Of a DNA stretch of 64,000 bases, positions 1-64,000 are shown piece by piece. The notes below the pieces were generated by a model. That model made no database searches. It had not been told where the DNA came from and saw nothing but the letters and a program-made list of their open reading frames with translations. The translations under genes were made by a program, and so were the position numbers. Positions within the stretch are counted from its first letter, which is position 1. Each line of letters opens with the position of its first letter. The DNA is from Candidatus Omnitrophota bacterium (GTDB lineage: Bacteria; Omnitrophota; Gorgyraeia; Gygaellales; Profunditerraquicolaceae): NCBI GenBank assembly GCA_041650835.1, contig JBAZKL010000003.1, positions 163,682 to 227,681 of the forward strand, written 5' to 3'.

Positions 1-155
1 GCGCGGACATCGGTAACGGAACGCGATACCTTTGCCTTTTCAATCGCCCTGAAAGCATGCGGCGTGACCACAATGGCCAAAATAGCGATCACCGCTATCA
101 CCACGATTATTTCTACTAAGGTAAAGCCTCCGGATAAATTCTGTTTGGTATACAA
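1..155 (-). CDS. Type IV pilin / pseudopilin paralog, 5' part only; the C-terminus lies beyond the window start
   Basis: Minus-strand frame reads (TTG)YTKQNLSGG|[34 protein letters not shown]. This is a class III prepilin leader ending in Gly, with Phe+1 and Glu+5, followed by a hydrophobic helix. A GGTGAGG Shine-Dalgarno sits 7-13 nt upstream of the TTG. The N-terminus is almost identical to the two downstream pilins. Confidence 0.5.
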
Positions 156-169
156 GAAAACCTCACCGA

Positions 170-742
170 TTATAAAAGCGTCATCATTAACTGTGTTTCG
201 CTGTTAACCGCGCCATCTGCATCAAAACTGCTGTTTACCATTGATTGCTCTGAATGCGTCGGGATACCGTTTACGTCGGCATAATCCCGTTGGATACCCA
301 CATAACAACCCGGATCAACAGTAACCCCGTACCTCGTTGCTCCTGTCGGCCAATAATTCCAATCATACTTGCCCTTCCACGGAGTAAAACATGCCCATTT
401 CTCAACATACGGTCCCTCCCAAGTAGCTTGCACCCTGGCTTGCCAATCAGCAGGATAACCCGTCGTAACTAATCCCATCGGTCCTCCGTACCCATCTGGA
501 TTCCATGGCACCGGCCGCATAAACCCCGGGTCAAAACCTCTATTTATATCCGGAGGCCAGAAACCGATATCACTGTAATAACTTGTTGCTCCAACGCGAA
601 AAGCCTTCGCATCTCCCATAGCCCGGGAAATCTTACTTTTTTCAATAGCTTTAAAAGCATTTGGGGCAATTATCGAAGCCAAAATAGCGATGACAGCGAT
701 TACCACGATCAATTCGATTAAAGTAAACCCTTTCTTACGCAT
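170..742 (-). CDS. Type IV major pilin / pseudopilin with class III prepilin signal
   Basis: MRKKG|[32 protein letters not shown] has a short basic leader, G-1/F+1/E+5 and a hydrophobic N-terminal helix. The C-terminal domain is W/Y/P/G-rich and shares a GPYxEKW motif with the pilin at 3437..4003. Confidence 0.85.
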
Positions 743-882
743 AAGGCACCCGCCTTTCTAATAAGATATCTTAAAGTTTTTGCTCTAAGCATTCCTATAA
801 TAAGTATGCCTTATTATGGCATGCATTTCAATTAAAATCAACAAGTTAGAATATATTCTCCCTTGCAGAAAAAAGGCTTTTT

Positions 883-1698
883 CTAGAATAAACTTTTTAT
901 TTTACCCGGATTTTCCTCCCAATTCTTATCTAATTGATATCCTCTCCCAAAGGGGTCATCAGGGATCTTCTCGATCAAACCTTTTTGCACTAATTCGTTT
1001 AGATCCTTGGGCCAGAAACCAAAAAGTTCTTTAAATTTCCTTGTTTTGCCTTCTAAAAACACGATATTCTTTAACCAATCTATTTTCTTCTGAAAAAGCT
1101 TTATAAGTTGTTCGTCAGTAATGGTTTGAGCGAGGCTTTCTAAATATACAATGCCCATTTCCGCCTTGCCTGCTTTGTAATAAAACATTGCCTGATTAGT
1201 TTTAAGATACGGCGGCGCCCCGGGCAATAAAGACGATTTCTGATAATATTCGGCAGCCTTAAGATATTCACCAAGCTGCAAATAATTAAACCCTGTCCAG
1301 AACGGCACGCGCCAATCCCCCGGATTCAGGGAAGCCGCTTCTTCAAGAAAAGCAGTCCCCAGGGGAATATCGGTTTTCTTAACCGGCACAATACTCCCTC
1401 CAAAGAAATAAGCGCTCATTAATTTAGGGTCAAGATAAACAGCTGTCCTGAAAACATTGATCAGATACGGCACGCGGTTCGGGATCTCCTCGGTAAGCTC
1501 TAAGACGCCCTTAATAAACATCATTTCCGCGACCATTGGCCTGAATGTCCCGCTCACAGAAGAAAGATATTTGACCGAAGGCAGGTAAAAAAGGGGCTTT
1601 TTTTGTGCTAAAGCAACGGCTGATAAACGCCAGGATAGCGTAATAACGGCAAGGCAAAAGAAAAGAGAAAAAAACGCGGCCTTTTTTCTAACATCCAT
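883..1698 (-). CDS. Hypothetical secreted protein, possibly TPR-like, encoded upstream of the ABC transporter
   Basis: 271-aa ORF with an N-terminal hydrophobic signal (FFSLFFCLAVITLSWRLSAVALA). The sequence appears helical-repeat rich. No catalytic motif was recognised. Confidence 0.5.
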   Translation of the reverse strand: MDVRKKAAFFSLFFCLAVITLSWRLSAVALAQKKPLFYLPSVKYLSSVSGTFRPMVAEMMFIKGVLELTEEIPNRVPYLINVFRTAVYLDPKLMSAYFFGGSIVPVKKTDIPLGTAFLEEAASLNPGDWRVPFWTGFNYLQLGEYLKAAEYYQKSSLLPGAPPYLKTNQAMFYYKAGKAEMGIVYLESLAQTITDEQLIKLFQKKIDWLKNIVFLEGKTRKFKELFGFWPKDLNELVQKGLIEKIPDDPFGRGYQLDKNWEENPGKIKSLF

Positions 1699-1701
1699 AG
1701 G

Positions 1702-2463
1702 TTAATGCTCTTTATTGACGAATACCAGGACGCTTAAGGTAAAAGTAAGTAAAATATAAGCAAGAACATACAAAAAAATATATCCCGCGAAGGATGCGCT
1801 CATATTCTGCCCGTATATCGCCTGATATTTCAGGTCGATCTTATCCGTATTAGGCAGTATATGGTACAAAGACCTCATCGCTATTTTCATCACAACGTTT
1901 TCTGATACCGCGACGATCTTGAGCGCGCTCAGAGAAAACTCACTGGAAACATAGGCAAAAACAGTGGCGATGGTAGCCAGAAGCGGATACTCAAAAATAC
2001 AGGCGAATAAAAGGCATATTCCGCAAAACAAAGAGATCTTTAAGAAGATGCCAAAGCACCCCCAGAAATACTGCCAGAGAAAAGCCTTATTGAACACCAG
2101 GACGATGCCGGACAAAACAGAAGCCATTAAGATATACGTAAAACAGATCACCAGATAACCGAGCAATTTACCTGCCAGGTAGCTGGTTTGCGGAAAATAA
2201 GACAAATAAACTTCTTTTAACCGGGTTTCTTTTTCACGGTAGAAGTTATTCACGATCCCCAGGACAACTAAGAACAAACAGCTGATCTCGATGGCACAAA
2301 GGCTGATATTACGCAGGGCCACTTCTTTCTCACCGATAGACAATTCACCCAGAAAAAGAGAGAACGCCAAAAGGAACAAGAAAAAGAATGCCACCCCCCA
2401 AAAAGTCTTTTCCCTGATCCCCTGTTTGATATTGATCAACAATAATGATTTAACACTATTCAT
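1702..2463 (-). CDS. ABC-2 type transporter permease
   Basis: 253 aa, strongly hydrophobic with about 6 predicted TM segments. It overlaps the downstream-adjacent ATPase gene by 8 nt, which suggests translational coupling. Confidence 0.6.
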   Translation of the reverse strand: MNSVKSLLLINIKQGIREKTFWGVAFFFLFLLAFSLFLGELSIGEKEVALRNISLCAIEISCLFLVVLGIVNNFYREKETRLKEVYLSYFPQTSYLAGKLLGYLVICFTYILMASVLSGIVLVFNKAFLWQYFWGCFGIFLKISLFCGICLLFACIFEYPLLATIATVFAYVSSEFSLSALKIVAVSENVVMKIAMRSLYHILPNTDKIDLKYQAIYGQNMSASFAGYIFLYVLAYILLTFTLSVLVFVNKEH

Positions 2464-3169
2464 GACGGGTGATCCCTTTTATAAAAGCTTCTTCCAAAGA
2501 ACTGCTTTTATGTTTATCTATAAACCCTTTGACCGCGCCGGTAAATTCCAGCTTTCCATAATAAATGACCCCGATCCGGTCGCATAATTTCTCTGCCTGC
2601 GAAAGGTTATGAGAAGAAAAGAAAACAGTTTTACCCTGGCTACGCAGGTCCCTGATCAATGACATGATCTCATGCTGGCCGATAGGATCCAGGCCTAACA
2701 TCGGTTCATCAAGGATGACAAAAGCGGGATCCTTGAGCAATGCCGTTGCCAGCCCTAAACGCTGGACCATACCGCGGGAATAATGTTTTATTTTTTTCTT
2801 GCCGTCGAGCTTGACCTTTTCCAGAAACGCGTCGATCGCGGCAGCGCCGACCCCGATACTGAAACCCAGATTCCTTAGGAATTCTTGCCCGGTAAGCTCC
2901 CGCGGCGGGGTAAAATTCTCAGGCAGGTAACCGAAATCACGGTAGATATCTTCAGCAACAAGCGTTTTAGCTTTATAAAGATATTCGCCGCGGGTTATTT
3001 TCAACAATTGCAGGATACTCTTAATGAGCGTCGTCTTCCCTGCGCCATTCGGGCCCAGAAGCCCGAAGACTTCCCGCTCATTGATCGTAAGTGACACATC
3101 ATTAACAACACAAACCTTACCAAAATATTTGGATATATTTCTTGCTTCGAAAAGAACAGATACGCTCAT
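2456..3169 (-). CDS. ABC transporter ATP-binding protein
   Basis: Walker A GPNGAGKTTL, signature-like SRGMVQRLGLA, Walker B VILDEP, and an H-loop SSHN. Confidence 0.9.
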   Translation of the reverse strand: MSVSVLFEARNISKYFGKVCVVNDVSLTINEREVFGLLGPNGAGKTTLIKSILQLLKITRGEYLYKAKTLVAEDIYRDFGYLPENFTPPRELTGQEFLRNLGFSIGVGAAAIDAFLEKVKLDGKKKIKHYSRGMVQRLGLATALLKDPAFVILDEPMLGLDPIGQHEIMSLIRDLRSQGKTVFFSSHNLSQAEKLCDRIGVIYYGKLEFTGAVKGFIDKHKSSSLEEAFIKGITRHE

Positions 3170-3274
3170 ATATAATTTTATTGATACGGGGTTATAGAAT
3201 GCTTCTGGATACTGACTGTGCAGAAATTACGCCGCACCGTACTTTATTGGAAAGGCAAACGCGCACTTCCTGCG

Positions 3275-3340
3275 CAGGTGTGCTGCTTTCTGTCCAGCAC
3301 ACTGCGCTTATCGGAATTGCGCAGGTATGCGCCTTTCTGG
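3275..3340. repeat. Segment related to the 3' part of the ~160-nt intergenic repeat family, in inverted orientation, with an internal hairpin
   Basis: ctgcgcaggtgtgctgctttctg is the reverse complement of cagaaagcagcacacctgcgcag found at 34557-34580. ataagcgcag is also shared. The internal inverted repeat gcgcaggtgtgctg...cagcacactgcgc forms a hairpin. Confidence 0.35.
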
Positions 3341-3394
3341 CGCAAAAGGACGCACCCAGCAATCCTATTAAGCTGGGGTGCTGCAGCAAGACTT

Positions 3395-3421
3395 CCGTGC
3401 CCGGCAATGAACCGGGCACGG
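3395..3421 (-). terminator. GC-rich hairpin 16 nt downstream of the pilin stop, a possible terminator
   Basis: ccgtgcccgg-caatgaa-ccgggcacgg gives a perfect 10-bp stem. It is not followed by a clear U-tract on the minus strand, so confidence is limited. Confidence 0.35.
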
Positions 3422-3436
3422 AATAACGCCATTACA

Positions 3437-4003
3437 TTAGTCTTGAGAGATCAAATAATAAACATTAGCGGTAGAGCTATAACGGAAACCTCCCGTGGTC
3501 TGTGTCGCCCCAGGAGAAGCGGTCCCATCCAACTGGGTCTCCATCTTTTGCTCGGCAGCTAAAGGTACGGTACTGATCGTGATTACGCGGGTATTAGGCT
3601 GAGGAGCACCGGCAGTGCCGTCCCAGGCATACGAACCGACGTTCGCGTTTTCATCAGCCGCGGCATAATAGCTATAGTTACCGCTCCATCTTGCTAACGG
3701 CGGCCATTTCTCAATATACGGGCCATCCCAACCGGCAATTGTGGCAGTAGGAGTGGCGGCAATACCATTAGGAGCAGCACCGGCAGAAGCAGACGAAGTC
3801 GGCCAAATACCGCAATCAGAGTAAAATGACATAACTGCCGTCTTGATCGACCGGCAATCTTCAATACTGCTGGCAACCTTTGACTTTTCAATCGCCTTGA
3901 AGGCGTTCGGCGCGATGATCGCGGCTAAAATAGCGATAATAGCGATAACAACAATTAATTCAATCAATGTAAAACCTTTGTTTTTCATGTTTCCCCCTTT
4001 CAC
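3437..4003 (-). CDS. Type IV major pilin / pseudopilin paralog
   Basis: MKGGNMKNKG|[32 protein letters not shown]. The N-terminal ~35 aa after the leader are nearly identical to the pilin at 170..742. Translation may start at the internal Met, giving the leader MKNKG. A strong Shine-Dalgarno (AAGGGGGA) precedes the first ATG. Confidence 0.85.
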   Translation of the reverse strand: MKGGNMKNKGFTLIELIVVIAIIAILAAIIAPNAFKAIEKSKVASSIEDCRSIKTAVMSFYSDCGIWPTSSASAGAAPNGIAATPTATIAGWDGPYIEKWPPLARWSGNYSYYAAADENANVGSYAWDGTAGAPQPNTRVITISTVPLAAEQKMETQLDGTASPGATQTTGGFRYSSTANVYYLISQD

Positions 4004-4147
4004 TTTCTTTACATAAAAATGATATAATTAAGAACAAAAGTGCGCGACCCTCACCTCCTTTCACCAAATTAGGAATAAGACCCTACATAAAAAAGTGTAG
4101 CATATACTCCTAAGAAATTCAATCCTTTTAGCCAAAGCCTCATTTGC

Positions 4148-5824
4148 TTAGCCCGATTCCAAGGTGACCCTGACCACTTCTTCAGTTGTTGTAACACCCA
4201 GCATCAGCTTATCTAACGCGGCTTTACGCAGGGTAGTTAAGCCTTCTTTTACGGCTACCTCGCGGATCACCTCTGCCGAGCAGCGCTTCAAGACCATTTG
4301 CTGAATACCCGGGGACATCTTTAAAAGCTCATAAATACCTACCCTGCCCTTATACCCGCTTTTATTGCATATCTGGCAGCCGCGTCCCCGGCTGAATTTA
4401 ATATCCTGGCCTATCTTTTCTTCTAACCCCAAGCTTTTAAGCAATTCAGGCGCGGGGGTATAATATTCCTTGCATTTTTCGCAGACCCGCCTGACTAAGC
4501 GCTGGGCCAAAATTCCCAATAATGATGAAGAGACGAGGAACGGCTCAACGCCCATATCAATTAAGCGCGTAAAAGAAGACGGCGAATCATTGGTATGCAG
4601 CGTCGAAAAAACAAGGTGGCCGGTGAGCGCTGCCTGTACCGCGATCTCAGCGGTTTCCCTATCTCTGATCTCTCCCACCATGACAATATCCGGGTCCTGG
4701 CGCAAAAAAGAACGCAGCGCCGAAGCAAAGGTCAGGCCCGCGATAGGATTGACCTGGACCTGGCGCATCCCCGGGAATTGATACTCAACAGGATCCTCAA
4801 CAGTCATAATATTGACATCTTCTTTATTAAGCATTTGCATGCTGGAATAAAGCGTCGTAGTCTTACCGCTGCCGGTAGGGCCGGTAACCAGGACGATCCC
4901 GTAGGGAGAGCTTAGGATCTCTTTAAATAAAGCCATCTCCCGGGAAGGGAACCCCAGCGATTCCAGGCCGAGAACCAGCCCTGTTTTATCCAAGATCCTT
5001 AATACTACATTCTCTCCATGGACCGTAGGGCAGGTGGAAACGCGAAAATCAATATTCTTACTGCCGATCTTCATCATAATACGCCCGTCTTGCGGCAGGC
5101 GCTTTTCCGCGATATCCAGATTTGACATGATCTTAAACCGGGATATGATCGCCCCCGAGAGGTCGCGCGGCAGGGACGGCTGATGACGCAGGATCCCGTC
5201 GATACGATAACGGACACTTAAAAGCTTATCCTCCGGCTCTATATGAATATCGGAAGCTTTCATCTGCACTGCCTGCACAATAAGATGATTGACTATTTTT
5301 ATGATCGGGGCTTCTTCACCGAGCTTTTCTCCGTCGGCAAGTTTATCTTTGTCGATAGAGGCGATGATCTGCTGTAAATTAAAAGCGGAACCCCCATAAT
5401 ATTGGTCCTGGGCTTTTCGAATATCTAATTCTTCGGCCAAAACCGGCTCTACATTAAGCTTGGTTATACGCTGGAGCTCATCGATGATAAAAACATTCTT
5501 CGGGTCCTGCATCGCAACCGTCAACGTATTCTCAACCATAAAAACAGGGATCAATTTATATTTTCTGGCAAATTCCTCAGGGATAAGCTTGATAACATCG
5601 GGTTCAATGATATAGCCGGCAAGGTTGAATTTAGCGATACCGGATTGAGAGGCCAGCGCCCGCTCAATTTCCTCCTGGCTTACCAAGCCATTTTTGAGCA
5701 AAATCTCTCCCAGCCGCTCACTTGAGAATTTCTGCTGCTCAAGGGCTTCTTTCAACTGAGCCTGAGTGATCAAGCCGCGCTCGATCAGTATTTCGCCTAA
5801 TTGTTTATGAAAACTTTCTGCCAT
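4148..5824 (-). CDS. pilB: Type IV pilus / type II secretion assembly ATPase, GspE/PilB family
   Basis: Two N-terminal T2SE_N-like repeats (LGEILIERGLITQAQLKEALEQQ and LGEILLKNGLVSQEEIERALASQ). Walker A GPTGSGKTTTLYS. The C-terminus carries the tetracysteine motif CEKC...CQIC. Confidence 0.9.
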   Translation of the reverse strand: MAESFHKQLGEILIERGLITQAQLKEALEQQKFSSERLGEILLKNGLVSQEEIERALASQSGIAKFNLAGYIIEPDVIKLIPEEFARKYKLIPVFMVENTLTVAMQDPKNVFIIDELQRITKLNVEPVLAEELDIRKAQDQYYGGSAFNLQQIIASIDKDKLADGEKLGEEAPIIKIVNHLIVQAVQMKASDIHIEPEDKLLSVRYRIDGILRHQPSLPRDLSGAIISRFKIMSNLDIAEKRLPQDGRIMMKIGSKNIDFRVSTCPTVHGENVVLRILDKTGLVLGLESLGFPSREMALFKEILSSPYGIVLVTGPTGSGKTTTLYSSMQMLNKEDVNIMTVEDPVEYQFPGMRQVQVNPIAGLTFASALRSFLRQDPDIVMVGEIRDRETAEIAVQAALTGHLVFSTLHTNDSPSSFTRLIDMGVEPFLVSSSLLGILAQRLVRRVCEKCKEYYTPAPELLKSLGLEEKIGQDIKFSRGRGCQICNKSGYKGRVGIYELLKMSPGIQQMVLKRCSAEVIREVAVKEGLTTLRKAALDKLMLGVTTTEEVVRVTLESG

Positions 5825-5841
5825 AGTATTTTAAATAATTA

Positions 5842-8800
5842 TCACCATAGGACTTGACGCAGGCGGGCATCCATTTCTTCCAATTTATTTAACCAGCTTT
5901 TCACCGCTTTTTCTTTCTTAACCTGAGATGCTTCCTGGCTGGACTGCCGCACCTGATTGGAGCTGCGTTTATTCATTTGATACTCCAACTGCTCTTTATC
6001 GAGCTGCGCCTGCTTACGCCTGTCGATTACCGTTTGCTGCTGGTCAACCTTGGTTTTCGCCGCCATCTCCCGCTTATCGAACAGCGGCTGCTGGCTTTGA
6101 CGCCGCTGCTGCCGTAATTCAGCCTGAAGCTGCCGGTCTTCTATTGCGCGCTGGCGCCTTTCTTGTGCCTGCGCGACAAGCTCTTCCTTATGCTGGCGCG
6201 CTTCTTCTCGAGCGAGCTGCGCCTGCTTTTTTCTCTCTTCTTTGGCAGCCTTCAATTGTTGAACACGCTCAAGCTTTGCTTTTTCCTCCGCGAGCTGTTG
6301 TTCATGGATCTGTTTTTCCTCCTGGGCCTTTTGCTCTACGAGTTGGAGCCTGGATTCTTCTATCTTTTTCAAAGTCTCTAATTTTTGCTGCAGAGCCTCC
6401 TGGTGCTGGGCAAGGCGCTGCTTTTTCAATTCCTGCTCCTGTAAAGCTATTTGGCGCTTTTGCTCTTCAAGCTGATGAATACGCTCCTGTTCCTGCTTTT
6501 CAGCCGCTAAACGTTTTTCTTCTTCCTCCTTAGCCAACTGTTCCAGGCGACTTTTTTCTTCTTCTTCAGCGAAAACACGGGCTGCCGCCGCAGCCTGTTT
6601 TTGCTCCAAAAGCTCTTTATGTTTTTCCGCGACCCTAAGCTTTCTTACCTCTGCCAGCCTTGAGCGCTCCACTTCTGCCTGCTTCTCAGCTGCCAGGCGT
6701 TTTTCTTCTTCCTGTTTAGCCTGCTGCTCCTGGCGCTGATATTCCTCTTTAAGCTGCTTCAGGCGCTCTTGCCGTTTGGCCTCTTCAGCCAAACGCATTG
6801 CTTTCTTGACCCCCGCTTGCTCTTCTGCCAGCTGCTTTTGCTTTTCCTGGGCCTCTTTATCCGCTGCCAACTGCTTCTCTTCCGCTTCCTTGGCCAGGCG
6901 TTCCTGGCGCTGCTCTTCTTCTTTAAGCTGCTTCAGGCGCTCTTGCCGTTTGGCCTCTTCAACCAAACGCATTGCTTTCTTGACCCCCGCTTGCTCTTCT
7001 GCCAGCTGCTTTTGCTTTTCCTGGGCCTCTTTATCCGCTGCCAGCTGCTTCTCTTCCGCTTCCTTGGCCAGGCGTTCCTGACGCTGCTCTTCTTCTTTAA
7101 GCAGCCTTAGGCGTTCTTCCCTTTTCGCCTGCCCAACCAAACGCATTGCTTTCTTGACCCCCGCTTGCTCTTCTGCCAGCTGCTTTTGCTTTTCCTGGGC
7201 CTCTTTATCCGCTGCCAACTGCTTCTCTTCCGCTTCCTTGGCCAGGCGTTCCTGACGCTGGGCCTCCTCCTGCGCGGCTACCGACTTTGCTTCGGCTGCA
7301 ATTCTTTTTTGTTCTAAAAGCTGTTTTCTTTTTTCCGCTGCATTAATCTTATTCTTTGTTTTCAACTCTGCCTGCTCAGCGCTAAGCTGCGCAGACTTTT
7401 CCTGAGCTTCTTTCTCCGCCGCCAGCCGCTTCTCTTCTTCTTCCTGAGCGAGCTGCTCCTCCGATTTCTTTTCTGCAACAGGCTTACGCAAAGACGCCTG
7501 TTCATTCTCTTGCGCTAATTTATTCTTAAGCTTTCCCCTTGCCTTCTTTTGTAATTTCTGTTTACGCAACTCTTCTTTTTGTATCCGGGCCTCTTCTAAA
7601 GAAACCTCTTTTCTTATCGCAAGCCAGGTATCGACATCTTCTGCCTGCTGCTCTCCTGCCGCAGAATCCTGCGGTAGGAGTGAGGGCTCAACCGGAGCTG
7701 TTGCCCTTTCCGGTTTAAGCGCTTCCTGAGGCTTTAAAGCTTCAACCGATTTTTCAACTTCCAGAGCTCTTTTTTTTTCCTGATCCGCTCCCGGCGGCGC
7801 AGATTGAGCGGCTTTCTCTTTTTCCTTTAGACGATCCTGTTTTTCTTGTATTAACTGCTGCTTTTTTTCATCCCTGAGGCGCGCCTGTTCCAACGCTAAT
7901 TGATCCCGGCGTTCTTGCTCCTTCTTTTCAGCCTCAAGGCGCTTTTGCGCTTCCTGCTTCATGCGCTCTTGCCTATCTTTCTTTTCTTCAGCTTTCTTTT
8001 TTAAGCGCGCCTCTTTTGCCTGTTGAACTTCAAGCCTGCGCGCCTCTTTCTGTTTTTCTAACGCGCCCTTTTGCGCCTTCAGCAATTGCTTTTGTTCTTC
8101 GATCTTAGCAAGATACTCCTGCTCCTGCTCGGTCAATTGCTGGGTACATTCCTGCTTTAATTTTTCCTTCTCTTGCTGGAGCTTCTTCTGCGCCGCCTCT
8201 TTTTGCTTCTGTTTTTCTATTTTTATTTTTTCGGCTTCCTGCTTTTTTTCTTCTTCGGCACGAGCGAGTTCTGCGGCGCGCTCTTTTTCTTCCGCCTGCC
8301 GCCTTAACTCTTCCTGTTTTCTTTCTTCAGCCAGAAGCTTTCTTTCTTCCCGGATCTTTTCTTTTGCCGCGGCTAATTCCTGCAGGTGTTCCTGCTTTTC
8401 CCGGGCTGCTTCTCGCCGCTCCTCTTCCCGCTGCTTAAGAAGCTCTTCCTTAGCCTTCTTTGCTTCTTCAAGCTTCTTGAGGCGCGCTTGTTTTATTTGT
8501 TCTTCCTGAGATTTCTTTTCTTCTGCTGCTGCCTGCTTCTCAGCTGCCAGGCGCTTTTCTTCCTCCTGCTTAGCTAACGCATCCTGGCGCTTTTGCTCCT
8601 CTGCTGCCTGCTTCTCGGCTGCCAGGCGCTTTTCTTCCTCCTGCTTAGCTAACGCATCCTGGCGCTTTTGCTCCTCTGCGACCTGCTGAAGGCGCGCTTC
8701 TTTTTTTTGCTGAGCGAGCTTCCTTTTTTCTTCTTTACGCTTTTCCAATTCGCTCAAGCGCTGCCTGCGCTCTTCTTCTTTTTGTTTTTTACTCAGCATC

Positions 8801-9507
8801 TTCCGGCGCTCCTGCTCCGCGCGCTCGGCTTCCAATTGCTGCTGCTGGCGCATCCGTTCTAATTCGAGTTTTTGCGTGATCAATTCCTGCTTCTTCGCTT
8901 CTATCTCCGCCAGGCGTGCCTGCGCCAAGCGCTCGCGCTCTAATTTTTCTTCATTTAATTGTTTTTGCTCTTCTTGCTTTACCATCTCATCTTTACGCCT
9001 GCGCTCCTCATCCTGGGCAAAAAAACGGGCTTGCGTGAAGACTCTTTTTTCTTCCTCCAGATAGATCTGCCGCTGGATCTCTTCTTCTTCCTTTATATAC
9101 TGGTCTATCCTGTTGACCAACGCGCTGATCCTGCCGTCTTCGCCTAAATATTCTGCCTGTATGCCTGAAACGGTTTTCGAAGCCGGCGAGGCTTCACCTA
9201 TTTTTCTGTCCACTCCGCAGGCAGGCATAGCTGGGGCGGGAAAAGACTCAAGGTGCCCTATCTGCATGGTTACCGGCGACTGCTCCTGCAGAAAATCATT
9301 AATCTCTTGTTTCCGGCGTAAGATCTCTTCCTTTTTCTTACGCAGAGAACGAATATACTCTTCCTCTGCCTTGACCTTGCGCTGCATTTCTTCAAGGCGC
9401 AGCTCTTTTTCAGCCATATTATTATCTTGAGCGTAAACAACCCCCGCTCCCCAAACCATGCATCCCGTCACATAAAACCCAGCGATTATTAAAAATAGTC
9501 TTTTCAT
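5842..9507 (-). CDS. Giant coiled-coil lipoprotein (1221 aa, E/K/Q/A/R-rich) with internal tandem repeats
   Basis: Signal peptide with lipobox (FYVTGC). The remainder is almost entirely heptad-like charged low-complexity sequence. A 171-bp (57-aa) unit is repeated three times (about 6770-7260), and an ~80-bp unit twice (about 8520-8680). Antisense plus-strand ORFs also look repetitive for the same reason. Confidence 0.8.
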   Translation of the reverse strand: MKRLFLIIAGFYVTGCMVWGAGVVYAQDNNMAEKELRLEEMQRKVKAEEEYIRSLRKKKEEILRRKQEINDFLQEQSPVTMQIGHLESFPAPAMPACGVDRKIGEASPASKTVSGIQAEYLGEDGRISALVNRIDQYIKEEEEIQRQIYLEEEKRVFTQARFFAQDEERRRKDEMVKQEEQKQLNEEKLERERLAQARLAEIEAKKQELITQKLELERMRQQQQLEAERAEQERRKMLSKKQKEEERRQRLSELEKRKEEKRKLAQQKKEARLQQVAEEQKRQDALAKQEEEKRLAAEKQAAEEQKRQDALAKQEEEKRLAAEKQAAAEEKKSQEEQIKQARLKKLEEAKKAKEELLKQREEERREAAREKQEHLQELAAAKEKIREERKLLAEERKQEELRRQAEEKERAAELARAEEEKKQEAEKIKIEKQKQKEAAQKKLQQEKEKLKQECTQQLTEQEQEYLAKIEEQKQLLKAQKGALEKQKEARRLEVQQAKEARLKKKAEEKKDRQERMKQEAQKRLEAEKKEQERRDQLALEQARLRDEKKQQLIQEKQDRLKEKEKAAQSAPPGADQEKKRALEVEKSVEALKPQEALKPERATAPVEPSLLPQDSAAGEQQAEDVDTWLAIRKEVSLEEARIQKEELRKQKLQKKARGKLKNKLAQENEQASLRKPVAEKKSEEQLAQEEEEKRLAAEKEAQEKSAQLSAEQAELKTKNKINAAEKRKQLLEQKRIAAEAKSVAAQEEAQRQERLAKEAEEKQLAADKEAQEKQKQLAEEQAGVKKAMRLVGQAKREERLRLLKEEEQRQERLAKEAEEKQLAADKEAQEKQKQLAEEQAGVKKAMRLVEEAKRQERLKQLKEEEQRQERLAKEAEEKQLAADKEAQEKQKQLAEEQAGVKKAMRLAEEAKRQERLKQLKEEYQRQEQQAKQEEEKRLAAEKQAEVERSRLAEVRKLRVAEKHKELLEQKQAAAAARVFAEEEEKSRLEQLAKEEEEKRLAAEKQEQERIHQLEEQKRQIALQEQELKKQRLAQHQEALQQKLETLKKIEESRLQLVEQKAQEEKQIHEQQLAEEKAKLERVQQLKAAKEERKKQAQLAREEARQHKEELVAQAQERRQRAIEDRQLQAELRQQRRQSQQPLFDKREMAAKTKVDQQQTVIDRRKQAQLDKEQLEYQMNKRSSNQVRQSSQEASQVKKEKAVKSWLNKLEEMDARLRQVLW

Positions 9508-9517
9508 AAGATAACCT

Positions 9518-10801
9518 CTAATTATCCATCGCCTGTATTTTCCCCGCGACCGTCTTTTTAACTTCCTCTAAAACCCTTAAATCCTGCTCTTGCCTGCGCA
9601 GGTCCTGTTCCAATGCCTCTCTTTCTGAAACCAGGGAAGAATGTTTTTTATTCAACACTTCTACTTTCTTGACCGCTTCTTTCTGCTTATCTTTTTCCCG
9701 GGCCTCAGCTAACAACAATGCTTTTTCTTGCTTCTGCTTATCTTGATAATACGCTTTTCCGAGGCCGAACCGCTCCTGCTGCCCCATCTTAGCATATTCG
9801 TTAGGCGTAATGATAGTAGGAGAAACAAAAATCATTAATTCTGTCTTATCCCTGGTATCCTTCTGGCTCTTAAACAAATAGCCCAATACGGGAATATCTC
9901 CCAACAGAGGGATCTTGGTCTGGCCTTTTGTAACTTTATCTTTAATTAAACCTCCGATTATTAATGTTTGCCCGTTCCCTATAATAACCCTGGTTGTCGC
10001 TTGCCGTTTATCGATAATAGGGACATTATACGTTAAGCCGGAAATAGTCAAGGGCAAATCTCCCGTTTTCTCGCTTACCTGAGGGTCAAGATCCATAGCA
10101 ATTTGCCCATCTTCATTAATAGTCGGGGTAACCTTCAAGCTTATTCCTATTTCTTCAAAATGTATCGTCCAGGTGACCGTTTGATTGCCGGCATCGTCGA
10201 TCGTCACCGACGGCTCTGCCCAAGGATAACTCTGGATAATCTTTAATTCCGCCTGCCGGTTATTAATCGTTGTTATCCGGGGGGAAGAAAGGATATTCGT
10301 ATCCATCGCGTTAGCCAGCGTCTGCACGACAATATTAATATTATCGTCGAAAATAGCAAAGGTAAAAGGAGATTCCGATGTCCCGCCGGTGGCTTGGAGC
10401 GGAGGATAAATGGTATTTTTGTATGAAAGGCTCTGCGTGAGCGGGCCCGGCAACGCTCCTAAAGTACTTGCCGTTCCGGCCTTTAAACTTCCGATAGGGA
10501 GATATCCTTTGTCCGCGAATAACTGCCAGTTGACCCCCAAAGCGTGTTCCTTTTGCAATTTTGATTCAACGACCCGGGCTTCGATCAAAACCTGCTGCGG
10601 AGGCGCATCCGCCATCGCCAGATAATCCTCAACACGCTGGACGTTATCAGGATAATCGATCACAACAATAGAATTCGGCTCATTCCCATAGAGCACCTTT
10701 CCGTCTGTAGATAACAACGACCTAAGATTATCACTGATCTGCTGAGCATGGACTATGGAAAAACAAAAAAGAAAAAATAAAACGCACCCTATTCTTTTCA
10801 T
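9518..10801 (-). CDS. Secretin, GspD/PilQ family, short form with a C-terminal coiled-coil tail
   Basis: Signal peptide. Secretin_N-like SIVVIDYPDNVQRVEDYL. Secretin core motifs VLIEARVVE and TLIIGGLIKD...KIPLLGDIPVLGYLFKS...ELMIFVSP. The last ~80 aa are K/E/Q-rich coiled coil. The start is preceded by AAGGAG. Confidence 0.8.
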   Translation of the reverse strand: MKRIGCVLFFLFCFSIVHAQQISDNLRSLLSTDGKVLYGNEPNSIVVIDYPDNVQRVEDYLAMADAPPQQVLIEARVVESKLQKEHALGVNWQLFADKGYLPIGSLKAGTASTLGALPGPLTQSLSYKNTIYPPLQATGGTSESPFTFAIFDDNINIVVQTLANAMDTNILSSPRITTINNRQAELKIIQSYPWAEPSVTIDDAGNQTVTWTIHFEEIGISLKVTPTINEDGQIAMDLDPQVSEKTGDLPLTISGLTYNVPIIDKRQATTRVIIGNGQTLIIGGLIKDKVTKGQTKIPLLGDIPVLGYLFKSQKDTRDKTELMIFVSPTIITPNEYAKMGQQERFGLGKAYYQDKQKQEKALLLAEAREKDKQKEAVKKVEVLNKKHSSLVSEREALEQDLRRQEQDLRVLEEVKKTVAGKIQAMDN

Positions 10802-10819
10802 TTATTCTCCTTCTGGCTA

Positions 10820-11797
10820 TTAATTGCTTGTACTACTGCTCGTGCTACTGGTTGTAGATGCGCTGGTAGTCGAGGAGCCGGTACCGCTTTCAGTGGTCAC
10901 CACACCCACCACATCCGAAGCCTTTAAATATTTCATCTTAAAGACCTTACTGGTCATACGTTGGTCTATCTGCTGAAGATATGCTTCAATACGCGCGACA
11001 TAAGGAGGATAATCGATCACGATGATCGAATTCGGCACCTGCCCCAAAAGGATCTTTCCTTTCGCGGAAATAAGGTCATAGATCGTGCTTTCTTCCTTTT
11101 TCGCCTCTTCAAGTGCAGCGTCACCGGAGCCTGCGGCGGCCGAAGGCTGCGCCACAGTCGGAGAAGCCGCCTCGGTGCCTTGTGTCGCCTTCGCAGTATC
11201 AAGCAGCTTCCTAGCTTGAATATATTTTAAAACAACCATTTTGGTGATTAAATGCGGGCTGACCTTGACGATAGAGCCTTTTTTCTCCAGCACCAGATTA
11301 CTGATCTCGGCGATCCCTTCAAGAGCTTCTTCTAAGGAAATATTCGTAAAACTGGCGGTGATCTTTCCCTGGATATCTTTATCAACTAAAATATTCAAAT
11401 TATAATCATGCGCGATAACACGGAACAAATCGGACAATTCCACATTCCGCAGCTCGATCGAATACACCGGCAATTCATTTTCCAGGCGCTTGATCTCTAA
11501 AACCGGGACAGGAGCGGTCAATTCTTTCTTTACTTCTTTTTTCTTTTCCGCCTCTTTGCCGTCTTTGCTCTCCTGGTCATCGGCTTCTTCTTTTTCATCT
11601 CCCGGCTCTTCTTCACCATCATCGACACTGGAACTTTTTTGCCCGGCGCTTGACGCCGCAGGACTCATTTGAGCCGGTTTTTCATCAGCTTCATTTTCCA
11701 CCCCTGGCTGCGGCCTGGCAAACAAAGAATTCCCGCAATTGTAAAGCATAAACAAAAAACTGATCAACCCGATGAGCCCTATTTTCTTTAGTGTCAT
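10820..11797 (-). CDS. Secretin N-domain protein, the periplasmic N0/N1-like half of a split secretin
   Basis: Signal peptide with a lipoprotein-like Cys (LYNCG). An acidic linker, then secretin_N motifs (ILLGQVPNSIIVIDYPPYVARIEAYLQQID), and a Ser/Thr-rich C-terminal tail. It ends 18 nt before the secretin gene, which has its own RBS. Confidence 0.65.
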   Translation of the reverse strand: MTLKKIGLIGLISFLFMLYNCGNSLFARPQPGVENEADEKPAQMSPAASSAGQKSSSVDDGEEEPGDEKEEADDQESKDGKEAEKKKEVKKELTAPVPVLEIKRLENELPVYSIELRNVELSDLFRVIAHDYNLNILVDKDIQGKITASFTNISLEEALEGIAEISNLVLEKKGSIVKVSPHLITKMVVLKYIQARKLLDTAKATQGTEAASPTVAQPSAAAGSGDAALEEAKKEESTIYDLISAKGKILLGQVPNSIIVIDYPPYVARIEAYLQQIDQRMTSKVFKMKYLKASDVVGVVTTESGTGSSTTSASTTSSTSSSTSN

Positions 11798-13854
11798 TTT
11801 TTAAGTCCTTGTTCTGAATTCAAATCGTTGCTGCCGATGCTGGATTCGAATTCTGGTTTATCAAGCCCGTGTGCCCATATGATCGTCACCTGATTTTTGA
11901 AAACACCGTATACGGTAAAATCCTTCGTCCCGGGATTAAAAAAAAGATCACACCGCCCCGCCTTAAAAATCCCCTTTTTATTTTCTTCTAAGGCAATACC
12001 CGGGTATCTCTTCTGGAGCCACTGTTTATGCCCTTCGGCAAATTCGAGCGCGTCTTCAATGGTATCCCAGGATGACACAAAACGTATGAGACGGTTCCCC
12101 CGGTTATTTTCATACACCATGAGCCGGTCATCCAGCCAGCCGGAAACTGACTGATCAACGGCCTGCTTATCCAATAAACTGCTGAAAGACAAAAGGAGCG
12201 TGAATTCTCCTAAAGTAGTTTCATAGATCTTTTTCCATGGCTCGGAAGGCTTAACACCCTCATCAAGAACAGAGGGAGTTTTTTCTGCCGTAATTTCCCT
12301 GCCCGCGTATTTATGCGGATGCATGATCTCTTCCATGGAAACCGGAGGCGCCTTATAAATATTGCCGATATCGCTCCAATTGAACTGTCGTAAATACGAC
12401 TGGATAAACCGGGCGCCATAACCGTATATATTATACAGGATATTTCGCTTTGCATACTGCGATTGTTTCAAAAATTTATCTTCCAGCAGGACAAAAACAT
12501 CTTCAAGATGCTGCAGCTTCTTATCATCCTTGTTCAAAATATATTCAAGCATTACCGCGGAAGCATCGCCCTCTATGAGGGACTGCCGGGCAAACGCCAG
12601 GTCAAAATTATCCCGGGTATGAAGGCGGTCGGAGAATTTTTCAATATTGTAGTTTTTGTCCTGGAACGCGTGCGCCAATTCATGGACTACGACGATCTCG
12701 GCAAAATGAGGGGGAAGCCAATCCCCGATCAGGATCGTCTTGGTTTGAGGGTCATATAACCCCGCGATGGAAGAAATCTCCGAATTAAACGTACTTTCAA
12801 GGTAATCCGCGTCCTCGTTGACGACCCCTAACCATTTCATAACAAAACTTTCATTCTCCCGGACTTCGGGAGGCAGATCACGCTCCAATTGTTCACGTAA
12901 AAATTCCCCGAATGACACACGGTCTTTATATTCGACATTGATCGCCTCGGGCTTGCCCCAACCGCGTATCTGCATGACCGACTGCGTCAGACGAGGAAGC
13001 ATCCCTTTAAGCTTTTCTTTTTCTTGAATAACCTTATCTTCGACAAACGCGGGGACCTGTGTTGCACCCGGCACGCCGAAATCGTAATACTTGACGGTCT
13101 GCAGGATATACATATCGCCCAGCTTGCCTTCAGCGCGCAAGAGATGCGGCAAATACGTATCGGCGTCGATCCAGGTCTTAACAAAGATCTCTCCAACCAC
13201 ATTCCAATACGTCAACATCTCCGCGCCCAGCTTATACTGCAGCACAAAACAATCTTTACCGTTCCTTTTCTCCATACCCGCAAGCTTAACGGTTGAAGCA
13301 TCAGCCGCGCCCGCGTTAATTGAAGCAAGGCTGTTTAAGATCCCGTATTCTACCGCTTGTTGCGCGTCTTTAGCGGAAATCTTCAATTGTTCGCATTTCC
13401 ATTCCCGCTTATTCAGGTCCCACGTAAAAGGGATACCCCTGATCTTATACGTTTGCACCCATTGAGAAGTTGAAATGCTCTTTGATAAAATCGATGATAC
13501 GCTTACCCTGCCGGTTGTCCGGTAATCATCAATGTTGGTAATATCGCTCTTAAAATCCGATTTGATATGAAAAAGAGGGGTTTCCAGCCAAGTTTCCATT
13601 TCCATGCGCACAGAACGCTCTTTAAAAAATGCCGAGGTGGTTTTTTCCAAAACTTGATAGGGGGTACGCTGAACAGTTACCTGAGGGAAGCCGCAGGGCG
13701 CTTGATGTTCTTTTTTGTTTTCCACGCAGGTATCCGGTTTCGCAACCATACAGTCGCTTAAATTAACCCGCTGCCAGCCGGTGAGTAACGGCAGCACCAT
13801 AGCTAAGAAAATAACTCGAGAGGTTCCTTGTAATCCTGACCCTGTTTTCATCAA
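11794..13854 (-). CDS. Secreted zinc metalloprotease-like protein with HExxH
   Basis: 686 aa with an N-terminal signal sequence. IVVVHELAHAFQD contains an HExxH zincin motif. The 4-nt overlap (ATGA) with the downstream-adjacent gene suggests operon coupling. Confidence 0.55.
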   Translation of the reverse strand: MMKTGSGLQGTSRVIFLAMVLPLLTGWQRVNLSDCMVAKPDTCVENKKEHQAPCGFPQVTVQRTPYQVLEKTTSAFFKERSVRMEMETWLETPLFHIKSDFKSDITNIDDYRTTGRVSVSSILSKSISTSQWVQTYKIRGIPFTWDLNKREWKCEQLKISAKDAQQAVEYGILNSLASINAGAADASTVKLAGMEKRNGKDCFVLQYKLGAEMLTYWNVVGEIFVKTWIDADTYLPHLLRAEGKLGDMYILQTVKYYDFGVPGATQVPAFVEDKVIQEKEKLKGMLPRLTQSVMQIRGWGKPEAINVEYKDRVSFGEFLREQLERDLPPEVRENESFVMKWLGVVNEDADYLESTFNSEISSIAGLYDPQTKTILIGDWLPPHFAEIVVVHELAHAFQDKNYNIEKFSDRLHTRDNFDLAFARQSLIEGDASAVMLEYILNKDDKKLQHLEDVFVLLEDKFLKQSQYAKRNILYNIYGYGARFIQSYLRQFNWSDIGNIYKAPPVSMEEIMHPHKYAGREITAEKTPSVLDEGVKPSEPWKKIYETTLGEFTLLLSFSSLLDKQAVDQSVSGWLDDRLMVYENNRGNRLIRFVSSWDTIEDALEFAEGHKQWLQKRYPGIALEENKKGIFKAGRCDLFFNPGTKDFTVYGVFKNQVTIIWAHGLDKPEFESSIGSNDLNSEQGLKK

Positions 13855-14310
13855 CTACGACGCTCCCGGAACAACCGTTCCGATTTTAATAATATACTCC
13901 CCTTGAGTATCTTTTAAAATAACATCTTCGGCATTAATAACCACAACCTGCTTATTATCAAGGATGTCCCCGACCTGATAGACCTGTCCGTTAATAATTG
14001 CCTTACTTTTATTATCAGCCGAATGGATGATCGCTGATACCGTTAAATATTCAAGCGGGATTTGCGCGCTTTTATTTTCGAAAGACGATTCCTCGTCTGT
14101 GGTTAAAAAAGGGTTCAGACGGGGTAACGAGTCAAAATATGAAGCCTGCGAAGCCTGCGCCTGTACAGCTTCGGTTACCGGAAGAACGGCCTGCTTTTTG
14201 AGCGGAACAATAGAGTCATCCGTAAGCTTCGTTATTTCATCTTCAGGGCTGCAACCCGCGCCCAAAAAAGCAAACAATAAAATAAGTAAAATGGCCCTTA
14301 ACTTATTCAA
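13855..14310 (-). CDS. Small lipoprotein, hypothetical
   Basis: MNKLRAILLILLFAFLGAGCSPED gives a signal peptide plus lipobox LGAGC. The start overlaps the HTH gene by 8 nt. Confidence 0.5.
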   Translation of the reverse strand: MNKLRAILLILLFAFLGAGCSPEDEITKLTDDSIVPLKKQAVLPVTEAVQAQASQASYFDSLPRLNPFLTTDEESSFENKSAQIPLEYLTVSAIIHSADNKSKAIINGQVYQVGDILDNKQVVVINAEDVILKDTQGEYIIKIGTVVPGAS

Positions 14311-14494
14311 TGCTGCCCCTTATGATTTTACTTAATTCATTAAGGTCCTGTTGGCTGTATTGCCGCCAATGATTGATCGAGTTACGCTTTGGCCTTGGGA
14401 AAATCCCCTTTTTCTCATACCGAAAAAGGGTTTGTTTAGAGATCCCTAATTTCTCGGCAGCTTCCTTAGTTGTATATATTATTTCTTGTTCCAT
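14303..14494 (-). CDS. Small AlpA/excisionase-like (HTH_17-type) DNA-binding protein, free form
   Basis: 63 aa. TTKEAAEKLGISKQTLFRYEKKGIFPRPKRNSINHWRQYSQQDL matches the AlpA/Xis/MerR N-terminal HTH pattern. It is a close paralog of the N-terminal domain of the ORF at 30025..30678, with identity through ...KKGIFP.P.RN.IN.W..YS..DL. Confidence 0.75.
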   Translation of the reverse strand: MEQEIIYTTKEAAEKLGISKQTLFRYEKKGIFPRPKRNSINHWRQYSQQDLNELSKIIRGSIE

Positions 14495-14574
14495 ATGCTG
14501 TAACTAATTGTGACACAGCCAACAACGCTTAGAAAAGCCCGGATAAATAATAAAAATTCGCGTAACCATATCTG

Positions 14575-14620
14575 ATACTATTTGACTATACTTTAAACTA
14601 TTAGATATCAATTGTCAAGA
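14575..14620 (-). promoter_or_regulatory. Putative sigma70-like promoter plus conserved operator module upstream of the free HTH gene
   Basis: The minus strand has TTGACA (14618..14613), a 17-nt spacer and TAAAGT. The conserved motif GTCAAATAGTAT (14586..14575) lies at the predicted transcription start. The same two motifs, with the same ~35-nt spacing, occur upstream of the HTH-pilin fusion at 30702-30746. Confidence 0.45.
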
Positions 14621-14682
14621 GTTATATTATTTACTCAATAATATCGCAACCATCTGCAATATCGATAAATCCGTAAAATTAA

Positions 14683-15516
14683 CTATCCCGCAGCAAGCTT
14701 CAACAACTTGTTTTTGCCTTCTTTCGAAAGCTCTATGAATTTTATACCTAAATAATATCGTTTCCCTTCCTGTATATTACAATAAACGATCTCCCCCTTT
14801 GCCTGGACCGTTTCAGCTTCACTTATTATGCCGGAATTCAGTTTAAATTCTATAGATACTTCCAGGCCTTTAGGCAAAAACAAAAACACCTGCAAACCGA
14901 CAGCCATACCCGATTCCGATATATTGCAGGAAACCCCGTCAATAGGCGAGGCGCAACGCAGCCGTACCTCCTGCCCTTCAAGGGAAACGCGCACCGGAAC
15001 GGACAAGCTCCGGCGGCCGGATTCCCGATGGAAAGGGACCCCCCGTAAAGGATTCTTCTTGAACAGTAAATTTTCCAATTTAAAGAAATCCGCTTCTTGC
15101 CCGTAATATGAATCAAGCGCCTGCTGGATAGCGCGGGGTGAAGCGATCAAAGGCTCTACCGCCGATTCGCTTAAAGCAGACAGGCGGTCCAGGAAAGCCG
15201 TATTAAAAGGGTCTGAACAGGCAATATATAACGTATTCTTTACTTTAAATAACGGAATACACTGGTATTCGCGGCAGAATGATTCGCTTAATCCCCGGAA
15301 AACATCCGCGTTGATCGCATATTCCGTTAGTGAAACATAATTAAGGGCGCTTTCCTGGGCAAAAAGAATAAAAACATCTTCCTCGGTGAGATGGCCCCGC
15401 CTGACCAAAACACTCCACATGGATTTACCGAGCCTGAGAGCTTCTTGCTTGGCGGCAGAAAGCTGTTCTGAAGTAACCCGCTTGCTCCGGATAAGTTTTA
15501 ATTCAAACTCTTCCAT
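14683..15516 (-). CDS. T2SE_N (GspE N-terminal-like) domain fused to a PilZ domain; a putative c-di-GMP receptor
   Basis: The N-terminal ~140 aa resemble the GspE/PilB N-terminal domain (LGKSMWSVLVRRGHLTEEDV...CREYQCIPL...NTLYIACSDP). The C-terminus has PilZ motifs RESGRR (RxxxR) and NISESGM (D/NxSxxG). Confidence 0.7.
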   Translation of the reverse strand: MEEFELKLIRSKRVTSEQLSAAKQEALRLGKSMWSVLVRRGHLTEEDVFILFAQESALNYVSLTEYAINADVFRGLSESFCREYQCIPLFKVKNTLYIACSDPFNTAFLDRLSALSESAVEPLIASPRAIQQALDSYYGQEADFFKLENLLFKKNPLRGVPFHRESGRRSLSVPVRVSLEGQEVRLRCASPIDGVSCNISESGMAVGLQVFLFLPKGLEVSIEFKLNSGIISEAETVQAKGEIVYCNIQEGKRYYLGIKFIELSKEGKNKLLKLAAG

Positions 15517-15537
15517 TGTATAATGAGGTGCCCTTGA

Positions 15538-16122
15538 TTACAAAGAAGCGCTTCCCTTGTCCTGCTGCGGATAATATTTTTTAATGAAATCGGCCAGGTT
15601 TTCCGAGACTTTTTGCTCTTCTATAATATACATGCCTCCTTTATTCAATTCTTCGGGAGATACCTGAGGGTACTTCTTCTGCATCGCTTCAAGCCATTCA
15701 GCCTGCTGACGGGCGATCTTGATCAATACCCGGTTGTCGCGGATCACGTCAAAATAATCGAGCGACTGCTTCACGATCATTTTTAATTCTTCGTTTTCCC
15801 AGGGCTTGGTAATAAACCGGTACACCTGCCCCTTATTGATAGCCTGAATAGCGGCTTCCAGGTCGGGATAACCGGTAAAAAGTATCCGGATCGAATCAGG
15901 GTAAAGCTGCTTGACCTTGACCAGGAAATCAACCCCCTGTCCGTCGGGCAGGCGATTATCGGAGATCACCAGGTCAACCCCGCCCAAACTCTTGAGCTTA
16001 TCAATGCCCTCCTGAACACAGCCGGCAGTATTGATATCCCTGTCATCGGCGCGCAGCAACCTGCTTAAGCTGCTTAAGATATTCTGTTCATCATCAACGA
16101 TCAATATAGTATGGTTAGGCAT
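15538..16122 (-). CDS. Response regulator with CheY-like receiver and a C-terminal domain of unknown function
   Basis: ILIVDDEQNIL...VISDNRLPDGQG...ITKPW shows the receiver Asp and KP motifs. The ~70-aa C-terminal extension has no obvious DNA-binding HTH. Confidence 0.8.
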   Translation of the reverse strand: MPNHTILIVDDEQNILSSLSRLLRADDRDINTAGCVQEGIDKLKSLGGVDLVISDNRLPDGQGVDFLVKVKQLYPDSIRILFTGYPDLEAAIQAINKGQVYRFITKPWENEELKMIVKQSLDYFDVIRDNRVLIKIARQQAEWLEAMQKKYPQVSPEELNKGGMYIIEEQKVSENLADFIKKYYPQQDKGSASL

Positions 16123-16474
16123 TCTTTTGCTCCTCTAAGTTTTTAACATAGCGGTCGATATACTCCTTCCCGGAAGAAGGAAAGACCTTGGTGAACATGA
16201 TCCCCATGCCCGCCGCTTCCGCGGTGCCTGCCGGCCGGCTCCACTGCACGACCCCTTCCGCGTGAATGATCTTTTTTTCTTTCCCGCCTTCATCAAACTC
16301 AAACATCACTTCAATCTTGGCGTTAGCCGGCTCAACCTTATCGGTTGAAACGAACATGCCTCCCGCGGAAATATCGCGGGTTTCGACATACTGCCAAAAA
16401 CTTCTTCCCCTGACCTCCACCCGCAACTTAACAAACGCCCTTTTATATTGCCTCTTTTCGTCAAAAGCTCCCAT
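16115..16474 (-). CDS. PilZ domain protein, c-di-GMP binding
   Basis: RQYKR (RxxxR) and DISAGGMFV (DxSxGG) are canonical PilZ motifs. 119 aa. Confidence 0.8.
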   Translation of the reverse strand: MGAFDEKRQYKRAFVKLRVEVRGRSFWQYVETRDISAGGMFVSTDKVEPANAKIEVMFEFDEGGKEKKIIHAEGVVQWSRPAGTAEAAGMGIMFTKVFPSSGKEYIDRYVKNLEEQKNA

Positions 16475-16784
16475 CGCTTCTCCTGCGTTTTTTGTTTACT
16501 ATTAACTTTTTAGCCGTGGCATCCTCAACCCCGGCTTGACCGGCCGTAAAACTAAAAGAATATTACTGCTGCTTCCGGCTAAGCGCGATATCGTACAAAC
16601 TAAGCGCTATACTACAAAACAGGCAGATCACCGCGTTAATTATCAAAGCCCCGGGAAGCGCTCCCCATTTGATCTCTTCAATCCCTAATAATTTAAACAT
16701 GCCGCCGATTACCATTGCAAACAAACGCTATTGCCAGGAACAGATCATCTCCTAAATTATAAACCTTATTTATCCCACCCCTCC

Positions 16785-17633
16785 TTATCCCTGAGGCGCC
16801 CTCGGTAATTGCACCACAAACGTTGTCCCCGTTCCAACGGTACTTTCAACCTTCACGTCTCCGCCATGGTGTTTAATAATATTGTAACTGACCGATAACC
16901 CCAACCCCGTACTTTTCTTGGTCGAAAAAAACGGGTCGAAGATCTTCGGCAAGACATCTTTCGCGATACCGGAGCCGGTATCGACCACTTTAACATAGAC
17001 GCTTTTAGCATCTTCATAGGTGCTCATCGTAATCGTCCCTTTATCGGCAATGGCCTGGCTGGCATTGATCAGCAAATTAAGGAACACCTGGGACAATTGC
17101 GTCGTATCCGCGGATATCTTTGATTTTGCCTGATAGTCCTTGATGACCGTCACCTTATACTTGATCTCATTCCAGACGATCGAAAGCACCGACTCCAGGA
17201 CCTGATTGATCTCGATCAAGGAATTCTGCGTTTCGCTTCTTCGGGAAAAGGTCCGCAGGTCGGAAACGATCTTCTTGATACGTACCGCCCCGTCGAGTGA
17301 CTCCTGGTTCATCGCTTTCATATCTTCGATCAACACCTTGTTTTCTTTTTCGGCCAGAGAGATCTTTCCTTCGATCTGCTGGGTATAATCTATAAGGCTT
17401 TGCAGGTTACTGATCAAGAAGCCGAGCGGATTATTGATCTCATGCGCGATGCCGGCGGCCAACGTCCCCAGCGACGCCATCTTTTCCATGTGCACGATCT
17501 GGGCTTCGGCGTCCTTTACCAGCTTTGTCTTCTCATCGACCTTTTTTTTCCAAATACCGTTCATTACAACGGTATATACCCCGCAGGCTATACCGCTTAT
17601 CGCAACCACTACGAGTATTCCCCCCATATTCAT
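16785..17633 (-). CDS. Sensor histidine kinase
   Basis: One N-terminal TM segment and a coiled coil. H-box AGIAHEINNPL. HATPase_c motifs NLLINASQA and VVDTGSGI...GLGLSVS. Confidence 0.85.
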   Translation of the reverse strand: MNMGGILVVVAISGIACGVYTVVMNGIWKKKVDEKTKLVKDAEAQIVHMEKMASLGTLAAGIAHEINNPLGFLISNLQSLIDYTQQIEGKISLAEKENKVLIEDMKAMNQESLDGAVRIKKIVSDLRTFSRRSETQNSLIEINQVLESVLSIVWNEIKYKVTVIKDYQAKSKISADTTQLSQVFLNLLINASQAIADKGTITMSTYEDAKSVYVKVVDTGSGIAKDVLPKIFDPFFSTKKSTGLGLSVSYNIIKHHGGDVKVESTVGTGTTFVVQLPRAPQG

Positions 17634-17733
17634 CTGCTTACCCGGGTATTGCGTGTGAATATTGAAACCTCAGAATATTCTCTCCGCAAGGACCCGCCCC
17701 TTCCACAGCCGAAACTCTTTTATTATACCTGGA

Positions 17734-18972
17734 CTAGCTCCCTTTAATGACGCGAATCATATTCCACAACGGCAGGAATATTGCCAGTGCCATCCCGATA
17801 ACCACCAACCCCAGGACCGCCGTCATCACCGGCTCGATCATCGTCGTAAGATTTTTTATGGCGTTCTTTACTTCCAAAGTAAAATACTCGCACAAGGAGT
17901 CCAGCATGAGCGGTAAAGCCCCGCTCTTCTCTCCCACGGAGATCATGTAACCGACCAGGCGCGGGAAGAATTTACTGTTCAGCACTGCCCCGGAAATACC
18001 TTTACCGTCGGCGACATCGCGCTTAATAGCTTCTATCTCTTTTGCCAGGACGACATTGCCCAGCGTCATTCCGACGATATCTATCGTATTGAGCACCGGC
18101 AAACCCGCCTGGTATAAAACACTTAACATCGAGGCGAAGCGCAGCATCGTTATTTTCGTGTATACCTTTCCGTAAATATATATCTTGAACTTTAAGCCGT
18201 CCCACAAAAATCTCCCCGAAGACGTATTGACGTACCATTTCACAAAAACGAACAAGCCGGCGAGTAACGGGAACAGGATATACCAATAATACCGCAAGGC
18301 GTCGCTGATAAAGATCATCACCTGTGTCGGCAGGGGAAGCTCAACCTTTGCCGCCTTATAGATCTGGGCGAACTGAGGGATAACAAAGACCGAGAGCACG
18401 CCGACCGCGATCACCAGCGATATCACCACCATGATCGGATAACGAAGCGCTGCCTTAATATTCGTCTGGGTCTCAAGGTCTTCTTCCAGCATATGCGCCA
18501 GGCGCAGCAATACTTTTTCCAGGACGCCGGCGGATTCCCCCGCGATCACCGTATTCACGTACAGATCGGAAAAAACACCCGGGTGCTTGGACATGGCCTG
18601 AGATAAACTGGCTCCCCCTTCCACGTCGCGCACCACCTGATGCAAAGCTTCTTTAAGGGCGGGGTCCTCGCATTGTTCCGCCAAAGCGCTTAACCCTTCC
18701 AGGATAGGGACCGCTGCTTTAATGATCGTCGCGAACTGCCGCGAAAAAATAACCAACGATTCTGTTTTTACTTTTTTTGACTGGCCGAAAAGCCCCCCCG
18801 CGGAAGCCCTCGCAGGAGAGACAAACGCCGATTTGGCTTTAACGCTGACATTAACCGGCATATACCCCATCTTCGCCAGCTTCGTCGTCAACTCAACTTC
18901 AGTGGCGGCATCCATTTCGCCGTTAACAAGCTTGCCTTCCGCATCAACCGCCCGATAAGAATACGTCGACAT
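17734..18972 (-). CDS. pilC: Type IV pilus / type II secretion inner-membrane platform protein, GspF/PilC family
   Basis: Two T2SSF-like repeats (GLSALAEQCEDPALKEAL...GGASLSQAMSKHPGVF and KSGALPLMLDSL) with three TM segments. 412 aa. Confidence 0.9.
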   Translation of the reverse strand: MSTYSYRAVDAEGKLVNGEMDAATEVELTTKLAKMGYMPVNVSVKAKSAFVSPARASAGGLFGQSKKVKTESLVIFSRQFATIIKAAVPILEGLSALAEQCEDPALKEALHQVVRDVEGGASLSQAMSKHPGVFSDLYVNTVIAGESAGVLEKVLLRLAHMLEEDLETQTNIKAALRYPIMVVISLVIAVGVLSVFVIPQFAQIYKAAKVELPLPTQVMIFISDALRYYWYILFPLLAGLFVFVKWYVNTSSGRFLWDGLKFKIYIYGKVYTKITMLRFASMLSVLYQAGLPVLNTIDIVGMTLGNVVLAKEIEAIKRDVADGKGISGAVLNSKFFPRLVGYMISVGEKSGALPLMLDSLCEYFTLEVKNAIKNLTTMIEPVMTAVLGLVVIGMALAIFLPLWNMIRVIKGS

Positions 18973-18998
18973 GTGTTTTTTATACCTCTTTAGCCTTT

Positions 18999-20666
18999 TT
19001 ACACCTGTTCGGAGGAAACCCTTGAGATCTCTTCAATAGTCGTCATCCCTGCCAGGACTTTCGTTAACCCGTCTTCGCCTAAAAGCTTCATCCCGTTTTC
19101 CTGCGCCTTTTTACGCAAGGCAAGCGCTGAGGCCTGCTGCACGATCATCTCCCTCATTTCATCGCTGATCACCATCAATTCGAAGATACCGGCCCGGCCG
19201 CGGTAACCGGTGCCTTTACAATTATCGCAACCTTTTCCGTGGTATAACGTCACGTTGGGAATTTTCGTCAAACCCCATTTTTCTAAAATAACCTGTGACG
19301 GTTGATACGGCTCTTTACAAACATCGCAGATCTTGCGGACAAGCCTCTGAGCCATAACCCCGATCAAACAAGCGGAAATTAAAAACGGCTCCACGCCCAT
19401 ATTGACCAAGCGGGTCACCGCGGAAGGGGCATCATTCGTGTGGAGCGTTGAAAACACTAAATGTCCGGTAAGGGCCGCCTGCACGGCAATGACCGCGGTT
19501 TCCAGGTCCCTGATTTCCCCCACCATGATCACATCGGGGTCCTGGCGAAGGATAGCGCGCAAACCATTGGCAAAACTGATGCCGGCTTTTACGTTAACCT
19601 GGATCTGGCGGATCAGGCCTAAACGATATTCCACCGGGTCTTCGATCGTAATAATATGCCGGTCGATCGTATTGATCGTGGTAAGCGCAGAATAGAGCGT
19701 CGTGGTCTTTCCGCTTCCCGTCGGGCCGGTTGAAAGGATGATACCGTAAGGCTTGGTGATCAGGCCACGGTAACGCTTCAAATCCGTATCCGTGGCAAAT
19801 CCTAAGCGCTCAAGGCCGATCCGGACGGAGGCGGTATCCAAAAGCCTCATGACCAGGTTCTCACCATAAATAGTCGGGATGGTCGAAACGCGGAAGTCGA
19901 TGATCTTATCGTCTACCTTGACCTGAAAATGACCGTCCTGAGGGATCCTGCTTTCAGCGATATCCATCCCCGCCAACACCTTCAGGCGGGAAAGGATCGC
20001 CGGCTCCCATTCTTTAGGAGGAGAAGGGATCTCGTGCATAATACCGTCGATACGAAAGCGTATCCGCGTGATATCCTGTTCGGGCTCAATATGGATATCG
20101 GATGCCCTGTCATGGACTGCCTGGGAAATGATCAGGTCCACTAATTTAATGATGGAGGTGCCTTCCGAACGGGAATCCTTCGTCGGCGCGGCGGGCTCCT
20201 TGGTATTTAACCCGTCCAACAGGTTTTTCGTGATCTTTCGCTCAACATATAAACGCTGCTGCGCGTCGGCGATATCGGCAAGGGCAGCATAATAGATCTC
20301 GATAGGCATCCCGGTATGCATCTGTATCTGGTCAATAGCGTATAAATCGTTCGGGTCAGCCATGGCAACGCGCAGCGTATTATTATCGATCTTTACCGGT
20401 ATTGCCTGTGCCTGGCGCGCTAACGCCTCCGGCACCATTTTAATAAGCTCCTCGTTAAACTCGACATTTTCCAGGCTCAAATACTTGAACCCGAGAGACC
20501 GGGCGATAGTTTCATGCAAAAGAGGGCGGGAGACAATATTCATATCAACCAGGACCTTTTCCAGCGGGCGCTTTAATTTCCTCATTTCCTCACCCGCCTT
20601 GTCTATATCAGCCTGGTTAACCAATCCCGAACTTAATAATAGCCCTTCCAGATCTTTATCATTCAT
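18999..20666 (-). CDS. pilB: Type IV pilus assembly ATPase, GspE/PilB family; second paralog
   Basis: T2SE_N-like N-terminus, Walker A GPTGSGKTTTLYS and C-terminal CDVC...CDNC. The start is taken at ATG 20666 (MNDKDLEGLL), immediately after the stop of the TPR gene. The longer ORF (to 20765) would overlap the upstream gene by 98 nt. Confidence 0.9.
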   Translation of the reverse strand: MNDKDLEGLLLSSGLVNQADIDKAGEEMRKLKRPLEKVLVDMNIVSRPLLHETIARSLGFKYLSLENVEFNEELIKMVPEALARQAQAIPVKIDNNTLRVAMADPNDLYAIDQIQMHTGMPIEIYYAALADIADAQQRLYVERKITKNLLDGLNTKEPAAPTKDSRSEGTSIIKLVDLIISQAVHDRASDIHIEPEQDITRIRFRIDGIMHEIPSPPKEWEPAILSRLKVLAGMDIAESRIPQDGHFQVKVDDKIIDFRVSTIPTIYGENLVMRLLDTASVRIGLERLGFATDTDLKRYRGLITKPYGIILSTGPTGSGKTTTLYSALTTINTIDRHIITIEDPVEYRLGLIRQIQVNVKAGISFANGLRAILRQDPDVIMVGEIRDLETAVIAVQAALTGHLVFSTLHTNDAPSAVTRLVNMGVEPFLISACLIGVMAQRLVRKICDVCKEPYQPSQVILEKWGLTKIPNVTLYHGKGCDNCKGTGYRGRAGIFELMVISDEMREMIVQQASALALRKKAQENGMKLLGEDGLTKVLAGMTTIEEISRVSSEQV

Positions 20667-20667
20667 A

Positions 20668-21309
20668 TTAATCCCGCATGACTTGCAGCCGCGCGACCCA
20701 CGATTGCACCTCGTTTTTATCTTGCGCTTCAGGGGCGTATTTGAGGTATTTTTGATAATACTCAATCGCTTTTTTATTATCTTTTAACTGCTCTTCATAA
20801 ATGACACCCAGATTATAACAGGCGTCGGCCTGGTTCGGATTCAAGGAGAGCGACTTCAAGAACATATTGACTGCCAGGTTGAATTGCCTGGTTTTTAAAT
20901 ATTCTATCGCCAGGTTATAATATAAATCGCTGTTGCGGGGTTCGATCTCAACCGCTCGCAGGTAGAGCACAATAGCCTCTTTTGATTGTTCTTTTTTGGA
21001 TAAAAGCCATGCCCTGCGGGCTGACGACAAAGGGGCCTCTTCAGCGGCCAAAGAAGCCGGCGCAGGTAGCGCCCTACGCGCCGGGATCCCGCCCAAAAGC
21101 TCCTGCGCTTTTTTTAATTCTTCGTCGGCAAGGATATAATCGCCTTCCTGAAGGTATTTTTCTCCCGCAAGATAATACTCCTTTGCCTTTTTGAGCTTAT
21201 CGTCGGGAGAAAAAGACACCCCGGCGCGTTCCTGTCCGAAAACAAGCCCGGGGGCCAACAAAACCCCCAGAACGATCCCCCGGAACACGCTTCTCTTTGT
21301 TTTTTTCAC
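20668..21309 (-). CDS. TPR-repeat protein with signal peptide
   Basis: Signal peptide MKKTKRSVFRGIVLGVLLAPGLVFG. TPR-like repeats (AKEYYLAGEKYLQEGDY, LYYNLAIEYLKTRQF, ACYNLGVIYEEQLKDNKKAIEYYQKYLKYAP). Confidence 0.8.
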   Translation of the reverse strand: MKKTKRSVFRGIVLGVLLAPGLVFGQERAGVSFSPDDKLKKAKEYYLAGEKYLQEGDYILADEELKKAQELLGGIPARRALPAPASLAAEEAPLSSARRAWLLSKKEQSKEAIVLYLRAVEIEPRNSDLYYNLAIEYLKTRQFNLAVNMFLKSLSLNPNQADACYNLGVIYEEQLKDNKKAIEYYQKYLKYAPEAQDKNEVQSWVARLQVMRD

Positions 21310-21312
21310 CCG

Positions 21313-22653
21313 CTATTCTCCGTTATTTTGAGGCATCAGTTCAACTCCGACCTTCTTCCCGGCAGCCCCCGGCGTATCAACAGTATCATACGTCCGCTCC
21401 GGCTCAGCGAGTTTGAACATATTGCTGACCTGCTGGAACTTGTTCTGCAATTCATTTAATTTCGCCTTGGTCTGGTTCAGGTCATTGACCATGGTTTCCC
21501 GTTCTAATTGCACCGAAACATTCTGCTCCCGCAGCAACGCGGATTCTTTTTTCATCTCTTTATATTTTGAATAGACCTCAAATGTCTTGGCGTCCGCTTC
21601 CTCCAGCCGCTGCTTTATAAAAGCCACTTCTTCTTTTCGGCGGGACAACTCGGCCTCACCCTGCTTCATCGCTAACTGGGAGGTAGCGTGCTTATCGCCT
21701 AAATCGGAATAATCCTTATTCAATTTCGCAAGCTGCGACTTAAACAAATTGACCTCTTTTGCCAGCTCTTGGTTCTTCTTGCTCAAAAGAACCATGTTCA
21801 TCTTTTGCTTCTCGGTGCGTTGGGTATAATCCTGTTTTTCCTCTATAAGCCTTGCCTCCCTCGATTGAGCGTCCTTTAATTCCCTGTCCAGCTTTTCCAG
21901 AACCGGCTTCAGGTCAGGGCCGCCGAGGGAAAGCTCATTCAATGTTTTTTCCAGGTCAAGGGCCTTCTGCGCCAACAACGCTTTTTCATTCACTACTACC
22001 TGCAGCTGCCCGGAGACAGAAGACAAGGTATTCTGTAACGCTTCTTTCTGGGACTGCGCTTCCGCGAATTGCTTCTTAAGCGCCTGTAACTCTTCTTCCT
22101 TGCGCGCCAGGCTTTCACGGAACCGTTCCGTTTGCTCTTTATACGCCGCTATCTCGCTCAATAACGCCGGGACCTGAGCATTAACCACATCCAGGTCTTT
22201 GCCTAAGTTCTCTAATTGAGCGATAAACTCCGCCCCCTTATCCGGCTGGAGCTTAAGCTCCGTCAAAACGCGCTCGAGCTGACGGATCTTTTCTTTAACC
22301 GGCAGGGATATATCGGCATCGCCTTTAAGCCCGGCCAATTCTTTTTCCAGTTCATCTTTTTGCTTCATGGCGTCTTTCAACTGCCCCTGAAGATCAATGA
22401 TCTTTGCTCTCACATCGAGGGCCTTGGCTTTTTCCTCGTTGAACGCCTGATGCAGGGTAAGATTAAATTTACCGAAGCCATTGACTACGTCGCGCAACTG
22501 CTGCACCTCGGATTCCAGCACTGAAACGGCCATCCCGTTCTTATCCGCGAGAGTCACCTGGCGGGTTTTCTTAGAAAGCTTGACCGCCTGGAAGAGCACA
22601 AAAGAAAGCAGCATGACCACGACAAAAAGGATCAACAATTTTCTATCCGTCAT
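21313..22653 (-). CDS. Membrane-anchored coiled-coil protein in the pilus operon
   Basis: N-terminal TM segment (LLILFVVVMLLSFVLF) followed by ~400 aa of heptad-rich K/E/L/Q sequence. It sits between pilQ and pilB, the position occupied by the giant coiled-coil protein in locus B. Confidence 0.65.
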   Translation of the reverse strand: MTDRKLLILFVVVMLLSFVLFQAVKLSKKTRQVTLADKNGMAVSVLESEVQQLRDVVNGFGKFNLTLHQAFNEEKAKALDVRAKIIDLQGQLKDAMKQKDELEKELAGLKGDADISLPVKEKIRQLERVLTELKLQPDKGAEFIAQLENLGKDLDVVNAQVPALLSEIAAYKEQTERFRESLARKEEELQALKKQFAEAQSQKEALQNTLSSVSGQLQVVVNEKALLAQKALDLEKTLNELSLGGPDLKPVLEKLDRELKDAQSREARLIEEKQDYTQRTEKQKMNMVLLSKKNQELAKEVNLFKSQLAKLNKDYSDLGDKHATSQLAMKQGEAELSRRKEEVAFIKQRLEEADAKTFEVYSKYKEMKKESALLREQNVSVQLERETMVNDLNQTKAKLNELQNKFQQVSNMFKLAEPERTYDTVDTPGAAGKKVGVELMPQNNGE

Positions 22654-24065
22654 TTGATCTCTCTCATTTCAAGCTTCGCCGGACGAGGCAGCGCGGTAAC
22701 CATATTGCTCTCGCTGGCGATGAGCGGTAAATCATCGTCTTTAATAATATGGGCGGTAACGAATATCAACAAATCGGTCTTTTCAGTCGGGTTTTCAGTC
22801 GAACCGACTTCCTTGCGCCTAAAGAGCGCCCCCAGAAAGGGGATGTCCCCCAACAGGGGGATCTTTTTCTCTGTCGTCGCCGTTTCATCCTTTACCATTC
22901 CGCCGATGACAACCGTTTGGCCGTCCTTGATCTGGACTTCCGTCTGCGCGGAACGCGAAGACGTGATCGGTCCTTCTTTTACCCCGTCGCGTTCAGAGGC
23001 GTATCCGACAAGGCTGCTGACTTCAGGCTTAAGCTTTAATTTAATATGCCCGTCGGGGCTGACCTGCGGGGTCACGTCAAGCTTAACCCCGACATTATAA
23101 TTGGTCCAGCCGGTGATCTCCAGGTTCCCGGTAGTCTCGTTACGCTCATACGTCGGCAACGACAAAACCTTCCCGACATTGATCACGGCATTCTGGTTAT
23201 TGATGGTGACAATACGGGGATTCGCGACGAGTTTAGTTTTATTGCGTGATTTCAAGAAATCAAGAATGGTCTGGAAAGAAGAAAAATCAAGGGTTCCGAA
23301 GGTAAAATCCCCCAAGACGGTATAGGGAAAACCCGTAGGATTAGCCGCGTTAAAATCAGCGTCGGTAGAAGAAGCTTGCGGCAGAAAATTCTGCGCGAAC
23401 TCATTGCCGCCCTTCGGGCTGAAAGGGAACGTTATCGCCCGTTTCGCGCCGGTAGCCTTTATGGTCGTCGTCCAGTCGATCCCTAATTTATCGTTGACCG
23501 TAAGAGACGTCTCGATCATCTTGGCTTCGATCAAAACCTGGGAAGTCAATTCATCGAGAGAAGGGACCATCGCTTCGATCTTATTGATCACGGAGCTGGA
23601 ATCAGTGACGATGATCGAATTGGAACGGCTGTCTGATTCTATCGATCCGTCGGATGAGAGGACTTTGGCGAGCGTGACCTTGAGGGTGGCGGCGTCGGCA
23701 TTATTCAGTTTAAAAAGCTTTGTCTGATTGCCCTGTTTGACGACCTCATCCTGCGTCGTTACTTTATAAACATTATCTTTTTTGGAATAAGCAAACCCGT
23801 TGACCGTGATGATCGAATCCAGCGCCTGCTCAATGCTGACATTGTTCAACTGGACGGTGACCAGCCCCTTGACCGTTTCCGAAAAAATGATATTCAGGTT
23901 ATATTGTTTAGCGAGCTGGCGTAAAACATCCTTAATGTCAACCTCGCGGAATTCCAGCGATTCGATCATCTGCTGCTCTTGGGCAATAAGGAGGCCCGCC
24001 CAGGACAAAAAGAACCCTAACAAGATAACAACACATAATTTTAGCCTGACCCGCTTTTCAATCAT
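22650..24065 (-). CDS. pilQ: Type IV pilus secretin PilQ
   Basis: Signal peptide. STN/secretin N-domain (IKDVLRQLAKQYNLNIIFSETVKG). Secretin core motifs VLIEAKMIE and VVIGGMVKD...KIPLLGDIPFLGALFRRK...LLIFVTAHII. Confidence 0.85.
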   Translation of the reverse strand: MIEKRVRLKLCVVILLGFFLSWAGLLIAQEQQMIESLEFREVDIKDVLRQLAKQYNLNIIFSETVKGLVTVQLNNVSIEQALDSIITVNGFAYSKKDNVYKVTTQDEVVKQGNQTKLFKLNNADAATLKVTLAKVLSSDGSIESDSRSNSIIVTDSSSVINKIEAMVPSLDELTSQVLIEAKMIETSLTVNDKLGIDWTTTIKATGAKRAITFPFSPKGGNEFAQNFLPQASSTDADFNAANPTGFPYTVLGDFTFGTLDFSSFQTILDFLKSRNKTKLVANPRIVTINNQNAVINVGKVLSLPTYERNETTGNLEITGWTNYNVGVKLDVTPQVSPDGHIKLKLKPEVSSLVGYASERDGVKEGPITSSRSAQTEVQIKDGQTVVIGGMVKDETATTEKKIPLLGDIPFLGALFRRKEVGSTENPTEKTDLLIFVTAHIIKDDDLPLIASESNMVTALPRPAKLEMREIK

Positions 24066-24159
24066 GATGCATGCCTCTTGGATAATACCCGAATGTTTCC
24101 TGATAGAAAATTATACCACACTCCAACAAATAGTTTGACTATTTTTATACCCCCGGCCT

Positions 24160-24630
24160 TCATTGGTTTAATTCACCGGGAAACGTCAAATAAAAGCTCT
24201 GGCTTTCTTTTTTAAGCAGCACTTTTGCTTTCTCAACTTCAACGACCTCATAGCCGCCGACCGCATCTCCTTGTTTCACGATCTCATTATTAATAAAAGC
24301 GTACCCGGCCCTGTTTTTTCCGAAAGATATACCCTGCAGCTTTAATTCATCCATTTTAAACTCTTTATCAAACAGGCCGATAAAAGGGTCCCGCCCCCAG
24401 TTGAGCTTGCCGCGCTCCAACTGCTGGGCGCGCATCGTATCGCTCGTCGCCGCGGGTGAGGCCGGCGCAGCGGAAGAGGATATTGCCACCGGAGGAGCCA
24501 GCGCCACGGTTGACTGCGTCTGGGGCACCGGCGCGCGGGATGGCTTCTTCTTAATATTCCCCAGGGTAACCAGGGCCAAAACAACGATCAAACAGCCGGT
24601 GAGAATGAGTTGCTTTATCTGTTTAGACAT
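24160..24630 (-). CDS. PilP-like pilus assembly lipoprotein; assigned by position and topology
   Basis: 156 aa with an N-terminal signal/lipobox-like LTGC. A Pro/Ala-rich linker precedes a small C-terminal beta-rich domain. It lies between the PilO-like gene and pilQ. Confidence 0.4.
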   Translation of the reverse strand: MSKQIKQLILTGCLIVVLALVTLGNIKKKPSRAPVPQTQSTVALAPPVAISSSAAPASPAATSDTMRAQQLERGKLNWGRDPFIGLFDKEFKMDELKLQGISFGKNRAGYAFINNEIVKQGDAVGGYEVVEVEKAKVLLKKESQSFYLTFPGELNQ

Positions 24631-24640
24631 GCGTATCCTG

Positions 24641-25258
24641 TTATATTTCCAGGACCATATACGTGCTTAAAAGAAGCGTTGCCACAAGGTCGCGCGGCTT
24701 CGCCTGGTCCTTATCTTTGAGCTTATCCTGCACCACGACAGCAATATCCTTGCCCGCCTTCTTATCGATGGCTATCGATTCTACGATAAAAGCTACCTGC
24801 AATTTTCCCAGGTTAGCCAAGTATTCCCCTAACTCCTGATAAGAACAATTGAGCACCACCTCGATATACACCTTATTGACTCCCGGAGGAAGGTTTTCAC
24901 TTGACGCTCTTATATCATCGCGCGGGCGTATCGAAGCTACCGACATATTATACTGGCTTATCGAAGCACCCAGCAGGGTAACCAGCCGCGGGACCTGCTT
25001 TTTATTGATCTCCGCGTCTTTAAATTCCTCCGCCTTCTTAGCAATATCCTCCATGGCCTTTTTAGGGTCCGGCAGGGCGCGGATAAGCGCCTCTGATTCC
25101 TGGAGCTTAACTTGTTCGTCGCTGAATTCAACTTTAAGCTTATTCGCCGCTTTCGTCAAAGCCCCTCCTAAGAATACCTGGATAAGCGCCAAAACAACGG
25201 CAGACACCACAAAGATGACCGCGATCTCTTTTAACGTATTGCCGTTTTTTCTCGCCAT
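24641..25258 (-). CDS. PilO-like bitopic protein; assigned by position and topology
   Basis: 205 aa with a single N-terminal TM segment, then a coiled coil and a periplasmic domain. It lies immediately downstream of the PilM-N fusion. Confidence 0.45.
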   Translation of the reverse strand: MARKNGNTLKEIAVIFVVSAVVLALIQVFLGGALTKAANKLKVEFSDEQVKLQESEALIRALPDPKKAMEDIAKKAEEFKDAEINKKQVPRLVTLLGASISQYNMSVASIRPRDDIRASSENLPPGVNKVYIEVVLNCSYQELGEYLANLGKLQVAFIVESIAIDKKAGKDIAVVVQDKLKDKDQAKPRDLVATLLLSTYMVLEI

Positions 25259-25270
25259 GGCGCTTTTTTG

Positions 25271-27067
25271 CTAATACTCCAATTTACAGGTTATTTCAAA
25301 TGTCGCCGCCGGCAGCGGAGAATATTTATCCGGCTCGCTTGAAACCAGAATAACATCCTTGAAAAAAGGCGATTCTTCCAGCACCATCTGGTACTGAGAC
25401 AAAGCCAGGTCCACGATCGTATATTGGGAAACGATCCTGCCGAACAAATGTATTTCTTTGGTTTCTTTAGCCGGATCCGTATTGACCCTCGTTAACACGA
25501 CATTCTTCGGCGTAATATTACTAAGCTCTTTAAAGATCCCCCACCACAAAGGCTGCTTTCCTATCGCTTTTTCCAAAAGGTCTTTGCGCTGGTCTAAGCG
25601 CGTCTTCATGTCCAAATACCCTTTAACCTGGGTAACCGTCGGTTCAAGTCGCAGGATCTCCTCCTGCGTCGCCTGGATAAGGTTTTTATACCTGACATTG
25701 TTAAGATAGCTGAACCCGTGCATCACCAGGAACAAAAGCAGGGTTACCGGGAAGAACAGCTTGAGCAATAAACGCAAAAAGAGCGTTTTCTGCTCTAACT
25801 TTTCAGTGCTCGGCAGCAGGTTTATCTTCCCCCCGCCCCCGAGGCAAAGGCCAAAGGCTACCGCCAAATGAGGAGCAGCCTGCTCCATCACAAAATCCTG
25901 TTTTAAAACACCTTTTTCCGTCCATCCCTTGATCGCCTTAAGGACATTGAGCCGTTCAACCTTCTTTAAACGCTCAAGATTATACAAAAAGAACTTGTCC
26001 AGGTTCTTCAAACGGGAGCTGCCGCCGGTAATATATAATTCCTCGATATTTTCGGATTTAAACGTTTTAGCGTAATAACTGAGCGTACGGGTGATCTCCA
26101 TGATCAAACGTTCCAGGGTCGGACGGAACATGGTCGATATCTGCTCCCCCAGCAAGGCGCCGTAATCCGTCAAGAACTCGGTCCGGGACTCATCTTCCAA
26201 AGGGATCCCGCAGTTACGCTTTATCTTTTCCGCGTCATCAAAGCTCAGTTCAATGGTTTGAGCCCCCGAAGCTACCGGCTTTGCCATCGCCCGGGTCAAG
26301 TGGTCGCCGCCGACAGGGATATCACGCATAAATACCAGATCCCTGCCTTTATAAAAATTAAGCGTTGTATTATTAGCGCCCACATCAAGGAGCATTACGG
26401 TCTTGCCGACGGGAGCCTCGACACAAAAAGGCAAAAGGTTGCCAAGGGCATCCGGCACAATATTGATCGCCAGCGGGCGTATAGAGATATCTTTCAAGAA
26501 TTGCACCTGCTCATCAAGCACGGAGCGGTCAACCGCGATACAGGTTACCTGCAAATTAGGCCCCTTATCATCCTGAGCGCGGCCGGTAATAAAATAATCG
26601 AACGAAACGTGATTGATATCGACCTGGAAGGGCATGCGCTTCTTCAACTCTAAGCCGATCAACCCCCGCAGGTCTTTTTTATTGATCACCGGGACGCTCA
26701 AGGAAAAAACAAAGATGCCTTTACCTGAGACAGCCATGCGGGCAAAGCGTGTTTTAATCGGGCTATCGGCAATGAATTTTCTAATGATATCCTGAAACAT
26801 TTTTTTCTTCGCGGAAGCATCTTCCCGGATTTCCAGAGGGATACTGCGGATAACGCAATCGGTTATCAGGTATCCCTTGCTTATTTTCTGCAGCTGCAGC
26901 ACCTTGATATGGCTTGAGCCCAGGTCGATGCCGACAACATGCTGGCCGGAGGCGACAAAATTCCGGAAAGCCGCGGAAAACAAAAACAGGAAATCACGCA
27001 ACGAGAATGATGATTTCGGTTTTGGCGCTTTCACGGCAAACTGATTTTCCTGCTTCCGGTTATTCAT
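25271..27067 (-). CDS. pilM: PilM-PilN fusion: actin-like ATPase-fold domain plus bitopic PilN-like domain
   Basis: HVVGIDLGSSHIKVLQL matches the PilM/FtsA-like phosphate-1 motif. After ~420 aa comes a TM segment (LFFPVTLLLFLVMHGF), then a coiled coil and a periplasmic domain as in PilN. Confidence 0.7.
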   Translation of the reverse strand: MNNRKQENQFAVKAPKPKSSFSLRDFLFLFSAAFRNFVASGQHVVGIDLGSSHIKVLQLQKISKGYLITDCVIRSIPLEIREDASAKKKMFQDIIRKFIADSPIKTRFARMAVSGKGIFVFSLSVPVINKKDLRGLIGLELKKRMPFQVDINHVSFDYFITGRAQDDKGPNLQVTCIAVDRSVLDEQVQFLKDISIRPLAINIVPDALGNLLPFCVEAPVGKTVMLLDVGANNTTLNFYKGRDLVFMRDIPVGGDHLTRAMAKPVASGAQTIELSFDDAEKIKRNCGIPLEDESRTEFLTDYGALLGEQISTMFRPTLERLIMEITRTLSYYAKTFKSENIEELYITGGSSRLKNLDKFFLYNLERLKKVERLNVLKAIKGWTEKGVLKQDFVMEQAAPHLAVAFGLCLGGGGKINLLPSTEKLEQKTLFLRLLLKLFFPVTLLLFLVMHGFSYLNNVRYKNLIQATQEEILRLEPTVTQVKGYLDMKTRLDQRKDLLEKAIGKQPLWWGIFKELSNITPKNVVLTRVNTDPAKETKEIHLFGRIVSQYTIVDLALSQYQMVLEESPFFKDVILVSSEPDKYSPLPAATFEITCKLEY

Positions 27068-27133
27068 CTTATAATTTGCAACCGGCCCAACGGGCCGTTT
27101 CTTGTTTTAAGGAGCCCCGTCCTGCGGATACGG

Positions 27134-27397
27134 CTATCTTCTCGTAGCCCTCACCTTGACGATCTCCAGCTCTTTAAGTATCTTTTCCTGATTACTGATC
27201 ACCACCGCCAATTGAGCGAGGACCAGCTTATCCGTTTCATTCGTATGCGCCGCCAACTGATCGAATTTATCGACCAGGCGGGCGAACTCATCGACTGGGC
27301 CTGCCGGCTCAGCCGTTCGCTGGGCGCGCAGGGACGCAACCATACCCAAACAAACCACTACGGTCACTCCTATACCAACGGCTATTTTCTTTCCCAT
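27134..27397 (-). CDS. Small secreted coiled-coil protein, hypothetical
   Basis: 87 aa with a signal peptide (IAVGIGVTVVVCLGMVASLRA) and a helical remainder. Confidence 0.35.
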   Translation of the reverse strand: MGKKIAVGIGVTVVVCLGMVASLRAQRTAEPAGPVDEFARLVDKFDQLAAHTNETDKLVLAQLAVVISNQEKILKELEIVKVRATRR

Positions 27398-27406
27398 ATC
27401 CCCCCC

Positions 27407-28933
27407 TTACTGTTCCTGCCAGGAAATAGAATCAAACGCCCCGATAAAACCGTTATCTTTAACGAACCGTGTTGAATAGCGTATCCTCACCCGCCCGTCT
27501 AAATAAACATCACTGCCCATGACGGACCTTCCGTCAAGGTAGTTAAGATATACCGCGCCGTTCTGCGTATAAATAAGCCCGTCGAAATTCCGGGCGTCCC
27601 TCCTTTGCGTCTCATTATGGCCTGAGGGCGTCTCATAAGAAAGGATATTGCCGTATTGCGTTGCCAGGTTCGGATAGGTCAGGCGGATAACCCTGCGGGA
27701 ACGCCTCCCGCGGGGGATCCTTTGGCGCGAAGCGACCATGATGATCGGATCTTCGCCTTTAATAACGATATCTCTTTCCCCGACGAGGCTGGTACCGTTA
27801 AAGGTCAGATCATGACTTCTTACATCAAGAAGCAGATCTCCGGCGACATACCAGATGTTTTCATTATCATAATCATGATTGGGATTACTATGGCTTGAAT
27901 CATAGTAAAACCGCCTGACTAAAGCCACCTCTTCATTGACAAGCCAGCGGTCCGCAGGACGGGAATTAAAGTTAATGCTCCCGTCAAATTCCAGGGTGAC
28001 CGTATTATTGTTTATCCGGTTCACGATCACTCCCCAGTTCCTGTATCCCCATTTATCGTTAAGGACGGGGTCCTCCCGCTTATTCCGCAGCACAACCTCC
28101 TGGGTCCACGATGAACCCGACGGCCCGGGAGGGGGAGAGGTAAAAACATCGCTCTTTAAGCGCACCTGTAACTGCCGGGCGGAAACCACGCTCACATTAT
28201 CAATGACCGCGTCTAACTGTAAAGCTGAAGGGGCCCAGACGCGGCTGCCCGCCTCGTCGCGGAAATACTGCATATCGATCCCCTGATAACCGGTATCCAC
28301 CGGTACCCGGTCCCGTACACCGCTGGAGGTATCCGGAACATTCAGATCAGCGGCTTCATTATGGGTCGAATTATTATTTCCTTCATAGCCGTCGGTTGAA
28401 TCCCCCGGGCGGTCAACGACGACAATATCCCCGTCTATTAAAGAACCGCTATGCCACGCTGACCAGTCAAAAAGATGCTTGATCATACTGGCTTCATTGA
28501 TCGTTCCAGGCGTAACGCTCAATTTTAACTGGCGCATTGCCAGGTATGAATTCTCCGACGGGACATAGCCCCTTACCTCAATAACCGCATCGCCTGCTTC
28601 ACCTGCGAGCGCGTTGCGGCAGCAAACGGTATACTCGCCCGGGCTCAAAGCATATTTCGGCCGCTCAAGCGCGTCGTTACAATCACGGTCGTTATTAAGG
28701 TCCGTGCGCCAGGTTTCATCGTTCATATAGCGCACGAGCGCCCATTGGCCGCCGGCCTCTGCCAGATTCAACGCGCGTTCAGATTCCAATAAACGGGATG
28801 AAGCGTCAAAATCAGTCGAGATCATTGATGACAGAGTCCACCCCAGGAGCGCGAAAATAAGCATCGCGAAGATCACTATAACCAGGCTCATCCCTTTTTT
28901 ATTCGCCACGGGCGCTTCCTTTCTGCGCGACAA
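27407..28933 (-). CDS. PilX-like large minor-pilin / tip-associated protein
   Basis: The N-terminus KKGMSLVIVIFAMLIFALLGWTLSSM resembles the PilX_N class of pseudopilin-like helices, which lack Glu+5. The ~470-aa C-terminal domain has no catalytic motifs. Confidence 0.55.
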   Translation of the reverse strand: MSRRKEAPVANKKGMSLVIVIFAMLIFALLGWTLSSMISTDFDASSRLLESERALNLAEAGGQWALVRYMNDETWRTDLNNDRDCNDALERPKYALSPGEYTVCCRNALAGEAGDAVIEVRGYVPSENSYLAMRQLKLSVTPGTINEASMIKHLFDWSAWHSGSLIDGDIVVVDRPGDSTDGYEGNNNSTHNEAADLNVPDTSSGVRDRVPVDTGYQGIDMQYFRDEAGSRVWAPSALQLDAVIDNVSVVSARQLQVRLKSDVFTSPPPGPSGSSWTQEVVLRNKREDPVLNDKWGYRNWGVIVNRINNNTVTLEFDGSINFNSRPADRWLVNEEVALVRRFYYDSSHSNPNHDYDNENIWYVAGDLLLDVRSHDLTFNGTSLVGERDIVIKGEDPIIMVASRQRIPRGRRSRRVIRLTYPNLATQYGNILSYETPSGHNETQRRDARNFDGLIYTQNGAVYLNYLDGRSVMGSDVYLDGRVRIRYSTRFVKDNGFIGAFDSISWQEQ

Positions 28934-28946
28934 GATATTGCCTGCC

Positions 28947-29486
28947 TTAAAGATTCCTGAAAAACACCTGCGCGGTCACCGTCTTATCCAAGGTCCTGTC
29001 GGGGCCGCTGGAAACAAAAACCAGGGCGACCTCGACACGATAGATATCAGACTCTTGCGGATTGACCAGGGGGGATGCGATCAGCTGATTATCCGCGTTA
29101 TAATAAGTAAACGCCACCTCACTCAAGCCGCTTACCAGGACATTCTCAACAGCATTACTTCCCCGGATCAGGGCATTGCCTGAAAACCGGTAGCGGATCA
29201 TCGTATCGCTGACATCCAGGAATCGGAATTCCGAAGCGCCCGCCGTATAAACCGACAAAGCGTTTTTTATCTGCCGCATCTCCCGGGACATGCGCATCAA
29301 TGCCATGCGCCCCTGGCTGACCGACTCGCTGCGAAATGATATAAAGCGCCATAAATCGATCACTCCTTTGACATAAAACGATGAACCCGCGGCCAACACC
29401 CCCACGATCACCATGACCGTTACCAGCTCTATCAAGGTGACCGCTTTTTTCCGGCGCAAAGGCCAAGACACACCTTTAAAACCCAT
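28947..29486 (-). CDS. Minor pilin (prepilin-type N-terminal domain)
   Basis: RRKKAVTLIELVTVMVIVGVLA shows a basic leader, TLIEL with Glu+5 and a hydrophobic helix. 179 aa. Confidence 0.7.
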   Translation of the reverse strand: MGFKGVSWPLRRKKAVTLIELVTVMVIVGVLAAGSSFYVKGVIDLWRFISFRSESVSQGRMALMRMSREMRQIKNALSVYTAGASEFRFLDVSDTMIRYRFSGNALIRGSNAVENVLVSGLSEVAFTYYNADNQLIASPLVNPQESDIYRVEVALVFVSSGPDRTLDKTVTAQVFFRNL

Positions 29487-29500
29487 TGCTCATTATCCCC

Positions 29501-30043
29501 CTAATAAGCGCCGACGATAGTTGTCAAACTCACATCGCTGGCTAAATTATTGCTGCGGGAAACGCTTACCTGGACACGCTTAAAGCAGCATTCGGAACAA
29601 CTGCTGCAATCCGTCGGTTCCACGCAGGCGGATACCTCACCGCAGCCCTGCCAGGTATTGCCGCTCAAACGCATATAATCAACCGTTACCGCGCGCGTGT
29701 ATCCTATAACAGGCGTAGTAACTGAAATATCCGCGCATCCGACGTAATCATCCACGTCGTTAAAAGTCCTTTTATCATTACTATTTTCCCCGCTCTCAGC
29801 TCCGAAGGAAGTGCTCGCGGTCCAGGGAGCGGCATCGCCGTGGTCAAAACTTTTTGATTTTATCTCTTCCATTAATTGCTGCGCGAAAAAAGCCGCGTCC
29901 GCTAAAGATTCCGAACGGACCGACCTCCAGGAAACATCCGACCACATGGTCATCAATACCGGCACGCTGAAACCCAGGACCACGATCACGACGATCAGCT
30001 CAATTAACGACATACCCTTATTACTCATTGTACCCTCACCCAT
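29501..30043 (-). CDS. Minor pilin with Cys-rich C-terminal domain
   Basis: MSNKG|[20 protein letters not shown] is a prepilin motif. The C-terminus contains CGEVSACVEPTDCSSCSECC. Confidence 0.75.
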   Translation of the reverse strand: MGEGTMSNKGMSLIELIVVIVVLGFSVPVLMTMWSDVSWRSVRSESLADAAFFAQQLMEEIKSKSFDHGDAAPWTASTSFGAESGENSNDKRTFNDVDDYVGCADISVTTPVIGYTRAVTVDYMRLSGNTWQGCGEVSACVEPTDCSSCSECCFKRVQVSVSRSNNLASDVSLTTIVGAY

Positions 30044-30678
30044 CCTGTATTCGGCGAAACATAAACGCTTAAATCCTCGTTTCGGCAGCTAAACCTTACT
30101 TGCCCGTCGGCAACTAACGGGTTCCCCGCGGCATCCTGGGGAGCGCCCTGCCAATCAAAACGCAGGACATTCGAACTCCCGAAACTCACCGCGGCGATCC
30201 TGATCCCTTTATACTGCGGGTCATTGATAAAATCCACCCTGAAATTATTGCGGCCAAAAGGAGACAGCGCGAAGCTGTTATCCAGCTTCTGGACATCATA
30301 CCGATTTACGGGATTATTATAAAATGTTATCTTATACGACTCGTGGCGGGAAACAGCCAGCTGCTGGACATAGCGGATGTCCGATACAGTTTTTTGCACC
30401 GCGCCTGCCAGCTTCATGGAATAAAAGCTGTCGATGCGGGGAATTGCCAGGCCGACCATGATCCCGATAATAGCCATTACCATGATCAGTTCAACCAGGC
30501 TCATGCCCCGGCCCAAGATCTGCTCCATTTTTCGCAGGTCATCTTCGGAATATTCCCGCCATTGATTAATACGGTTCCTGCGCGGTTTAGGAAAAATTCC
30601 TTTTTTTTCATAGCGAACCAGAGTTTGCCGGGATAGCCTCAATTTTTCCGCAATCTCTGAAGCGCGAAAAATACGCAT
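30025..30678 (-). CDS. AlpA/excisionase-like HTH domain fused in frame to a minor pilin
   Basis: Residues 1-~50 (EIAEKLRLSRQTLVRYEKKGIFPKPRRNRINQWREYSEDDL) are paralogous to the 63-aa protein at 14303..14494. They are followed by ...MEQILGRG|MSLVELIMVMAIIGIMVGLAIP, which has G-1, Glu+5 and a hydrophobic helix. A strong Shine-Dalgarno (CAGGAG) precedes the first ATG, whereas the internal Met codons lack good ribosome-binding sites. Confidence 0.7.
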   Translation of the reverse strand: MRIFRASEIAEKLRLSRQTLVRYEKKGIFPKPRRNRINQWREYSEDDLRKMEQILGRGMSLVELIMVMAIIGIMVGLAIPRIDSFYSMKLAGAVQKTVSDIRYVQQLAVSRHESYKITFYNNPVNRYDVQKLDNSFALSPFGRNNFRVDFINDPQYKGIRIAAVSFGSSNVLRFDWQGAPQDAAGNPLVADGQVRFSCRNEDLSVYVSPNTGWVRVQ

Positions 30679-30701
30679 TTAGAATCTCCTGATATGGTTT
30701 A

Positions 30702-30746
30702 ATACTATTTGTCATAATTTTATTATATTATAGGAAATTGTCAAGA
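30702..30746 (-). promoter_or_regulatory. Sigma70-like promoter plus conserved operator module for the minor-pilin operon
   Basis: The minus strand has TTGACA (30744..30739), a 16-nt spacer and TAAAAT (30722..30717). The conserved GACAAATAGTAT (30713..30702) lies at the predicted transcription start. The same motif pair occurs at 14575-14620. Confidence 0.5.
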
Positions 30747-30854
30747 CAAATATCATTTAAATACTTATATTGTATTGGGTTAAATAGAATAGCACTGATT
30801 AGGAAAGCTGGATATGTAGGAAGGGAAAAATAAAAATGGGTAACTTAAATTTAA

Positions 30855-30975
30855 AGTATAAAGTCTAAATAACAAAGAAAGATCAAAGGTTTAAGGCTCC
30901 TGCCTACCGGCAGGTAGGAAATTTTAAGATTAAACCTTTAATCTTAAGGCTTCCTTTGCTTATTGAGACCTTAAC
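30855..30975. repeat. AT-rich palindromic intergenic element, family 2, copy X
   Basis: taaataacaaag...tcaaaggtttaa...ttaaaccttt...taatcttaag.cttcctttg is homologous to 52925-53045. aaaggtttaa and ttaaaccttt are reverse complements. This copy carries an extra GC hairpin, cctgcc-tacc-ggcagg, at 30899-30914. It starts right at the folC stop codon. Confidence 0.6.
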
Positions 30976-32395
30976 CTTTAAACTTATTATTTGTCAACAA
31001 TGCCTTTGCCTCTCCAATTACAAACATAGAGCCGGTGATAAGGATAACCTCATCGTGACGGGAGATCTTTCGAGCCAGGGATAAAGCGGTTTTAACATTA
31101 ACGGCGACCCGGACCCGCCCATCGCCGATCAAGCCTTCCATCCGCGTATAAATTTCCTGGGGCTTTGCCGCCCGGTTATTCCGGGCACGCGTAAGAATGA
31201 CCTGCTCACTCAAAGGGACAAGCGCTTTACATATGCCGGCAATATCCTTATCACGGGAAATCCCCAGCACAAGGATTACTTTCTTGCCGGGGACGAATTT
31301 TGCCAACGACTCTTTAAGCATCACCGCGGAAGCGGCATTGTGAGCGCCGTCTAAAATGATCCACGGCTGCCGGGATACGATCTCAAACCTCCCCGGCCAA
31401 AGCGTCTTGCGCAACCCATTTTTACACGCCTGCTGCGAAATCTTCACCCGGTAATGCTTCCTGAGCGCCCCGATAATTCCCAGAGCTACCGAAGCATTGA
31501 CCAATTGATGCTCTCCTAATAAAGAGATACGCATCTTGTAAAAATCGCCCAGGGCGCCACTCACCGAGAATTCCTGATAATCAAGCCGGCTGCGCAACTC
31601 GCGGAATATAATATCGCTTCCGACTTTATATAAGAGCGCGGGGATCCGGGAACATTTTTGCTCGATCACGCGTAATGCCGGCTTCTCTTGAGGGGCGGTG
31701 ATCACGACGGGCAACCTTCCCGAGCCGCCTGAACTCCCGGGCGCCTTAATAATGCCCGCCTTCTCTCCGGCGATCGCCGCGAGTGTTGCCCCCAGTTTAC
31801 GCGTATGATCATAGCTGATCGAGGTGATCGCGCAGACAAGAGAATGAGCCACGTTAGTAGAATCGATCCTCCCGCCTAAACCGGTCTCTAACACGACAAA
31901 GTCGGTTTTCTTCTCAAGATAATAAACAAACGCGAAAACAGTAATGGCCTCAAAAAAAGTCAGCGGCCCGTATTTCGACCTGCGGTTATACCTCACTATC
32001 AAAGGCTTAAGACGCAGCGTAAGGCGCGTCAGCTCTTTCTCGGTGATCATCCCTTCAAAATCATTTCCGGCCCCCTGCGGCATCCCCGGGGAAAGCGGTT
32101 TTTTTGATTTATCAAGGATCCTGATCCTCTCCCGCAGATTAAACAAATGCGGAGAAGTAAAAAGCCCGACGGTATATCCTGCTTCACGCAGCATATACGC
32201 GACCATCGAACAAACCGACCCCTTACCCTTCGTACCTGCGACATGGATGACCTTCAGGTTATCCTGAGGGTCATGAATGCTCGCCAAGAAATCCTTGATA
32301 CGCTCCAGCTTCAAAGATTGCTTATACGGATAATGGACCTTCTTTTCGTAATTGATAAAAGAATTTAAATACTGCAGTGTCTGCCGGTATGTCAT
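30971..32395 (-). CDS. folC: Folylpolyglutamate synthase / dihydrofolate synthase
   Basis: Mur-ligase P-loop VIHVAGTKGKGSV...TSPHL, a FolC central domain and a Mur ligase C-terminal domain. 474 aa. Confidence 0.9.
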   Translation of the reverse strand: MTYRQTLQYLNSFINYEKKVHYPYKQSLKLERIKDFLASIHDPQDNLKVIHVAGTKGKGSVCSMVAYMLREAGYTVGLFTSPHLFNLRERIRILDKSKKPLSPGMPQGAGNDFEGMITEKELTRLTLRLKPLIVRYNRRSKYGPLTFFEAITVFAFVYYLEKKTDFVVLETGLGGRIDSTNVAHSLVCAITSISYDHTRKLGATLAAIAGEKAGIIKAPGSSGGSGRLPVVITAPQEKPALRVIEQKCSRIPALLYKVGSDIIFRELRSRLDYQEFSVSGALGDFYKMRISLLGEHQLVNASVALGIIGALRKHYRVKISQQACKNGLRKTLWPGRFEIVSRQPWIILDGAHNAASAVMLKESLAKFVPGKKVILVLGISRDKDIAGICKALVPLSEQVILTRARNNRAAKPQEIYTRMEGLIGDGRVRVAVNVKTALSLARKISRHDEVILITGSMFVIGEAKALLTNNKFKG

Positions 32396-32415
32396 AACGG
32401 GGGGTAATAAAACGT

Positions 32416-33975
32416 TTAATGTTTAAAGTGGCGCACTCCTGTCAGGACCATGGCAATCTTATGCTTATCGCAGGCTTTAATGATCTCGGGATCGGCGATA
32501 GAACCGCCCGGCTGAATAATCGCGCGCACTCCCTTTTTGGCCGCCTCAAAGATCGAATCCGGCTTGGGAAAAAATCCATCGGAAGCCAGGCAGGAATTCA
32601 TAGTACGCCTGCCTGCTTTTGTTTTGGCGATAATAACCGAATCGACCCTCGACATTTGGCCCGCGCCGATGCCGATAGTTTTTGTCCCCTTCGCCAGGAC
32701 AATAGCGTTTGATTTAACGTGCTTGGCGACTTTCCAGGCGAATAAAAGCGCGCGCAACTGCGCCTGAGTCGGTTTCTTACGGGTAACGGTCTTAAGGGCT
32801 TCCTGGCGGACCAGCTCAATATCCTTATCCTGCAATAACAGCCCGCCGGATACTTTTTTAAAATCATACTCCTTACGCGTGCGGCTGTCCTTCAATTCCA
32901 GGACCCGCAGGTTTTTCTTCGCGCTGAAAACCGAGAGCGCCTCTGCGGCGTACCCCGGGGCGATAACGCACTCTAAAAAACCGCTCCCGACGATAACACG
33001 GGCGGCCTTTGCGTCGACCTGGCGGTTTAAACCCACGATCCCTCCGAAGGCGGAAAGTGGATCCCCCGCGAACGCATCCCGGTACGCCTGAGCAATGTCC
33101 TTTGCTTCGGCAACCCCGCAGGGATTATTATGCTTTAAAATGACCGCGGCAGGAGACAAGAATTCTTTCAGCAATTCCCAGGCGCTGTTGAGATCAAGGA
33201 TATTATTAAAAGACAGCTCTTTACCCTGCAGCTGGCGCACGGAAGCTATGCCGCGGAGTGACCCCAGGTCCCGGTAAAATGCCGCTTTCTGATGAGGATT
33301 TTCCCCATAACGCAGGTCCTGGATCTTAGTGAACGACAACTCCAGCTTTGCCGGAAAATCAATCCCCCGGTCTTTTCCGGGCAGCGGCGCGCCTCTGAAG
33401 TACTGATAAATTGCCGCGTCGTATTGCGCGGTATTCTTAAAAACCTCAACCGCTAATTGACGGGCAGTTTCCTGGCTGAGACCTCCCTGGTTCGACTCTA
33501 ATTCTTTCATAACCGCGGCGTACTGGGACACCTGAGAAACTACCGCGACCGAATCATGGTTCTTTGCCGCCGAACGCAGCATTGACGGCCCGCCGATATC
33601 GATATTTTCAATCGCTTCCTCATCGGTTACCGAGGGGCTGGATACGGCCTTTTCAAAAGGGTAGAGATTAACCACCACCATATCGATCAACCCGATCCCT
33701 AAACTTTCAAGCTTCTTCATATGCTCAAGATTATCGCGGACCGCCAAAAGCCCTCCGTGGATATTCGGATGCAGCGTCTTCACCCTGCCGTCGAGTATTT
33801 CCGGAAAACCGGTGTAATCAGACACATCCTTTACCTCAAGGCCGCTCTCCCGCAATAATTTTGCCGTGCCGCCCGTCGAAAGGATCTCCACGCCGAATTT
33901 ATTGAGCGTTTTCGCTAAATCCAAAACCCCTGTTTTATCCGATACGCTGATAAGCGCCCGCTTTATTTTTATCAT
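32416..33975 (-). CDS. purH: Bifunctional AICAR transformylase / IMP cyclohydrolase
   Basis: The N-terminal MGS-like domain (KRALISVSDKTGVLDLAK...ILSTGGTAKLL) and the AICARFT domain are conserved throughout. GAGGAG lies 5 nt upstream of the ATG. Confidence 0.95.
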   Translation of the reverse strand: MIKIKRALISVSDKTGVLDLAKTLNKFGVEILSTGGTAKLLRESGLEVKDVSDYTGFPEILDGRVKTLHPNIHGGLLAVRDNLEHMKKLESLGIGLIDMVVVNLYPFEKAVSSPSVTDEEAIENIDIGGPSMLRSAAKNHDSVAVVSQVSQYAAVMKELESNQGGLSQETARQLAVEVFKNTAQYDAAIYQYFRGAPLPGKDRGIDFPAKLELSFTKIQDLRYGENPHQKAAFYRDLGSLRGIASVRQLQGKELSFNNILDLNSAWELLKEFLSPAAVILKHNNPCGVAEAKDIAQAYRDAFAGDPLSAFGGIVGLNRQVDAKAARVIVGSGFLECVIAPGYAAEALSVFSAKKNLRVLELKDSRTRKEYDFKKVSGGLLLQDKDIELVRQEALKTVTRKKPTQAQLRALLFAWKVAKHVKSNAIVLAKGTKTIGIGAGQMSRVDSVIIAKTKAGRRTMNSCLASDGFFPKPDSIFEAAKKGVRAIIQPGGSIADPEIIKACDKHKIAMVLTGVRHFKH

Positions 33976-34262
33976 CGATCTCCTCTATTCTATAGCAACT
34001 TAATATTCAAGTAAGGATATCCTGTGACTTGTGTATAGATAGTATGTTTATTAGTGAACGGGTCTTTGTCTTGGACTGTTTTCTCGCGGGGACGTTTGCC
34101 CCGCCCCGGCGTGGCGGGGCTGCACTCAAGTCGGCTGCGTCGCTCTGCCCGACTTCGTTTATCGAGGGGCATCCGTGCCCGCTCCTTGCCTTTATGCCCC
34201 GCTCGTAAACAATCCAAGCCACCCGTTCAACGGAATCCAGAAACTTCAGACCTGCGACCTGT
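33976..34262 (-). promoter_or_regulatory. Long GC-rich structured 5' leader of purH-folC; candidate cis-regulatory RNA or riboswitch, class not assignable by eye
   Basis: About 285 nt with no credible ORF. It is locally much more GC-rich than its surroundings and has several strong hairpins, for example gcgggg-caaacgt-ccccgc. A GGGcAGAGCGAC segment loosely resembles the ZTP/pfl core. Sequence context fits ZTP/pfl-class regulation of purH and folate genes. Confidence 0.3.
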
Positions 34263-34366
34263 TTACCCTGAGCGTCTTATAACTTTACCTGTTAATTAAG
34301 TCGAAGGGTTTACCCTCCAGCGTCTTATAACTTTACCTGTTAATTAAGTCGAAGGGTTTACCCGAT
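34261..34366. repeat. Tandem direct repeat: 2 full units of 48 bp plus a partial leading unit
   Basis: agcgtcttataactttacctgttaattaagtcgaagggtttaccc occurs at 34271-34315 and again at 34319-34363. It is preceded by gtttaccc at 34261-34268. Each unit contains the palindrome TTAATTAA. Confidence 0.8.
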
Positions 34367-34392
34367 CTTGTCAAGGGTGATTTCTGTAATTT

Positions 34393-34549
34393 AACTTTAC
34401 GGTTTTTGCTTTAAGCGCACATTTGAAAACTTTCGGCACTGAAATCTATCTGTAGTGCGCAAAGATTTACGGCGAGTTGAAGCACGCTCTTTACGTAAGT
34501 CTATAGCGTAAACGAGCCGTAAACTGCAGCGCACGGCGAAAGTTTTTTT
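34393..34549 (+). repeat. ~157-nt structured intergenic element, family 1, copy B; candidate small RNA or MITE-like element
   Basis: It matches 47600-47756 nearly exactly apart from a ~20-nt central segment. Several hairpins are built from TTTACG/CGTAAA pairs (ctctttacg-taagtctatag-cgtaaacgag and tttacggc...gccgtaaa) and from gcgcac/gtgcgc. It ends with ggcgaaagttttttt. Confidence 0.75.
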
Positions 34550-34692
34550 GCTGCAGAAAGCAGCACACCTGCGCAAGTCCTATAAGCGCAGGGTGAAGCG
34601 TAAGCGAAAACCGGAAAGTTAAACGCCTACTATTAACTATCGACAATTTTGCGACCTGCCATCTGAGACTTGTGTCATGCGACCTGTAAATC

Positions 34693-35424
34693 CTATTTAT
34701 TAAACCTGAAATTCGCCAGGTCGGCATCCTGCATAATATAATCTTTTTGCTCAAGGCGCTGCTTTCCAGCTTGTTTTGCCTGCGTCTCCCCGCCTGCCTG
34801 TATAAAATCGTTAAAGCTGATGATCTCCGCGCGGATAAAGCCTTTCTGAATATCGGAATGGATCACGCCCGCGGCCTCCCAGGCAGTCGCCCCCTGCTTT
34901 AAGCTCCAGGCGCGGTTTTCTTTGTCGCCAACCGTAAAAAAACTGATATAACCGCTTTCTTTATACGCCTTGGCTAAAACACCGCTTAAATCCTCCAACT
35001 CCTGCTTCTCGACGCAAACAACGGGCTTGCCCGTCACCAAGCCGTAGCCGGCCATTAATTCTTTTTCTGCAGGGGTTAAAGGAGCGTTAAAAATAAATTC
35101 TTCTTTTTCCAGGAGTGTCTTTAGTTTTTGCAACAGCGCTTTTTCCTCTTCTGAAGCGCTGCGGCCCAGGCGGCCTTCGACAAATTCCAGGTCCTTGATG
35201 ATCAAATCGGTGCGGGAATCAGATAAGGTCAGGATAGCGTCGGCATTCGGGATATCATTCTCTCCGACAAGCTCAACCTGAACGGGGGTCTTTTTCTTTG
35301 CCTTGACTAACTTATCAGCCTGATCAAGGCGGGGGTCTTTAATATTTTGCTTGCCTACGGTTAAATCCGGGACGCAATAAAGGGCGATCTTCATGTTTTT
35401 TGTGCGCGCATAACTTATGAGCAC
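34693..35424 (-). CDS. YchF/Obg-family homolog with TGS/DUF933 C-terminal domain but lacking the P-loop; a possible pseudo-GTPase or 5'-truncated remnant
   Basis: The C-terminal 130 aa match the YchF consensus closely (FFTVGDKENRAWSLKQGATAWEAAGVIHSDIQKGFIRAE...QAGKQRLEQKDYIMQDADLANFRF). The N-terminus aligns only from YchF residue ~38 (DPRLDQ). No GxxxxGKS/T G1 motif is present. Confidence 0.6.
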   Translation of the reverse strand: MLISYARTKNMKIALYCVPDLTVGKQNIKDPRLDQADKLVKAKKKTPVQVELVGENDIPNADAILTLSDSRTDLIIKDLEFVEGRLGRSASEEEKALLQKLKTLLEKEEFIFNAPLTPAEKELMAGYGLVTGKPVVCVEKQELEDLSGVLAKAYKESGYISFFTVGDKENRAWSLKQGATAWEAAGVIHSDIQKGFIRAEIISFNDFIQAGGETQAKQAGKQRLEQKDYIMQDADLANFRFNK

Positions 35425-35469
35425 AAAAAACTCACCAAGCTATCGACGCTATTAGGTATCTTTTTTTAA

Positions 35470-37446
35470 TTAATGGTGTTCTGCGTGCGCGTGTTCTTCT
35501 TCATGCTTCTTAGAAGCCAGGTAGTGGCTAATGATCGGCTGAGCGACCTTATGAGGGGCTTCCGCGTAATGGGAAAACCGCATCGTATAGGAACCGCGGC
35601 CGCCGGTGATCGAACGCAGGTCATTGGCATACGTAAACATTTCAGAAGCCGGAACCTGCGCCTTAACGATCTGGGATTTTCCCACAACATCCATACCGAT
35701 CATGTGCCCCCGGCGGGAATTGATATCACCTGATATCGCGCCCAGGAATTCTTCAGGGAGAACGACTTCCACATCCATGATCGGTTCAAGTAAAACCGGG
35801 CCTGCTTCGGCAACCGCTTTTCGAAGCGCCATAGCTCCTGCGATCTGAAAAGCCATATCGGAAGAATCGACATCATGATATGAACCGTCAACAAGCGTGA
35901 CACGTACATCCACTATCGGGTATCCCGCGACCGCGCCTTCCGCGCAGGCCTGGCGTATCCCTTTTTCAGCCGAGGGGATAAAATTCCTCGGGATCGCCCC
36001 GCCAAAGACCTTATCAAGGAACTCAAAGCCTTTACTTCTCTCCAAAGGCTCGATCTCAATCCATACATCGCCGTATTGGCCGCGGCCGCCGGACTGCCGC
36101 TTGAACTTTCCCTGCACCCGCGCTTTTTTCGTGATCGTTTCTTTATAGGATACTTTCGGAGTACCCAGGTCGACCTCGACGTTAAACCTCTTTTTCATCC
36201 GCTCAACCATGATCCCCAAATGCAGATCGCCTAATCCGGAAACGATCAACTCTTTGGTCTGCTGGTCATGGGTCACTTTAAAGGTAAGGTCCTCCGCGGC
36301 GAGCTTATGCAAAGCATTGGCGATCTTATCCTCGTCATTGCGCGATTTCGGATGTACCGACGCGGATATCGCCGGCTCAGGAAAGACAAGCGGCTCAAAG
36401 ACCAAAGGATGCTTCTCATCGGCAAGCGAATCAGACGTAACGGTATCTTTTAATTTAGCGATAGCCACAATATCGCCGCAGGACGCCTGATCCACCAACC
36501 GTTGTTCTTTCCCCTGCAGGATATAGATATGGCCGATGCGCTCCTTAACCTGTTTACTCACATTAAAGAAAGCGGTGTTGGATAACAAGGACCCGGAAAA
36601 TACGCGCAAGAGCGTCAGATGCCCGACGTACGGGTCGGATATCGACTTAAAAACAAAAGCCGCAAAATTGGCTTCAGGAGAAAGAACGACCTCTATTTTC
36701 TCTTCCGGCGTAAGCGGATTACGCGCGATCACTTTCGCGCGTTCCCGGGGGTCCGGGAAATATTTAAGCACCGCGTCCAAGAGCTCAACCACGCCTTTAT
36801 CCGTGGCGGCAGAACCGGTGAGCACCGGAAAGATCTTTCGCCTGACCACTGCCTGCCGCAAGCTTACCGTTAATTCCTCTACTGATAACGCAGTGCCGTT
36901 CAAATATTTTTCCAGGAGCGCATCATCGCTTTCAGCCACGACTTCCACCAGTTCCGGAGCGCTCAGGTCAGCAATGATCACCGCTTTTTTGGAAAGGCAA
37001 TTCTGGATATCAACAAGGACCTTGGCAACATCAACGCCATCTTTATCGGTTTTGTTGATAAAAATAATGCCCGGCAAGCCGGCATCCTCTGCCATTTGCC
37101 AAGCCCGCTCAGTACCCACTTCAACGCCTGCGGTCGCCTCCACCACAATCACCGCGCTATCGACCGCCCGCAGGCCGGAAAGTACTTCCCCCAGGAAATC
37201 CGCGTAACCGGGAGCATCTACAATCTGGATCCGGGTATCCCTGCAATCGCAAAACAACAAACTCGCGTTAATGGAACTCTTGCGCGTTATTTCGTCAAAG
37301 CTGTAGTCGCTGACGGTCGTCCCGTCGGCAACAGCCCCTTTGCGCGTCGTCGCTTTACAGAGAGAAAGCATGCTTTCCGCAAGAGATGTCTTACCGGATT
37401 GCGCGTGGCCCAAAAGAATGAGACTGCGTTTATTTTTTACATCCAT
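35470..37446 (-). CDS. EF-G family translational GTPase paralog (EF-G-like) with His-rich C-terminal tail
   Basis: G1 GHAQSGKTSL, G3 DAPGYADF, G4 NKTD, then EF-G domains II-V. The C-terminus ends HEEEHAHAEHH. It is diverged from canonical fusA at the N-terminus. Confidence 0.8.
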   Translation of the reverse strand: MDVKNKRSLILLGHAQSGKTSLAESMLSLCKATTRKGAVADGTTVSDYSFDEITRKSSINASLLFCDCRDTRIQIVDAPGYADFLGEVLSGLRAVDSAVIVVEATAGVEVGTERAWQMAEDAGLPGIIFINKTDKDGVDVAKVLVDIQNCLSKKAVIIADLSAPELVEVVAESDDALLEKYLNGTALSVEELTVSLRQAVVRRKIFPVLTGSAATDKGVVELLDAVLKYFPDPRERAKVIARNPLTPEEKIEVVLSPEANFAAFVFKSISDPYVGHLTLLRVFSGSLLSNTAFFNVSKQVKERIGHIYILQGKEQRLVDQASCGDIVAIAKLKDTVTSDSLADEKHPLVFEPLVFPEPAISASVHPKSRNDEDKIANALHKLAAEDLTFKVTHDQQTKELIVSGLGDLHLGIMVERMKKRFNVEVDLGTPKVSYKETITKKARVQGKFKRQSGGRGQYGDVWIEIEPLERSKGFEFLDKVFGGAIPRNFIPSAEKGIRQACAEGAVAGYPIVDVRVTLVDGSYHDVDSSDMAFQIAGAMALRKAVAEAGPVLLEPIMDVEVVLPEEFLGAISGDINSRRGHMIGMDVVGKSQIVKAQVPASEMFTYANDLRSITGGRGSYTMRFSHYAEAPHKVAQPIISHYLASKKHEEEHAHAEHH

Positions 37447-37662
37447 ATGCCAACACTCCTTTGTAATAATAACATTAATAATTATTATTTATCGAGAGAG
37501 AAAACAGCATAAGTAGTAAAATAACCAGATTGTATATAATTATATATAGGTAAGATTATATCTCAGAGCAAAAAGCCGGTCAAGAAAATAAAAAGGAGAG
37601 GCAACAATACCTGGTAAGCAAAGAAGTAACCGGGAATATCTTTACTAAGGGCCATAGTGCGT

Positions 37663-38850
37663 TTATTCGAGATACGTATAGATTTTCCCTTTATAGTTAC
37701 GCAAAACGTACTTACCCTTAGCCTGGGAAAGCAAATAATTGGAGCTAATAGGTATTTTTCCTCCGCCGCCGGGTCCGTCAATAACATAGGTCGGGACCGC
37801 GTACCCTGAAGTATGGCCGCGGAGCTTTTCCATAATATTAATTCCCGCGGCTACGGGAGTGCGAAAATGGCCGCTGCCCTTGACCGGGTCACATTGATAA
37901 ATATAATACGGGCGCACCCTGATCTTAAGCAGGTCATGCATCAGTTTACGCATGATATAGGGCCGGTCATTGATCCCCTGCAGCAAAACAGTCTGACTGC
38001 CTAACGGGATGCCCGCTTCAGAGAGCATGTCACAGGCGATCTTACAGCGCCTGGTGATCTCCTTAGGATGGTTGAAATGGATGCTCATCCAGATCGGAGA
38101 ATACTTCTTAAGCATAGAGATCAAATCTTCGGTAATACGCTGCGGCAGGGTCACCGGGACCCGGGTGCCGATACGCAAAAATTCGACATGAGGGATCGCG
38201 CGCAATTTCTTAAGTAACTCCCCCAGTACGTCATCTTCAAGCAATAAGGGATCGCCGCCTGAAATCAAGACGTCGCGGATCTTTTTATTGCCGCGTATAT
38301 ACTCGAGGGCCGCATCCAGCTTATTTAAAGACCCGACAACTCCGTTATCTTCCTTGCCCACCAGCCTTCTCCTGGTGCAATGACGGCAATACATAGCGCA
38401 TTGCTCGGTGACCAGGAGTAATATCCGGTCGGGGTAGCGGTGCACTAAATGCGGAGCGGGAGAATCGCGGTCTTCCGCGCAAGGGTCGACCATTTCGTAA
38501 GGCCCGACCTGAAATTCATTCATCGTGGGAACCGCTTGCCGCCTGATCGGGCAGCGGGTATCTTCCTGATCTATCAAAGTCGCCCAATACGGGGTAATAG
38601 CCATTGCCATGCGCCCTTTGGCATTTTTAATTCCTTCTTCCTCTTCGGGAGTAAGCTTAATAATCTGGCTGATCTGATCTAATTTGGTAACACGGTTCTT
38701 TAACTGCCACCGCCAATCTTCCCAATCCAGGGGGTTTATATCCTTATATAAGCTGATCTGCTGGTAATCCCTGCCCCTTTTCCCGGGTCGAACGGCTATC
38801 AAATTTTCTGGCAGTAATTTTTGGCCTTCAGTTACCACCGGATTATTCAT
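37663..38850 (-). CDS. kamA: L-lysine 2,3-aminomutase (radical SAM, KamA family)
   Basis: CAMYCRHCTRRR radical-SAM cysteine triad. KamA-specific blocks ITPYWATLIDQEDTRCPIRRQAVPT, HRYPDRILLLVTEQC and LISGGDPL. 395 aa, longer than EpmB-type enzymes. Confidence 0.9.
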   Translation of the reverse strand: MNNPVVTEGQKLLPENLIAVRPGKRGRDYQQISLYKDINPLDWEDWRWQLKNRVTKLDQISQIIKLTPEEEEGIKNAKGRMAMAITPYWATLIDQEDTRCPIRRQAVPTMNEFQVGPYEMVDPCAEDRDSPAPHLVHRYPDRILLLVTEQCAMYCRHCTRRRLVGKEDNGVVGSLNKLDAALEYIRGNKKIRDVLISGGDPLLLEDDVLGELLKKLRAIPHVEFLRIGTRVPVTLPQRITEDLISMLKKYSPIWMSIHFNHPKEITRRCKIACDMLSEAGIPLGSQTVLLQGINDRPYIMRKLMHDLLKIRVRPYYIYQCDPVKGSGHFRTPVAAGINIMEKLRGHTSGYAVPTYVIDGPGGGGKIPISSNYLLSQAKGKYVLRNYKGKIYTYLE

Positions 38851-39850
38851 TTTTTGCTTTCCTCCTTTTATAAGCGCTCATTAATATTGATTCGATCAAG
38901 TCGCCATAGGTCAGTCCGGCCGCGTAGGCCATGATCGGGAAATTCGATTCCTTAGGATTAAGGCCGGGGAGAGGATTGATCTCCAGGACATAGGGAATAT
39001 TATCCGCGCTGAGGCGGATATCCGTGCGGGAAATATCCAGGCATCCGACTGCCCGATGCGTGCGTAACGCGACTTCTTTGATTTTCTTCTCGGTTTCTTT
39101 GTCCAGGCGCGCCGGGCAATAGAATGTCGGGGTCAACCCCATCTCTTCATTTCCCTGGAATTCTTTCATCCTCCAGGAATAAAAATATTCGCCGCTTTTA
39201 GCGCAGCTGGTAAAATCGATTTCCAGGATAGGCAAGACATCTATCTTACCGTTTTCCAGGATCCCGACGGTAAACTCCCTGCCTTCGATGAACTCCTCCA
39301 CTAACACTTCCTGCTTATAAAGAGAAATGATCTCATGGGCCTTGGCAAAAAGCTCTTTCGGCGAATGGACCACATTTGATTTATTAATACCCTTAGCGGA
39401 ACCCTCGCAATTCGGCTTGAGGATCAAAGGGAAGCGTAACGCCGGGTCTAATTTTTCATTCCCCTTAACTAAGATCTGGAACGCCGGGGTGGGAATATTC
39501 TCCGCTTTGAGGATTTTTTTGGTAAGCGCTTTGTTTAAAGCCAGCGCCAGCGAAAGGGTATTAGATCCGGTATACGGGATATCCAAGTAATCCAGGATCG
39601 CGGGAACCTCGGATTCGCGGAACTTGCCGTGGTTTCCTTCAGCGATATTAAAAACCATGTCCGCGCCATGCTTCTTGAAGAAAGAAAAAAGGTTGGAGCG
39701 CTCCACGTCGATATAATCGACACTATGCCCCCTGGAACGCAGCGCGGAAGTGATCGCATTGATGGTCTCTTCGGAATCAAACTCTGAAAAATAATCCGGA
39801 GGCTTTGTTCCGTCTTCTTTCTTTAAATTACACGTCAGGGTAATTTTCAC
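38843..39850 (-). CDS. ATP-grasp ligase, D-Ala-D-Ala ligase-like
   Basis: Ddl-like N-terminal domain. ATP-grasp motifs ILKPNCEGSAKGI, EEFIEGREFTVGIL and the C-terminal LEINPLPGL. It overlaps kamA by 8 nt. Confidence 0.75.
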   Translation of the reverse strand: MKITLTCNLKKEDGTKPPDYFSEFDSEETINAITSALRSRGHSVDYIDVERSNLFSFFKKHGADMVFNIAEGNHGKFRESEVPAILDYLDIPYTGSNTLSLALALNKALTKKILKAENIPTPAFQILVKGNEKLDPALRFPLILKPNCEGSAKGINKSNVVHSPKELFAKAHEIISLYKQEVLVEEFIEGREFTVGILENGKIDVLPILEIDFTSCAKSGEYFYSWRMKEFQGNEEMGLTPTFYCPARLDKETEKKIKEVALRTHRAVGCLDISRTDIRLSADNIPYVLEINPLPGLNPKESNFPIMAYAAGLTYGDLIESILMSAYKRRKAKNE

Positions 39851-39871
39851 CCTGCCCTTCCTTTCTTATAC

Positions 39872-40864
39872 TTATATAAGATTACACCGCTTCAACGCGC
39901 TTTTCAAGATCCTGCCGATGACCTCGTTATATGAAATACCGAGGGCCTTGGCAACCGCCATAAAGACATCCTCCGAGGAAAGCGACGGCAGCGGATTGAT
40001 CTCTAAAACATAGGGCTTGCCTTTTTCATCAACGCGGAAATCAACCCTGCCGAAATCACGGCATTCAATCGCGTTATACGTGGCAAGCGCCAGACTGGTT
40101 AATTCAGCAGCCAGCTCCGGCTTTATCTTTGCCGGGCAGACATATTCCAGGGCATCCGACTTAATATGCCCGAAGGTATAGAATTTATCATTGAGCTTCA
40201 ATTTACCGTCGATCTTGATCTGCACGATCGGCATCACCTCCGCGGGGTCATTGCCGATAACGGCGACGGTAAATTCTTCCCCGCGAATGAACTCCTCAAC
40301 CAGCGCGGGCTGTTTATAGGTATTGATCACGTAGTCGACCTGCCGCTTTAATTCATCTTTATTCTCCACGCGGGAATTATCGTTCATCCCTTTGGAAGAC
40401 CCTTCAAAGCGCGGTTTAACGATCATCGGGAAATGGGCGTGGTCCATCTCCGCGAATGAGGTATCATCCGGCTTGACCTCAAATGATTTCGGCGTCCTGA
40501 TACCGTCGGCAACGAAGATCTTCTTCGCCATCAGCTTATCGAGCGACAGACCCAGGCTCAAAGCGTCGGCGCCGACAAAAGGAACTCCTGCCATCTCCAG
40601 CAAAAGCGGCACCTGCGATTCACGGTTCCTGCCGGAAACACCTTCCGAGATATTAAAAACAATATCCACTTTCAGATTACTGATATTATCCAGGAGGTTA
40701 GCCACATTCCCGATCTTTTTTACCTTAAACCCTTGAGACTCGATGGCTTTGGCAATAACATCGATAGTCGACGGATGGTCGAATTCGGCGTTCGCGTCCG
40801 GAGGATCTCCCTCCTTGAATTCGTAATCAGATTTTAAGTCGTATGTTAAACCGATGATTTTCAT
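39872..40864 (-). CDS. ATP-grasp ligase, D-Ala-D-Ala ligase-like, second paralog
   Basis: MIVKPRFEGSSKGM, EEFIRGEEFTVAVIG, VDFRVDEKGKPYVLEINPLPSL. It is paralogous to the ATP-grasp gene downstream. Confidence 0.75.
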   Translation of the reverse strand: MKIIGLTYDLKSDYEFKEGDPPDANAEFDHPSTIDVIAKAIESQGFKVKKIGNVANLLDNISNLKVDIVFNISEGVSGRNRESQVPLLLEMAGVPFVGADALSLGLSLDKLMAKKIFVADGIRTPKSFEVKPDDTSFAEMDHAHFPMIVKPRFEGSSKGMNDNSRVENKDELKRQVDYVINTYKQPALVEEFIRGEEFTVAVIGNDPAEVMPIVQIKIDGKLKLNDKFYTFGHIKSDALEYVCPAKIKPELAAELTSLALATYNAIECRDFGRVDFRVDEKGKPYVLEINPLPSLSSEDVFMAVAKALGISYNEVIGRILKSALKRCNLI

Positions 40865-41078
40865 GGCATATAAAAAATAAAGGCTCTTCCGTCCAAGAGC
40901 CTTTTTAAGCTTTTACCTGATTTTTCCAATGTCCTTACCTATCCTCCATAAAATTGGTAAATACCTCATTGATACATTTATTTTTTTATCACATCTGCCG
41001 ACTTTGTCAAGTATTTTCTATCGACGGGAAAGCGGACTTGAGAAAAAATCTTTTCACCGCGGCGAATTATCGACGGAA

Positions 41079-41816
41079 TTACGCCGCGAATTCAACGTTT
41101 CCCCAGCTTGCGAAGCTGTTCCCCAGGACGACAACCACGCCGCTGACCCCTTTAAACGAGCGGGCAAAACCAACTGCCGCAGGCAGGTCTTTTTTTGCGT
41201 GCACGCGGTTGGCGACGGCGGTAGCGACGGCATCGGCAAATGAGGCATCGGCGGCGATAATAACGACGCTGTCGGCGCAACCGAAGCTCAGCGAATGCCC
41301 GAAGGTACCCGTTGATGCGCAAATCCCGATGGGGCGGCCCTGAGGCTTCACCTTAAGAAAAAGTTTCGCCGATACCAAGGAATCCCCCGCGTAAATACCG
41401 AGGATACGGGCGCGGGTTGTTTTCAGAAAAATGTCTCCCCCGTTCTCGATAATAACATCGCGATAGCCCCGGCGCAGAAGGCACTGCCCCAGGAACTTCG
41501 CGATCGCCCCTGCCACCGCCGCCATCGGCCCGACATTCGCCCGGCGAGCGGCCCGGCCCATATCTCTGACGATCGCCGGTGAGCGCGTTTCCACCGCAAG
41601 CGGGGTGAGGCTCGTCAGAAAACGGCGGTCTTTCTGAATATAACTTTCGATTTGCCGCCGGTAGTAAAGGACCTTGCCTTCAATAAAAGCACGATCAACC
41701 GGCTTGTCGGTTAAGATGTGCAAATCGGTTTCCCGCACAATAACTTCAGTCTTGCACAAACCTTCGGCCTTCACCCACTCCCGGTAAAACCGTTTCTGAT
41801 ACTTATTGCTTTTCAT
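41079..41816 (-). CDS. Conserved hypothetical protein, UPF0280-like
   Basis: 245 aa. GPMAAVAGAIAKFLG...ENGGDIF...GICASTGTFGHSLSFGCADSVVIIAADASFADAVATAVANRV is reminiscent of the UPF0280 family. The assignment is from memory only. Confidence 0.4.
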   Translation of the reverse strand: MKSNKYQKRFYREWVKAEGLCKTEVIVRETDLHILTDKPVDRAFIEGKVLYYRRQIESYIQKDRRFLTSLTPLAVETRSPAIVRDMGRAARRANVGPMAAVAGAIAKFLGQCLLRRGYRDVIIENGGDIFLKTTRARILGIYAGDSLVSAKLFLKVKPQGRPIGICASTGTFGHSLSFGCADSVVIIAADASFADAVATAVANRVHAKKDLPAAVGFARSFKGVSGVVVVLGNSFASWGNVEFAA

Positions 41817-42464
41817 TTATTCGTTATTTTCGTTAATCTCTTCTATCTTGACGCCGCAGGAAGCCAAGTCTTTTTTAAGCTGTGCTGTCCCCTGATAGAC
41901 AAACGCCCGGATACCCAGCAAACGGGCCTTCGCCACTAAATCCGCCCGGTCATCGACGTAAAAGGTTTCCGGCGGCGCCACCCCCAGCGCTTTCATTGCT
42001 TGAATATAGATCTGCGGATGAGGCTTCGTCAAGTGGGCTTCAAAAGAAGTAAAGATATCGGGGAAAATGTCAAAAAGCGCGTACTGTTTCTTGATATACT
42101 CAAAATGTAACACATTGGTATTAGAAAGGAGCGCCACAATATATTCCTGCCGCAGCCGCGCCGCTATTTGCGCCGTTGATATATTATCCTGCGTCAAAAA
42201 GAAGATCTCGTTCCATACCGGCTTGAAAGCCTTATAGCTGAGGGAAAGCCGCAGGATCTTTTTTATCTTTGAGAAAAAATCCTGCGGAGAGAGCCTGCCT
42301 TCTTCAAAAGACTTCAGGAGCTTAACCGCCCCGAACACGCGGGAGAAAATTTCCTCGGGCTTTTTGTCCGTGAAAGCGGATATCCTGGAGGCCGCCCGCA
42401 TAGTATCAAAGCTGACCAGGACATTGCCCAGGTCGAAAATAACCGCCTTCAGAGGGGTGCTCAT
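41817..42464 (-). CDS. HAD-superfamily hydrolase
   Basis: Motif I VIFDLGNVLV has the Asp nucleophile in the DxG context. The C-terminal YVDDR(A) is a motif IV-like acidic pair. 215 aa. Confidence 0.75.
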   Translation of the reverse strand: MSTPLKAVIFDLGNVLVSFDTMRAASRISAFTDKKPEEIFSRVFGAVKLLKSFEEGRLSPQDFFSKIKKILRLSLSYKAFKPVWNEIFFLTQDNISTAQIAARLRQEYIVALLSNTNVLHFEYIKKQYALFDIFPDIFTSFEAHLTKPHPQIYIQAMKALGVAPPETFYVDDRADLVAKARLLGIRAFVYQGTAQLKKDLASCGVKIEEINENNE

Positions 42465-42481
42465 AGTATGCTCAACAATAA

Positions 42482-43453
42482 TTAATTATTGGTATCCCGT
42501 GATTTTTTAAATAAGTCGAGGAACCGGTCTTCGTATTCCCGGTAGACATTCCACTTATCCAGTTCAGCTTTTAATTGATGGGCTTTTGAGATATCCGTCT
42601 TTGCGTCAACGAAAAGACTTTCGATCTTTTCTTTCACGGACTGAGGAAGCCTGGTGAGTTGGCTGAGGCTTTTCTTTATCTTTTCGATCTCTTCTTCGTT
42701 AATAGGCGCAGGCGACGAAGGGCCGCCGGCCTTCAAAAAGTCCAGAAGTTTATTGATCTGTTCCTCCACGCCATGGGTTTGTTCAATCAGGCCGGTAAAA
42801 TCTATCCGGAGATTAATGATCTTGCAGAGAGACTCCAGAAGGATAAGAGAAGCACGGGGATTCTCGATCTGGATAGTATAGAGCGGGATCTCCCCTAACA
42901 GGCAGAGGCCGTCCAGGCCTTCGCGTTTTGCCAAGCCTAAAAAGAGGCCGTTCAAACCGCTGATCTGGCCTTCGGATAACACCTGCAGGCCAAGCTTCTT
43001 TAAACCGGCGATAAGCTGCGGCGACGTCGCGGTTAACCAGACATTCGGCGGCTGATTATGATCGATAGGCTGCGGCATGGCGGCAAAGCCGATCACCGTT
43101 TTTACTTTATACGCCTTAGCCAGATTAATTATCCGTTCACAGTATTCTTCGGCCTGCTCTAAATCAGGCTGTGAATCGCTGGCAAAGATGATCAGGTCAT
43201 TTTTACCTGTTTTATTCTTCCAGAAATAGAATTTGTTTTTCGGCAGCTCAGGCAGCCGCAAGATCCCGTCAACGACATTACTTCCCGTCAGATAGAAGAA
43301 GTCTTTCGGTGGGATCTCGGCGAATTCAATAGCCGCGAGTTTTTCAATAAGGTATGTTGCCGCTTTGATCGCGACTTCCCCCATGCCGGGCCATGCCACA
43401 ATTAAATACGGGCTCTTCAGCCGCGGTTTTTTATACACCCTAATACCTTCCAT
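42482..43453 (-). CDS. PAC2-family (proteasome assembly chaperone-like) protein
   Basis: The N-terminal PYLIVAWPGMGEVAIKAATYLIEKL matches the PAC2 signature (LI.G.PG.G.V). 323 aa. Confidence 0.5.
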   Translation of the reverse strand: MEGIRVYKKPRLKSPYLIVAWPGMGEVAIKAATYLIEKLAAIEFAEIPPKDFFYLTGSNVVDGILRLPELPKNKFYFWKNKTGKNDLIIFASDSQPDLEQAEEYCERIINLAKAYKVKTVIGFAAMPQPIDHNQPPNVWLTATSPQLIAGLKKLGLQVLSEGQISGLNGLFLGLAKREGLDGLCLLGEIPLYTIQIENPRASLILLESLCKIINLRIDFTGLIEQTHGVEEQINKLLDFLKAGGPSSPAPINEEEIEKIKKSLSQLTRLPQSVKEKIESLFVDAKTDISKAHQLKAELDKWNVYREYEDRFLDLFKKSRDTNN

Positions 43454-43488
43454 AATATAATCTCCTTAATGAAGCCCAGTACTTAAGG

Positions 43489-44613
43489 CTAAAATTTAAG
43501 ATCTTTTAAGAACCTCTCCAGAACGACCGTCCCCTGATACAGGTTATCCAGCGAAACATATTCATTAATGATATGGGCGCAGCCTTCAGAACCAAAACCC
43601 GTTGCCACCGCGGGAATATGCCTGTCCTGAAAGAAGGTAATGACCGTCGCTCCTTCAGACCCGCAAATCCGCGGGGATACCTTACACTGGCGCATCGCGG
43701 CGGTCAAATATTTTACCAACGGATGCCCTTCATCGATGAGATAGGGTTTTTGGATACCCTCAACTTCTATCGCGAATTTCCGGCTGTGCTTCTTTACAAT
43801 ACTTTTTAACAACCGCAGGATAACTTGAGCGTCTGTCCCCGGTAAAAACCGGAAATCCAGTTCAAATTCACACCAATCGGCGACCACATTTACTTTATCG
43901 CCTCCTTTAATGGTCCCGACATTGATAGTGGGAGGCTGTAAATACCGGTTCTTTCTAAAAGGAATTTTGCTTTTTTTAAGCTCTGAAACTATCCTGACCG
44001 CGGCATCAATAGCGTTATCGCCGCGCCAGGGATAAGCGCCATGGGCCCTTTTGCCTTCAAGCACAACTTTAACGTGCAAAAGGCCTTTCTGCGCTACAAT
44101 AACCTCAAATTCCTCGGAATCAAGCACCACCGCCGCGTCAACTTTTATTATACCCTTTTTAAGCAGCGGAATCAATCCCCACGTAGAACCGCTTTCTTCG
44201 TCGGCTGTGGCAGCCAGTACCAGATTATAATACAAACCCGCCTTATCTTCAACAATACTGTTTATTGCTTCGACGCAGCAGGCAAGATTCCCCTTACAAT
44301 CGGTAGCGCCGATACCATAAAGTTTATTTTGAGCAACCACGCCGGCGAAAGGATCAATTCGCCATTTTCTGCCGGCAGGGACCGTATCTAAATGAGGCGT
44401 GACCAGGAGCGAATGCTTCGCATGTTTAGCCGGTAAATACGCAAGGAGATTAGGGCGGTTTTTCTTAAATTCCACTATTTTCACGCGCAGGCTGAGCTTT
44501 TCCAGGTATGCCTTAAGAAAACAGGCAATTGCCGTTTCATTACCGGGAGGATTTTGAGAATCTATCTTTATTAACGACCGGGTTAGATCTATTAATCGTT
44601 TTTTATTGATCAT
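43489..44613 (-). CDS. M20-family metallopeptidase / deacylase (ArgE/DapE-like)
   Basis: LLVTPHLDTVPAG and YGIGATDCKGNLA are metal-binding motifs of the M20 family. A dimerisation-domain insert is present. 374 aa. Confidence 0.85.
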   Translation of the reverse strand: MINKKRLIDLTRSLIKIDSQNPPGNETAIACFLKAYLEKLSLRVKIVEFKKNRPNLLAYLPAKHAKHSLLVTPHLDTVPAGRKWRIDPFAGVVAQNKLYGIGATDCKGNLACCVEAINSIVEDKAGLYYNLVLAATADEESGSTWGLIPLLKKGIIKVDAAVVLDSEEFEVIVAQKGLLHVKVVLEGKRAHGAYPWRGDNAIDAAVRIVSELKKSKIPFRKNRYLQPPTINVGTIKGGDKVNVVADWCEFELDFRFLPGTDAQVILRLLKSIVKKHSRKFAIEVEGIQKPYLIDEGHPLVKYLTAAMRQCKVSPRICGSEGATVITFFQDRHIPAVATGFGSEGCAHIINEYVSLDNLYQGTVVLERFLKDLKF

Positions 44614-44639
44614 GTTTTTCCTCGGTTATTGTCTCGGTA

Positions 44640-47543
44640 CTAGAACGCGTGGCTCAAACCTATCCAAAAATGCGTATCCTCTTTCGGATCATTGATAGGC
44701 CGGGCGATATCAAGGCGCAGCACCGCCTTTTCCAGAAATCCGGCAATATCAAAATGCAGGCGCAAGCCTAACCCCGCGTCCTTCTTAAAATGAGCGCCTT
44801 CAAAATCGTTATGCCAGGCCTTGGCGATATCAAAAAATCCGACGCCCTGAATTTTATTCAGGCAAAAAACATTGTCCAGGAAATACATTTTCATATCTTT
44901 GGTCAAAGGAAAACGGTACTCCGCCGTTCCTAAAACCATACGCGCCCCCTGGATCGTTTCCCTGCCATACCCCCGCAATCCATCCGCGCCTCCCAAATCA
45001 AAAAGGTCCTTATCTCCCGGGCCTCCCCATCCAACCTTGAGGCGTGTCGCTATTTTCTGTGAAAGCTTCGGCACCAGCAGGCGGTAATTATCCAATTCTA
45101 AACTCGTGCGCCAAAAAGATTCTTTTCCTCCCAGGAAATGTCCGGCAAATTCCTGCTGAGGGGTGAATTTCCAGCCATAATCCGGATCTGCATACGGGCC
45201 GTACCGGCACAAAGAAGCGGCCATGCCGACGATCGATTCATCCGTTTTTCGATAAACGGTATTGCGGGCGTCTTCCGCGCCATTAACAGCGGCCTGTTGA
45301 TCAAGTTTTTGATCCCTTAAAAGATACAAAGTAACATGATCATTAAGGTCAAAAATGCCGTACCGCGCCGGCCATAGTTCTCGCCTGATATAAAGCTTGC
45401 CGCCGGACACATCTTTACGGCGCGTACGGTAATTGCGGTTAAAAACCTCAAGCCCCACGGACACCTGTTTATTGAAAAGGTGGGGCAACTCATAGCCGGC
45501 CGTATATTCCGACTCTTTATCATTAAAATCGTAGAGAGAAGAAAATTTCACCAGCCCATCATAGGGCTTTGCCGCCGAGGCAGCCGCCCCCATCCGCGAC
45601 CCCCGAAGATCAGGGCCGAAAACCACATTATAAGATCCGGCAGGCATCAGGGAAGGGATCTCATAGGCAAAGAAATACCAGGGGACCGGCTTAAGAAAAA
45701 TATGCCGCGGCCAGGAATTGTTTACCCGGTCCACATCCAGGATGATCTTATTATCCGGATCGACCACGACTTGAGAAACCGCCTTGCCGGCATCAAGAGG
45801 TAAAGCTATATCCCGCCCGCGCCCGTCCCACTGAAAAACACTTTGCGTTTGGTCGCGATAAACGACCCTTGCTTCAACCGGCATTTCGATCGAACCGCGG
45901 TTTTCTAAAACAAACGCCCCTTCACCCGACGGCTTCACGGCATAATCGCAGGTTTTCTTGGTCTTCAGCCAATTATTAAAGAATCCGGTCAAGTCTTCGC
46001 CCGATTCCTCATTACAGATCCTCACAAGATCACTCAATGCGAAATTCTTGAACCTGAATTCTTCGGTATAACGCTTCATGATCCGCTCGAACACCCGGCT
46101 GCCGACGAAAGCCTCGAGCATTTCCAAAACAGCGGCGCCCTTGCCGTAGGTCAAGGCGAATATCGATGAGGGCTCCTGAAAGCTCGAAAGGTCGCTTACG
46201 ACCGGCCCATCGAGAGAATTTTTCGCCAGGTACAGGTAACGGGCGACCGTTGAGCCGTGAAATGTAAAATCAGGAATTAGCCACCGTAGCGCCGGCGGCA
46301 AAGTCAGAACGGAGGCGTTCTTCCCGTAAACATGCTCCAAATAACGTAATATCCAATATGAATTCATGCCCTCATCAAGGAACATCTCCCTGTATTCATC
46401 GGAACCGATGATATTATAAAACCATTGATGGCCGGTCTCATGCGATATGAGGAAATTAAAATAGCGCTCCAAAAACCCGGGGACCCGATAAACGCGCGTA
46501 TCAATAAATATAAAACTGGAAGACTGGCACCCGCCGTATCCTAAATAACTCGGGACAATGGAAAAATTCTTATACGGATACGGCCCGAAGCGTTCGGCGT
46601 AAAACCGCATTAATGACGCGGCGTAATCGGCGGCGGAAACCGCTCTTTTTTCGTCGCCTTTAAGATAATACGAATAGATCGTCGCATCGCCATACGCAAG
46701 TTTATGCACTAAAAATGACCTGCTGAGCCCCAATGAAAAGTCCCTCACCGGGAATTCCGTCTCCATAACAAGGGTTTTTGTCCCGTCAGGGTTGTCTGTT
46801 TGGCCTTTTACTAAAGCCGTTGAAGCCACGATCTCATCCCGCGGCAGAGTAAAGGTGACCTTATAATAAGCGGCTTCACTGAAATAAGGCTGGTGATAAA
46901 TATAAAAAGGATAATTATGCCACCCAGATTTATCCACAACGCTTAAGATCGGATACCAGCGGGCAAGGCTGGTGATCTCCCGGTGCCAGCCGAACCTGCC
47001 GTATGCGTGAGGTATCTCGACCTTGAAATCCAAGGTAACCTCTTGAGTATCACCGGGTTTAAGCGGTGAATCAAGCTCAACCTTAAGGATCGTCCGGTCA
47101 TCGCCTTCCACGCGGTAAGCAAGCGCCGAACCCTTCGCGGATACTTTTTCTATTTTTAGATCTCCCCCCTGAAATCCTTCAGGGAAAGGATTCATTTTGA
47201 AATAACCGGCATACCGGTACATGAAACCGATCTCTTTTTTTGTGTACGTGCGGTGAGGATAGATATGAAAATAAAGGGCATCAAGGGGAATGTCGGTGTT
47301 ATTGGTAAACGCGACTTTCTGGCTGGCCGCGATAGTATGATTTTTAGTATCCAACTCGGCGGTAATATCATAGCGGGGGCATTCGGCGGCGTAAGAAAGT
47401 AAGAAATTGAAAACAAAAAGGCAAAAGAAAAACGCAAGAAACAATACAAACCTTACGCTCTTATTCATATCAAAAACTCCTGATTTTCCGGGTGCCCCAG
47501 TCGCCAGTACACCAGTTACTATAACTATGGACCATAGTCTCAA
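44640..47543 (-). CDS. Fusion protein: N-terminal M1-type (aminopeptidase N-like) zinc metallopeptidase domain plus C-terminal Omp85/BamA-type outer-membrane beta-barrel
   Basis: The N-terminal hydrophobic region carries alternative starts (M1 or MNKSVRF). The gluzincin motif is HETGHQWFYNIIGSDEYREMFLDEGMNSYW (HExxH...E). The C-terminal ~350 aa have amphipathic beta-strand periodicity, the Omp85 signature FDLGGADGLRGYG (LGG...LRGY) and a terminal aromatic (...WIGLSHAF). Confidence 0.7.
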   Translation of the reverse strand: MRLWSIVIVTGVLATGAPGKSGVFDMNKSVRFVLFLAFFFCLFVFNFLLSYAAECPRYDITAELDTKNHTIAASQKVAFTNNTDIPLDALYFHIYPHRTYTKKEIGFMYRYAGYFKMNPFPEGFQGGDLKIEKVSAKGSALAYRVEGDDRTILKVELDSPLKPGDTQEVTLDFKVEIPHAYGRFGWHREITSLARWYPILSVVDKSGWHNYPFYIYHQPYFSEAAYYKVTFTLPRDEIVASTALVKGQTDNPDGTKTLVMETEFPVRDFSLGLSRSFLVHKLAYGDATIYSYYLKGDEKRAVSAADYAASLMRFYAERFGPYPYKNFSIVPSYLGYGGCQSSSFIFIDTRVYRVPGFLERYFNFLISHETGHQWFYNIIGSDEYREMFLDEGMNSYWILRYLEHVYGKNASVLTLPPALRWLIPDFTFHGSTVARYLYLAKNSLDGPVVSDLSSFQEPSSIFALTYGKGAAVLEMLEAFVGSRVFERIMKRYTEEFRFKNFALSDLVRICNEESGEDLTGFFNNWLKTKKTCDYAVKPSGEGAFVLENRGSIEMPVEARVVYRDQTQSVFQWDGRGRDIALPLDAGKAVSQVVVDPDNKIILDVDRVNNSWPRHIFLKPVPWYFFAYEIPSLMPAGSYNVVFGPDLRGSRMGAAASAAKPYDGLVKFSSLYDFNDKESEYTAGYELPHLFNKQVSVGLEVFNRNYRTRRKDVSGGKLYIRRELWPARYGIFDLNDHVTLYLLRDQKLDQQAAVNGAEDARNTVYRKTDESIVGMAASLCRYGPYADPDYGWKFTPQQEFAGHFLGGKESFWRTSLELDNYRLLVPKLSQKIATRLKVGWGGPGDKDLFDLGGADGLRGYGRETIQGARMVLGTAEYRFPLTKDMKMYFLDNVFCLNKIQGVGFFDIAKAWHNDFEGAHFKKDAGLGLRLHFDIAGFLEKAVLRLDIARPINDPKEDTHFWIGLSHAF

Positions 47544-47599
47544 GTCTCAAGTCGCAGGTCGCATGATACATGTTGTCGATGGTTCATGGAAGAAAGGAT

Positions 47600-47756
47600 A
47601 ACTTTACGGTTTTTGCTTTAAGCGCACATTTGAAAACTTTCGGCACAGGGGTTTCATCTACAGTGCGCAAAGATTTACGGCGAGTTGAAGCACGCTCTTT
47701 ACGTAAGTCTATAGCGTAAACGAGCCGTAAACTGTAGCGCACGGCGAAAGTTTTTT
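47600..47756 (+). repeat. ~157-nt structured intergenic element, family 1, copy C
   Basis: It matches copy B (34393-34549) nearly exactly over ~140 of 157 nt. The hairpin architecture and terminal gaaagtttttt are the same. Its flanks contain GCGACCTG/CAGGTCGC motifs, as do the flanks of copy B. Confidence 0.75.
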
Positions 47757-47798
47757 GTGCGCGTAAGCAAAAAGCGTAAAGTTTGCCCATGCCATGGA

Positions 47799-48449
47799 CT
47801 ATTTTGCAACCTGTGACTTTCCCAAGGGACAACACTCACACCGGGGCTTCCTCTTCAAGCAAAACTCCTTGCCTGCCCGCACCAAAAGAGCATGAAATTC
47901 ATTATAAAGCGGCGCATCGGGTTTAAGCCTGCTCATACATAAAAACTGTACGGTATGGTAACCGTCATTTTCCGCTATCAGCTTATGCCGGAGGAATATC
48001 CTTTTTGTGTACGCGTCGACGACAAAAACAGGTTTTTGGAACGCGTAAAGCAAGATCGCATCCGCGGTTTCCGGCCCGACCCCATTGACCAAAAGCAACT
48101 CCTCCCGCAAAAGAGGGGAGGCGACAACCGACATTTTTTCCAAATCCCCCCCATAACGGGAAAACAGGTATTCCAAGAAATTCTTCAAACGGTGAGCCTT
48201 AATATTATAATATCCCGCGGGAACAATTATTGCCGCTAATTTTTTCTCAGGCAAACGGTAGAGCTTCCCGGGAGACAATACCTTCTTTACTTTTAAATTA
48301 TCAAGCGCCCGTTCGACATTTACCCAACTTGTATTTTGCGTCAGGATCGCCCCGACGATAACTTCCCAGGGATCATCTGCCGGCCACCAGGCTTGCGGCC
48401 CGAAATGCTTGTATAACTTGTTATAAATTGAACGAAGAGTCGAAGTCAT
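47799..48449 (-). CDS. nth: Endonuclease III-family DNA glycosylase (HhH-GPD with [4Fe-4S] cluster)
   Basis: HhH-GPD LLLVNGVGPETADAILLYAF with the catalytic Asp context (VVDAY). The C-terminus has CLKRKPRCECCPLGKSQ (Cx6CxxCx5C-like). Confidence 0.85.
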   Translation of the reverse strand: MTSTLRSIYNKLYKHFGPQAWWPADDPWEVIVGAILTQNTSWVNVERALDNLKVKKVLSPGKLYRLPEKKLAAIIVPAGYYNIKAHRLKNFLEYLFSRYGGDLEKMSVVASPLLREELLLVNGVGPETADAILLYAFQKPVFVVDAYTKRIFLRHKLIAENDGYHTVQFLCMSRLKPDAPLYNEFHALLVRAGKEFCLKRKPRCECCPLGKSQVAK

Positions 48450-48451
48450 AT

Positions 48452-48524
48452 ACTCGGTATTCGGTACTCGGTGATCGGTGTTCGACCAGAATAGTCGCCG
48501 ATAACCGAGTACCGAATACCGAGT
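48452..48524. promoter_or_regulatory. Large near-perfect inverted repeat (28-bp arms, 17-nt loop) spanning the nth translation-initiation region
   Basis: actcggtattcggtactcggtgatcggtg (48452-48480) against gccgataaccgagtaccgaataccgagt (48497-48524). The left arm begins 3 nt upstream of the nth ATG. The upstream gene stops at 48533. Confidence 0.65.
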
Positions 48525-48532
48525 ACCGACAA

Positions 48533-50485
48533 CTAATTCTCAAGTTCCAAAGGATTGTAATTATAATACGCGAACAACGTATATACCGTTGCCGAAACAG
48601 CGCCTGTCTTTCTTCCCGCCGGAGTAGTCCATCCATGGCCGGTATCAACGGATGCGGCGGAAGCATACGGCAGGCATCCTGCCCCCTGGCCGGAGGGAGA
48701 AGCGCTGGAAATGATCAACGTGCACAGATCAACCATATATTCGTTTGCTTTTTGATCATAGACCTTTGCCTTGCCGAGCATATCTTTTTTCTTATAATAA
48801 TCCGCCATTATTTTGAATGACAGTATCATTTGAGCGGTCCATTCGGTCGAGATCACTCCTCCCCGGGAGAGATGCCGCTGCGGGGCAAAATCAAAGCCTT
48901 TGATCTTGATCGTTTCTCCTGACGGGCCTATCGAAGGGACCTCAACCACGCAATTTTCTTCGGCAAATTCAATTATTTTATCGGGCTGCATCGCGTTTTC
49001 CGCCAATTTTTCAGGCCCCAGCGCCGCGATCGCCCATGCGTACGTATCGGTAGCGATCGTTGAATCCCCCTTACCGCGGATGATCGGGATATCGACTTTA
49101 TCATAAATGTGCCCGAGCAACCAACCAAACACCTTGTCCCGCGCGTCCGCGTAATGCTGTTTCTTGGTCATTGTATACAGCATATTAAAGAACGCGTAAG
49201 CGTCCAGGTTATGCTCGGTAGAATACCAACTGATATTAGGGCCGCCGCGGATACCTCCTTGCCCGTCCTGTCCCTGTAAAACGATCATGACCTGAGCGAT
49301 CTCTTCGGCTATCTTCATATACCGGGTATCGGACGTTTTCTTCGTATAGTGGAGTATCGCGATCCCCAGCCAGATATTAGGGCCGCTGTGCACGATATAT
49401 TCCGCGGGGCTGCCGTCTTTAGCATCATAGGCATTGACAAAAAGCCCTTCCCTTTTCTTGGCTTTGTGCGCATAAAACTCTAATGTCTTCTGAGCACGCT
49501 CATAATCGGAAAAATTCGTGAAAGCCTGGATTACCAGGGACTGGTCATAGGTAAACGCCCAGCCGTCGACATTCGCGTCGCCCTCAAAGCTCATGACCAG
49601 GCCTGTCCGGGGATTTTGATGCAAGCTGAGCCATTGATACATTTTATTAAAATTTTCTTTCTGTAACGTCGCTTTTTTCTCATCCAGGCGCAGTAATTCT
49701 TCCGTCACCGAAGTCTCACGGTGCTGCAGGTCGATCAACTTCTCCTGGAGCGGGGCCTTTTGCTGCCTCAACTGCTCGATCAATTTTTTAAGCTCCTCTA
49801 CTTTCTTGATAGACTTGGCCTCTTCCAATTTAACGCCGTCTTCAAGAGAATTCTTTTCATCCTCCACGGTCTTAATACGCACCTGTAACGCTTCGATCTT
49901 AAGCTGCAGGTCCTCTTTATCCTTATTGATGTTCGTGATCTTTTGCTTGGCGATGATCGATTCCTGCAAGATATTAACCAACTGGCTGATCAAAGTCTTG
50001 TTGCCCTGGATAAGCTTGGCATTAACATAGCTGTTAACAACGAGCGCCGCGGAAAAAACCAGGATTATCGAATAAACTACCGGAACGAATAATTTTTTCA
50101 TCCAGACATACCGCATGAGCCGGGTATTCGCGTTGCGATCGATAGAATCATAATTTAAACCAATAACGTACTTATTGGCGTTGACCGCGGCGCCTTTTAC
50201 CCAGGAAACGCTTGCCCGGGCAAAAACCGGATGCCTCCCTAAAGGGCTTTCGATCTCTAAGATGACCCGGCTCGATTGGCTCTTTATGGTCTGGATCAAA
50301 TCGGGAGAAAGATTATTAACGCGCAGGCACAATCCGCCCTTTCCTATATTATTCGTAAAACCCTGCAGCCAACCGGAGAGGAACGCCTGCTCATCGGCGG
50401 CAAGCACCAGCCTAAACTGGACAGGAAAGACCGAATCAAGCCTCACATATTTTCTACGGTTGAGGGCTTCGTGATCTTTTTCCAT
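48533..50485 (-). CDS. PilZ-domain membrane protein with coiled coil and C-terminal (alpha/alpha)6 glycoside-hydrolase-like domain
   Basis: N-terminal PilZ motifs RRKYVR and NIGKGG. A TM segment (LFVPVVYSIILVFSAALVV) is followed by ~150 aa of coiled coil. The C-terminal ~330 aa (WAFTYDQSLVIQAF...GPNIWLGIAILHY...TEHNLDAYAFF...DTYAWAIAAL) have helical-hairpin repeat character, as in GH8 or epimerase-like toroids. Confidence 0.55.
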   Translation of the reverse strand: MEKDHEALNRRKYVRLDSVFPVQFRLVLAADEQAFLSGWLQGFTNNIGKGGLCLRVNNLSPDLIQTIKSQSSRVILEIESPLGRHPVFARASVSWVKGAAVNANKYVIGLNYDSIDRNANTRLMRYVWMKKLFVPVVYSIILVFSAALVVNSYVNAKLIQGNKTLISQLVNILQESIIAKQKITNINKDKEDLQLKIEALQVRIKTVEDEKNSLEDGVKLEEAKSIKKVEELKKLIEQLRQQKAPLQEKLIDLQHRETSVTEELLRLDEKKATLQKENFNKMYQWLSLHQNPRTGLVMSFEGDANVDGWAFTYDQSLVIQAFTNFSDYERAQKTLEFYAHKAKKREGLFVNAYDAKDGSPAEYIVHSGPNIWLGIAILHYTKKTSDTRYMKIAEEIAQVMIVLQGQDGQGGIRGGPNISWYSTEHNLDAYAFFNMLYTMTKKQHYADARDKVFGWLLGHIYDKVDIPIIRGKGDSTIATDTYAWAIAALGPEKLAENAMQPDKIIEFAEENCVVEVPSIGPSGETIKIKGFDFAPQRHLSRGGVISTEWTAQMILSFKIMADYYKKKDMLGKAKVYDQKANEYMVDLCTLIISSASPSGQGAGCLPYASAASVDTGHGWTTPAGRKTGAVSATVYTLFAYYNYNPLELEN

Positions 50486-50488
50486 AAA

Positions 50489-52897
50489 TTATTTTTTCCT
50501 CTCTACGACCACTTTCTGTTTAATTTTCTGGGCAAGATTCTCATATACCTTCTTAAAATCGGCATATTCTTCCTGCGGAATGAGCGTTTTTTTTAATTCA
50601 ATCGACTGTTTAAAAGATATCCTCTTATTTTTATAGGTATACCCCGCGCTAAAACGAAACCAGCTATTATCCTCCGCGATATTACCGGGGAGGAACTTCA
50701 CGTTAAAATCAGGAGGCATCTGAATTTCCGTCACCACCTCTTTAGTATTCAGGAAACCGAAATCAAGCGGATACCTGCGGCGACTTTGAGCGACTAAGGA
50801 GAGGTCCAAATATGCCAATTGAGGCAGGATACGCAGAGCACCGGCGATGGTCGCGTACTCGCTGCCGCTAAAGGCATATTCAAGCAATAAAGGTTTATTC
50901 GGATCATCGGCATTCTTAATATCATATTTACCTAAACGCGCCCCCACGGATATTTCCTGGATCCTGGCTTCCAGGTGCTGGCGGATCAATTCCGGCGGCG
51001 TATATAAAACCCAATACCGCTGCATCTGGTTATAGACCCCGGAAACCGCGACCGTTTTCTCTCCCGTAATACGGTCATCTCCTTGCACCGTAAGCGATAA
51101 ACCCTGGCTGATCTGATTATGCCCGGCCTCATAGAGCGGAGTCGTAAGGACTTCAAACCCTTGTTCTTTGCATAATAAAACCGTCCGCGCCTGGTCATCC
51201 TGGGGCAAATCGCCAAACGCGCATGTTTCCGCGGTGGGATCGACAAAAACTTTTTTTCCTTCCCATACCACCGCCGCGATAGCATGATTAAAAAGTATCG
51301 AAGGGAAATCCTCCCGCGCGTTATAAGCATCTTTTGTCGCGATAAGCACCGGATAGGCCTCAATGCCGGCCTGCCGCAGCATCGTCACTAACAAAACCGC
51401 CTTATCCTTGCAGTCGCCGTATTTATTCTGAAAGATATCCGCTGCTTTATGCGGTTCATAACCGGCCTGCCCGTATTCAACCGCAACATAACGGATCTTC
51501 TGCGCGGCAAAGCCGCACAACGCGCGGATCTTCTCCTCATCGGATACGGCAGAAGCGGTTAATTCTTTTACCTTGTTCCTGATCGAATCATCGGCCGTGA
51601 TCTTGTCCCGGGCGAGCGGCCACCACCAATCGTAAATCCCTTTCCACGACTCAAAGGTGGAGAACAACAGCGATGGATTGATCTCTGAAGCAGGCGGCAT
51701 ATCGGACTCGGGTATCACCTGCGGGATGTCCCTGAATTGCCATGAATAGACGGCTGAGCCTTTTTCTTCCCGGACAGAAGGATCTAAAGAAACTCCAAAA
51801 TCATTATATTTTTCGTTGATCTTTTTAATATTGAGTACTGTATCCTTCGGCACGGTAATGGAAAAATTCGCCCGGATCACCGGCTGGGAAGTTTGCAGGG
51901 GATACGGGAAAGCGAAATCTTTTTTGTTCACCAGCTGGTTACGCACGATCTTTACTTTGTATTCGATGATCGCTCCTTCCGTTATTTCCGGGAAAGAAAT
52001 TATAAAGATCCGCGCGTTGCTGTAAAGCGGGAAATTAAGGTATTTCGAGACATCGCGCATATGGCGGCTGCCGACATCAACGAGAGTACCGTCGGGCTTA
52101 ATGGTCCGCGCGTATTCCACCTCCAGCTTTTCATATGTTGAATCATACTCGATGTGCGCCTCTGAAAATTCATCCTTGCCCCGTTCATTTAAGATCTTCA
52201 CCAGATAATGCTCAGAGGAAACCTGGGTATTTTCCGCAGATACTACGACCGCTTCATCGGCAAGCAGGATCAACGCTCCTGCCTGAGGATATTTCTCCGA
52301 CGCAGGCGCGCCAAGCAGGATCGCATTGATCTCGGGGCTGACATCTTTAATGTGCAGTCCTTCCACCTGTTTCTCTATAAGCCGCATTCGCTCCCGCGCA
52401 AAGAAGGCAAAGCTTCCCGGGACGGGCATCAGTACACCGGGTATCTTTTTATACGCTTCAAGGGCGCTGTCAAAAAGATTGAGCTTTTCACAGGTCAAAC
52501 CGCGGTAATATAAATACTCGGCATCATCCTTCAACTCATTCTGATCAAAGACCGCCAAGGCATCGGTATAGCTGCCCGCCTTATAGTATGAGATCGCCAG
52601 CCACTTCCGCGCCCCGGGGGCATCCACGCGCTTAAATTCTTCCGCCGCCTCGGCGTATTTCCCCTGACGGTAATACAACTCTCCCAATTCAAAGCCTATT
52701 CTCCGGGGATCGGCCCCCTGAGAGAGCAATCGCTTATACAGGACAACCGCTTTCCGGTAATCAGCTTCGGAAACCTGCGCGTAAATACGGGCCTGCTCCA
52801 ACTCCGATTTCTGAGGGGTACAGCCGCATAAAGCTGAAAACACAAGAACAAATACAAAAGCGGATATAGATCTATTATTAATAATTTGATTATTCAT
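50489..52897 (-). CDS. Large lipoprotein with N-terminal TPR repeats and central transglutaminase-like cysteine-protease core (DUF3857-like architecture)
   Basis: Lipobox LCGC. TPR-like YRKAVVLYKRL...GELYYRQGKYAEAAEEFKRV. The transglutaminase-core motif KYGDCKDKAVLLVTMLRQAGIEAYPVL carries the catalytic Cys. 802 aa. Confidence 0.7.
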   Translation of the reverse strand: MNNQIINNRSISAFVFVLVFSALCGCTPQKSELEQARIYAQVSEADYRKAVVLYKRLLSQGADPRRIGFELGELYYRQGKYAEAAEEFKRVDAPGARKWLAISYYKAGSYTDALAVFDQNELKDDAEYLYYRGLTCEKLNLFDSALEAYKKIPGVLMPVPGSFAFFARERMRLIEKQVEGLHIKDVSPEINAILLGAPASEKYPQAGALILLADEAVVVSAENTQVSSEHYLVKILNERGKDEFSEAHIEYDSTYEKLEVEYARTIKPDGTLVDVGSRHMRDVSKYLNFPLYSNARIFIISFPEITEGAIIEYKVKIVRNQLVNKKDFAFPYPLQTSQPVIRANFSITVPKDTVLNIKKINEKYNDFGVSLDPSVREEKGSAVYSWQFRDIPQVIPESDMPPASEINPSLLFSTFESWKGIYDWWWPLARDKITADDSIRNKVKELTASAVSDEEKIRALCGFAAQKIRYVAVEYGQAGYEPHKAADIFQNKYGDCKDKAVLLVTMLRQAGIEAYPVLIATKDAYNAREDFPSILFNHAIAAVVWEGKKVFVDPTAETCAFGDLPQDDQARTVLLCKEQGFEVLTTPLYEAGHNQISQGLSLTVQGDDRITGEKTVAVSGVYNQMQRYWVLYTPPELIRQHLEARIQEISVGARLGKYDIKNADDPNKPLLLEYAFSGSEYATIAGALRILPQLAYLDLSLVAQSRRRYPLDFGFLNTKEVVTEIQMPPDFNVKFLPGNIAEDNSWFRFSAGYTYKNKRISFKQSIELKKTLIPQEEYADFKKVYENLAQKIKQKVVVERKK

Positions 52898-52924
52898 ATG
52901 AAATTATACTGAGCTGTAACGTTA

Positions 52925-53045
52925 ATAATAAAGTTTAAAGGTTAAATAACAAAGGAATTTCAAAGAATAAAGGTTTAATTTTAAAATTTAACCTTTTTAC
53001 TTTAATCTTCCTTTGATATTTAGTCTTTAATTTTTAACCTTGTAT
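52925..53045. repeat. AT-rich palindromic intergenic element, family 2, copy Y
   Basis: ttaaataacaaaggaatttcaaagaataaaggtttaattttaaaatttaacctttttactttaatcttcctttgatatttag is homologous to 30855-30975. It lies immediately downstream of the pabC stop and upstream of the transglutaminase-like lipoprotein gene. Confidence 0.6.
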
Positions 53046-53079
53046 ATTGACACGCCTGACAATCAAAATTATATCTCTT

Positions 53080-53937
53080 TTACTCACCGCTGCATAGCGC
53101 TTTATTCGAAGAGCGCTTCAGCAACAAAGCAGCGTAGCGCTCCATCAGGCCTTTAGTTATACTCCCGGGGATACCGCCGCCGATAGGACGGCCGCCGAGA
53201 GACACCAGCGGCATAACGCCCATAAGAGAGTTGGTCAAAAAGGCTTCATCGGCCGAACGCGCATCAGCGGGATCGAAACTCCCTTCGATAATTTTATACC
53301 CCTGTTTTCCCGCCAGGCCTATCACCACCGCGCGCGTAATGCCCGGCAGGCAGCCGCACGATACCGCAGGAGTCATGATCAATTTATTTTTCACCATAAA
53401 GATATTCGACCGGGACCCTTCCGCGACAACCCCCCGGCTATTTAAAATAAGGGCTTCATCATAACCCCTCTTGCGGGCTTCACTATAAGCTAATTGGAAC
53501 AAAAGCCGGCTGGTTGTTTTAACCTGCGCAAAGGGGCAATATTCATCCTGCCTGAACGAAGAAACACAGCCGCGGAAACCTTTCCCGTATTGCCTGCGCG
53601 TATACGCCTTGTAGGGTTTTACCGTGATGACCGTATGGACCACCGCGGCTGACCTGTAAAAACTTAACCTCACGACGGCGTCTTTATATCCGTTGAGAAG
53701 AACCACGCGGGCTATCGCCCTCGACAGACAGGAAGATGAATAGGGGGAGGCGATCTTAAGCCGGCGGGCAGCCGCAAAGATCCTTTTCATATGCAGCGGC
53801 AGGAAAACAATGGTGTTTCCAACGGCGCGCATGGTCTCGAAAACCCCCCAGCCAGAGAACAATTCAGGCTCTAAAGCCGTAAAAACCGCCTGCGCAGGCA
53901 GCAGGAACTTCCCGTTTATAAAAACCTTTTCACTCAC
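53080..53937 (-). CDS. pabC: Class IV aminotransferase; probably aminodeoxychorismate lyase
   Basis: Fold-type IV PLP-enzyme pattern (GWGVFETMRA, RLK, EAFLTNSLMGVMPV). The ATGA overlap with the upstream pabB-like gene supports a PabC role. Confidence 0.7.
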   Translation of the reverse strand: MSEKVFINGKFLLPAQAVFTALEPELFSGWGVFETMRAVGNTIVFLPLHMKRIFAAARRLKIASPYSSSCLSRAIARVVLLNGYKDAVVRLSFYRSAAVVHTVITVKPYKAYTRRQYGKGFRGCVSSFRQDEYCPFAQVKTTSRLLFQLAYSEARKRGYDEALILNSRGVVAEGSRSNIFMVKNKLIMTPAVSCGCLPGITRAVVIGLAGKQGYKIIEGSFDPADARSADEAFLTNSLMGVMPLVSLGGRPIGGGIPGSITKGLMERYAALLLKRSSNKALCSGE

Positions 53938-55295
53938 GTAATTGCCTCAAACATAGCCCGGGCCTTGACCAGCGTTTCCCGGTATTCTTTTTCAGGGTCT
54001 GAATCGGCGACGATCCCGCCTCCCACGCCGAAATACACCATATCAGCTTTTTTAACTATCGTGCGGATCAAAATATTAAAATCCATCTCGCCTGAAAAGC
54101 TGAAGTATCCCAAACTCCCCGTATAGAGCGAACGCCCGAACGGCTCTAATTCATCGATGATCTCCATAGCGCGGATCTTCGGGCACCCCGTGACCGATCC
54201 GCCGGGAAAACACGCCCGCATCAGATCAAATCCGTCCTTATCTCGCCGCAGGCGGCCCTCGACCGTCGCGGTAGTCTGAAAAACAGTAGCATACTCTTCC
54301 AGGGCGCGCAGCGTCTTTACCCCCACCGAACCGTATTCACAAACCCTGCCGAGATCGTTCCTTTCAAGATCGACGATCATCACTAATTCCGCCCGCTCCT
54401 TATGGCTGGAGAGTAATTCATTTCTCAACTTTGCGTCAAGCGCCCTGTTCTTTGAACGAGGGCGCGTGCCCTTCATCGGAGTAGTCTCAACTCTTCCCTT
54501 GCGCAGGCTTAAAAAGCGTTCCGGCGAAGAGCTTAAAACCTGGAAGCTGCCTGCGTCAAAATAAGCGCTGAAGCTTGACGGGCTGATACGCCGCAAACGC
54601 TCATAAATATCAAAAGATTCGTCGCTGCAATGGCCGCAAAAACGCTGAGATAAATTAACCTGATAAATATCCCCCCGCTTGATATATGCCTTGGCTTTCC
54701 TGACTGCCCGGTGATAGGCTTGCCTGCTGAAGTTTGATCTTAATCCTCCTGAAGCGCATATTAAAGGCTTTACCCGCGGCAGGCGGCGACTTTCTACCCG
54801 CGAGAGTATCGCGGCTGTTTTCTTGATATTATGCCCGCACAATGCTTTTGCCGCGTGATACTTCTTTTCGGGAAACCCCGCGGAGAAAATATAAAGTTTA
54901 CGCGCCGGGTTATCAATGATCACGACAGTATTATAAAAAGCGAAGTAACTCTGCGGGACCGACAAAGATCCTTTTTTCCTCCCGCGGTGAGATGCTTCCA
55001 TCTCTACCCCAAGGTCATAGGTAAGGTATCCCAAAGCGCCTCCCAGGAACGGGATATTGTTCCCGGGGACCGATAAACGGTAATCATTAAGCCTCCTGCG
55101 CAACGCGGAAAACGGATCCTTACTTGAGCTCTTTAAAATATAGAACGGATCCATACCGATAAATGAATACCGGCCGGTGGACCCCGCAGAAAGGCTGCTG
55201 TCGAGAAAAAAACAGTTTTTTTCATCCTTAAACGCGGCAAAAACGCTCAACGGGTCAACGCGTAATTTATATGATTTCAAGATGTAATATGCCAT
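53934..55295 (-). CDS. pabB: Aminodeoxychorismate synthase component I (chorismate-binding enzyme family)
   Basis: Chorismate-binding C-terminal domain motifs (LSQRF...ERLRRISPSSFSAYF, MKGTRPR, ERAELVMIVDLERNDL, PGGSVTGCPKIRAMEII, GYFSFSGEMDFNILIRT). No glutamine amidotransferase domain is fused. Confidence 0.85.
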   Translation of the reverse strand: MAYYILKSYKLRVDPLSVFAAFKDEKNCFFLDSSLSAGSTGRYSFIGMDPFYILKSSSKDPFSALRRRLNDYRLSVPGNNIPFLGGALGYLTYDLGVEMEASHRGRKKGSLSVPQSYFAFYNTVVIIDNPARKLYIFSAGFPEKKYHAAKALCGHNIKKTAAILSRVESRRLPRVKPLICASGGLRSNFSRQAYHRAVRKAKAYIKRGDIYQVNLSQRFCGHCSDESFDIYERLRRISPSSFSAYFDAGSFQVLSSSPERFLSLRKGRVETTPMKGTRPRSKNRALDAKLRNELLSSHKERAELVMIVDLERNDLGRVCEYGSVGVKTLRALEEYATVFQTTATVEGRLRRDKDGFDLMRACFPGGSVTGCPKIRAMEIIDELEPFGRSLYTGSLGYFSFSGEMDFNILIRTIVKKADMVYFGVGGGIVADSDPEKEYRETLVKARAMFEAIT

Positions 55296-56127
55296 CGATT
55301 CTAAACGTCCGTTCTTCGTTGCGTAAACAACAGAAACCGACCAGGTATAAGCGGCGCTTATCCTGTTTTATGGAGCGGGGGATCACTTCCCGTTCGGAGA
55401 TCTCCGCGGCGGAAGTGGAAAAATACCGGATCTTTAATTTAACGCCCAGGTCGATAGCCTCCCGGATCTCGGCCACCTTTTGATTATTGCTATCCTCAAG
55501 AAAATCGGCCTGGACGCCGAAAAGGCTGACAAAATCATGGAAATCGGTTATTCCTTTCTGCTCCATGGCAAGGCGCAGCTTCAAAAATACTCCCCACGTC
55601 ATTTCCACGTCGGCCAGCGCGCGGTGTTTTTGCGGCGCGGTAATGCCTAATTTCCGGGAAATAAACCACAAGGCGTAACGCTCCTGCCCCGGGAGCAGCT
55701 TGCGTGCCATCGAAAGTATATCGACAACGACCATTTCTTCGGATAATGCCATCCCCGCCAAGCCTAATTCAACCTTCAAGAATTCAAGGTCGAACGGCGC
55801 GTTATAAGAGCACAGGCAGCTGCCCGAAATAAAATCAAGGAATCGGGGGATGACCTCCCGCATGCGAGGGCACCCGAGCAATTCTTCCCGGGTGATCTGA
55901 TTGACCTGGAACGCGCCAGGCGAAATAGCCATTTCCGGATCAACCAGCATCTGGAAAGTCGCGATCCTTCTATCCGCCTGAAAGCGCAATCCCGCGATCT
56001 CAACTATCCGGTCGCCGGAGCCAGGATCCAAGCCGGTAGTCTCAGTATCAAAAATAGTAAACTCGACTTCATCCAGTTTTTTACGCAGCATCGGACCGCT
56101 CATTTCATGAAAAAGTTTTCTTAACAA
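55267..56127 (-). CDS. DEDDh 3'-5' exonuclease (DnaQ / Pol III epsilon-like) with C-terminal extension
   Basis: Exo I FTIFDTETTGLDP, Exo II ...YNAPFDLEFL, Exo III HRALADVEMT. The ~90-aa C-terminal domain is of unknown function. Confidence 0.8.
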   Translation of the reverse strand: MLRKLFHEMSGPMLRKKLDEVEFTIFDTETTGLDPGSGDRIVEIAGLRFQADRRIATFQMLVDPEMAISPGAFQVNQITREELLGCPRMREVIPRFLDFISGSCLCSYNAPFDLEFLKVELGLAGMALSEEMVVVDILSMARKLLPGQERYALWFISRKLGITAPQKHRALADVEMTWGVFLKLRLAMEQKGITDFHDFVSLFGVQADFLEDSNNQKVAEIREAIDLGVKLKIRYFSTSAAEISEREVIPRSIKQDKRRLYLVGFCCLRNEERTFRIDGILHLEII

Positions 56128-57004
56128 TATAATTAGGGACCACGCCGAGCGGATGATACGACTCTTTTACTCTCTTGAGGTTATCCAACCCCGAATCATC
56201 CATGATATTGATATACCGGTACTCTTTTAATTCATCGCAGAAGCGGCGGAAAATATATTGGCTTAACCCTTTAACCGCCAGATCGCTTACCTCATAGGCT
56301 ATGCAAAACGTATCCGCTGAAAGTTTAAAACCGAAGGTGAACGCCTTGACCCGGGAGTCGATCATGACCAGCCTCCCCGGCATTTTAAAGACAGGGTATT
56401 CCTCCAATAACACCGTCAGGCTCCGCAGACTGTCCCCCAACATCCCCTGATACAGCGTATCCGGGTTCAAGAGGCTGCGGGAGCGCATCCAACTCCGGTA
56501 AAGATCGAGGCACTCTTGTTTATATTCCTGCGTATAGGGCTGATAAGATGCGCGGGTATGTTTTTCAAAATAATTGACCGCCGAGCGCTTTGACTTAAAA
56601 CGCCCCCCCTTGAGCGCCGCCAGGTCATCGCGCAAAAACAGGTAATCGCCGAACTTGCTGCCGCAGGCAAACCCCTGCTGCAGGAAAAAAGCCCGATCGC
56701 CTTCTTCAATATTCTCAATACGCGAAACTCCGCGCGCGGTATTACGCTCGTCCATGAGCGTAAAGGCTCCCTCGATAACCGCGGGGCCGACGTCCTCTGC
56801 CAGAGGCGGCAGGTACATGAACGTGCCGATACCGTCGGTAAAAAAGACGCACAGGGCCCCCTGAACGATGTCCCACGATATTGAAAAAAGGCCCTTCCAG
56901 ATATAAATATTCTCAAAAGCGTAAGCGCTTAACGCGTGCGGCTTAAGCGCCAGGAACTCATCAAAAGTTTCCCTGTCTTCGGCGGTGAGTGTTTTGAGCT
57001 TCAT
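56105..57004 (-). CDS. Conserved hypothetical protein, possibly DUF2156-like (GNAT-fold, aminoacyl-transferase-like)
   Basis: 299 aa. The N-terminal LSAYAFENIYIWKGLF...FMYLPP pattern resembles DUF2156 or MprF C-terminal-like proteins. The assignment is tentative. Confidence 0.35.
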   Translation of the reverse strand: MKLKTLTAEDRETFDEFLALKPHALSAYAFENIYIWKGLFSISWDIVQGALCVFFTDGIGTFMYLPPLAEDVGPAVIEGAFTLMDERNTARGVSRIENIEEGDRAFFLQQGFACGSKFGDYLFLRDDLAALKGGRFKSKRSAVNYFEKHTRASYQPYTQEYKQECLDLYRSWMRSRSLLNPDTLYQGMLGDSLRSLTVLLEEYPVFKMPGRLVMIDSRVKAFTFGFKLSADTFCIAYEVSDLAVKGLSQYIFRRFCDELKEYRYINIMDDSGLDNLKRVKESYHPLGVVPNYIVKKTFS

Positions 57005-57007
57005 GAA

Positions 57008-57478
57008 TTACAGCATTATCTCAAAAATATCCAATACATGTACGTATGATTGGACCAATTGGGGGTTTGCTTTAAGGTTTTTTTTGACCTCGGGAGAATT
57101 AAAAAACGTGTTCAAATACTCGCAGTAATCTTTATAGCGCGCCAAATCCGTGTTCTCTTTCATATACAAACAGCGCAGGTCAACGGAAAGATAAACTTTC
57201 TTGCCTTGCCGGTTTATCAGGAACGGATAGAGCTGGCACTCAAACGGATGGATACCATGGATCTTGCACCGGTTATCTTTCTGGTTCAGGAACTGGCAGA
57301 CAAAATTCCCCTGCGCGGGGTTTGCGCGCAGTTCGATCTTCTTGGTATGAGGCGCCAGGCGGATTTGTTCATCTTCTAAAAGATGAGGCGTCCAAACAGT
57401 CTCCTGCTCGGCAAACCTGCAGCAGCCCTGACAGCGCAAACAAAAACCCGGAATAATAAACGGTTTTAATCGTTCCAT
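57008..57478 (-). CDS. YkgJ-family Cys-cluster protein (putative Fe-S / zinc-binding, UPF0153)
   Basis: CLRCQGCCRF...C...C...C cysteine-cluster pattern. The start is taken at the internal Met (MERLKPF) to avoid a 65-nt overlap with the upstream-adjacent gene. Confidence 0.65.
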   Translation of the reverse strand: MERLKPFIIPGFCLRCQGCCRFAEQETVWTPHLLEDEQIRLAPHTKKIELRANPAQGNFVCQFLNQKDNRCKIHGIHPFECQLYPFLINRQGKKVYLSVDLRCLYMKENTDLARYKDYCEYLNTFFNSPEVKKNLKANPQLVQSYVHVLDIFEIML

Positions 57479-57479
57479 T

Positions 57480-57800
57480 TTATTTAACGATGCTGCCCAG
57501 CTGCATCTGTCTCCCGGGAGAAACAACCGATATCCCCGCTTCATCAGAAGCGGCTAAAAGCATTCCCTGGCTTTCCACGCCTCGCAGCAGCGCCGGCTCC
57601 AGATTATCGACCACCACGACCTGCTTACCGAGAAGGTCTTCTTTTGCGTAGGCATTCCTTATGCCGGCAACGATCTGCTTGGTCTTATCCCCCAAGTCGA
57701 CGATCAGGACATAGAGCCTGTCCGCGTTGGGATGTTCACTAACCTCTTTGATCGTAGCGATTTTAAGCTCTAACTTTCTGAAATCTTCTATACTTGCCAT
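57480..57800 (-). CDS. tRNA-binding domain protein (CsaA / EMAP-II-like OB fold)
   Basis: FRKLELKIATIKEVSEHPNADRLYVLIVDLGD...QIVAGIRNAY...VVVVDNLEPA matches the CsaA/MetRS C-terminal tRNA-binding domain. Confidence 0.8.
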   Translation of the reverse strand: MASIEDFRKLELKIATIKEVSEHPNADRLYVLIVDLGDKTKQIVAGIRNAYAKEDLLGKQVVVVDNLEPALLRGVESQGMLLAASDEAGISVVSPGRQMQLGSIVK

Positions 57801-57826
57801 GTCTCCTCCGTTATCTTTCTTGAATA

Positions 57827-58474
57827 TTATTCCGGCTTATTTTCCTCAGGCGATAGCGTATGCTTTTTCAGGGAAGAGCTTGCAGGATTGATCATGCCTC
57901 CGGAAACGATCAATTTAATGGCATCTTTAATATTGATGTCAAGAAAGACCACTTCGCTTCGCGGGACAAAAAACAAAAAGCCGGTCGTCGGGTTCGGAAC
58001 GGTAGGGATAAAGACCGAAACCAGCTCGCTCTTGGTTTTTTCCTGCGCCTCAGGGAAGCCTTCATTGGTTACAAATCCGATCGTCAGAGTATTATTCGGC
58101 AGGCAGCGCACCAAGACCGTTTTCTTAAAAGCCACCTTATCTTCTGAGAATAAAAATTCGAAAATCTGTTTGAGCGGCTGATAAATATACCCCACAAAAG
58201 GGAATTTTATGATCATCCGCCCTAAAAAACGATGCGTCAGCCTGCCGATAAGGTTCTTGCTTAAGAACCCGATAGCAGTGATCAGGACTATAAAAAGGAT
58301 AAAACCCAACCCATAAATCTGGATACCCCAGTTCCTCTGCAGATAAACATTGATAAACCTGCCTAAAATATTATCGACAGCCATAAAAATAATAAAGAGG
58401 ATATACAGGCTTAAATATAAAGGAAGCAGGACAACCAGCCCGGTAATAAAATATCTCTGTAAACGTTTAATCAT
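57827..58474 (-). CDS. DUF502-family membrane protein
   Basis: MIKRLQRYFITGLVVLLPLYLSLYILFIIF is followed by a second TM segment and a conserved C-terminal domain typical of DUF502 proteins. Confidence 0.65.
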   Translation of the reverse strand: MIKRLQRYFITGLVVLLPLYLSLYILFIIFMAVDNILGRFINVYLQRNWGIQIYGLGFILFIVLITAIGFLSKNLIGRLTHRFLGRMIIKFPFVGYIYQPLKQIFEFLFSEDKVAFKKTVLVRCLPNNTLTIGFVTNEGFPEAQEKTKSELVSVFIPTVPNPTTGFLFFVPRSEVVFLDINIKDAIKLIVSGGMINPASSSLKKHTLSPEENKPE

Positions 58475-58480
58475 CGTGTT

Positions 58481-58783
58481 TTAGCGTAGCCGGGCCGCGA
58501 TATCAAATAAGGTCCGGACCAAAAATGATTGCAAGAAAATAATCAACAAGAAAGCGATAATAGGAGAAATATCGATACGCATTTTCAGGCTGAAAGGAAG
58601 CAGCCGGCGGATCGGTATCAACACCGGTTCGGTGACCATATGCAGGAACTGGACAATAGGATTATACGGGTCGGGACTAACCCAGCTTATTAAAGCACGT
58701 ACCAGGATAAGCCAATAGAATGCCGTTAAGACGAAATTGACAATATGCGCTATCGCTTGAACAAAATTTGCCAGCACGAACAT
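58481..58783 (-). CDS. yggT: YggT-family membrane protein
   Basis: 100 aa with two TM segments. LISWVSPDPYNPIVQFLHMVTEPVLIPIRRLLP matches the YggT/Ycf19 motif. Confidence 0.75.
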   Translation of the reverse strand: MFVLANFVQAIAHIVNFVLTAFYWLILVRALISWVSPDPYNPIVQFLHMVTEPVLIPIRRLLPFSLKMRIDISPIIAFLLIIFLQSFLVRTLFDIAARLR

Positions 58784-58952
58784 TTCTTGCGTCTCCTTCT
58801 CCTCAAAGGTGATTCACCGCCAAACGCCGCTTTCAGAAGCGGATTTAATAGTTTACTCTACCATAGAAAATCAAAATAATCAATTCAGGAAAAACCTTAC
58901 ATACCATAAAACGCTTAGGGGATTATTCAGGAAGGTCCTGCCCTTAAAAATC

Positions 58953-59966
58953 TTAACGAAGAGGGGCTATTTCCTGCAGTGATTTGACAAAATCCTGGTC
59001 TAACGTATACCGGAGGGCCTCGGCATGACGGACATCTTCCCAGGCTAAATCATATTTTTCCTGTACGGCATAAATCTTTGCGCGCAGCGCATAAGCGGCC
59101 GCATATTCCGGATCAAGCATTAAAGCTTGCTTGAGATCGGCCAAAGCAGCCCCATAGTCGGCCTTGTTAAAATAGACCGTCGCCCGCTCATAATAAGCCC
59201 AGCCGAGAGACGCTTTATTTACCTCCAGTTCGATTGCGTTAGAATAATCAGCAAGCGATGGATCAAACTCCCCTTTATAACAATACGCCGCCGCCCGGTT
59301 AAAATATGCGGCGGCAGAATAACGGTTTATTTCCAGCGCGTGATTGCAATCCTTAATAGCTTGGTCATAATCCCCTGTTTTACGCCAGGCGCGCGCCCGC
59401 AAAACCAAAGTAGGCTCATGATCCGGCTCGATCGTTAAAGCACGGGTAAAATCTTCAATAGCCAGAGCAAAGTCTTTTTTTTCCGCGTAAGCCTTACCTC
59501 TTGCCCTGTAAATTTGAGCATTTTCAGAGGCAAGCCCGGCAGCCTCGTTAAAATATTCGACGGCTCGATCAAAATTATTATTATTTAACTCCTCGATCCC
59601 GGCCTTATAGTGCTTTACGGCGGCAGCTCGCATTGCGCGCTCAGAAGCAGTTATTTCATTAGTTTGACCGCCCTCATTTCCAGCCTCACCTGCTTGCGGC
59701 TCAGGAGACGCGGGAGGTTTTTCAATAAGATTTATGATTTCTTTCCTGGGATATATCCGAAGAGAGCCGTTGACATTCTTAATAACATACTCCGGGTCTG
59801 GTTCGCTCAGATCGTTTTCTTCTTCAGCGGTTGATCCCCCGATAACATTGTCGGCAAGAACCAAGCAGGAACAAGATAAAACACAGAGCGCTACTACCGC
59901 GATTCCCCACCTCTCCAATACGCTATTATACATATCACACCTCAACGCCCGCGTTATTTCCTGCAA
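58953..59966 (-). CDS. TPR-repeat protein with N-terminal signal/TM
   Basis: At least six TPR units (AVEYFNEAAGL, AQIYRARGKAYAEKKDFALAIEDFTRALTIEPDH, AAAYFNRAAAYCYKGEF, and others). Confidence 0.8.
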   Translation of the reverse strand: MQEITRALRCDMYNSVLERWGIAVVALCVLSCSCLVLADNVIGGSTAEEENDLSEPDPEYVIKNVNGSLRIYPRKEIINLIEKPPASPEPQAGEAGNEGGQTNEITASERAMRAAAVKHYKAGIEELNNNNFDRAVEYFNEAAGLASENAQIYRARGKAYAEKKDFALAIEDFTRALTIEPDHEPTLVLRARAWRKTGDYDQAIKDCNHALEINRYSAAAYFNRAAAYCYKGEFDPSLADYSNAIELEVNKASLGWAYYERATVYFNKADYGAALADLKQALMLDPEYAAAYALRAKIYAVQEKYDLAWEDVRHAEALRYTLDQDFVKSLQEIAPLR

Positions 59967-60167
59967 ATCCCGGATAAAAACTACGCAGCATTCCCTTATA
60001 TTTACCTCACCTATTGCGCCAAACCACCCTGTCTCATCAAAAGCCGCTCACGTTACAATTGCATAATAAAGGTTTTTAGAAAGGTTGTCAAATAGTATAC
60101 GGGCATCAGGAATACCTATATTGCCCGTTCGGAAACAATCAATCACTCCCCTGCGGATATAAAATTC

Positions 60168-61214
60168 TTAAGGCGCCTCGCGGATATGTTCCTGCTCTTT
60201 TCCACCCGAGAAAGCATCGCGCAAACTTTTACCATCGCACGGATGCGTTTGAAGATCATACAAATACGCGACGGTTGCAAAAATATCCGCGTGTGAAATG
60301 GTTCGGTCGATACGCTCCCCTTTTTTAATATCAGGGCCGTAAATATAAAGCCAGACAAGGGAAGGATTGTCAAAACTATTTTCATGATGCTGCATGTAAT
60401 ACCTGTTCCTCAAATGGTCGACGGTAACAATAAGATACGTTCTCTTGGCATAGTACGGGTCACTCTGGATATCTTGCCAGATATTGAAAATTATTTCATC
60501 GGTATGCTTTAAGGCCAGCACATAATTAGCCCAAGTTGTAAAATGAGCGCATTCAACCTCTTCTAAGGCGTAATGGACCAATTTCGGCTTGAAAGCGCGC
60601 CGGATCTTTTGAAAAAGCCGGTACCGCACTAAAGACGTACTATCCCACTGGATCTTTAAGCTCAAAGGATTCGCCTTTATGCGCGCGTAGTGTTTTAAGA
60701 AAATCTTGTCTTCCCACGCCAATATCGATTCGCCTTCTTTCGAAAGATTAAAATGCTTCGGTAAGTAGCAGGGCAGCGTATCCGCGCCAAAATCGTTATT
60801 GCGCACCTTTGCCGGATCCTTAACAGAGGTGTCCCCGATAACCCAGGCTTTTGTCGCGGGCCAACGGAACTTTTTCCTCGCGTATTGAAAGAATGAAGGC
60901 GGTTCTTTTGACGGCTCAAATATGCCGTAGGAAAAACCCGTATTGATCGACTGTGTCGAAGGGATGTGAAATTGAACGTTGGCATCAACACAATGCGTGT
61001 ATAAAACACCGCGCGCGGCCATCTCGTTAAACAAATGCGGCATATATTGATGCTGAGGATCATCGATAGTATCAGCCCTATTGGCCCCCATGATGGTTAA
61101 GATAACTATATTCGGGGTTAAAAATTCACCCTCATCCTGGGCGGCAAGCGGGCCGGGACCCGCTGCTAAATATAATATAAGGAAAGCAAAGCACCCTTTT
61201 TTAAAAATGGCCAT
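60168..61214 (-). CDS. Secreted alkaline-phosphatase-superfamily (metalloenzyme-like) protein
   Basis: Start taken at MAIFKKG, which gives a signal peptide. PNIVILTIMGANRADT and VTVDHLRNRY...HHEN...SHADIFATV resemble the AlkP-core metal-ligand blocks. The longer ORF begins at 61304. Confidence 0.45.
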   Translation of the reverse strand: MAIFKKGCFAFLILYLAAGPGPLAAQDEGEFLTPNIVILTIMGANRADTIDDPQHQYMPHLFNEMAARGVLYTHCVDANVQFHIPSTQSINTGFSYGIFEPSKEPPSFFQYARKKFRWPATKAWVIGDTSVKDPAKVRNNDFGADTLPCYLPKHFNLSKEGESILAWEDKIFLKHYARIKANPLSLKIQWDSTSLVRYRLFQKIRRAFKPKLVHYALEEVECAHFTTWANYVLALKHTDEIIFNIWQDIQSDPYYAKRTYLIVTVDHLRNRYYMQHHENSFDNPSLVWLYIYGPDIKKGERIDRTISHADIFATVAYLYDLQTHPCDGKSLRDAFSGGKEQEHIREAP

Positions 61215-63987
61215 TATTCTTACCTTCGGCTTTGAGTTTATTACCCTGGATCGTATAAAGAAAATAATCCTGTGTTTGAAAAAAAGAGGAGCCTTCAAAA
61301 CCATTAATATATATCAACTCGCTGTCAGCGACATTCCCCGGCAATGATACCGAGCTCATGACCGACCCTGTCCCCGTATTAAGCGTAATTATTTTCGAGT
61401 CAGTCGCAACCACCGTGGCTTTATCGCATTCACTTATATCAGACGGGCAATTCTCAAAACAAGCGGTAGCTGTCACCAGAGCGACTTCGGTATCGGATTT
61501 CCCATACACAGACACATAATAAAGCTGGCCGCGGACACCGGGGAGCATGCGCTCCCACACTTTTTCTCCCGTAACCAGATCGAAACAAACCAGAAAAAAA
61601 TCACAGCCTGTCTTTTTCAGGGTCATGATACGGGGCCCTATTATTGTATAATAATTACTGCTTCTCTCAGGGAGCCCCCGCCAATAAAGACCTCCGCCGG
61701 AAGAACCGATATTTATTCTCCGCGTTTCCCGGATGATCCCCCCTTCCGCGGAATACACAAAAATCTTCCGAAAGGGCTCAACCAATACGAAGGATCCTCC
61801 CGCAAGCTGGCCGTACATCCTTGATCTCGCCTCCACCAATACGCTACTTTTTAAAACACCTGTCTGTTTATTAAACGATAGTATATTCGTTTCCTGGCGA
61901 ATAATGATCGCGTCTTTAAGGACAAAAACCTCCGGATATTCGTCTTTGTTCTTAATGAAATTCAGGTTGAAACTTCTTTTCAGCGATAATTCCCTATCGT
62001 AAACAGCGAACTTATCCAACTGAGAACTCAACACATAAATATATCCCTCTGAGACAATCAAACGTATCGCCGCTTCGATCCCCATGACGCTCTTTTGATA
62101 ACAATATCCTGTTAAAGGGTCCAGGGAAAAGATCCTGTTGCCATGAGTGACAATCAGCCTGTCATCCAGGAACTCGGTTTGAAAGGCTATCCCCTTAAGA
62201 TAAGAACGGCTGACACCGAACTTCTTATAAAGCTTATCAGGATTATCGGGGGGCAGATACTTTTCCGCGTTGAATTTTTCATCGGGATTCGTTACGCTCC
62301 AACGATAAGCGCCATCCTCCGCCTGGAAAGCAAGCATATTCCCGTGACAGTTAAGGATAAGGACATCATCAAACAAATACGCCCGGATATCATCCGCGTC
62401 CATGCGGCCTTGCCGGGCATCAAACCGGGGCCGCACAAAATAAGCCAATTCTTTAAAGGGGCTCAGGTTGAAAACCTTCCTTGCCCATTTGATCATGCCA
62501 TTTTCTGCTATACAAAAAAGCTGGTCATAATTGAGCATCAGATAAAAATCAGGAGCTTTCGCGCCACGGATAACTTGAAACGGCAAGAGCGAAAGCGACT
62601 CCCCGCGAACCTCATAACTTTTCCGTTCAAACGGAGTTACCTTTTGGCCAGATACAGGCAGCGTCAGAGGACCAGAGGACATGCTTTGCGGCAAACGCTG
62701 ACCGGCCAATTCAGCCTTTTCAAGAAAACAAGAAAGCTTTATCGAAATACCTTGATACTCCACAATTTCGTCGCCAAATCGTTCGCGCAATAAATCAAAT
62801 AAAGGCTTCCATAAAATCCGGTCTATATTCTTAATCTGTCCAGCTGCTTTTTCCATGAATTGCTTGACAGGAAAATCCTGTTCCCGCGCCTGAGTAAGAA
62901 GCCATTCACGCATGCCGGAGGCTTTTTCATCATCGGATTTCATGCTCAGAGCATCATGAAACACCTTAACTATTCGCTCTTTCTTCGCGATAAGATCTCT
63001 TATACGCGCAGGACCGGGGTCAACGGCCTCTTTTTCATTCATGATCGTCGCACCCATCAAACTCTTCCCATCCCCCAGGAATAAAAACGGCCCGTGGCAG
63101 CCCACCAGCCAACCGCTTCCCGGGCTTTTAGCCTGATGGTGTACAATATGCTCCTTATCGAATCTTAAAAAATGGATATTACCTGCTACCTTAAAGAACA
63201 ATTCATTATCATTCCTGGACTGCACCCCTTGCAGCGCCCCATATCCGAGGTATTGCTCATAAAGCTGCCGGCCTGAGTCAAGGTCGACAATACGAAGCCA
63301 ACCTTGAGCTTTCCGCGGGCCAGCAGGATCCGCATGTTCATCATCTGGCTTCTCTTTTCTTAAAAAAACAGCCTTCCGGTCATAAATCTTTAAAAGATAA
63401 TAGAGGGAAGGGTCAATTTTGAAGCTTTTATTGAGATCACCGGTTTCTGCGTTAATGATATACAGGTAATCTGACTCACGCGGCTTACAATAAAGCGTTC
63501 CATCGTTTAATTCCATGAATTGAGTGTCATAGCGTAAAAAACCGCGCCCCTGAAGCCTTTTTTTATATACTTTATTCTTCCAGAAGTGGTATATACTATA
63601 TTTCCTGACCGCGTACGTCCTGACCCAGGCTATGCCGCCTTTTAACGAATCAAGCGCCATTAATAAGCCTGTATTAGTCGCAAAAAAAAGCCTTCCATTT
63701 CTCTCGGCAGAGATCGTACATACCGGGGAAAGAGAAGACGTCAACCCTATATACGTACTCCATTGCAACTCTCCTGTCTTGACATCAAAACCGCATATCC
63801 AGATCTCTCTTCTCGTATTTATCAAACCGACAGCGAGAATATCTTTACTGACTAACGGTTTCATGAATACCGTATACTCTCCAAGCTCCCGCTTCCAAAG
63901 GATTTTGGGAGCGATCACATCGCTTAAGTCTATCGCCATCAATGTACCATTGAGCTCGGTATAACAGCGCTCAGATGACACAGACAA
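61201..63987 (-). CDS. Large PQQ-like beta-propeller repeat protein; the N-terminus may extend beyond the window end
   Basis: Multiple PQQ/BamB-like repeats (LFFATNTGLLMALDSLKGGIAW, LYCKPRESDYLYIINAETGDL, MLAFQAEDGAYRWS, FFLVCFDLVTGEKVWE). At least 928 aa. The ORF reaches within 13 nt of the window edge. Confidence 0.55.
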   Translation of the reverse strand: MSVSSERCYTELNGTLMAIDLSDVIAPKILWKRELGEYTVFMKPLVSKDILAVGLINTRREIWICGFDVKTGELQWSTYIGLTSSLSPVCTISAERNGRLFFATNTGLLMALDSLKGGIAWVRTYAVRKYSIYHFWKNKVYKKRLQGRGFLRYDTQFMELNDGTLYCKPRESDYLYIINAETGDLNKSFKIDPSLYYLLKIYDRKAVFLRKEKPDDEHADPAGPRKAQGWLRIVDLDSGRQLYEQYLGYGALQGVQSRNDNELFFKVAGNIHFLRFDKEHIVHHQAKSPGSGWLVGCHGPFLFLGDGKSLMGATIMNEKEAVDPGPARIRDLIAKKERIVKVFHDALSMKSDDEKASGMREWLLTQAREQDFPVKQFMEKAAGQIKNIDRILWKPLFDLLRERFGDEIVEYQGISIKLSCFLEKAELAGQRLPQSMSSGPLTLPVSGQKVTPFERKSYEVRGESLSLLPFQVIRGAKAPDFYLMLNYDQLFCIAENGMIKWARKVFNLSPFKELAYFVRPRFDARQGRMDADDIRAYLFDDVLILNCHGNMLAFQAEDGAYRWSVTNPDEKFNAEKYLPPDNPDKLYKKFGVSRSYLKGIAFQTEFLDDRLIVTHGNRIFSLDPLTGYCYQKSVMGIEAAIRLIVSEGYIYVLSSQLDKFAVYDRELSLKRSFNLNFIKNKDEYPEVFVLKDAIIIRQETNILSFNKQTGVLKSSVLVEARSRMYGQLAGGSFVLVEPFRKIFVYSAEGGIIRETRRINIGSSGGGLYWRGLPERSSNYYTIIGPRIMTLKKTGCDFFLVCFDLVTGEKVWERMLPGVRGQLYYVSVYGKSDTEVALVTATACFENCPSDISECDKATVVATDSKIITLNTGTGSVMSSVSLPGNVADSELIYINGFEGSSFFQTQDYFLYTIQGNKLKAEGKNNGHF

Positions 63988-64000
63988 CTCATAACCGACG

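Follow-up and report, generated by a model that had tools for sequence, protein, structure and literature searches.

We describe a prepilin gene whose leader peptide is a helix-turn-helix (HTH) domain, located in a 64,000-nucleotide stretch of DNA (hereafter the window) from a Candidatus Omnitrophota bacterium. A single frame (ORF 30025..30678, minus strand) runs from the HTH through a canonical prepilin site (LGRG/MSLVELIM, with the slash at the predicted cut) into a minor pilin of the FimU/GspH fold. This fusion architecture, the G-1/E+5 signature, and the promoter with its repeats are conserved under purifying selection in one clade of Omnitrophota. Because the leader amounts to a small but complete DNA-binding domain, its removal would probably free a regulator that binds the repeats of its own promoter. 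From the sequences we propose, tentatively and with slightly less than even confidence, that the prepilin peptidase may double as a signalling protease in this system: as the first minor pilin matures, the leader would be freed one-for-one into the cytoplasm as a transcription factor, in a bacterial GxGD-protease counterpart of such signalling, and expression of the pilus machine, and cross-talk with a second secretin operon, would be tied to pilin insertion and processing.

A winged HTH domain in place of a prepilin leader

The fusion gene, its parts and the operon that it heads (operon A) are located as follows.

30025..30678, minus strand: fusion gene, HTH plus prepilin, 217 aa in one polypeptide
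30686-30690, minus strand: Shine-Dalgarno AGGAG, 7 nt 5' of the fusion ATG
30505..30678, minus strand: leader HTH, codons 1-58, a truncated MerR-type (BldC-like) winged HTH (7.2 kDa, pI 10.9)
30502..30507, minus strand: predicted prepilin-peptidase junction G58/M59 (GGC/ATG)
30025..30504, minus strand: mature FimU/GspH-type minor pilin, codons 59-217 plus stop, 17.8 kDa (TIGR02532, AF2, Foldseek)
29501..30028, minus strand: second minor pilin, PilV/GspI-like, leader MSNKG/MSLIE, whose ATG overlaps the fusion TGA (ATGA)
27407..29486, minus strand: third and fourth minor pilins, 179 aa (PilW/GspJ position) and 508 aa (PilX/GspK position)
17734..27397, minus strand: remainder of operon A

Residues 5-61 of the fusion match the Pfam models MerR_1 (E 5.7e-9) and MerR (E 9.6e-7), both above cut-off, whereas HTH_17 (E 1.3e-3, 19.4 bits, cut-off 27) and Phage_AlpA (E 9e-3, 16.3 bits, cut-off 21) fall below theirs; the leader domain is therefore of MerR type and not AlpA proper. 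The preliminary description, made from the sequence alone, had named an AlpA/Xis-like HTH. The HTH domain stands, while the AlpA/excisionase class was dropped on the sub-cut-off scores in favour of a truncated MerR/BldC-like winged HTH, as assigned by Pfam and Foldseek. The domain shares its superfamily with AlpA/Xis but is MerR-type.

The AF2 model of the leader contains a strand (residues 3-5), two helices (6-12 and 17-25), a wing (33-44) and a further helix (45-56). Foldseek matched it to MerR-family regulators, for example HiNmlR (5d90), and to BldC (6ama) with an rmsd of 1.9 Å over 51 residues (TM-target 0.70, 24% identity). Sequence search of the HTH against PDB sequences by phmmer returned HI_0186/NmlR (E 3e-6), CueR and MerR; BldC chains were absent from the matches at E ≤ 1, and the BldC likeness is structural only. 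Both the dimerisation helix and an effector domain are missing. Where alpha5 would follow alpha4, the fusion has LGRG and then the pilin transmembrane helix. Across 19 fusions, 18 HTH residues are invariant.

The prepilin junction was described beforehand as a canonical cleavage and methylation site, and its sequence signature is borne out: the N-methylation motif TIGR02532 scores 22.6 bits at residues 57-79 (cut-off 16.3), with G58 at -1 and E63 at +5, and among 28 closely examined fusions Gly occupies -1 in 27 and Glu occupies +5 in all 28. The exception at -1 is an Ala (L012/L048). The segment LGRG/MSLVELIMVMAIIGIMVGLAIP shows the features of a class III signal, namely a terminal Gly, about 21 hydrophobic residues and Glu at +5, and sibling pilins of operon A have the junction KG/MSLIELIV. 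Known prepilin leaders are 6-26 aa long, hydrophilic and unstructured (PMC4471445); the leader here, at 58 aa (58-61 in most homologs, 74 in L073), lies outside that range. No prepilin peptidase or Peptidase_A24 gene was found in the 64-kb window.

The pilin of the window gave weak, sub-threshold sequence matches to GspH, ComGD and XpsH, and Pfam GspH (PF12019) rises above cut-off in the homolog P0024 (33 bits). In the AF2 model (pLDDT 84, about 90 within the pilin domain) alpha1 spans residues 61-110 and packs with a beta-sheet, and the best Foldseek matches are FimU (4ipu, E 5e-5, TM-target 0.67) and EpsH (2qv8). The protein thus has the GspH/FimU fold, and its gene is also the first of four for minor pilins beside assembly genes. 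The fusion heads a minor-pilin/PilMNO/secretin/PilB/PilC operon (operon A) and supplies its sole FimU/GspH-type pilin. Past the minor pilins, operon A encodes an 87-aa protein that is conserved, a PilM-PilN fusion, PilO and a 156-aa protein, and further a secretin, proteins of coiled-coil and TPR type, a PilB-type ATPase and PilC. The minor-pilin gene order recurs in homologous loci, and synteny of operon A is kept in L001 and on the P0015 contig.

Translation could in principle begin at Met51 (MEQILGRG/MS...), which would give a normal prepilin with a short leader and leave the full-length product as a by-product, or the HTH as a small regulator gene lacking a stop. Although Met occurs at the equivalent position in most family members and the 8-aa leader would resemble those of the pilin-only orthologs described below, the position is a buried hydrophobic site of MerR helix 4, and it is Leu or Phe in L003, L012, L019, P0008 and P0011 with no other Met close by. 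Met51 also has no Shine-Dalgarno sequence, while the first ATG is served by AGGAG, the strong ribosome-binding site noted previously, and CAGGAG is kept in nearly all fusion loci. Even with a second start, ribosomes initiating at codon 1 must make the fusion, because no stop codon intervenes. We consider this reading, with internal initiation at Met51, very unlikely.

Conservation and evolution of the fusion

The set of full-length fusions comprises 58 sequences (40 clusters at 90% identity, 19 at 70%), in all of which the HTH and pilin segments are in frame. Fusions were found in 11 species-representative Omnitrophota genomes and 28 metagenome loci, and every carrier with a name is Candidatus Omnitrophota. 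Eighteen full-length homologs align at 48-98% identity; their coverage is 99-100%, apart from the N-terminally truncated P0018 with a coverage of 96%. Neither a stop codon nor a separate HTH gene occurs at the junction position in the relatives examined; the fusion proposed in the preliminary description accordingly recurs with its junction intact, and in none of these relatives are the two segments separate genes.

Estimates of dN/dS for the HTH were 0.027, 0.000 and 0.095, and for the pilin part 0.05-0.22. Mean pairwise identity is 66% in the HTH versus 46% in the globular pilin domain. An error of assembly or sequencing, or a recent read-through that joined two genes in the manner of a pseudogene, would have to account for low dN/dS on either side of a junction that recurs in independent assemblies (JGI, ENA, Logan, NCBI MAGs) at 41-98% identity. 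The comparative data rule this explanation out; no point in its support was found, and we regard its probability as negligible.

Pilin-only orthologs with leaders of 3-9 aa (for example MKRG/, MRNKG/ and MRNSFGKPG/) are interspersed within the fusion clade and occupy the same genomic slot. Trees (neighbour-joining, from short sequences and without support values) support a single origin of the fusion with later losses. A hidden HTH gene 5' of the pilin-only orthologs was rejected, the gap to the divergent CheR gene being just 82-150 nt. One pilin-only locus, L006, matches TAAAATTATGACAAATAGT at 18 of 19 positions, which is suggestive of an origin by deletion of the HTH in which the first operator unit was kept as the start codon; L003, the nearest fused relative of L006, has no ATG at the matching position.

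Other arrangements were considered. What appeared to be a separate HTH with an adjoining pilin in L020, L021, L026 and L033 is a tandem duplicate of free HTH genes followed by a protein with an NPFL motif. In L089 about 400 nt separate a free HTH from a different, major-type pilin gene. Long N-terminal extensions of other representatives of the pilin family, P0037, P0041, P0044, P0074, P0078, P0141 and P0163 contain no Pfam domain and are likely over-extended starts. A protein search with residues 1-85 for the HTH on other pilin types returned one 60-aa match, which was uninformative.

One singleton contig (P0051/L045) carries an unrelated excisionase-type HTH_17 on a pilin of the same family, placed outside the fusion clade. 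This contig hints that HTH-pilin fusion may have arisen more than once.

The same comparisons bear on whether the leader is removed at all. The protein could instead be an uncleaved, membrane-tethered regulator of the ToxR, CadC or TcpP type, whose HTH would bind the operator while still joined to the membrane, with the periplasmic pilin-fold domain reporting the state of the minor-pilin complex or the pilus machine. Its AF2 topology (a cytoplasmic N-terminal DNA-binding domain, one transmembrane helix and a periplasmic domain) is ToxR-like, a folded 58-aa domain beside the cleavage site might hinder the peptidase, and the family member with Ala at -1 would fit as well. G-1 and E+5 are, however, conserved as in ordinary pilins, and their importance lies in cleavage and in assembly of the filament, not in a tethered regulator. 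The operon also depends on the fusion for its only pilin of this type, and an unprocessed alpha1 helix is unable to pack in the filament core (PMC4471445). Since pilin-only orthologs are nested in the fusion clade, the fusions appear to have retained the pilin role, which again counts against tethering, and cooperative binding at two or three adjoining repeat units (below) would be harder for a tethered protein. We therefore judge permanent tethering unlikely and continue with a cleaved leader as the preferred reading.

A free paralog heads a second secretin operon

The second operon (operon B) begins with a stand-alone copy of the leader domain.

14303..14494, minus strand: free HTH paralog, 63 aa, first gene of operon B, with an 8-nt overlap with the next gene
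3437..14310, minus strand: operon B, including T2SS-C/PilP-like 151-aa protein, DUF6782 metallopeptidase-like protein, secretin (two ORFs), 1221-aa protein, T2SS-E ATPase and GspG-type pseudopilin

The free paralog matches MerR_1 (E 2.7e-12, 47 bits) and, just over the cut-off of 27, HTH_17 (29.6 bits), and is 58% identical to the leader over 53 aa (E 9e-25). It was correctly recognised at the outset as a paralog of the leader, but its reported terminus ...IIRG is in fact ...KIIRGSIE. The free protein stops after alpha4. Complete free HTH proteins of about 60-66 aa occur in 23 genome loci (L020-L043, omitting L036), with the NPFL-motif protein encoded 3' in most loci for which the downstream region was read. 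The C terminus of several of them, ...ILGRG, ...ILGRI or ...ILGRR, falls at most one residue from the predicted cleavage site of the fusion, and the leader predicted to be released equals the stand-alone proteins in length and sequence layout. The pairing of a fusion with a secretin operon led by a free paralog was found in three further genomes.

Promoters and phased repeats

Upstream of both HTH genes we located a promoter followed by a candidate operator.

30736..30746, minus strand: fusion -35 region, TCTTGACAATT, with TTGACA at 30739-30744
30717..30722, minus strand: fusion -10, TAAAAT, 16 nt past the -35 (11 of 12 consensus positions)
30688..30717, minus strand: candidate fusion operator of three 10-bp direct repeats, TTATGACAAA, TAGTATTAAA and CCATATCAGG
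14561..14620, minus strand: free-paralog promoter and candidate operator, with -35 TTGACA at 14613-14618 and -10 TAAAGT at 14590-14595
14561-14590, minus strand: free-paralog repeat units TATAGTCAAA, TAGTATCAGA and TATGGTTACG, of which the first and third are degenerate
60086..60098, plus strand: possible third operator copy, GTCAAATAGTAT, intergenic and upstream of a TPR gene (58953..59966, minus strand); membership uncertain

The free-paralog promoter has a 17-nt spacer and matches the consensus at 10 of 12 positions. In both promoters of the window the -10 is followed by five bases and then CAAATAGTAT, so that the register, with five bases from the -10 to CAAA, is the same. The fusion repeats span about +1 to +25, and the last unit overlaps the Shine-Dalgarno sequence. 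A shared upstream module of TTGACA, a spacer of about 17 nt, a -10 and a motif had been described for both genes, and holds except for the extent of the motif, which is the junction of two repeat units and not the whole operator; the accompanying element TTGACAATT is a plain -35.

Exact matches to the 11-mer TCTTGACAATT occur only at the fusion and free-paralog promoters in the 64 kb, and the 10-mer CAAATAGTAT has three exact copies, at both promoters and at 60089. For the third copy, we estimate that chance alone would yield a 12-mer matching the free-paralog site exactly about 0.01 times (128 kb, two strands).

Among homologs, the layout of promoter plus repeats is common to about 40 fusion genes whose proteins are merely 41-63% identical. 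The -35 position is kept as CTTGACA or CTTGCT in 40 homologous loci, and the -10 varies between TAAAAT, TAGAAT and TAATAT. The repeats, with the consensus nWRTATYARR, are phased at 10 bp, number 2-4 in the arrays that start directly 3' of the -10, and occur in 1-4 copies over all candidate operators. About 40 fusion promoters have them, as do most of the upstream regions of the 23 free paralogs. A 30-nt element was found in 40 fusion loci (34 by the strict pattern, the others with one mismatch), and in the close relative L034 the free-paralog units are better (TATCATCAAA and TAGTATCAAA). Counted across 35 non-redundant upstream regions, spacings of 10, 20 and 30 bp between TA[TC][CT]A[AG] matches occurred 29, 12 and 5 times (46 in all, against a shuffle mean of 0.5), and other distances 0-2 times each. 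Judged by its pattern and distribution, the shared upstream DNA is an operator-like element linked to HTH genes.

A position weight matrix of the repeats was used to search the window for a regulon. At the strict threshold 30688..30717 was the only high-scoring two-unit site in the 64 kb, with none in 20 shuffles, and relaxed matches were at chance level; the pattern by which the units were chosen biases the matrix, and the degenerate free-paralog site of the window escapes it. Two other readings of the 5' element were rejected: RNA structure (z-scores +0.58 and -0.13), and a classical MerR operator within the promoter spacer, since the spacers are 16-17 nt long and unconserved and the conserved repeats lie 3' of the -10.

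The leader might still serve some purpose other than transcriptional autoregulation, such as tethering of the locus to the membrane while transcription, translation and insertion are coupled, docking of the prepilin to the platform or ATPase, or binding of other DNA, with the repeats read by the free paralog or another factor. Fusion-carrying genomes do contain the free paralog, which could be the only binder of the repeats. The DNA-contacting region (ISKQTLxRYEKKGIFP...RNxINxWR) is, however, nearly invariant between fused and free forms, so the same DNA specificity is predicted for both. The repeats also co-occur with the fused HTH, being missing 5' of two of the three pilin-only ortholog contexts (L004/L005 and L111; the third is ambiguous). 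A function apart from autoregulation consequently appears quite unlikely to us, and autoregulation by the released leader remains the reading that we develop.

Proposed mechanism and its significance

Prepilins insert into the membrane with the N terminus in the cytoplasm, so the HTH would lie on the cytoplasmic side, held at the membrane by the transmembrane helix alpha1. The prepilin peptidase of the genome would then cut after G58. One product would be an ordinary mature minor pilin, which would enter the pilus-priming complex, and the other would be the 7.2-kDa HTH, one free copy for each pilin processed. That the peptidase thereby releases a repressor equal to the stand-alone proteins in length and sequence is, in our estimate, an evenly balanced prospect. 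The freed HTH would bind two or three phased TATYARR units (about +1 to +25) at its own promoter, probably head-to-tail and cooperatively, like BldC, and the 63-aa paralog probably binds such units too. Bound HTH would repress the operon, a direction read solely from the position of the operator, and given the near-identical recognition helices the freed HTH may also cross-regulate the secretin operon led by the paralog. The net effect would be negative autoregulation of pilus-machine genes that takes effect only after insertion and processing of the minor pilin.

Prepilin leaders are usually viewed as short and functionless once removed, and the peptidases that remove them as enzymes of maturation alone. 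Both views would change with a conserved leader that is a complete, strongly selected DNA-binding domain with a likely operator at its own promoter. In a literature search with partial coverage of journals, we found no published HTH or MerR prepilin leader, long leader or peptidase-released regulator, and no description of a prepilin peptidase that frees a transcription factor. If the proposal is true, the system would provide the first example of a leader peptide that has its own function and of a prepilin peptidase that frees a regulator, and would couple transcription in a very compact way to the insertion of a structural subunit into the membrane and to its processing. Pili of Omnitrophota are thought to be important for host attachment, and the system would offer a first handle on gene regulation in this uncultivated phylum. 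The 58-aa module with its 10-bp repeat operator may also be of use as a small orthogonal repressor or a protease-released reporter.

Comparison with known systems

BldC of Streptomyces is a monomeric MerR-like winged HTH that binds head-to-tail on direct repeats of variable number (PMC5859096). Like BldC, the leader is a MerR-type winged HTH alone, of about 60-70 aa, with no coiled-coil or effector domain, and its candidate operators are tandem direct repeats of variable number and not a dimer-type palindrome. The period here is 10 bp with the core TATYARR, compared with 9 bp and AATT(N4)C for BldC, and one copy here is the leader of a membrane protein. Classical MerR-family proteins (MerR, CueR, NmlR, HspR) share alpha1-alpha4 and the wing, with a significant sequence match, but the domain here lacks both a soluble alpha5 dimerisation helix and an effector site, and its promoters have unconserved 16-17-nt spacers instead of 19-20 nt, with direct repeats 3' of the -10.

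The pilin part resembles FimU/GspH proteins (EpsH, XcpU) in fold, in its class III motif and as the first of an H-I-J-K-like set upstream of assembly genes; it differs in having a folded leader of 58-61 aa where those proteins have 6-26 hydrophilic residues. Modular type IV pilins such as PilB of Streptococcus sanguinis likewise combine a pilin module and an extra functional domain in one polypeptide. Their modules are reportedly C-terminal and displayed on the filament, whereas here the extra domain sits at the N terminus, on the cytoplasmic side, and would be cut off ahead of assembly.

Feedback of pilus components on transcription is known from PilS-PilR, through which the pilin pool acts on PilA, and from Pseudomonas aeruginosa, in which minor pilins inhibit their own operon via FimS-AlgR (PMC5979040). 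In each case, as proposed here, the product represses its own transcription; there, two-component systems sense pilins in the membrane, while the regulator here would be part of the pilin precursor.

Prepilin peptidases are GxGD-type membrane aspartyl proteases, like presenilin (PMC2947513, PMC4985597). The proposed system resembles pro-sigmaK/SpoIVFB, RseA/sigmaE, Notch (presenilin) and ToxR-type proteins in that a transcription or DNA-binding factor is held by a transmembrane segment, but cleavage would be constitutive maturation and not triggered by a signal. The preliminary description had drawn an analogy to export of FlgM, which is a loose one. Its core, the coupling of surface-organelle assembly or processing to transcription of organelle genes, is shared with FlgM/sigma28; the export logic is not, since the FlgM inhibitor leaves the cell, whereas the DNA-binding domain here would be freed inside it, with no anti-sigma logic, and regulated proteolysis of a tethered factor is the closer parallel.

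Domain architecture of the fusion

Two genes of the window carry the helix-turn-helix (HTH) domain analyzed here:
30025..30678, minus strand: fusion gene, HTH leader plus minor pilin (217 aa)
14303..14494, minus strand: free HTH paralog (63 aa; MerR_1, E 2.7e-12)

The preliminary description had read the first ORF as an AlpA/excisionase-type HTH domain joined in frame to a prepilin with G-1 and E+5. The fusion and its cleavage site were recovered, and the HTH type was revised: residues 5-61 matched Pfam MerR_1 (E 5.7e-9) and MerR (9.6e-7), with HTH_17 and Phage_AlpA below cut-offs. The prepilin cleavage and methylation domain was above threshold at residues 57-79, the junction being ...KMEQILGRG/MSLVELIMVMAIIGIMVGLAIP (slash, predicted prepilin-peptidase cut after G58; Gly -1, Glu +5), and the remainder gave weak GspH, ComGD and XpsH matches. 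The sequence AGGAG (30686-30690) lies 7 nt ahead of the ATG; an internal translation start at Met51 is very unlikely, since it has no Shine-Dalgarno sequence and five family members lack Met at that position.

An AlphaFold2 model of the fusion, computed from 19 homologs (mean pLDDT 84), showed a winged HTH (strand 3-5; helices 6-12, 17-25 and 45-56; wing 33-44) joined through a linker of four residues to an alpha1 helix 50 residues long (61-110), with a beta-sheet after it. Foldseek against the PDB matched the C-terminal part to FimU (4ipu, E 5e-5) and EpsH/GspH, and the N-terminal part to MerR-family regulators, RacA and BldC (6ama, rmsd 1.9 A over 51 residues). The pilin part has a class III signal and the FimU/GspH fold but not the short leader; the HTH is a MerR-type winged HTH but lacks the dimerisation helix, the effector domain and the spacer palindrome. 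The predicted leader is 7.2 kDa (pI 10.9) and the mature pilin 17.8 kDa.

Conservation of the fusion and the free paralog

A search of 5.8 billion proteins returned 18 full-length homologs (48-98% identity; coverage 99-100%, or 96% for the N-terminally truncated P0018) and four pilin-only relatives. A scan of one genome per species identified the complete fusion in 11 genomes (eight bins labeled Candidatus Omnitrophota; three others Planctomycetales, Deltaproteobacteria and unnamed) and the free HTH in 24 additional loci, and a metagenome scan contributed 28 more fusion loci. The total was 58 full-length fusions (46 distinct at 99%, 40 clusters at 90%, 19 at 70%). The check in relatives that the preliminary description had proposed came out positive, as the reading frame is open through the HTH-pilin junction in 58/58. 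Among 28 closely examined fusions, leaders span 58-61 aa, G-1 is present in 27 (Ala in L012) and E+5 in all. Of the 39 invariant residues, 18 fall in the HTH half, whose mean pairwise identity is 66% versus 46% for the globular pilin domain and whose dN/dS against three relatives was 0.027, 0.000 and 0.095. The in-frame junctions, HTH conservation and low dN/dS therefore exclude assembly error or decaying read-through; we regard the probability of an artefact as negligible and the architecture as almost certainly real and selected. Two sequences depart from the common form: L073, from the later metagenome set, has a leader of 74 aa in which 16 aa at the junction are duplicated, and in L064 a stop codon lies close to the C terminus.

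The free paralog, described beforehand as a stand-alone copy of the fusion HTH, was confirmed as such (58% identity to the leader over 53 aa); its closest solved relatives are the N-terminal domains of NmlR, MerR and CueR. Free family members are ~60-66 aa long and several end in ...ILGRG (L020, L029), ...ILGRI or ...ILGRR, so the predicted cut-off fragment amounts to a protein that occurs naturally on its own. The free gene is duplicated in tandem (copies ~60% identical) ahead of an NPFL-motif T2SS-C/PilP-like gene in L020, L021, L026 and L033.

Operon context

Operon A starts with the fusion, whose stop codon shares ATGA with the start codon of the pilin gene behind it, followed by genes for three prepilin-type proteins, a conserved 87-aa protein, a PilM-PilN fusion, PilO and a secretin and, further downstream, a coiled-coil protein, a TPR protein, a PilB-type ATPase and PilC. 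PilM and PilN form one 598-aa protein (25271-27067, minus strand), also fused in homologous loci. The same minor-pilin/PilMN/PilO/secretin operon is headed by the fusion in L001, L007 and the contig of P0015. Upstream lie folC and purH in the window and a divergent ComFB-CheR methyltransferase gene in most relatives (listed for L004, L005, L006, L001 and L007).

Operon B starts with the free HTH gene, translationally coupled to the next gene, and encodes a T2SS-C/PilP-like protein, a DUF6782 metallopeptidase-like protein, a secretin in two ORFs, a 1221-aa protein, a T2SS-E ATPase and a GspG-type pseudopilin. The secretin ORFs (9518-11797, minus strand; STN plus Secretin_N, 325 aa, and Secretin domain, 427 aa) reflect either a genuine split or a frameshift. 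Fusion and free paralog also lie 13-15 kb apart on one contig, as in the window, in three other genomes (L012/L022, L011/L028, L015/L039). An MshEN-PilZ protein, a receiver-only response regulator, a PilZ protein and a histidine kinase are encoded between the operons (14683-17633, minus strand), an arrangement suggesting that these pilus systems receive c-di-GMP and phosphorelay signals; the kinase gene contains three phased operator-like units (17119-17148), about the chance level. No prepilin peptidase gene was found within the 64-kb window. Elsewhere, a 967-aa ORF (44640-47543, minus strand) pairs, unusually, a Peptidase_M1 aminopeptidase domain with an Omp85-type outer-membrane barrel.

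Shared promoter and candidate repeat operator

The promoter scan identified TTGACA-16-TAAAAT ahead of the fusion and TTGACA-17-TAAAGT ahead of the free gene, each followed, five bases past the -10, by CAAATAGTAT. The module of TTGACA, -10 and common motif that had been noted before both genes thus holds, except that the motif spans the boundary between two successive 10-bp units of a tandem array (consensus nWRTATYARR), as identified by comparing 14 fusion and 23 free-gene upstream regions. In 35 non-redundant regions the core TA[TC][CT]A[AG] recurred at exactly 10 bp 29 times, 20 bp 12 times and 30 bp 5 times, and at every other distance up to 45 bp 0-2 times (shuffles, three phased distances summed: mean 0.5, maximum 4); the phased counts are inflated by shared ancestry, yet free-gene regions are highly divergent and differ in unit number, as in L027 (TATCAAATAGTATCAAATAGTAT).

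Across 40 fusion loci whose proteins are only 41-63% identical, the upstream layout is nearly invariant: -35, 16-17-nt non-conserved spacer, -10, AYRMCAAATAKTATTAAGRTATATCAGGAG, 5-7 nt, ATG. The array spans ~+1 to +25, overlapping the Shine-Dalgarno sequence, and showed no RNA folding potential beyond that of shuffles. In a subclade (L001, L007, L052-L054), a 150-200-nt insertion rich in CCCGC...GCGGG inverted repeats (150-230 nt upstream of the ATG) separates array and ATG, giving a long 5' UTR. Only the fusion's own site passed a strict two-unit score in the window. The 12-mer GTCAAATAGTAT, the same sequence as the operator junction of the free paralog, occurs in a third exact copy at 60086-60098 (plus strand), followed by roughly phased TATACGG and CATCAGG; this copy, intergenic and in opposite orientation upstream of a TPR gene (58953..59966, minus strand), may be a further site of action for the HTH family. 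We consider that this family probably reads these repeats; that the leader is non-regulatory and the free paralog alone reads them appears improbable.

Evolution of the fusion

Fused HTH domains formed one clade among free ones in a neighbour-joining tree, and in a simple distance tree of mature pilins, pilin-only members (P0019-22, P0025, P0026, P0032, P0034-36) were scattered through a single broad clade of fusions. This pattern fits one fusion event with repeated HTH loss, tentatively, because the trees carry no support values. Loss is real in P0019 and P0022, which occupy the same slot beside the divergent ComFB-CheR gene with a gap of only 82-150 nt, and P0029 retains a decayed HTH remnant. 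No array precedes the pilin-only genes of L004/L005 and L111. Pilin-only L006 (5985-6030) starts with TAAAATTATGAGAAATAGT, which agrees at 18/19 positions with the promoter of the fusion and its first operator unit.

In P0051 (L045, 513-1157) a different, excisionase-type HTH_17 (E 5.6e-17) is in frame on a same-family pilin, with a 53-aa leader (...RRDKG/LTLIE); a PilX-like gene lies on one side and a second minor pilin on the other. Because its pilin domain falls outside the MerR-fusion clade, this protein, from one singleton 1255-bp contig, may be an independent fusion.

Proposed mechanism and relation to known systems

Prepilin leaders known so far are 6-26 aa and cytoplasmic on insertion, the Gly before the cleavage site is critical, and alpha1 of the mature pilin is buried in the filament core (PMC4471445). 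By these rules, the fusion HTH would be cytoplasmic and membrane-tethered, and a cut after G58 would yield, one-for-one, a normal FimU/GspH-type minor pilin and a free basic 58-aa HTH. We lean modestly towards such cleavage and release. An uncleaved, ToxR-like tethered regulator would have the same topology but is unlikely: G-1 and E+5 are conserved, the operon has no other H-type pilin, and pilin-only orthologs are nested among fusions.

BldC is a monomeric MerR-type winged HTH without dimerisation helix that binds head-to-tail to variable numbers of direct repeats (PMC5859096), and direct-repeat arrays are what a BldC-like HTH would need. The array's position just downstream of the -10, the only basis for a direction of regulation, suggests that the freed HTH would repress its own promoter. 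Such negative autoregulation would take full effect only once the minor pilin had been inserted and processed, and, with DNA-contacting residues almost identical in the two paralogs, cross-regulation of operon B would be expected. For the whole chain of cleavage, release, repeat binding and autoregulation, we see belief and doubt as evenly balanced.

In modular pilins described so far, the modules are C-terminal and surface-displayed. A full-text literature search of incomplete coverage turned up neither a prepilin whose leader is a DNA-binding domain nor a regulator set free by a prepilin peptidase. Like presenilin, these peptidases are membrane aspartyl proteases of the GxGD type (PMC2947513, PMC4985597). 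We rate the fusion as a combination of known kinds (minor pilin, BldC-like regulator, protease-released tethered factor); that it represents a new regulatory principle is conceivable, with slightly more doubt than belief. Its HTH is BldC-like in size, in fold and in the kind of operator, though not in sequence, and the proposed regulatory logic has a precedent in P. aeruginosa, where minor pilins repress their own operon via FimS-AlgR (PMC5979040).

Follow-up and report, generated by a model that had tools for sequence, protein, structure and literature searches.

Two copies of a previously undescribed ~185-nt palindromic rod, here called A and B, lie in the window, the 64,000-nt stretch of a Candidatus Omnitrophota contig analyzed in this study. 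Judging from sequence comparison, we give roughly even odds (a probability of about 0.5) to the reading that A and B are copies of a low-copy, non-autonomous mobile hairpin element that is selected in its single-stranded form. The rod has been gained or lost at intergenic spacers as species diverged, the pairing of its outer stem is kept by compensatory change, and its interior is under very strong sequence constraint. As far as searched, the family is confined to a narrow clade of uncultured Omnitrophota. We found no description of this rod in the Planctomycetes and Omnitrophota literature on MITEs, 6S RNA and non-coding RNA, and none of the non-coding repertoire of Omnitrophota in the literature on the phylum, non-coding RNA and repeats.

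Extent and setting of the two copies

The first-pass annotation had marked two look-alike stretches of 157 nt in the window. They are true near-identical direct repeats (34392-34548 and 47599-47756), although the limits drawn for them were too short. The alignment of the two (repeat families D19 and D6) showed 100% identity over the 5' 48 nt and 97% identity over the 3' 101 nt. The differences amount to a block of 15-16 nt (34440-34454 versus 47647-47662), mismatched at about half of its positions, and one C/T. The element had been taken to end at gaaagttttttt, yet the unit continues past this T-run to a right inverted repeat, so that the full unit is an imperfect palindrome of ~185 nt. Copy A occupies 34393-34620 on the + strand (228 nt including a nested 43-nt insert; covariance model score 172 bits), with pairing that reaches outward to 34390-34623. 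Copy B occupies 47600-47783 on the + strand (184 nt without the insert; 227 bits).

In copy A, the left inverted repeat AACTTTACGGTTTTTGCTTTAAGCGCAC (34393-34420, +) is the 5' arm of helices 1 and 2 and pairs with the right inverted repeat GTGAAGCGTAAGCGAAAACCGGAAAGTT (34593-34620, +), which is set off from the T-run by the insert at 34550-34592. The T-run itself (34543-34549, +) is internal, forming the 3' arm of helix 3 and pairing with GAAAA at 34427-34431. The variable block TGAAATCTATCTGTA (34440-34454, +) lies in a one-sided bulge between helices 3 and 4. In copy B, the right inverted repeat GTGCGCGTAAGCAAAAAGCGTAAAGTT (47757-47783, +) follows the T-run and is the inverted complement of the first 28 nt of the element; the variable block there is AGGGGTTTCATCTACA (47647-47662, +), whose nearest relatives are the blocks of L002 and L003, two of the copies from another species described below.

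The hexamer TTTACG/CGTAAA occurs six times per element and builds three separate helices of the same sequence. A structural pattern requiring four of these boxes matched the window only at A and B, against an expectation of 0.00 in shuffled sequence. We built a covariance model from the eight complete copies and ran it on the window and on all other fetched loci. With or without filters, it detected no further or degenerate rod in the window or in the 21 loci. Weak matches at 48449-48527 and 30846-30985 were discarded as other palindromes alike in shape only.

As the first-pass annotation had stated, both copies are on the + strand between minus-strand genes. The neighbors of A are purH (32416-33975, −) and a gene for a ychF-type GTPase (34693-35424, −); those of B are the gene of an HhH-GPD glycosylase (47799-48449, −) and, on the other side, an M1-peptidase/Omp85 gene. 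A small open reading frame within the rod was considered and rejected: the indel in the variable block shifts the frame between copies, and the rod therefore has no coding reading or conserved ORF.

The report of CAGGTCGC/GCGACCTG motifs around the copies held up. Of the five such sites in the window, four are no more than about 140 nt and three no more than about 80 nt from a copy end, and all eight intergenic matches to a degenerate form of the motif fall in the two rod-bearing spacers. To the right of A is a heptamer-like array (GCGACCTG twice and GAGACTTG; 34646-34686), with a shorter one on the left (34250-34261). To the left of B is another (TCAAGTC TCAAGTC GCAGGTC GCA; 47538-47565), with a weaker one on the right (47806-47817). 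The same arrays are present without any rod in L014, L015 and L016. The rod-bearing spacers also hold several other dispersed small repeat modules, none of which was detected in 42 kb of species 3.

The 43-nt insert of copy A is a nested module of two hairpins (GCTGC-AGAAA-GCAGC; CACCTGCGC...GCGCAGGGTG) at 34550-34592 (+), at the junction of helices 3 and 2. It is present in A, L008 and L012/L009 and absent from B and L002-L006. The first-pass annotation had connected the rod with a pilin locus through a 24-nt core inverted at 3283-3306; the exact match is 22 nt long and joins 3271-3292 to 34554-34575 (repeat I4). The inverted match is thus real. It is not a core of the rod, however, because it falls inside the nested insert and outside the element as first delimited. 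What the pilin locus carries is about 1.5 copies of the 43-nt module (3271-3345, −) and no member of the rod family. They lie just downstream of a gene (3437-4003) for a type IV pilin with N_methyl and T2SSG domains. In a local alignment, the module at this locus differs from the insert of A by two compensatory pairs in hairpin 1 (GCUGC/GCAGC versus GCGCC/GGCGC). The 43-nt module is a separate small repeat family.

Copies and empty sites in sister species

Three species enter the comparison: species 1 is the genome of the window, species 2 is GCA_964588175.1 (PurH 85% identical) and species 3 is the Ga0376277 genome (PurH 83% identical). True copies of the rod were found at L002 and L003, both in species 2, and on six JGI metagenome contigs (L004-L009). 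Scans of public genomes and metagenomes yielded nine distinct copies, all in one Omnitrophota clade; the pattern of the genome scan demanded TTTACGG in the middle helix and was blind to the AATTACGG subtype. The copies occupy eight different contexts among housekeeping genes and may be sense or antisense to these neighbors, which include purH, cysS/tmk, pstB/phoU, leuA, a radical-SAM gene, a periplasmic binding protein gene and polysaccharide export genes. The copy number looks low: two copies were found in ~85 kb of species 1, a further 20.7 kb of that contig has none, and no more than six metagenome contigs carry the rod. A pattern match in a Chloroflexi MAG (L001) was discarded as chance when its sequence was read, and viral contigs, plasmids and phages gave no match to the rod.

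All nine copies come from metagenome assemblies and two contigs, L007 and L009, break inside the rod, as might be expected if the rod were a collapsed or chimeric repeat or a chance similarity. Independent assemblies nevertheless reproduce the locus-specific copies. L009 from JGI equals L012 from an NCBI MAG, and L007 matches L003. In L010 (ENA), copy A and the adjacent tandem repeat are the same as in the window, and the purH flank adjoining copy A is covered by L011 (Logan). The flanks are species-specific as well, and the pattern is expected 0.00 times in shuffled sequence. An artefact or chance origin can already be regarded as effectively refuted.

Comparison of orthologous spacers revealed filled and empty sites. 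The ychF-purH spacer is 718 nt long and rod-bearing both in the window and in L012 of species 2, but only 33 nt long in species 3 (L013). The spacer between the HhH-GPD and M1-Omp85 genes has the rod in the window only, and lacks it in species 2 (L014) and in L015. Conversely, the pstB-phoU spacer has the rod in species 2 only (L003/L007) and lacks it in L016, which belongs to the genome of the window, and in three other relatives (L018, L020 and L021); the left flank in L016 is common with species 2 up to the insertion point. In species 3, the corresponding operons are tight, with spacers of 33 nt (ychF-purH) and 94 nt (pstB-phoU). These empty sites in sister species indicate that the rod is gained or lost like mobile DNA, although at any single locus loss can mimic gain.

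The purH locus allowed the conservation of the rod to be compared with that of its surroundings. The orthologue of copy A in species 2 (L012, 755-951) shares with A the flanks, the insert and the subtype of the variable block. Between species 1 and 2, purH is 82% identical over all positions and 65% at third codon positions, against 95% for the rod, 98% for the nested insert and 96% for the right inverted repeat. The 28 nt upstream of the rod are also 96% identical, and the rest of the spacer is 68-85% identical with many indels. The rod is therefore far better conserved than the neighboring genes at this locus. Outside the bulge, copy A is closer to its paralogue B than to its own orthologue, which suggests gene conversion between paralogues. 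Within the variable block, 13 of 15 positions are kept between A and the L012 orthologue, while paralogues differ. Orthologous copies at 95% identity are hard to reconcile with selfish DNA unless there is selection or frequent gene conversion.

Such conservation is one reason to consider that the copies are paralogous, independently transcribed structured sRNAs of ~185 nt, encoded on the + strand. The interior and loops are invariant across species that share only 65% of their third codon positions, the variable block is retained between orthologues and unlike between paralogues, and the copy number is low. The invariant core would then bind a protein or carry a tertiary fold, and, as in sibling sRNAs, the paralogue-specific bulge would determine which target is recognized. 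The apparent mobility would reflect no more than gene duplication and loss. However, the copies lie in unrelated spacers of sister species without flanking duplicated DNA, a distribution that ordinary gene duplication does not yield.

Fold and internal constraint

The stretches first delimited had been called highly structured, but the 157-nt pieces alone do not fold significantly better than shuffled sequences (z −1.2 and −2.5). The full units do (z −7.5 for B and −6.2 for A), and each is a single rod rather than the several separate hairpins first described. The + strand of B folds at −78.8 kcal/mol (z −7.5) and its − strand at −71.1 kcal/mol (z −7.2); both strands thus fold strongly, with the + strand better by 7.7 kcal/mol. 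Copy A including its insert folds at −93.6 kcal/mol (z −6.2); its outer stem is retained, and the insert, which sits at a helix junction and breaks no helix, contributes two extra hairpins. The consensus of the eight complete copies has seven helices with 61 pairs and folds at −71.8 kcal/mol; the share of paired cells is 98.8%. In all eight copies, helices 1 and 2 (24 pairs) are built from imperfect terminal inverted repeats of ~28 nt. The pairs of columns 39-43 with 158-162, in which the T-run forms one arm of helix 3, are invariant in all eight. The variable block corresponds to a bulge of 18 nt in the 5' strand that has no counterpart on the other side (alignment columns 52-69, unpaired in the consensus). 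The blocks fall into three related subtypes (TGAAAT.., AGGGGTTT.. and AGAGNTTTAC..) and are not random sequences.

The alignment of copies showed compensatory change and not the decay of dead repeats. Six pairs have changed on both sides, a number reached in none of 500 shuffles, and slid controls gave 0-2. This covariation is confined to the outer helix and to pair 78:140, where four copies have A-U and the other four G-C. L002 has exchanged its outer 10 bp on both arms for AGTTTTAATG/CATTAAAACT, and in L006 one A-U pair has become G-C. Helices 2-4, 6 and 7 and all loops are invariant and are thus uninformative either way on pairing; the variation outside the bulge is concentrated in outer helix 1. 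The eight-copy alignment contains 15 G.U cells versus one C.A, from which we infer that pairing is maintained on the + strand. A proposed pairing of the 6-mers that precede TGCGC and CGCAC (CTGTAG/CTGCAG and similar) was dropped, since it holds in four of the nine copies and fails in the rest.

A closing stem that is conserved only as pairs, an invariant interior and a strand-specific tolerance of G.U or G.T together suggest that the rod is recognized through its + strand in the folded state. Strong conservation, compensatory pairs and the G.U bias of the + strand are also what a structured sRNA would show, its outer stem covarying like a sequence-independent closing helix and the 43-nt insert, placed at a helix junction with every helix intact, resembling an expansion segment.

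These patterns fit less well with a cluster of double-stranded DNA sites for a sequence-specific protein, such as an operator, a centromere or a transposase array, with the hairpin arising only as a side effect of the dyad symmetry. The six inverted TTTACG(G)/(C)CGTAAA boxes and the invariant interior spacing would be expected of such a cluster. Duplex binding gives no reason, however, for a strand-specific G.T tolerance, and the outer stem of L002 has been replaced compensatorily by unrelated sequence without a box. Of the eight complete aligned copies, moreover, five have the outermost box in a degenerate form (CCGGAAAG), which is also that of L012. We regard duplex sites as an improbable explanation.

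The strong folds of both strands are in keeping with another proposal, that the rod is a REP/BIME- or ERIC-like hairpin which the host has exapted as an orientation-independent terminator, insulator or mRNA-stabilizing structure and which is no longer mobile. All copies are intergenic, several of them within spacers of operons that are tight in species 3, and helix 3 has the symmetry of an A-tract, a stem and a T-tract (GAAAACTTTCG ... CGAAAGTTTTTT). Yet the stem by the T-run is weak and closes a branched interior of 110 nt, and a scan for terminators was empty. The invariant loops and the G.U bias of the + strand would be left unexplained, given the mixed orientation to genes, and sister species lack the rod at the same spacers. 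An exapted hairpin of this kind is unlikely, if somewhat less so than duplex sites.

Nature of the element and relation to known systems

A search of the whole window against Rfam, which the first-pass annotation had proposed, returned no family match at the gathering threshold. Within 34000-34800, searching up to an E value of 10 gave three chance-level matches only, each below half the gathering score. No tRNA or tmRNA was found. No sigma-70-like promoter was called in or next to A or B; the two promoter-like matches in the scanned regions, at 33947 and 34713, are both outside the element. Read by eye, TTGTCA/G-N18-TAACTT precedes A, L012 and L005 only, and the upstream flanks are unrelated between copies. 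Candidate sigma-54 (GGCAC-N5-TTTCA) and internal sigma-70 (TTGAAA-N17-TAYCTG) promoters were dropped, because the critical −12 GC or −7 T is missing. No terminator was called in or next to A or B. Helix 3 followed by T6-7 has terminator-like symmetry, but it closes a 110-nt interior with only 3-4 G-C pairs.

These results bear on the sRNA family proposed above. No sigma-70-like promoter was found within or before A or B, the upstream flanks are unrelated, and no promoter common to the copies was seen. The T-run is paired inside the rod with the right arm beyond it, no terminator was called and no Rfam family matched. Like sibling sRNA families and rod-shaped regulatory RNAs such as 6S RNA, the rod is ~185 nt long and rod-like, has a covarying closing stem, a conserved core and an unpaired region specific to each paralogue, and occurs in few copies per genome. 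It differs from them in matching no Rfam model, 6S included, in having a one-sided bulge instead of an open bubble, in the failure to find a promoter or terminator, and in the gain and loss of copies at unrelated loci among sister species. We consider an sRNA family a serious rival, about half as probable as the mobile hairpin element; it explains the interior constraint better and the mobility worse.

The suggestion that the rod might be MITE-like fared unevenly. Terminal inverted repeats, dispersal, both orientations and empty sites fit such an element, whereas variable termini and the lack of target-site duplications do not. Inspection of the flanks of eight copies revealed no direct repeat; the left TA belongs to the element, and the right dinucleotide varies (TA, TT, AG, GT, GA). 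In classical MITEs with terminal inverted repeats, the termini are the conserved, transposase-bound part and are common to the parent IS. The rod resembles them in being small, non-coding and dispersed, with ~28-nt terminal inverted repeats and presence/absence polymorphism. It is not a classical MITE, because it lacks a target-site duplication and its termini are its least conserved part, as illustrated by the wholly different outer 10 bp on both arms of L002. No parent IS with rod ends was present in the sequence available. Likewise, no gene for a transposase, recombinase/integrase, reverse transcriptase or Cas protein was found among the ~50 ORFs of the window or beside the other copies, and no RAYT (Y1/HUH) gene among those ~50 ORFs.

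Correia elements (CREE/NEMIS) of Neisseria and the ERIC/IRU sequences of enterobacteria are imperfect palindromes of 100-160 bp with terminal inverted repeats, intergenic and in either orientation, and their subfamilies differ by an internal block or insert. Transcription together with neighboring genes turns them into long hairpins with an effect on mRNA processing or termination. Correia elements have a TA duplication, carry IHF and promoter sites and exist in hundreds of copies, and ERICs decay between species. The rod shares with both the intergenic position, the imperfect palindrome with terminal inverted repeats, the occurrence in either orientation and subtypes defined by an internal block or insert. 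It differs in having no target-site duplication and few copies, and in being 95-99% identical where silent sites are saturated.

REPINs, inverted REP doublets mobilized by RAYT/TnpA_REP Y1 transposases, offer a further comparison. Their two short inverted REP palindromes carry a conserved GTAG or CGTC tag at the ends and enclose a spacer that is less well conserved (PMC3733652), and they are long mobile hairpins with compensatory changes (PMC3116915). Palindromic repeats of this kind can insert inside other palindromes (PMC3733652). The rod too is extragenic and non-coding, has no target-site duplication and forms one long ssDNA or RNA hairpin with compensatory changes. Vertical inheritance over long periods and a seat within other palindromes or repeat clusters are likewise shared (PMC3733652), and a strand-specific ssDNA mechanism would fit the G.T/G.U bias of the rod. 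The differences are considerable. The ends of the rod vary and its interior is invariant, whereas REPIN ends (REP 16-mers) are conserved and the spacer is variable. The tetramers of the rod before TGCGC and CGCAC are not conserved (GTAG, GCAG, ACAG, GAAG, GCGG) and are direct, on the same strand, instead of inverted. The rod is also about twice as long and apparently low-copy, with no RAYT seen in the ~50 window ORFs. A GTAG-REP dimer was consequently rejected, as the tags are unconserved and on the same strand, and with its invariant interior the rod is not a REPIN.

A non-autonomous mobile element is what the gain and loss of the rod at unrelated spacers point to, as do its inverted-repeat ends, its mixed orientation and a neighborhood rich in small repeats. 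We propose that its selected form would be the single-stranded hairpin of the + strand and that it may be recognized in trans by a protein encoded elsewhere. A candidate for this protein is an ssDNA recombinase with strand specificity, of the HUH/Y1 or integrase type. Such an enzyme would leave no target-site duplication, would impose no orientation bias relative to genes and would give rise to a strand-specific G.T/G.U tolerance. The mixed orientation to transcription and the absence of a shared promoter would likewise favor recognition of ssDNA. The outer stem may need pairing alone, and the invariant interior may be the recognition surface. In read-through transcripts, the A-tract/stem/T-tract of helix 3 could make the rod a processing, stabilizing or terminating hairpin, effects that would be a side consequence of a mobile element.

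A more elaborate version of mobility would make the rod a self-propagating structured RNA or the RNA part of a mobile RNP, guide- or bridge-like, in which the core recruits a recombinase or nuclease and the bulge reads the target. Comparison of the variable blocks with their own flanks by eye, for identity or complementarity, gave only A/T-rich matches of 5-7 nt. These do not covary between A and L012, and a guide or bridge role was set aside as unsupported; the blocks are homologous sequences and not random spacers. We consider this version improbable, on a par with the duplex sites discussed above.

Omnitrophota are uncultured, and with the rod family a defined covariance model becomes available for this clade. 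Sister species in which a given site is filled or empty provide a clean natural experiment. In practical terms, the rod breaks metagenome contigs (L007, L009) and inflates spacers in otherwise tight operons, and it therefore has a bearing on annotation and operon prediction in these MAGs. It is unusual for a palindrome that looks mobile to keep 95-99% identity when silent sites are saturated. If a recombinase imposes this constraint, the rod would belong to an undescribed strand-specific mobilization system, and if it reflects a host or RNP function, the rod would represent a new structured RNA class. Should the guide- or bridge-like RNP prove true, the rod would be a stand-alone, multi-copy programmable RNA in Omnitrophota and not mere selfish DNA.

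Gene calls and taxonomic labels

The minus-strand ORF called mechanically at 44640–47543 begins with a TTG and is probably overlong as called. Alignment to species 2 (L014, position 5037, in the HhH-GPD/M1-Omp85 locus) places the start of this M1-peptidase/Omp85 gene at an ATG near 47467, and the spacer containing copy B of the rod, the ~185-nt imperfect palindromic repeat, is therefore 331 nt long. Another minus-strand ORF (5842–9507; 1,221 aa), located inside the type IV pilus/secretin cluster, contains 174-nt tandem repeats and has an extreme AT skew; it gave no match in a Pfam search.

The assembly of species 2, GCA_964588175.1 (L002, L003, L012 and L014), goes under the title 'uncultured Planctomycetales bacterium', yet it shows synteny with the window. 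Protein identity to the MAG of the window is 80–94% for PurH, HhH-GPD and PhoU, the three orthologues that were compared. In NCBI the proteins of the latter MAG are labelled Candidatus Omnitrophota, and either this name or the Planctomycetales title is probably incorrect.

Modules within and beside the rods

Copy A of the rod contains a 43-nt module with two hairpins (34550–34592), which follows a T-run and consists of GCNNC-AGAAA-GNNGC and CACCTGCGC..GCGCAGGGTG. The module is nested within three rod copies, the other two being those in L008 (a metagenome contig; 1216–1267) and L012 (species 2; 743–794), and it is solitary by the pilin gene (3271–3345, minus strand). Comparison of the copies revealed two compensatory pairs in hairpin 1. 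The 43-nt module is a repeat separate from the rod.

Directly upstream of copy A, about 2.1 tandem repeats of a 48-bp unit, AGCGTCTTATAACTTTACCTGTTAATTAAGTCGAAGGGTTTACCC, are present at 34262–34363 with GTTTACCC on both sides. The unit includes ATAACTTTAC, which resembles the left end of the rod. It is missing at the orthologous site of species 2, and it forms a longer tandem array at 4846–5094 of L016, the rod-free pstB-phoU locus on the same contig as the window; it also occurs in L021 (3298–3326), a rod-free pstB-phoU relative. The copy A spacer further holds a GC-rich block of 127 nt (34068–34194) with three hairpins (CCCCGCC..GGCGGGG, AAGTCGG..CCGACTT and GGGCA..TGCCC). This block is absent from species 2, whose spacer otherwise aligns, and no second copy was found among the loci compared.

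The module GACCTGTTTACCCCGAGCTTGTCGAGGGG (L014 4820–4852; L020 998–1026; L004 4527–4555 and 4859–4877; L016 14437–14464 and 5071–5094; L005 322–344) adjoins rods on one side or the other and in both orientations, and is present in rod-free spacers too. A diverged copy lies at 34356–34385. At copy A, L012 and L005 the module supplies a TTGTCA/G box 18 nt upstream of TAACTT, an arrangement that could constitute a weak promoter.

In species 1, the window's genome, the rod-free pstB-phoU spacer (L016) contains GGAAAGTTA (~9845–9860), which matches the right terminus of the rod and may be the leftover of a deleted copy. At pstB-phoU of species 2, the intact rod is followed ~31 nt downstream by a second, degenerate right-arm-like sequence, GAGCGAGAAAACCGGCAGGTT (L003 ~7135–7160, minus strand).

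Heptamer arrays and palindromic families

The flanks of rods carry heptamer-periodic arrays of the types CAGGTCG, CAAGTCT and CAGGTCA (34250–34261, 34646–34686, 47538–47565 and 47806–47817); arrays of this kind are also present in L003, L004, L012, L014–L016 and L020. Within the window, the heptamers matched eight times in the 1,048 nt of rod spacers versus none in the 4,235 nt of other intergenic spacers. Since such arrays are also found in rod-free spacers of relatives, they are not part of the rod.

Between the HhH-GPD and PilZ genes, another heptamer type (TACTCGG TATTCGG TACTCGG TGATCGG) makes up a near-perfect palindrome at 48451–48525, with 28-nt arms that are 96% complementary and a 19-nt loop. 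Arrays of this CCGANNA/TNNTCGG heptamer also adjoin the rod in L006, in its downstream flank, and are found in L015 (~860–900).

An AT-rich palindromic repeat family (TTAAATTTAAAGTATAAAGTCTAAATAACAAAGG...) occupies two window spacers (52922–53036 and 30845–30958) and several related loci (L003 2415–2534; L016 5197–5334; L021 8104–8134). This family is a further dispersed module of the same Omnitrophota clade.

Follow-up and report, generated by a model that had tools for sequence, protein, structure and literature searches.

The window, a stretch of 64,000 nucleotides from a Candidatus Omnitrophota bacterium, carries a lysine 2,3-aminomutase gene (kamA) that overlaps a gene for an ATP-grasp ligase of the D-Ala-D-Ala ligase (Ddl) fold. 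This arrangement raises the question of whether the aminomutase supplies beta-lysine to the ligase, and which of the neighbouring genes take part. In the preliminary description, seven co-oriented genes at 37663-44613 were proposed to form one beta-lysine pathway. An ORF check of the window located all seven ORFs at these coordinates on the minus strand, and AG2 and kamA share 38843-38850, the 8-nt overlap that had been described. The features of the locus are:

37663-38850, minus strand: kamA, lysine 2,3-aminomutase (radical SAM/PLP), 395 aa; Radical_SAM and LAM_C domains, TIGR03820
38843-39850, minus strand: AG2, Ddl-fold ATP-grasp amide ligase, 335 aa; Dala_Dala_lig_C, E 2e-35
39872-40864, minus strand: AG1, second Ddl-fold ATP-grasp amide ligase, 330 aa; Dala_Dala_lig_C (PF07478), E 1e-37
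40870-40904, minus strand: intrinsic-terminator-like hairpin (10-bp stem) with U-run
40921-40947, minus strand: conserved leader motif, GGAGG-N13/14-TTGGAAAAA
40982-41010, minus strand: promoter-like site, TTGACA, 17 nt, TG-n-TAAAAA (extended -10)
41079-41816, minus strand: UPF0280/ApbE-like gene, a neighbour outside the conserved module; NF003323, PDB 2o34
41817-42464, minus strand: HAD gene, part of a separate triad
42482-43453, minus strand: PAC2 gene, part of the separate triad; PF09754, E 7e-39
43489-44613, minus strand: M20 gene, part of the separate triad; Peptidase_M20 and M20_dimer domains

Only the last three genes, AG1-AG2-kamA, form the conserved unit. Their junctions in the window are 8 nt and 21 nt, and an AG1 ortholog is located immediately upstream of AG2 in all 21 Omnitrophota-type loci with that side on the contig (L022, with its contig cut within AG2, is left out of this count). 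The best 120 AG2 homologs are all 73-100% identical, which reflects strong conservation within Omnitrophota.

A 214-nt spacer (40865-41078), which the preliminary description overlooked, parts the UPF0280 gene from AG1 and contains the promoter-like site and a strong terminator hairpin. The promoter-like motif occurs once in the window (0 expected), and 17 of 22 Omnitrophota-type loci have it upstream of AG1. Folding of the AG1 leader gave an MFE of -25.2 kcal/mol (z -2.68). The terminator-like hairpin stops 6 nt short of the AG1 start codon, and alignment of 16 Omnitrophota leaders shows that it is kept, including some compensatory changes; AG1 itself has no Shine-Dalgarno sequence. The leader motif is present in one copy in the window (0.09 expected by chance) and possibly marks a mini-ORF starting TTG-GAA-AAA (Met-Glu-Lys). 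It is conserved, yet the downstream 'peptide' varies from 3 to 22 codons among leaders. These signals mark AG1-AG2-kamA as a three-gene operon complete in itself, with a putative promoter and a leader terminator of its own.

The window KamA is predicted to be an enzyme that converts L-lysine to (3S)-beta-lysine. It narrowly passes the TIGR03820 equivalog cut-off (530.9 bits against 525.4), and the match spans positions 6-360 of the 417 in the model because the C-terminus is missing; the 395-aa protein stops at residue 367 of the 416-aa Clostridium enzyme. Compared with the solved Clostridium subterminale structure (2A5H), phmmer gives an E value of 7e-144 and BLASTP an identity of 54%, and most ligase-linked KamAs are 47-60% identical to the characterised enzyme. 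Residues Cys125/129/132, Arg134 (carboxylate), Asp293 and Asp330 (epsilon-amine binding) and Lys337 (PLP; all in 2A5H numbering) are retained. The latter four residues and the radical SAM CxxxCxxC motif, which the window KamA also has, are present in 56 of 56 complete ligase-linked homologs. The identification as KamA instead of EpmB, made in the preliminary description, is thus upheld by the TIGR03820 pass, the intact CxxxCxxC and the failed EpmB model (TIGR03821, 246 bits against a cut-off of 369.3); an EF-P gene was found neither in the window nor in the 80 loci surveyed. Glutamate 2,3-aminomutase was likewise rejected (TIGR04368, 479.1 bits against 650), with Asp293 and Asp330 both retained; the glutamate enzyme reportedly has Lys/Asn at these two positions.

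AG1 and AG2 are 38% identical to each other. Automated annotation labels these ligases D-alanine--D-alanine ligase or VanB. As members of the Ddl family, both were rejected under every curated Ddl cut-off: against NF002378 and TIGR01205 (cut-offs 243 and 245.65), AG1 scores 189.3 and 168.1 bits and AG2 199.8 and 164.1 bits. The comparison of substrate pockets with Ddl that had been proposed, performed here in E. coli DdlB numbering, separates a retained catalytic apparatus from a replaced D-Ala site. The ATP, Mg and acyl-phosphate residues (Lys97, Lys144, Glu180, Arg255, Asp257, Glu270, Asn272, Glu15 and Ser150) are kept. Conversely, the D-Ala-site residue His63 is replaced by Glu in both ligases. 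Tyr216 of the omega-loop triad is Glu in AG2 and is missing from the shortened omega loop of AG1, Leu282 is Asn in AG2 and Val in AG1, and Ser281 is Asp in AG1. Across the ligase family, the substitutions His63 to Glu and Met259 to Arg at substrate positions are near-invariant, and Glu68 is replaced by Arg in all ligase groups except type B. The closest relatives of AG1 and AG2 are not PylC proteins, and a pylB/pylD context was not observed.

Of 80 species-level genome loci, 54 have KamA no more than 5 kb from a member of this ATP-grasp family, a linkage far beyond chance. The gene-neighbourhood survey suggested earlier finds the pairing in many bacterial and archaeal phyla. Among Omnitrophota-type loci it holds in 22 of 23, and among loci of other phyla in 32 of 40. 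The latter include Ignavibacteria/Melioribacteraceae, KSB1, Desulfuromonadales, Anaerolineae, Bacillota, Peregrinibacteria, Bathyarchaeia and Methanosarcinales, and the linkage persists despite variable gene order (AG-AG-KamA, KamA-AG-AG and AG-KamA). A Stygiobacter electus isolate carries the module, and so does a MAG classified as Ignavibacterium album, a species that is in culture. In 17 Myxococcota-type loci, fused ligase pairs occur without a neighbouring KamA, so the use of this ligase family extends beyond beta-lysine chemistry. A literature search, with the ATP-grasp neighbourhood survey of Iyer et al. (2009) outside its scope, retrieved no paper describing the KamA/ATP-grasp pairing.

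The two enzymes are also physically joined. KamA~ATP-grasp fusions form more than 100 distinct protein clusters in both domain orders, and AG2 belongs to the ligase supergroup that is fused to KamA in many other organisms. The best 120 matches to fusion P0147 comprise over 100 separate clusters (at 90% identity) of complete KamA~AG fusions, with Thermoplasmatota, Methanocellales, Woesearchaeota, Nanoarchaeota, Spirochaetales and Deltaproteobacteria as named sources; AG~KamA, the reverse arrangement, occurs in P0376/P0381, and one KamA/AG fusion lies in a species-representative genome (L026). The KamA-fused ligase is of type A in all seven fusion contexts examined. In six of the seven there is a further ligase gene, and the last ligase gene of the module is of type B; in L089 an extra type-A gene lies between the fusion and this last ligase. 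Other partners that recur with the module are a GNAT, peptidases of various kinds, membrane proteins of the mechanosensitive-channel type and the second type of ligase.

Outside Omnitrophota, most phyla have a module whose second ligase is of type B and which also includes a small GNAT, so the product there is probably also N-acetylated. These GNATs are ~160-180 aa long and match generic GNAT models only, not the AblB model; in L082, a GNAT is fused to a type-B ligase. A domain search found no GNAT at 37663-44613 that could serve as an AblB partner. Since the Omnitrophota module is without the GNAT and the type-B ligase, its product may differ from that of other phyla. The preliminary remark that known beta-lysine pathways use GNAT acetyltransferases thus became relevant in an unexpected way, as the module of most other phyla has a small GNAT alongside its ligases.

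The conserved linkage and the fusions support a functional coupling of KamA to the Ddl-like ATP-grasp ligases, and the natural reading of this pairing is that beta-lysine is ligated to give an amide or peptide. KamA would convert L-lysine to (3S)-beta-lysine. AG2, encoded beside kamA, would use ATP to form an acyl phosphate and couple beta-lysine to a second amine or carboxylate substrate, with AG1 adding another residue. This would yield a small amide that contains beta-lysine, in the form of a di- or tripeptide or an isopeptide, which neighbouring peptidases may turn over. Peptidase_S58, the DmpA/BapA beta-aminopeptidase family, follows the ligases in 6 Myxococcota-type loci, and S51, S15 and HDAC-like hydrolases adjoin the module in other lineages. 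Enzyme identities, catalytic residues, linkage and fusions are read at the level of sequences and genomes; linkage and fusion are what suggest beta-lysine as the ligase substrate, and from the whole we infer the order of the steps, the kind of partner substrates and the role in the cell. Synthesis of a beta-lysine amide or peptide by these ligases appears quite probable. As the overall best explanation, an AG1-AG2-kamA operon for beta-lysine ligation is given a probability of roughly 55%.

Alternatively, the ligases may attach beta-lysine to a protein or other macromolecule in a hypusine- or EF-P-like modification, with ATP-grasp enzymes replacing the lysyl-tRNA-synthetase paralog EpmA. EF-P beta-lysylation is a known use of a KamA-family enzyme, and RimK and TTL are protein-modifying ATP-grasp enzymes. 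The module is kept in reduced genomes (Peregrinibacteria, Woesearchaeota and Nanoarchaeota), suggesting a core function, and many Omnitrophota loci have an EF-G gene behind kamA. However, this adjacency is confined to Omnitrophota and the EF-G gene in the window has its own promoter-like site; efp is absent from the window and all 80 loci, KamA passes the AblA model and fails the EpmB model, and no conserved candidate substrate gene adjoins the module. These observations make protein modification improbable.

A second alternative is that the two ligases build a beta-lysine polymer or oligomer, either a cyanophycin-like nitrogen reserve or a polycationic isopeptide, in alternating or iterative steps, with peptidases degrading it. 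Modules carry two ligase genes, or three in L088 and L089, and fused ligase pairs are common. Several peptidase families recur beside the module. One gene of Peptidase_S51, the dipeptidase E/cyanophycinase family, begins 4 nt behind an AG~KamA fusion, with a weak cyanophycinase match of 45 bits. Conversely, Ddl-type enzymes yield dipeptides, and we know of no iterative member; a GNAT as partner points to the capping of a small molecule, and in Bacillota a single ligase accompanies KamA. Polymer formation is accordingly regarded as unlikely. A wider form of this idea, equally unlikely, is that the module makes a new class of ribosome- and NRPS-independent beta-lysine polyamides or oligomers, as a cyanophycin-like reserve or polycation found in a wide set of uncultured anaerobes (among them Omnitrophota, CPR bacteria and DPANN archaea), with the peptidases as depolymerases.

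The proposal that M20, PAC2, HAD, UPF0280, AG1, AG2 and KamA constitute one pathway is very unlikely. The seven genes are co-oriented and close together in the window, their order is identical in L003 and L011, and M20-PAC2-HAD lies immediately upstream of AG1 in L005 and L023; M20 enzymes also include dipeptidases acting on beta-alanyl peptides. Nevertheless, UPF0280 and AG1 are separated by a terminator and a new promoter, and M20-PAC2-HAD is a separate conserved triad that coheres independently of the ligase operon. The triad is intact in L003, L005, L011, L014 and L016 and partly seen in L006 and L023, at 0.3 to 7.4 kb from AG1 across loci. Most Omnitrophota-type loci either lack the four upstream genes or have them displaced. 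These genes are confined to one Omnitrophota subgroup, where they are often displaced (2.7-7.4 kb from AG1 in L006, L014 and L016), and they are not found upstream in L002, L004, L010, L013 and L015 or in any other phylum. UPF0280 adjoins AG1 only in some Omnitrophota loci (L003, L008, L011 and L012) and is missing elsewhere. The M20 protein passes the TIGR01910 ArgE/DapE subfamily cut-off (259.7 bits against 217.6) and falls under all DapE and ArgE equivalog cut-offs. The UPF0280/ApbE-like protein matches PDB 2o34 (E 1e-32) and scores 261.7 bits against NF003323, slightly below the cut-off of 271. The idea of beta-lysine ligation by ATP-grasp enzymes thus survives in its KamA/ligase coupling and loses its seven-gene extent. 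For a hydrolase that reverses the ligation the support is indirect, from the unrelated peptidases and amidohydrolases (S58, S51, S15 and HDAC-like) that adjoin the module in other lineages.

That the ATP-grasp proteins are cell-wall enzymes, either Ddl variants or ligases adding beta-lysine to peptidoglycan precursors, is scarcely credible despite the Ddl fold, the Ddl catalytic residues and the automated annotation, as AG1 and AG2 fall under every Ddl family cut-off, other residues stand in for DdlB His63, Tyr216 and Leu282, the genes have no mur or dcw neighbours, and the module and its fusions are common in Thermoplasmatota, Bathyarchaeia, Methanocellales and Woesearchaeota, which are archaea without peptidoglycan.

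With beta-lysine ligation by AG1-AG2-KamA as the preferred reading, the most likely role of the product is tentatively that of an osmolyte (compatible solute). A PF05552 ('mechanosensitive ion channel, conserved TM helix') protein is encoded directly upstream of AG1 in L019, L020 and L021, and a PF05552 membrane protein directly downstream of KamA in L017; such mechanosensitive-type neighbours occur in two lineages only, and PF05552-only proteins are not proven channels. A Woesearchaeota fusion is preceded by mscL and by Na+/H+ and Na+/Ca2+ exchanger genes. The module occurs in freshwater and groundwater lineages, and with the strong conservation in Omnitrophota, a housekeeping role is no less fitting than that of a stress solute.

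The KamA/ATP-grasp pairing points to an undescribed beta-lysine-containing small peptide. If this is true, it would fill a metabolic gap in many uncultured anaerobes, including very reduced genomes. It would correct a widespread misannotation, because the genes are currently called D-Ala-D-Ala ligase or VanB, and would offer enzymologists a new ATP-grasp specificity, that for beta-amino acids.

Among known systems, the kamA-ablB osmolyte operon of Ca. Methanoperedens, which includes an MscS-like gene (PMC11337218), similarly combines a KamA-type aminomutase with a beta-lysine-derivatising enzyme. The window KamA passes the AblA equivalog model, and mechanosensitive-channel-type neighbours are common to both systems; a GNAT also occurs in the module of most other phyla, but not in the window. 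In place of AblB, derivatisation here would fall to one to three ATP-grasp ligases of the Ddl fold, and the predicted product is an ATP-made amide, beyond a mere acetyl derivative. Compared with Ddl/VanA, AG1 and AG2 share all ATP, Mg and acyl-phosphate catalytic residues; they differ in scoring below the curated cut-offs, in new conserved Glu and Arg residues, in having KamA instead of mur/dcw as genomic partner, and in the presence of the family in archaea. NAGGN, made by Ngg (a bifunctional GNAT and ATP-grasp enzyme) with AsnO, is a non-ribosomal acetylated small-peptide osmolyte. An AG~GNAT fusion likewise exists in the present ligase family (L082), but Ngg uses glutamine, has a differently related ATP-grasp domain and lacks an aminomutase. 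In EpmB/EpmA, a KamA-family aminomutase also feeds beta-lysine to a dedicated ligase; EpmA differs in being a lysyl-tRNA-synthetase paralog with a protein target (EF-P). Carnosine synthase is an ATP-grasp enzyme that activates the carboxylate of a beta-amino acid (beta-alanine, joined to histidine), and its dipeptide is degraded by M20-family dipeptidases; it is eukaryotic and from another ATP-grasp branch, and the likeness is by analogy only. The closest precedent for the predicted logic is PylB/PylC, in which radical SAM isomerisation of L-lysine by PylB precedes ATP-grasp ligation by PylC of the isomer carboxylate to the epsilon-amino group of a second lysine; unlike the window KamA, PylB is not a PLP-dependent KamA-family aminomutase, and no pylD or other pyl genes were found near the module. 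Beta-lysine is otherwise known as an acetylated osmolyte, in EF-P modification, as a fermentation intermediate and as an NRPS building block. The present pairing, if the reading is true, would represent a fifth beta-lysine route, with ATP-grasp ligases linked or fused to the aminomutase across many phyla of both bacteria and archaea.

The window belongs to a metagenome contig of 370 kb, the proteins of which carry the NCBI name Candidatus Omnitrophota. Seven closely packed ORFs, all on the minus strand, were called between positions 37663 and 44613 of the window. AG1 and AG2 are its two Ddl-fold ATP-grasp ligases (Ddl, D-alanine--D-alanine ligase), and KamA is its lysine 2,3-aminomutase.

43489-44613, minus strand: M20 enzyme, meeting the cut-off of the ArgE/DapE subfamily and that of no specific equivalog
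42482-43453, minus strand: PAC2 protein (PF09754)
41817-42464, minus strand: HAD protein, matched by HAD hydrolase profiles
41079-41816, minus strand: UPF0280/ApbE-like protein, slightly below the NF003323 cut-off (PDB 2o34)
39872-40864, minus strand: AG1, ATP-grasp protein with a Ddl C-terminal domain
38843-39850, minus strand: AG2, ATP-grasp protein with a Ddl C-terminal domain
37663-38850, minus strand: KamA, radical SAM protein of the KamA family

The preliminary description had named these genes in the same way, and its labels were upheld by profile searches; the seven same-strand ORFs and the 8-nt overlap between the AG2 and KamA genes are also present.

In profile searches, KamA passes the lysine 2,3-aminomutase (AblA) equivalog cut-off by a narrow margin and falls below the EpmB, glutamate-aminomutase and arginine-aminomutase models. 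The alignment with the solved Clostridium subterminale enzyme (2A5H) runs end to end to residue 367 (E 7e-144), with 54% identity by BLASTP, and the last ~50 residues of the clostridial enzyme are absent from the window protein. The three cluster cysteines, Arg134 and the PLP lysine are retained, as are Asp293 and Asp330, which hold the lysine epsilon-amine. The lysine signature is kept in all 56 complete KamAs linked to a ligase. A search with E. coli EF-P, made to test a connection to that protein, gave zero matches in the window and 80 related loci.

AG1 and AG2 share 38% identity with each other and approximately 30% with Ddl structures, and both score well under all curated Ddl/Van cut-offs in profile searches. 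The AlphaFold model of AG2 is confident (pLDDT 94.9). Together with 124 related domains, the two ligases were mapped onto E. coli DdlB, the sequence of which is identical to 2DLN. The residues that bind ATP and Mg and those for the acyl-phosphate are all conserved, whereas the D-Ala-specific positions are not, and both window ligases follow this pattern. The position of DdlB His63 is nearly always Glu and that of Met259 nearly always Arg; the Glu68 position is Arg in all groups except type B, one of the two groups of module ligases, and the Leu282 position is variable. At the Tyr216 position, AG2 has Glu and other clades have Trp or Gln, while AG1, with its shortened omega loop, lacks the residue. 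The conserved ATP, Mg and acyl-phosphate residues predict that AG1 and AG2 are active ligases, Ddl-like in their working but not Ddl.

The genomic linkage of these ligases to KamA was surveyed with a ligase-family profile scan of one genome per species, which yielded the 80 loci; their ORFs were called and compared with the window proteins. KamA lies within 5 kb of the ligases in 22 of 23 Omnitrophota-type loci, the sole exception being truncated by a contig end, and in 32 of 40 loci from other phyla. No KamA was found within 5 kb of the Myxococcota-type fused ligase pairs (0/17 loci). The Omnitrophota-type group includes a few records labelled Planctomycetales or Margulisiibacteriota, with proteins 50-76% identical to AG2. 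The gene order is AG-AG-KamA in Omnitrophota and Peregrinibacteria, AG-AG-GNAT-KamA (GNAT, an acetyltransferase family) in Ignavibacteria, Melioribacteraceae, Bacteroidota, KSB1 and Desulfuromonadales, KamA-AG-AG in Anaerolineae, KamA-AG with a convergent AG in Bathyarchaeia, and AG-KamA in Bacillota. In one genome of Methanosarcinales, a single KamA~AG polypeptide (the tilde denotes a fusion) was observed.

Such fusions are widespread. Among cluster representatives, three KamA~AG fusions were recovered along with numerous fused ligase pairs. Among the best 120 matches to one of these fusions, more than 100 are full-length KamA~AG proteins, with identity down to 38%, from Thermoplasmatota, Methanocellales, Woesearchaeota, Nanoarchaeota, Spirochaetales and Deltaproteobacteria. 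The reverse domain order, AG~KamA, was also found; the two domain orders therefore imply more than one fusion event. The conserved KamA linkage and these fusions provide strong support for the putative ligation of beta-lysine by the ATP-grasp enzymes, as the preliminary description had proposed.

In a neighbour-joining tree, the ligase domains fall into two groups. One is a type B clade with the second ligase of most phyla; the other is a type A supergroup that holds the ligases next to KamA, the one ligase of Bacillota and the two paralogs of Omnitrophota. In all seven fusion contexts examined, KamA is fused to a type A ligase. A further ligase gene follows in six of the seven, and the final ligase gene of the module is then of type B; one of these loci (L089) carries an extra type A gene between the fusion and the type B gene. 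In one lineage, a GNAT is fused to the type B ligase. This pattern of ligase types suggests a module chain of KamA - ligase A ... ligase B - GNAT, of which the minimal unit would be KamA plus ligase A.

The UPF0280 and AG1 genes are set apart by a 214-nt spacer that holds three elements:

40982-41010, minus strand: promoter-like TTGACA-17-TGnTAAAAA, a single copy in the window where zero are expected
40921-40947, minus strand: conserved GGAGG-N13/14-TTGGAAAAA motif, in the spacer before AG1
40870-40904, minus strand: 10-bp GC-rich hairpin with a U-run, ending 6 nt from the AG1 ATG

Of 22 Omnitrophota-type loci, 17 have the promoter, the GGAGG motif and the strong terminator in this arrangement ahead of AG1. 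A Shine-Dalgarno sequence is absent at AG1 and present at most neighbouring genes. Judged by this architecture, AG1-AG2-kamA is a predicted separate transcription unit behind the leader terminator. A riboswitch in the AG1 leader was considered and dropped, as RNAalifold on 16 aligned leaders gave the terminator hairpin alone, with no other conserved structure and no aptamer-like fold. Rfam gave zero matches in the whole window at gathering thresholds and chance-level matches only when the AG1 leader was searched permissively (best Phe_leader, E 0.18); no lysine, c-di-AMP or Na+ riboswitch was detected by Rfam upstream of the module in 14 loci from other phyla. A lysine-sensing leader peptide was also rejected. 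The mini-ORF (TTG-GAA-AAA...) begins 13-14 nt from the GGAGG, its length varies from 3 to 22 codons, and the ATGA overlap that it often has with AG1 is trivial because AG1 begins with ATG-AAA. The region 40866-41012 (minus strand) resembles an attenuator or a small RNA gene and has no Rfam match or known control signal. In a deep-branching Omnitrophota locus (L017, positions 3641-3922), a 93-aa DUF2089 zinc-ribbon/HTH protein, the gene of which ends 2 nt upstream of AG1, may regulate the operon at that locus.

The four genes upstream of the spacer behave differently from the module. M20, PAC2, HAD and UPF0280 are confined to part of the Omnitrophota group, and no counterpart of any of them was found beside the module in other phyla among the 80 loci, so the single seven-gene pathway of the preliminary description is not supported. 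Where present, the M20-PAC2-HAD triad is intact, at a distance of 0.3-7.4 kb from AG1; in other loci it is missing. A role of PAC2 in an ATP-grasp peptide-tagging system was rejected because its linkage is not conserved. The triad (41817-44613 in the window) is kept together in L003, L005, L011, L014 and L016 and is seen in part in L006 and L023, and its cohesion in Omnitrophota is independent of the distance to the ligase operon. The PAC2 protein (323 aa) has a charged C-terminal extension of ~85 residues past the PAC2 domain.

Other features of the window were recorded. Nearly all ORFs of at least 150 aa in 1-64000 lie on the minus strand; the four on the plus strand each overlap a longer minus-strand ORF. 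All 2-kb bins show a negative GC skew, which places the whole window on one replichore with a strong gene-strand bias. The gene at 44640-47543 (minus strand) encodes a 967-aa protein of unusual architecture, with a Peptidase_M1 aminopeptidase domain and a C-terminal Omp85-type outer-membrane barrel. The product of 5842-9507 (minus strand) has 1221 aa and begins with a hydrophobic N-terminal segment, after which comes highly repetitive, seemingly coiled-coil sequence rich in Glu, Lys, Gln and Ala; this repetitive gene accounts for the extreme AT skew of -0.4 to -0.5 at 6-10 kb. Downstream of kamA, 35470-37446 (minus strand) encodes a short EF-G (658 aa) with a promoter-like site of its own at 37555-37583; its match to the EF-G models is split, with ~45 residues absent in the G domain region. 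EF-G also lies downstream of kamA in L002, L003, L006, L008, L010, L011, L013 and L014. A 243-aa YchF-like protein at 34693-35424 (minus strand) partially matches the 368-residue YchF model, with DUF933 complete at the C-terminus, and 13 Omnitrophota-type loci contain a putative YchF-like family of comparable length (median 233 aa).

The neighbours of the module offer clues to its role. Across the 80 loci, it has no conserved neighbour that is a transporter gene, a precursor-peptide gene or efp, which speaks against a natural product for secretion and against one dedicated target protein. Hydrolases from unrelated families repeatedly adjoin the module, including Peptidase_S58 in six Myxococcota-type loci, a Peptidase_S51 gene 4 nt downstream of an AG~KamA fusion, an S15 hydrolase (CocE/NonD), and HDAC-like amidohydrolases in two lineages, one of them fused to a GNAT (L090). 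A membrane protein of ~225 aa, composed of repeats of the 'mechanosensitive ion channel, conserved TM helix', flanks the operon in four of five deep-branching Omnitrophota loci (three upstream of AG1, one downstream of KamA). In a Woesearchaeota genome, mscL and cation exchangers precede a KamA~AG fusion, and an MscS-like gene is also part of the kamA-ablB osmolyte operon characterised in Ca. Methanoperedens (PMC11337218). The hydrolases, the mechanosensitive-type neighbours and the missing partners together favour, rather than prove, a small solute of the cytoplasm that undergoes synthesis, capping and turnover. An osmolyte role for this product is possible, at somewhat less than even odds.

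In six Myxococcota-type loci (L045, L066, L079, L067, L069 and L078), Peptidase_S58 lies directly 3' of the fused ligases, followed in the first three by a third ligase, a glutathione-synthetase-like ATP-grasp protein. This double ligase with Peptidase_S58 and no nearby KamA has the look of a small-peptide pathway of its own, related to that of the module. In L067, an arginase-family gene is located directly upstream of the fused double ligase.

Outside the 2009 amidoligase survey, which may cover this neighbourhood, no published description that pairs KamA, an aminomutase or beta-lysine with ATP-grasp, Ddl, PAC2 or Omnitrophota was found in the full-text literature, and the database names of the relatives are automated labels only ('D-alanine--D-alanine ligase', 'KamA family radical SAM protein'). 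The AblA/AblB, PylB/PylC, NAGGN synthesis and carnosine synthase systems do not include the module. Its ligases fail the Ddl membership tests, AblB is absent and PylC is a distant structural relative. It resembles AblA/AblB in joining an aminomutase to a derivatising enzyme, and PylB/PylC in joining a radical SAM lysine isomerase to an ATP-grasp ligase. The combination of GNAT and ATP-grasp is similar to NAGGN synthesis, which yields an acetylated peptide osmolyte, and carnosine synthase is likewise an ATP-grasp enzyme that works on a beta-amino acid.
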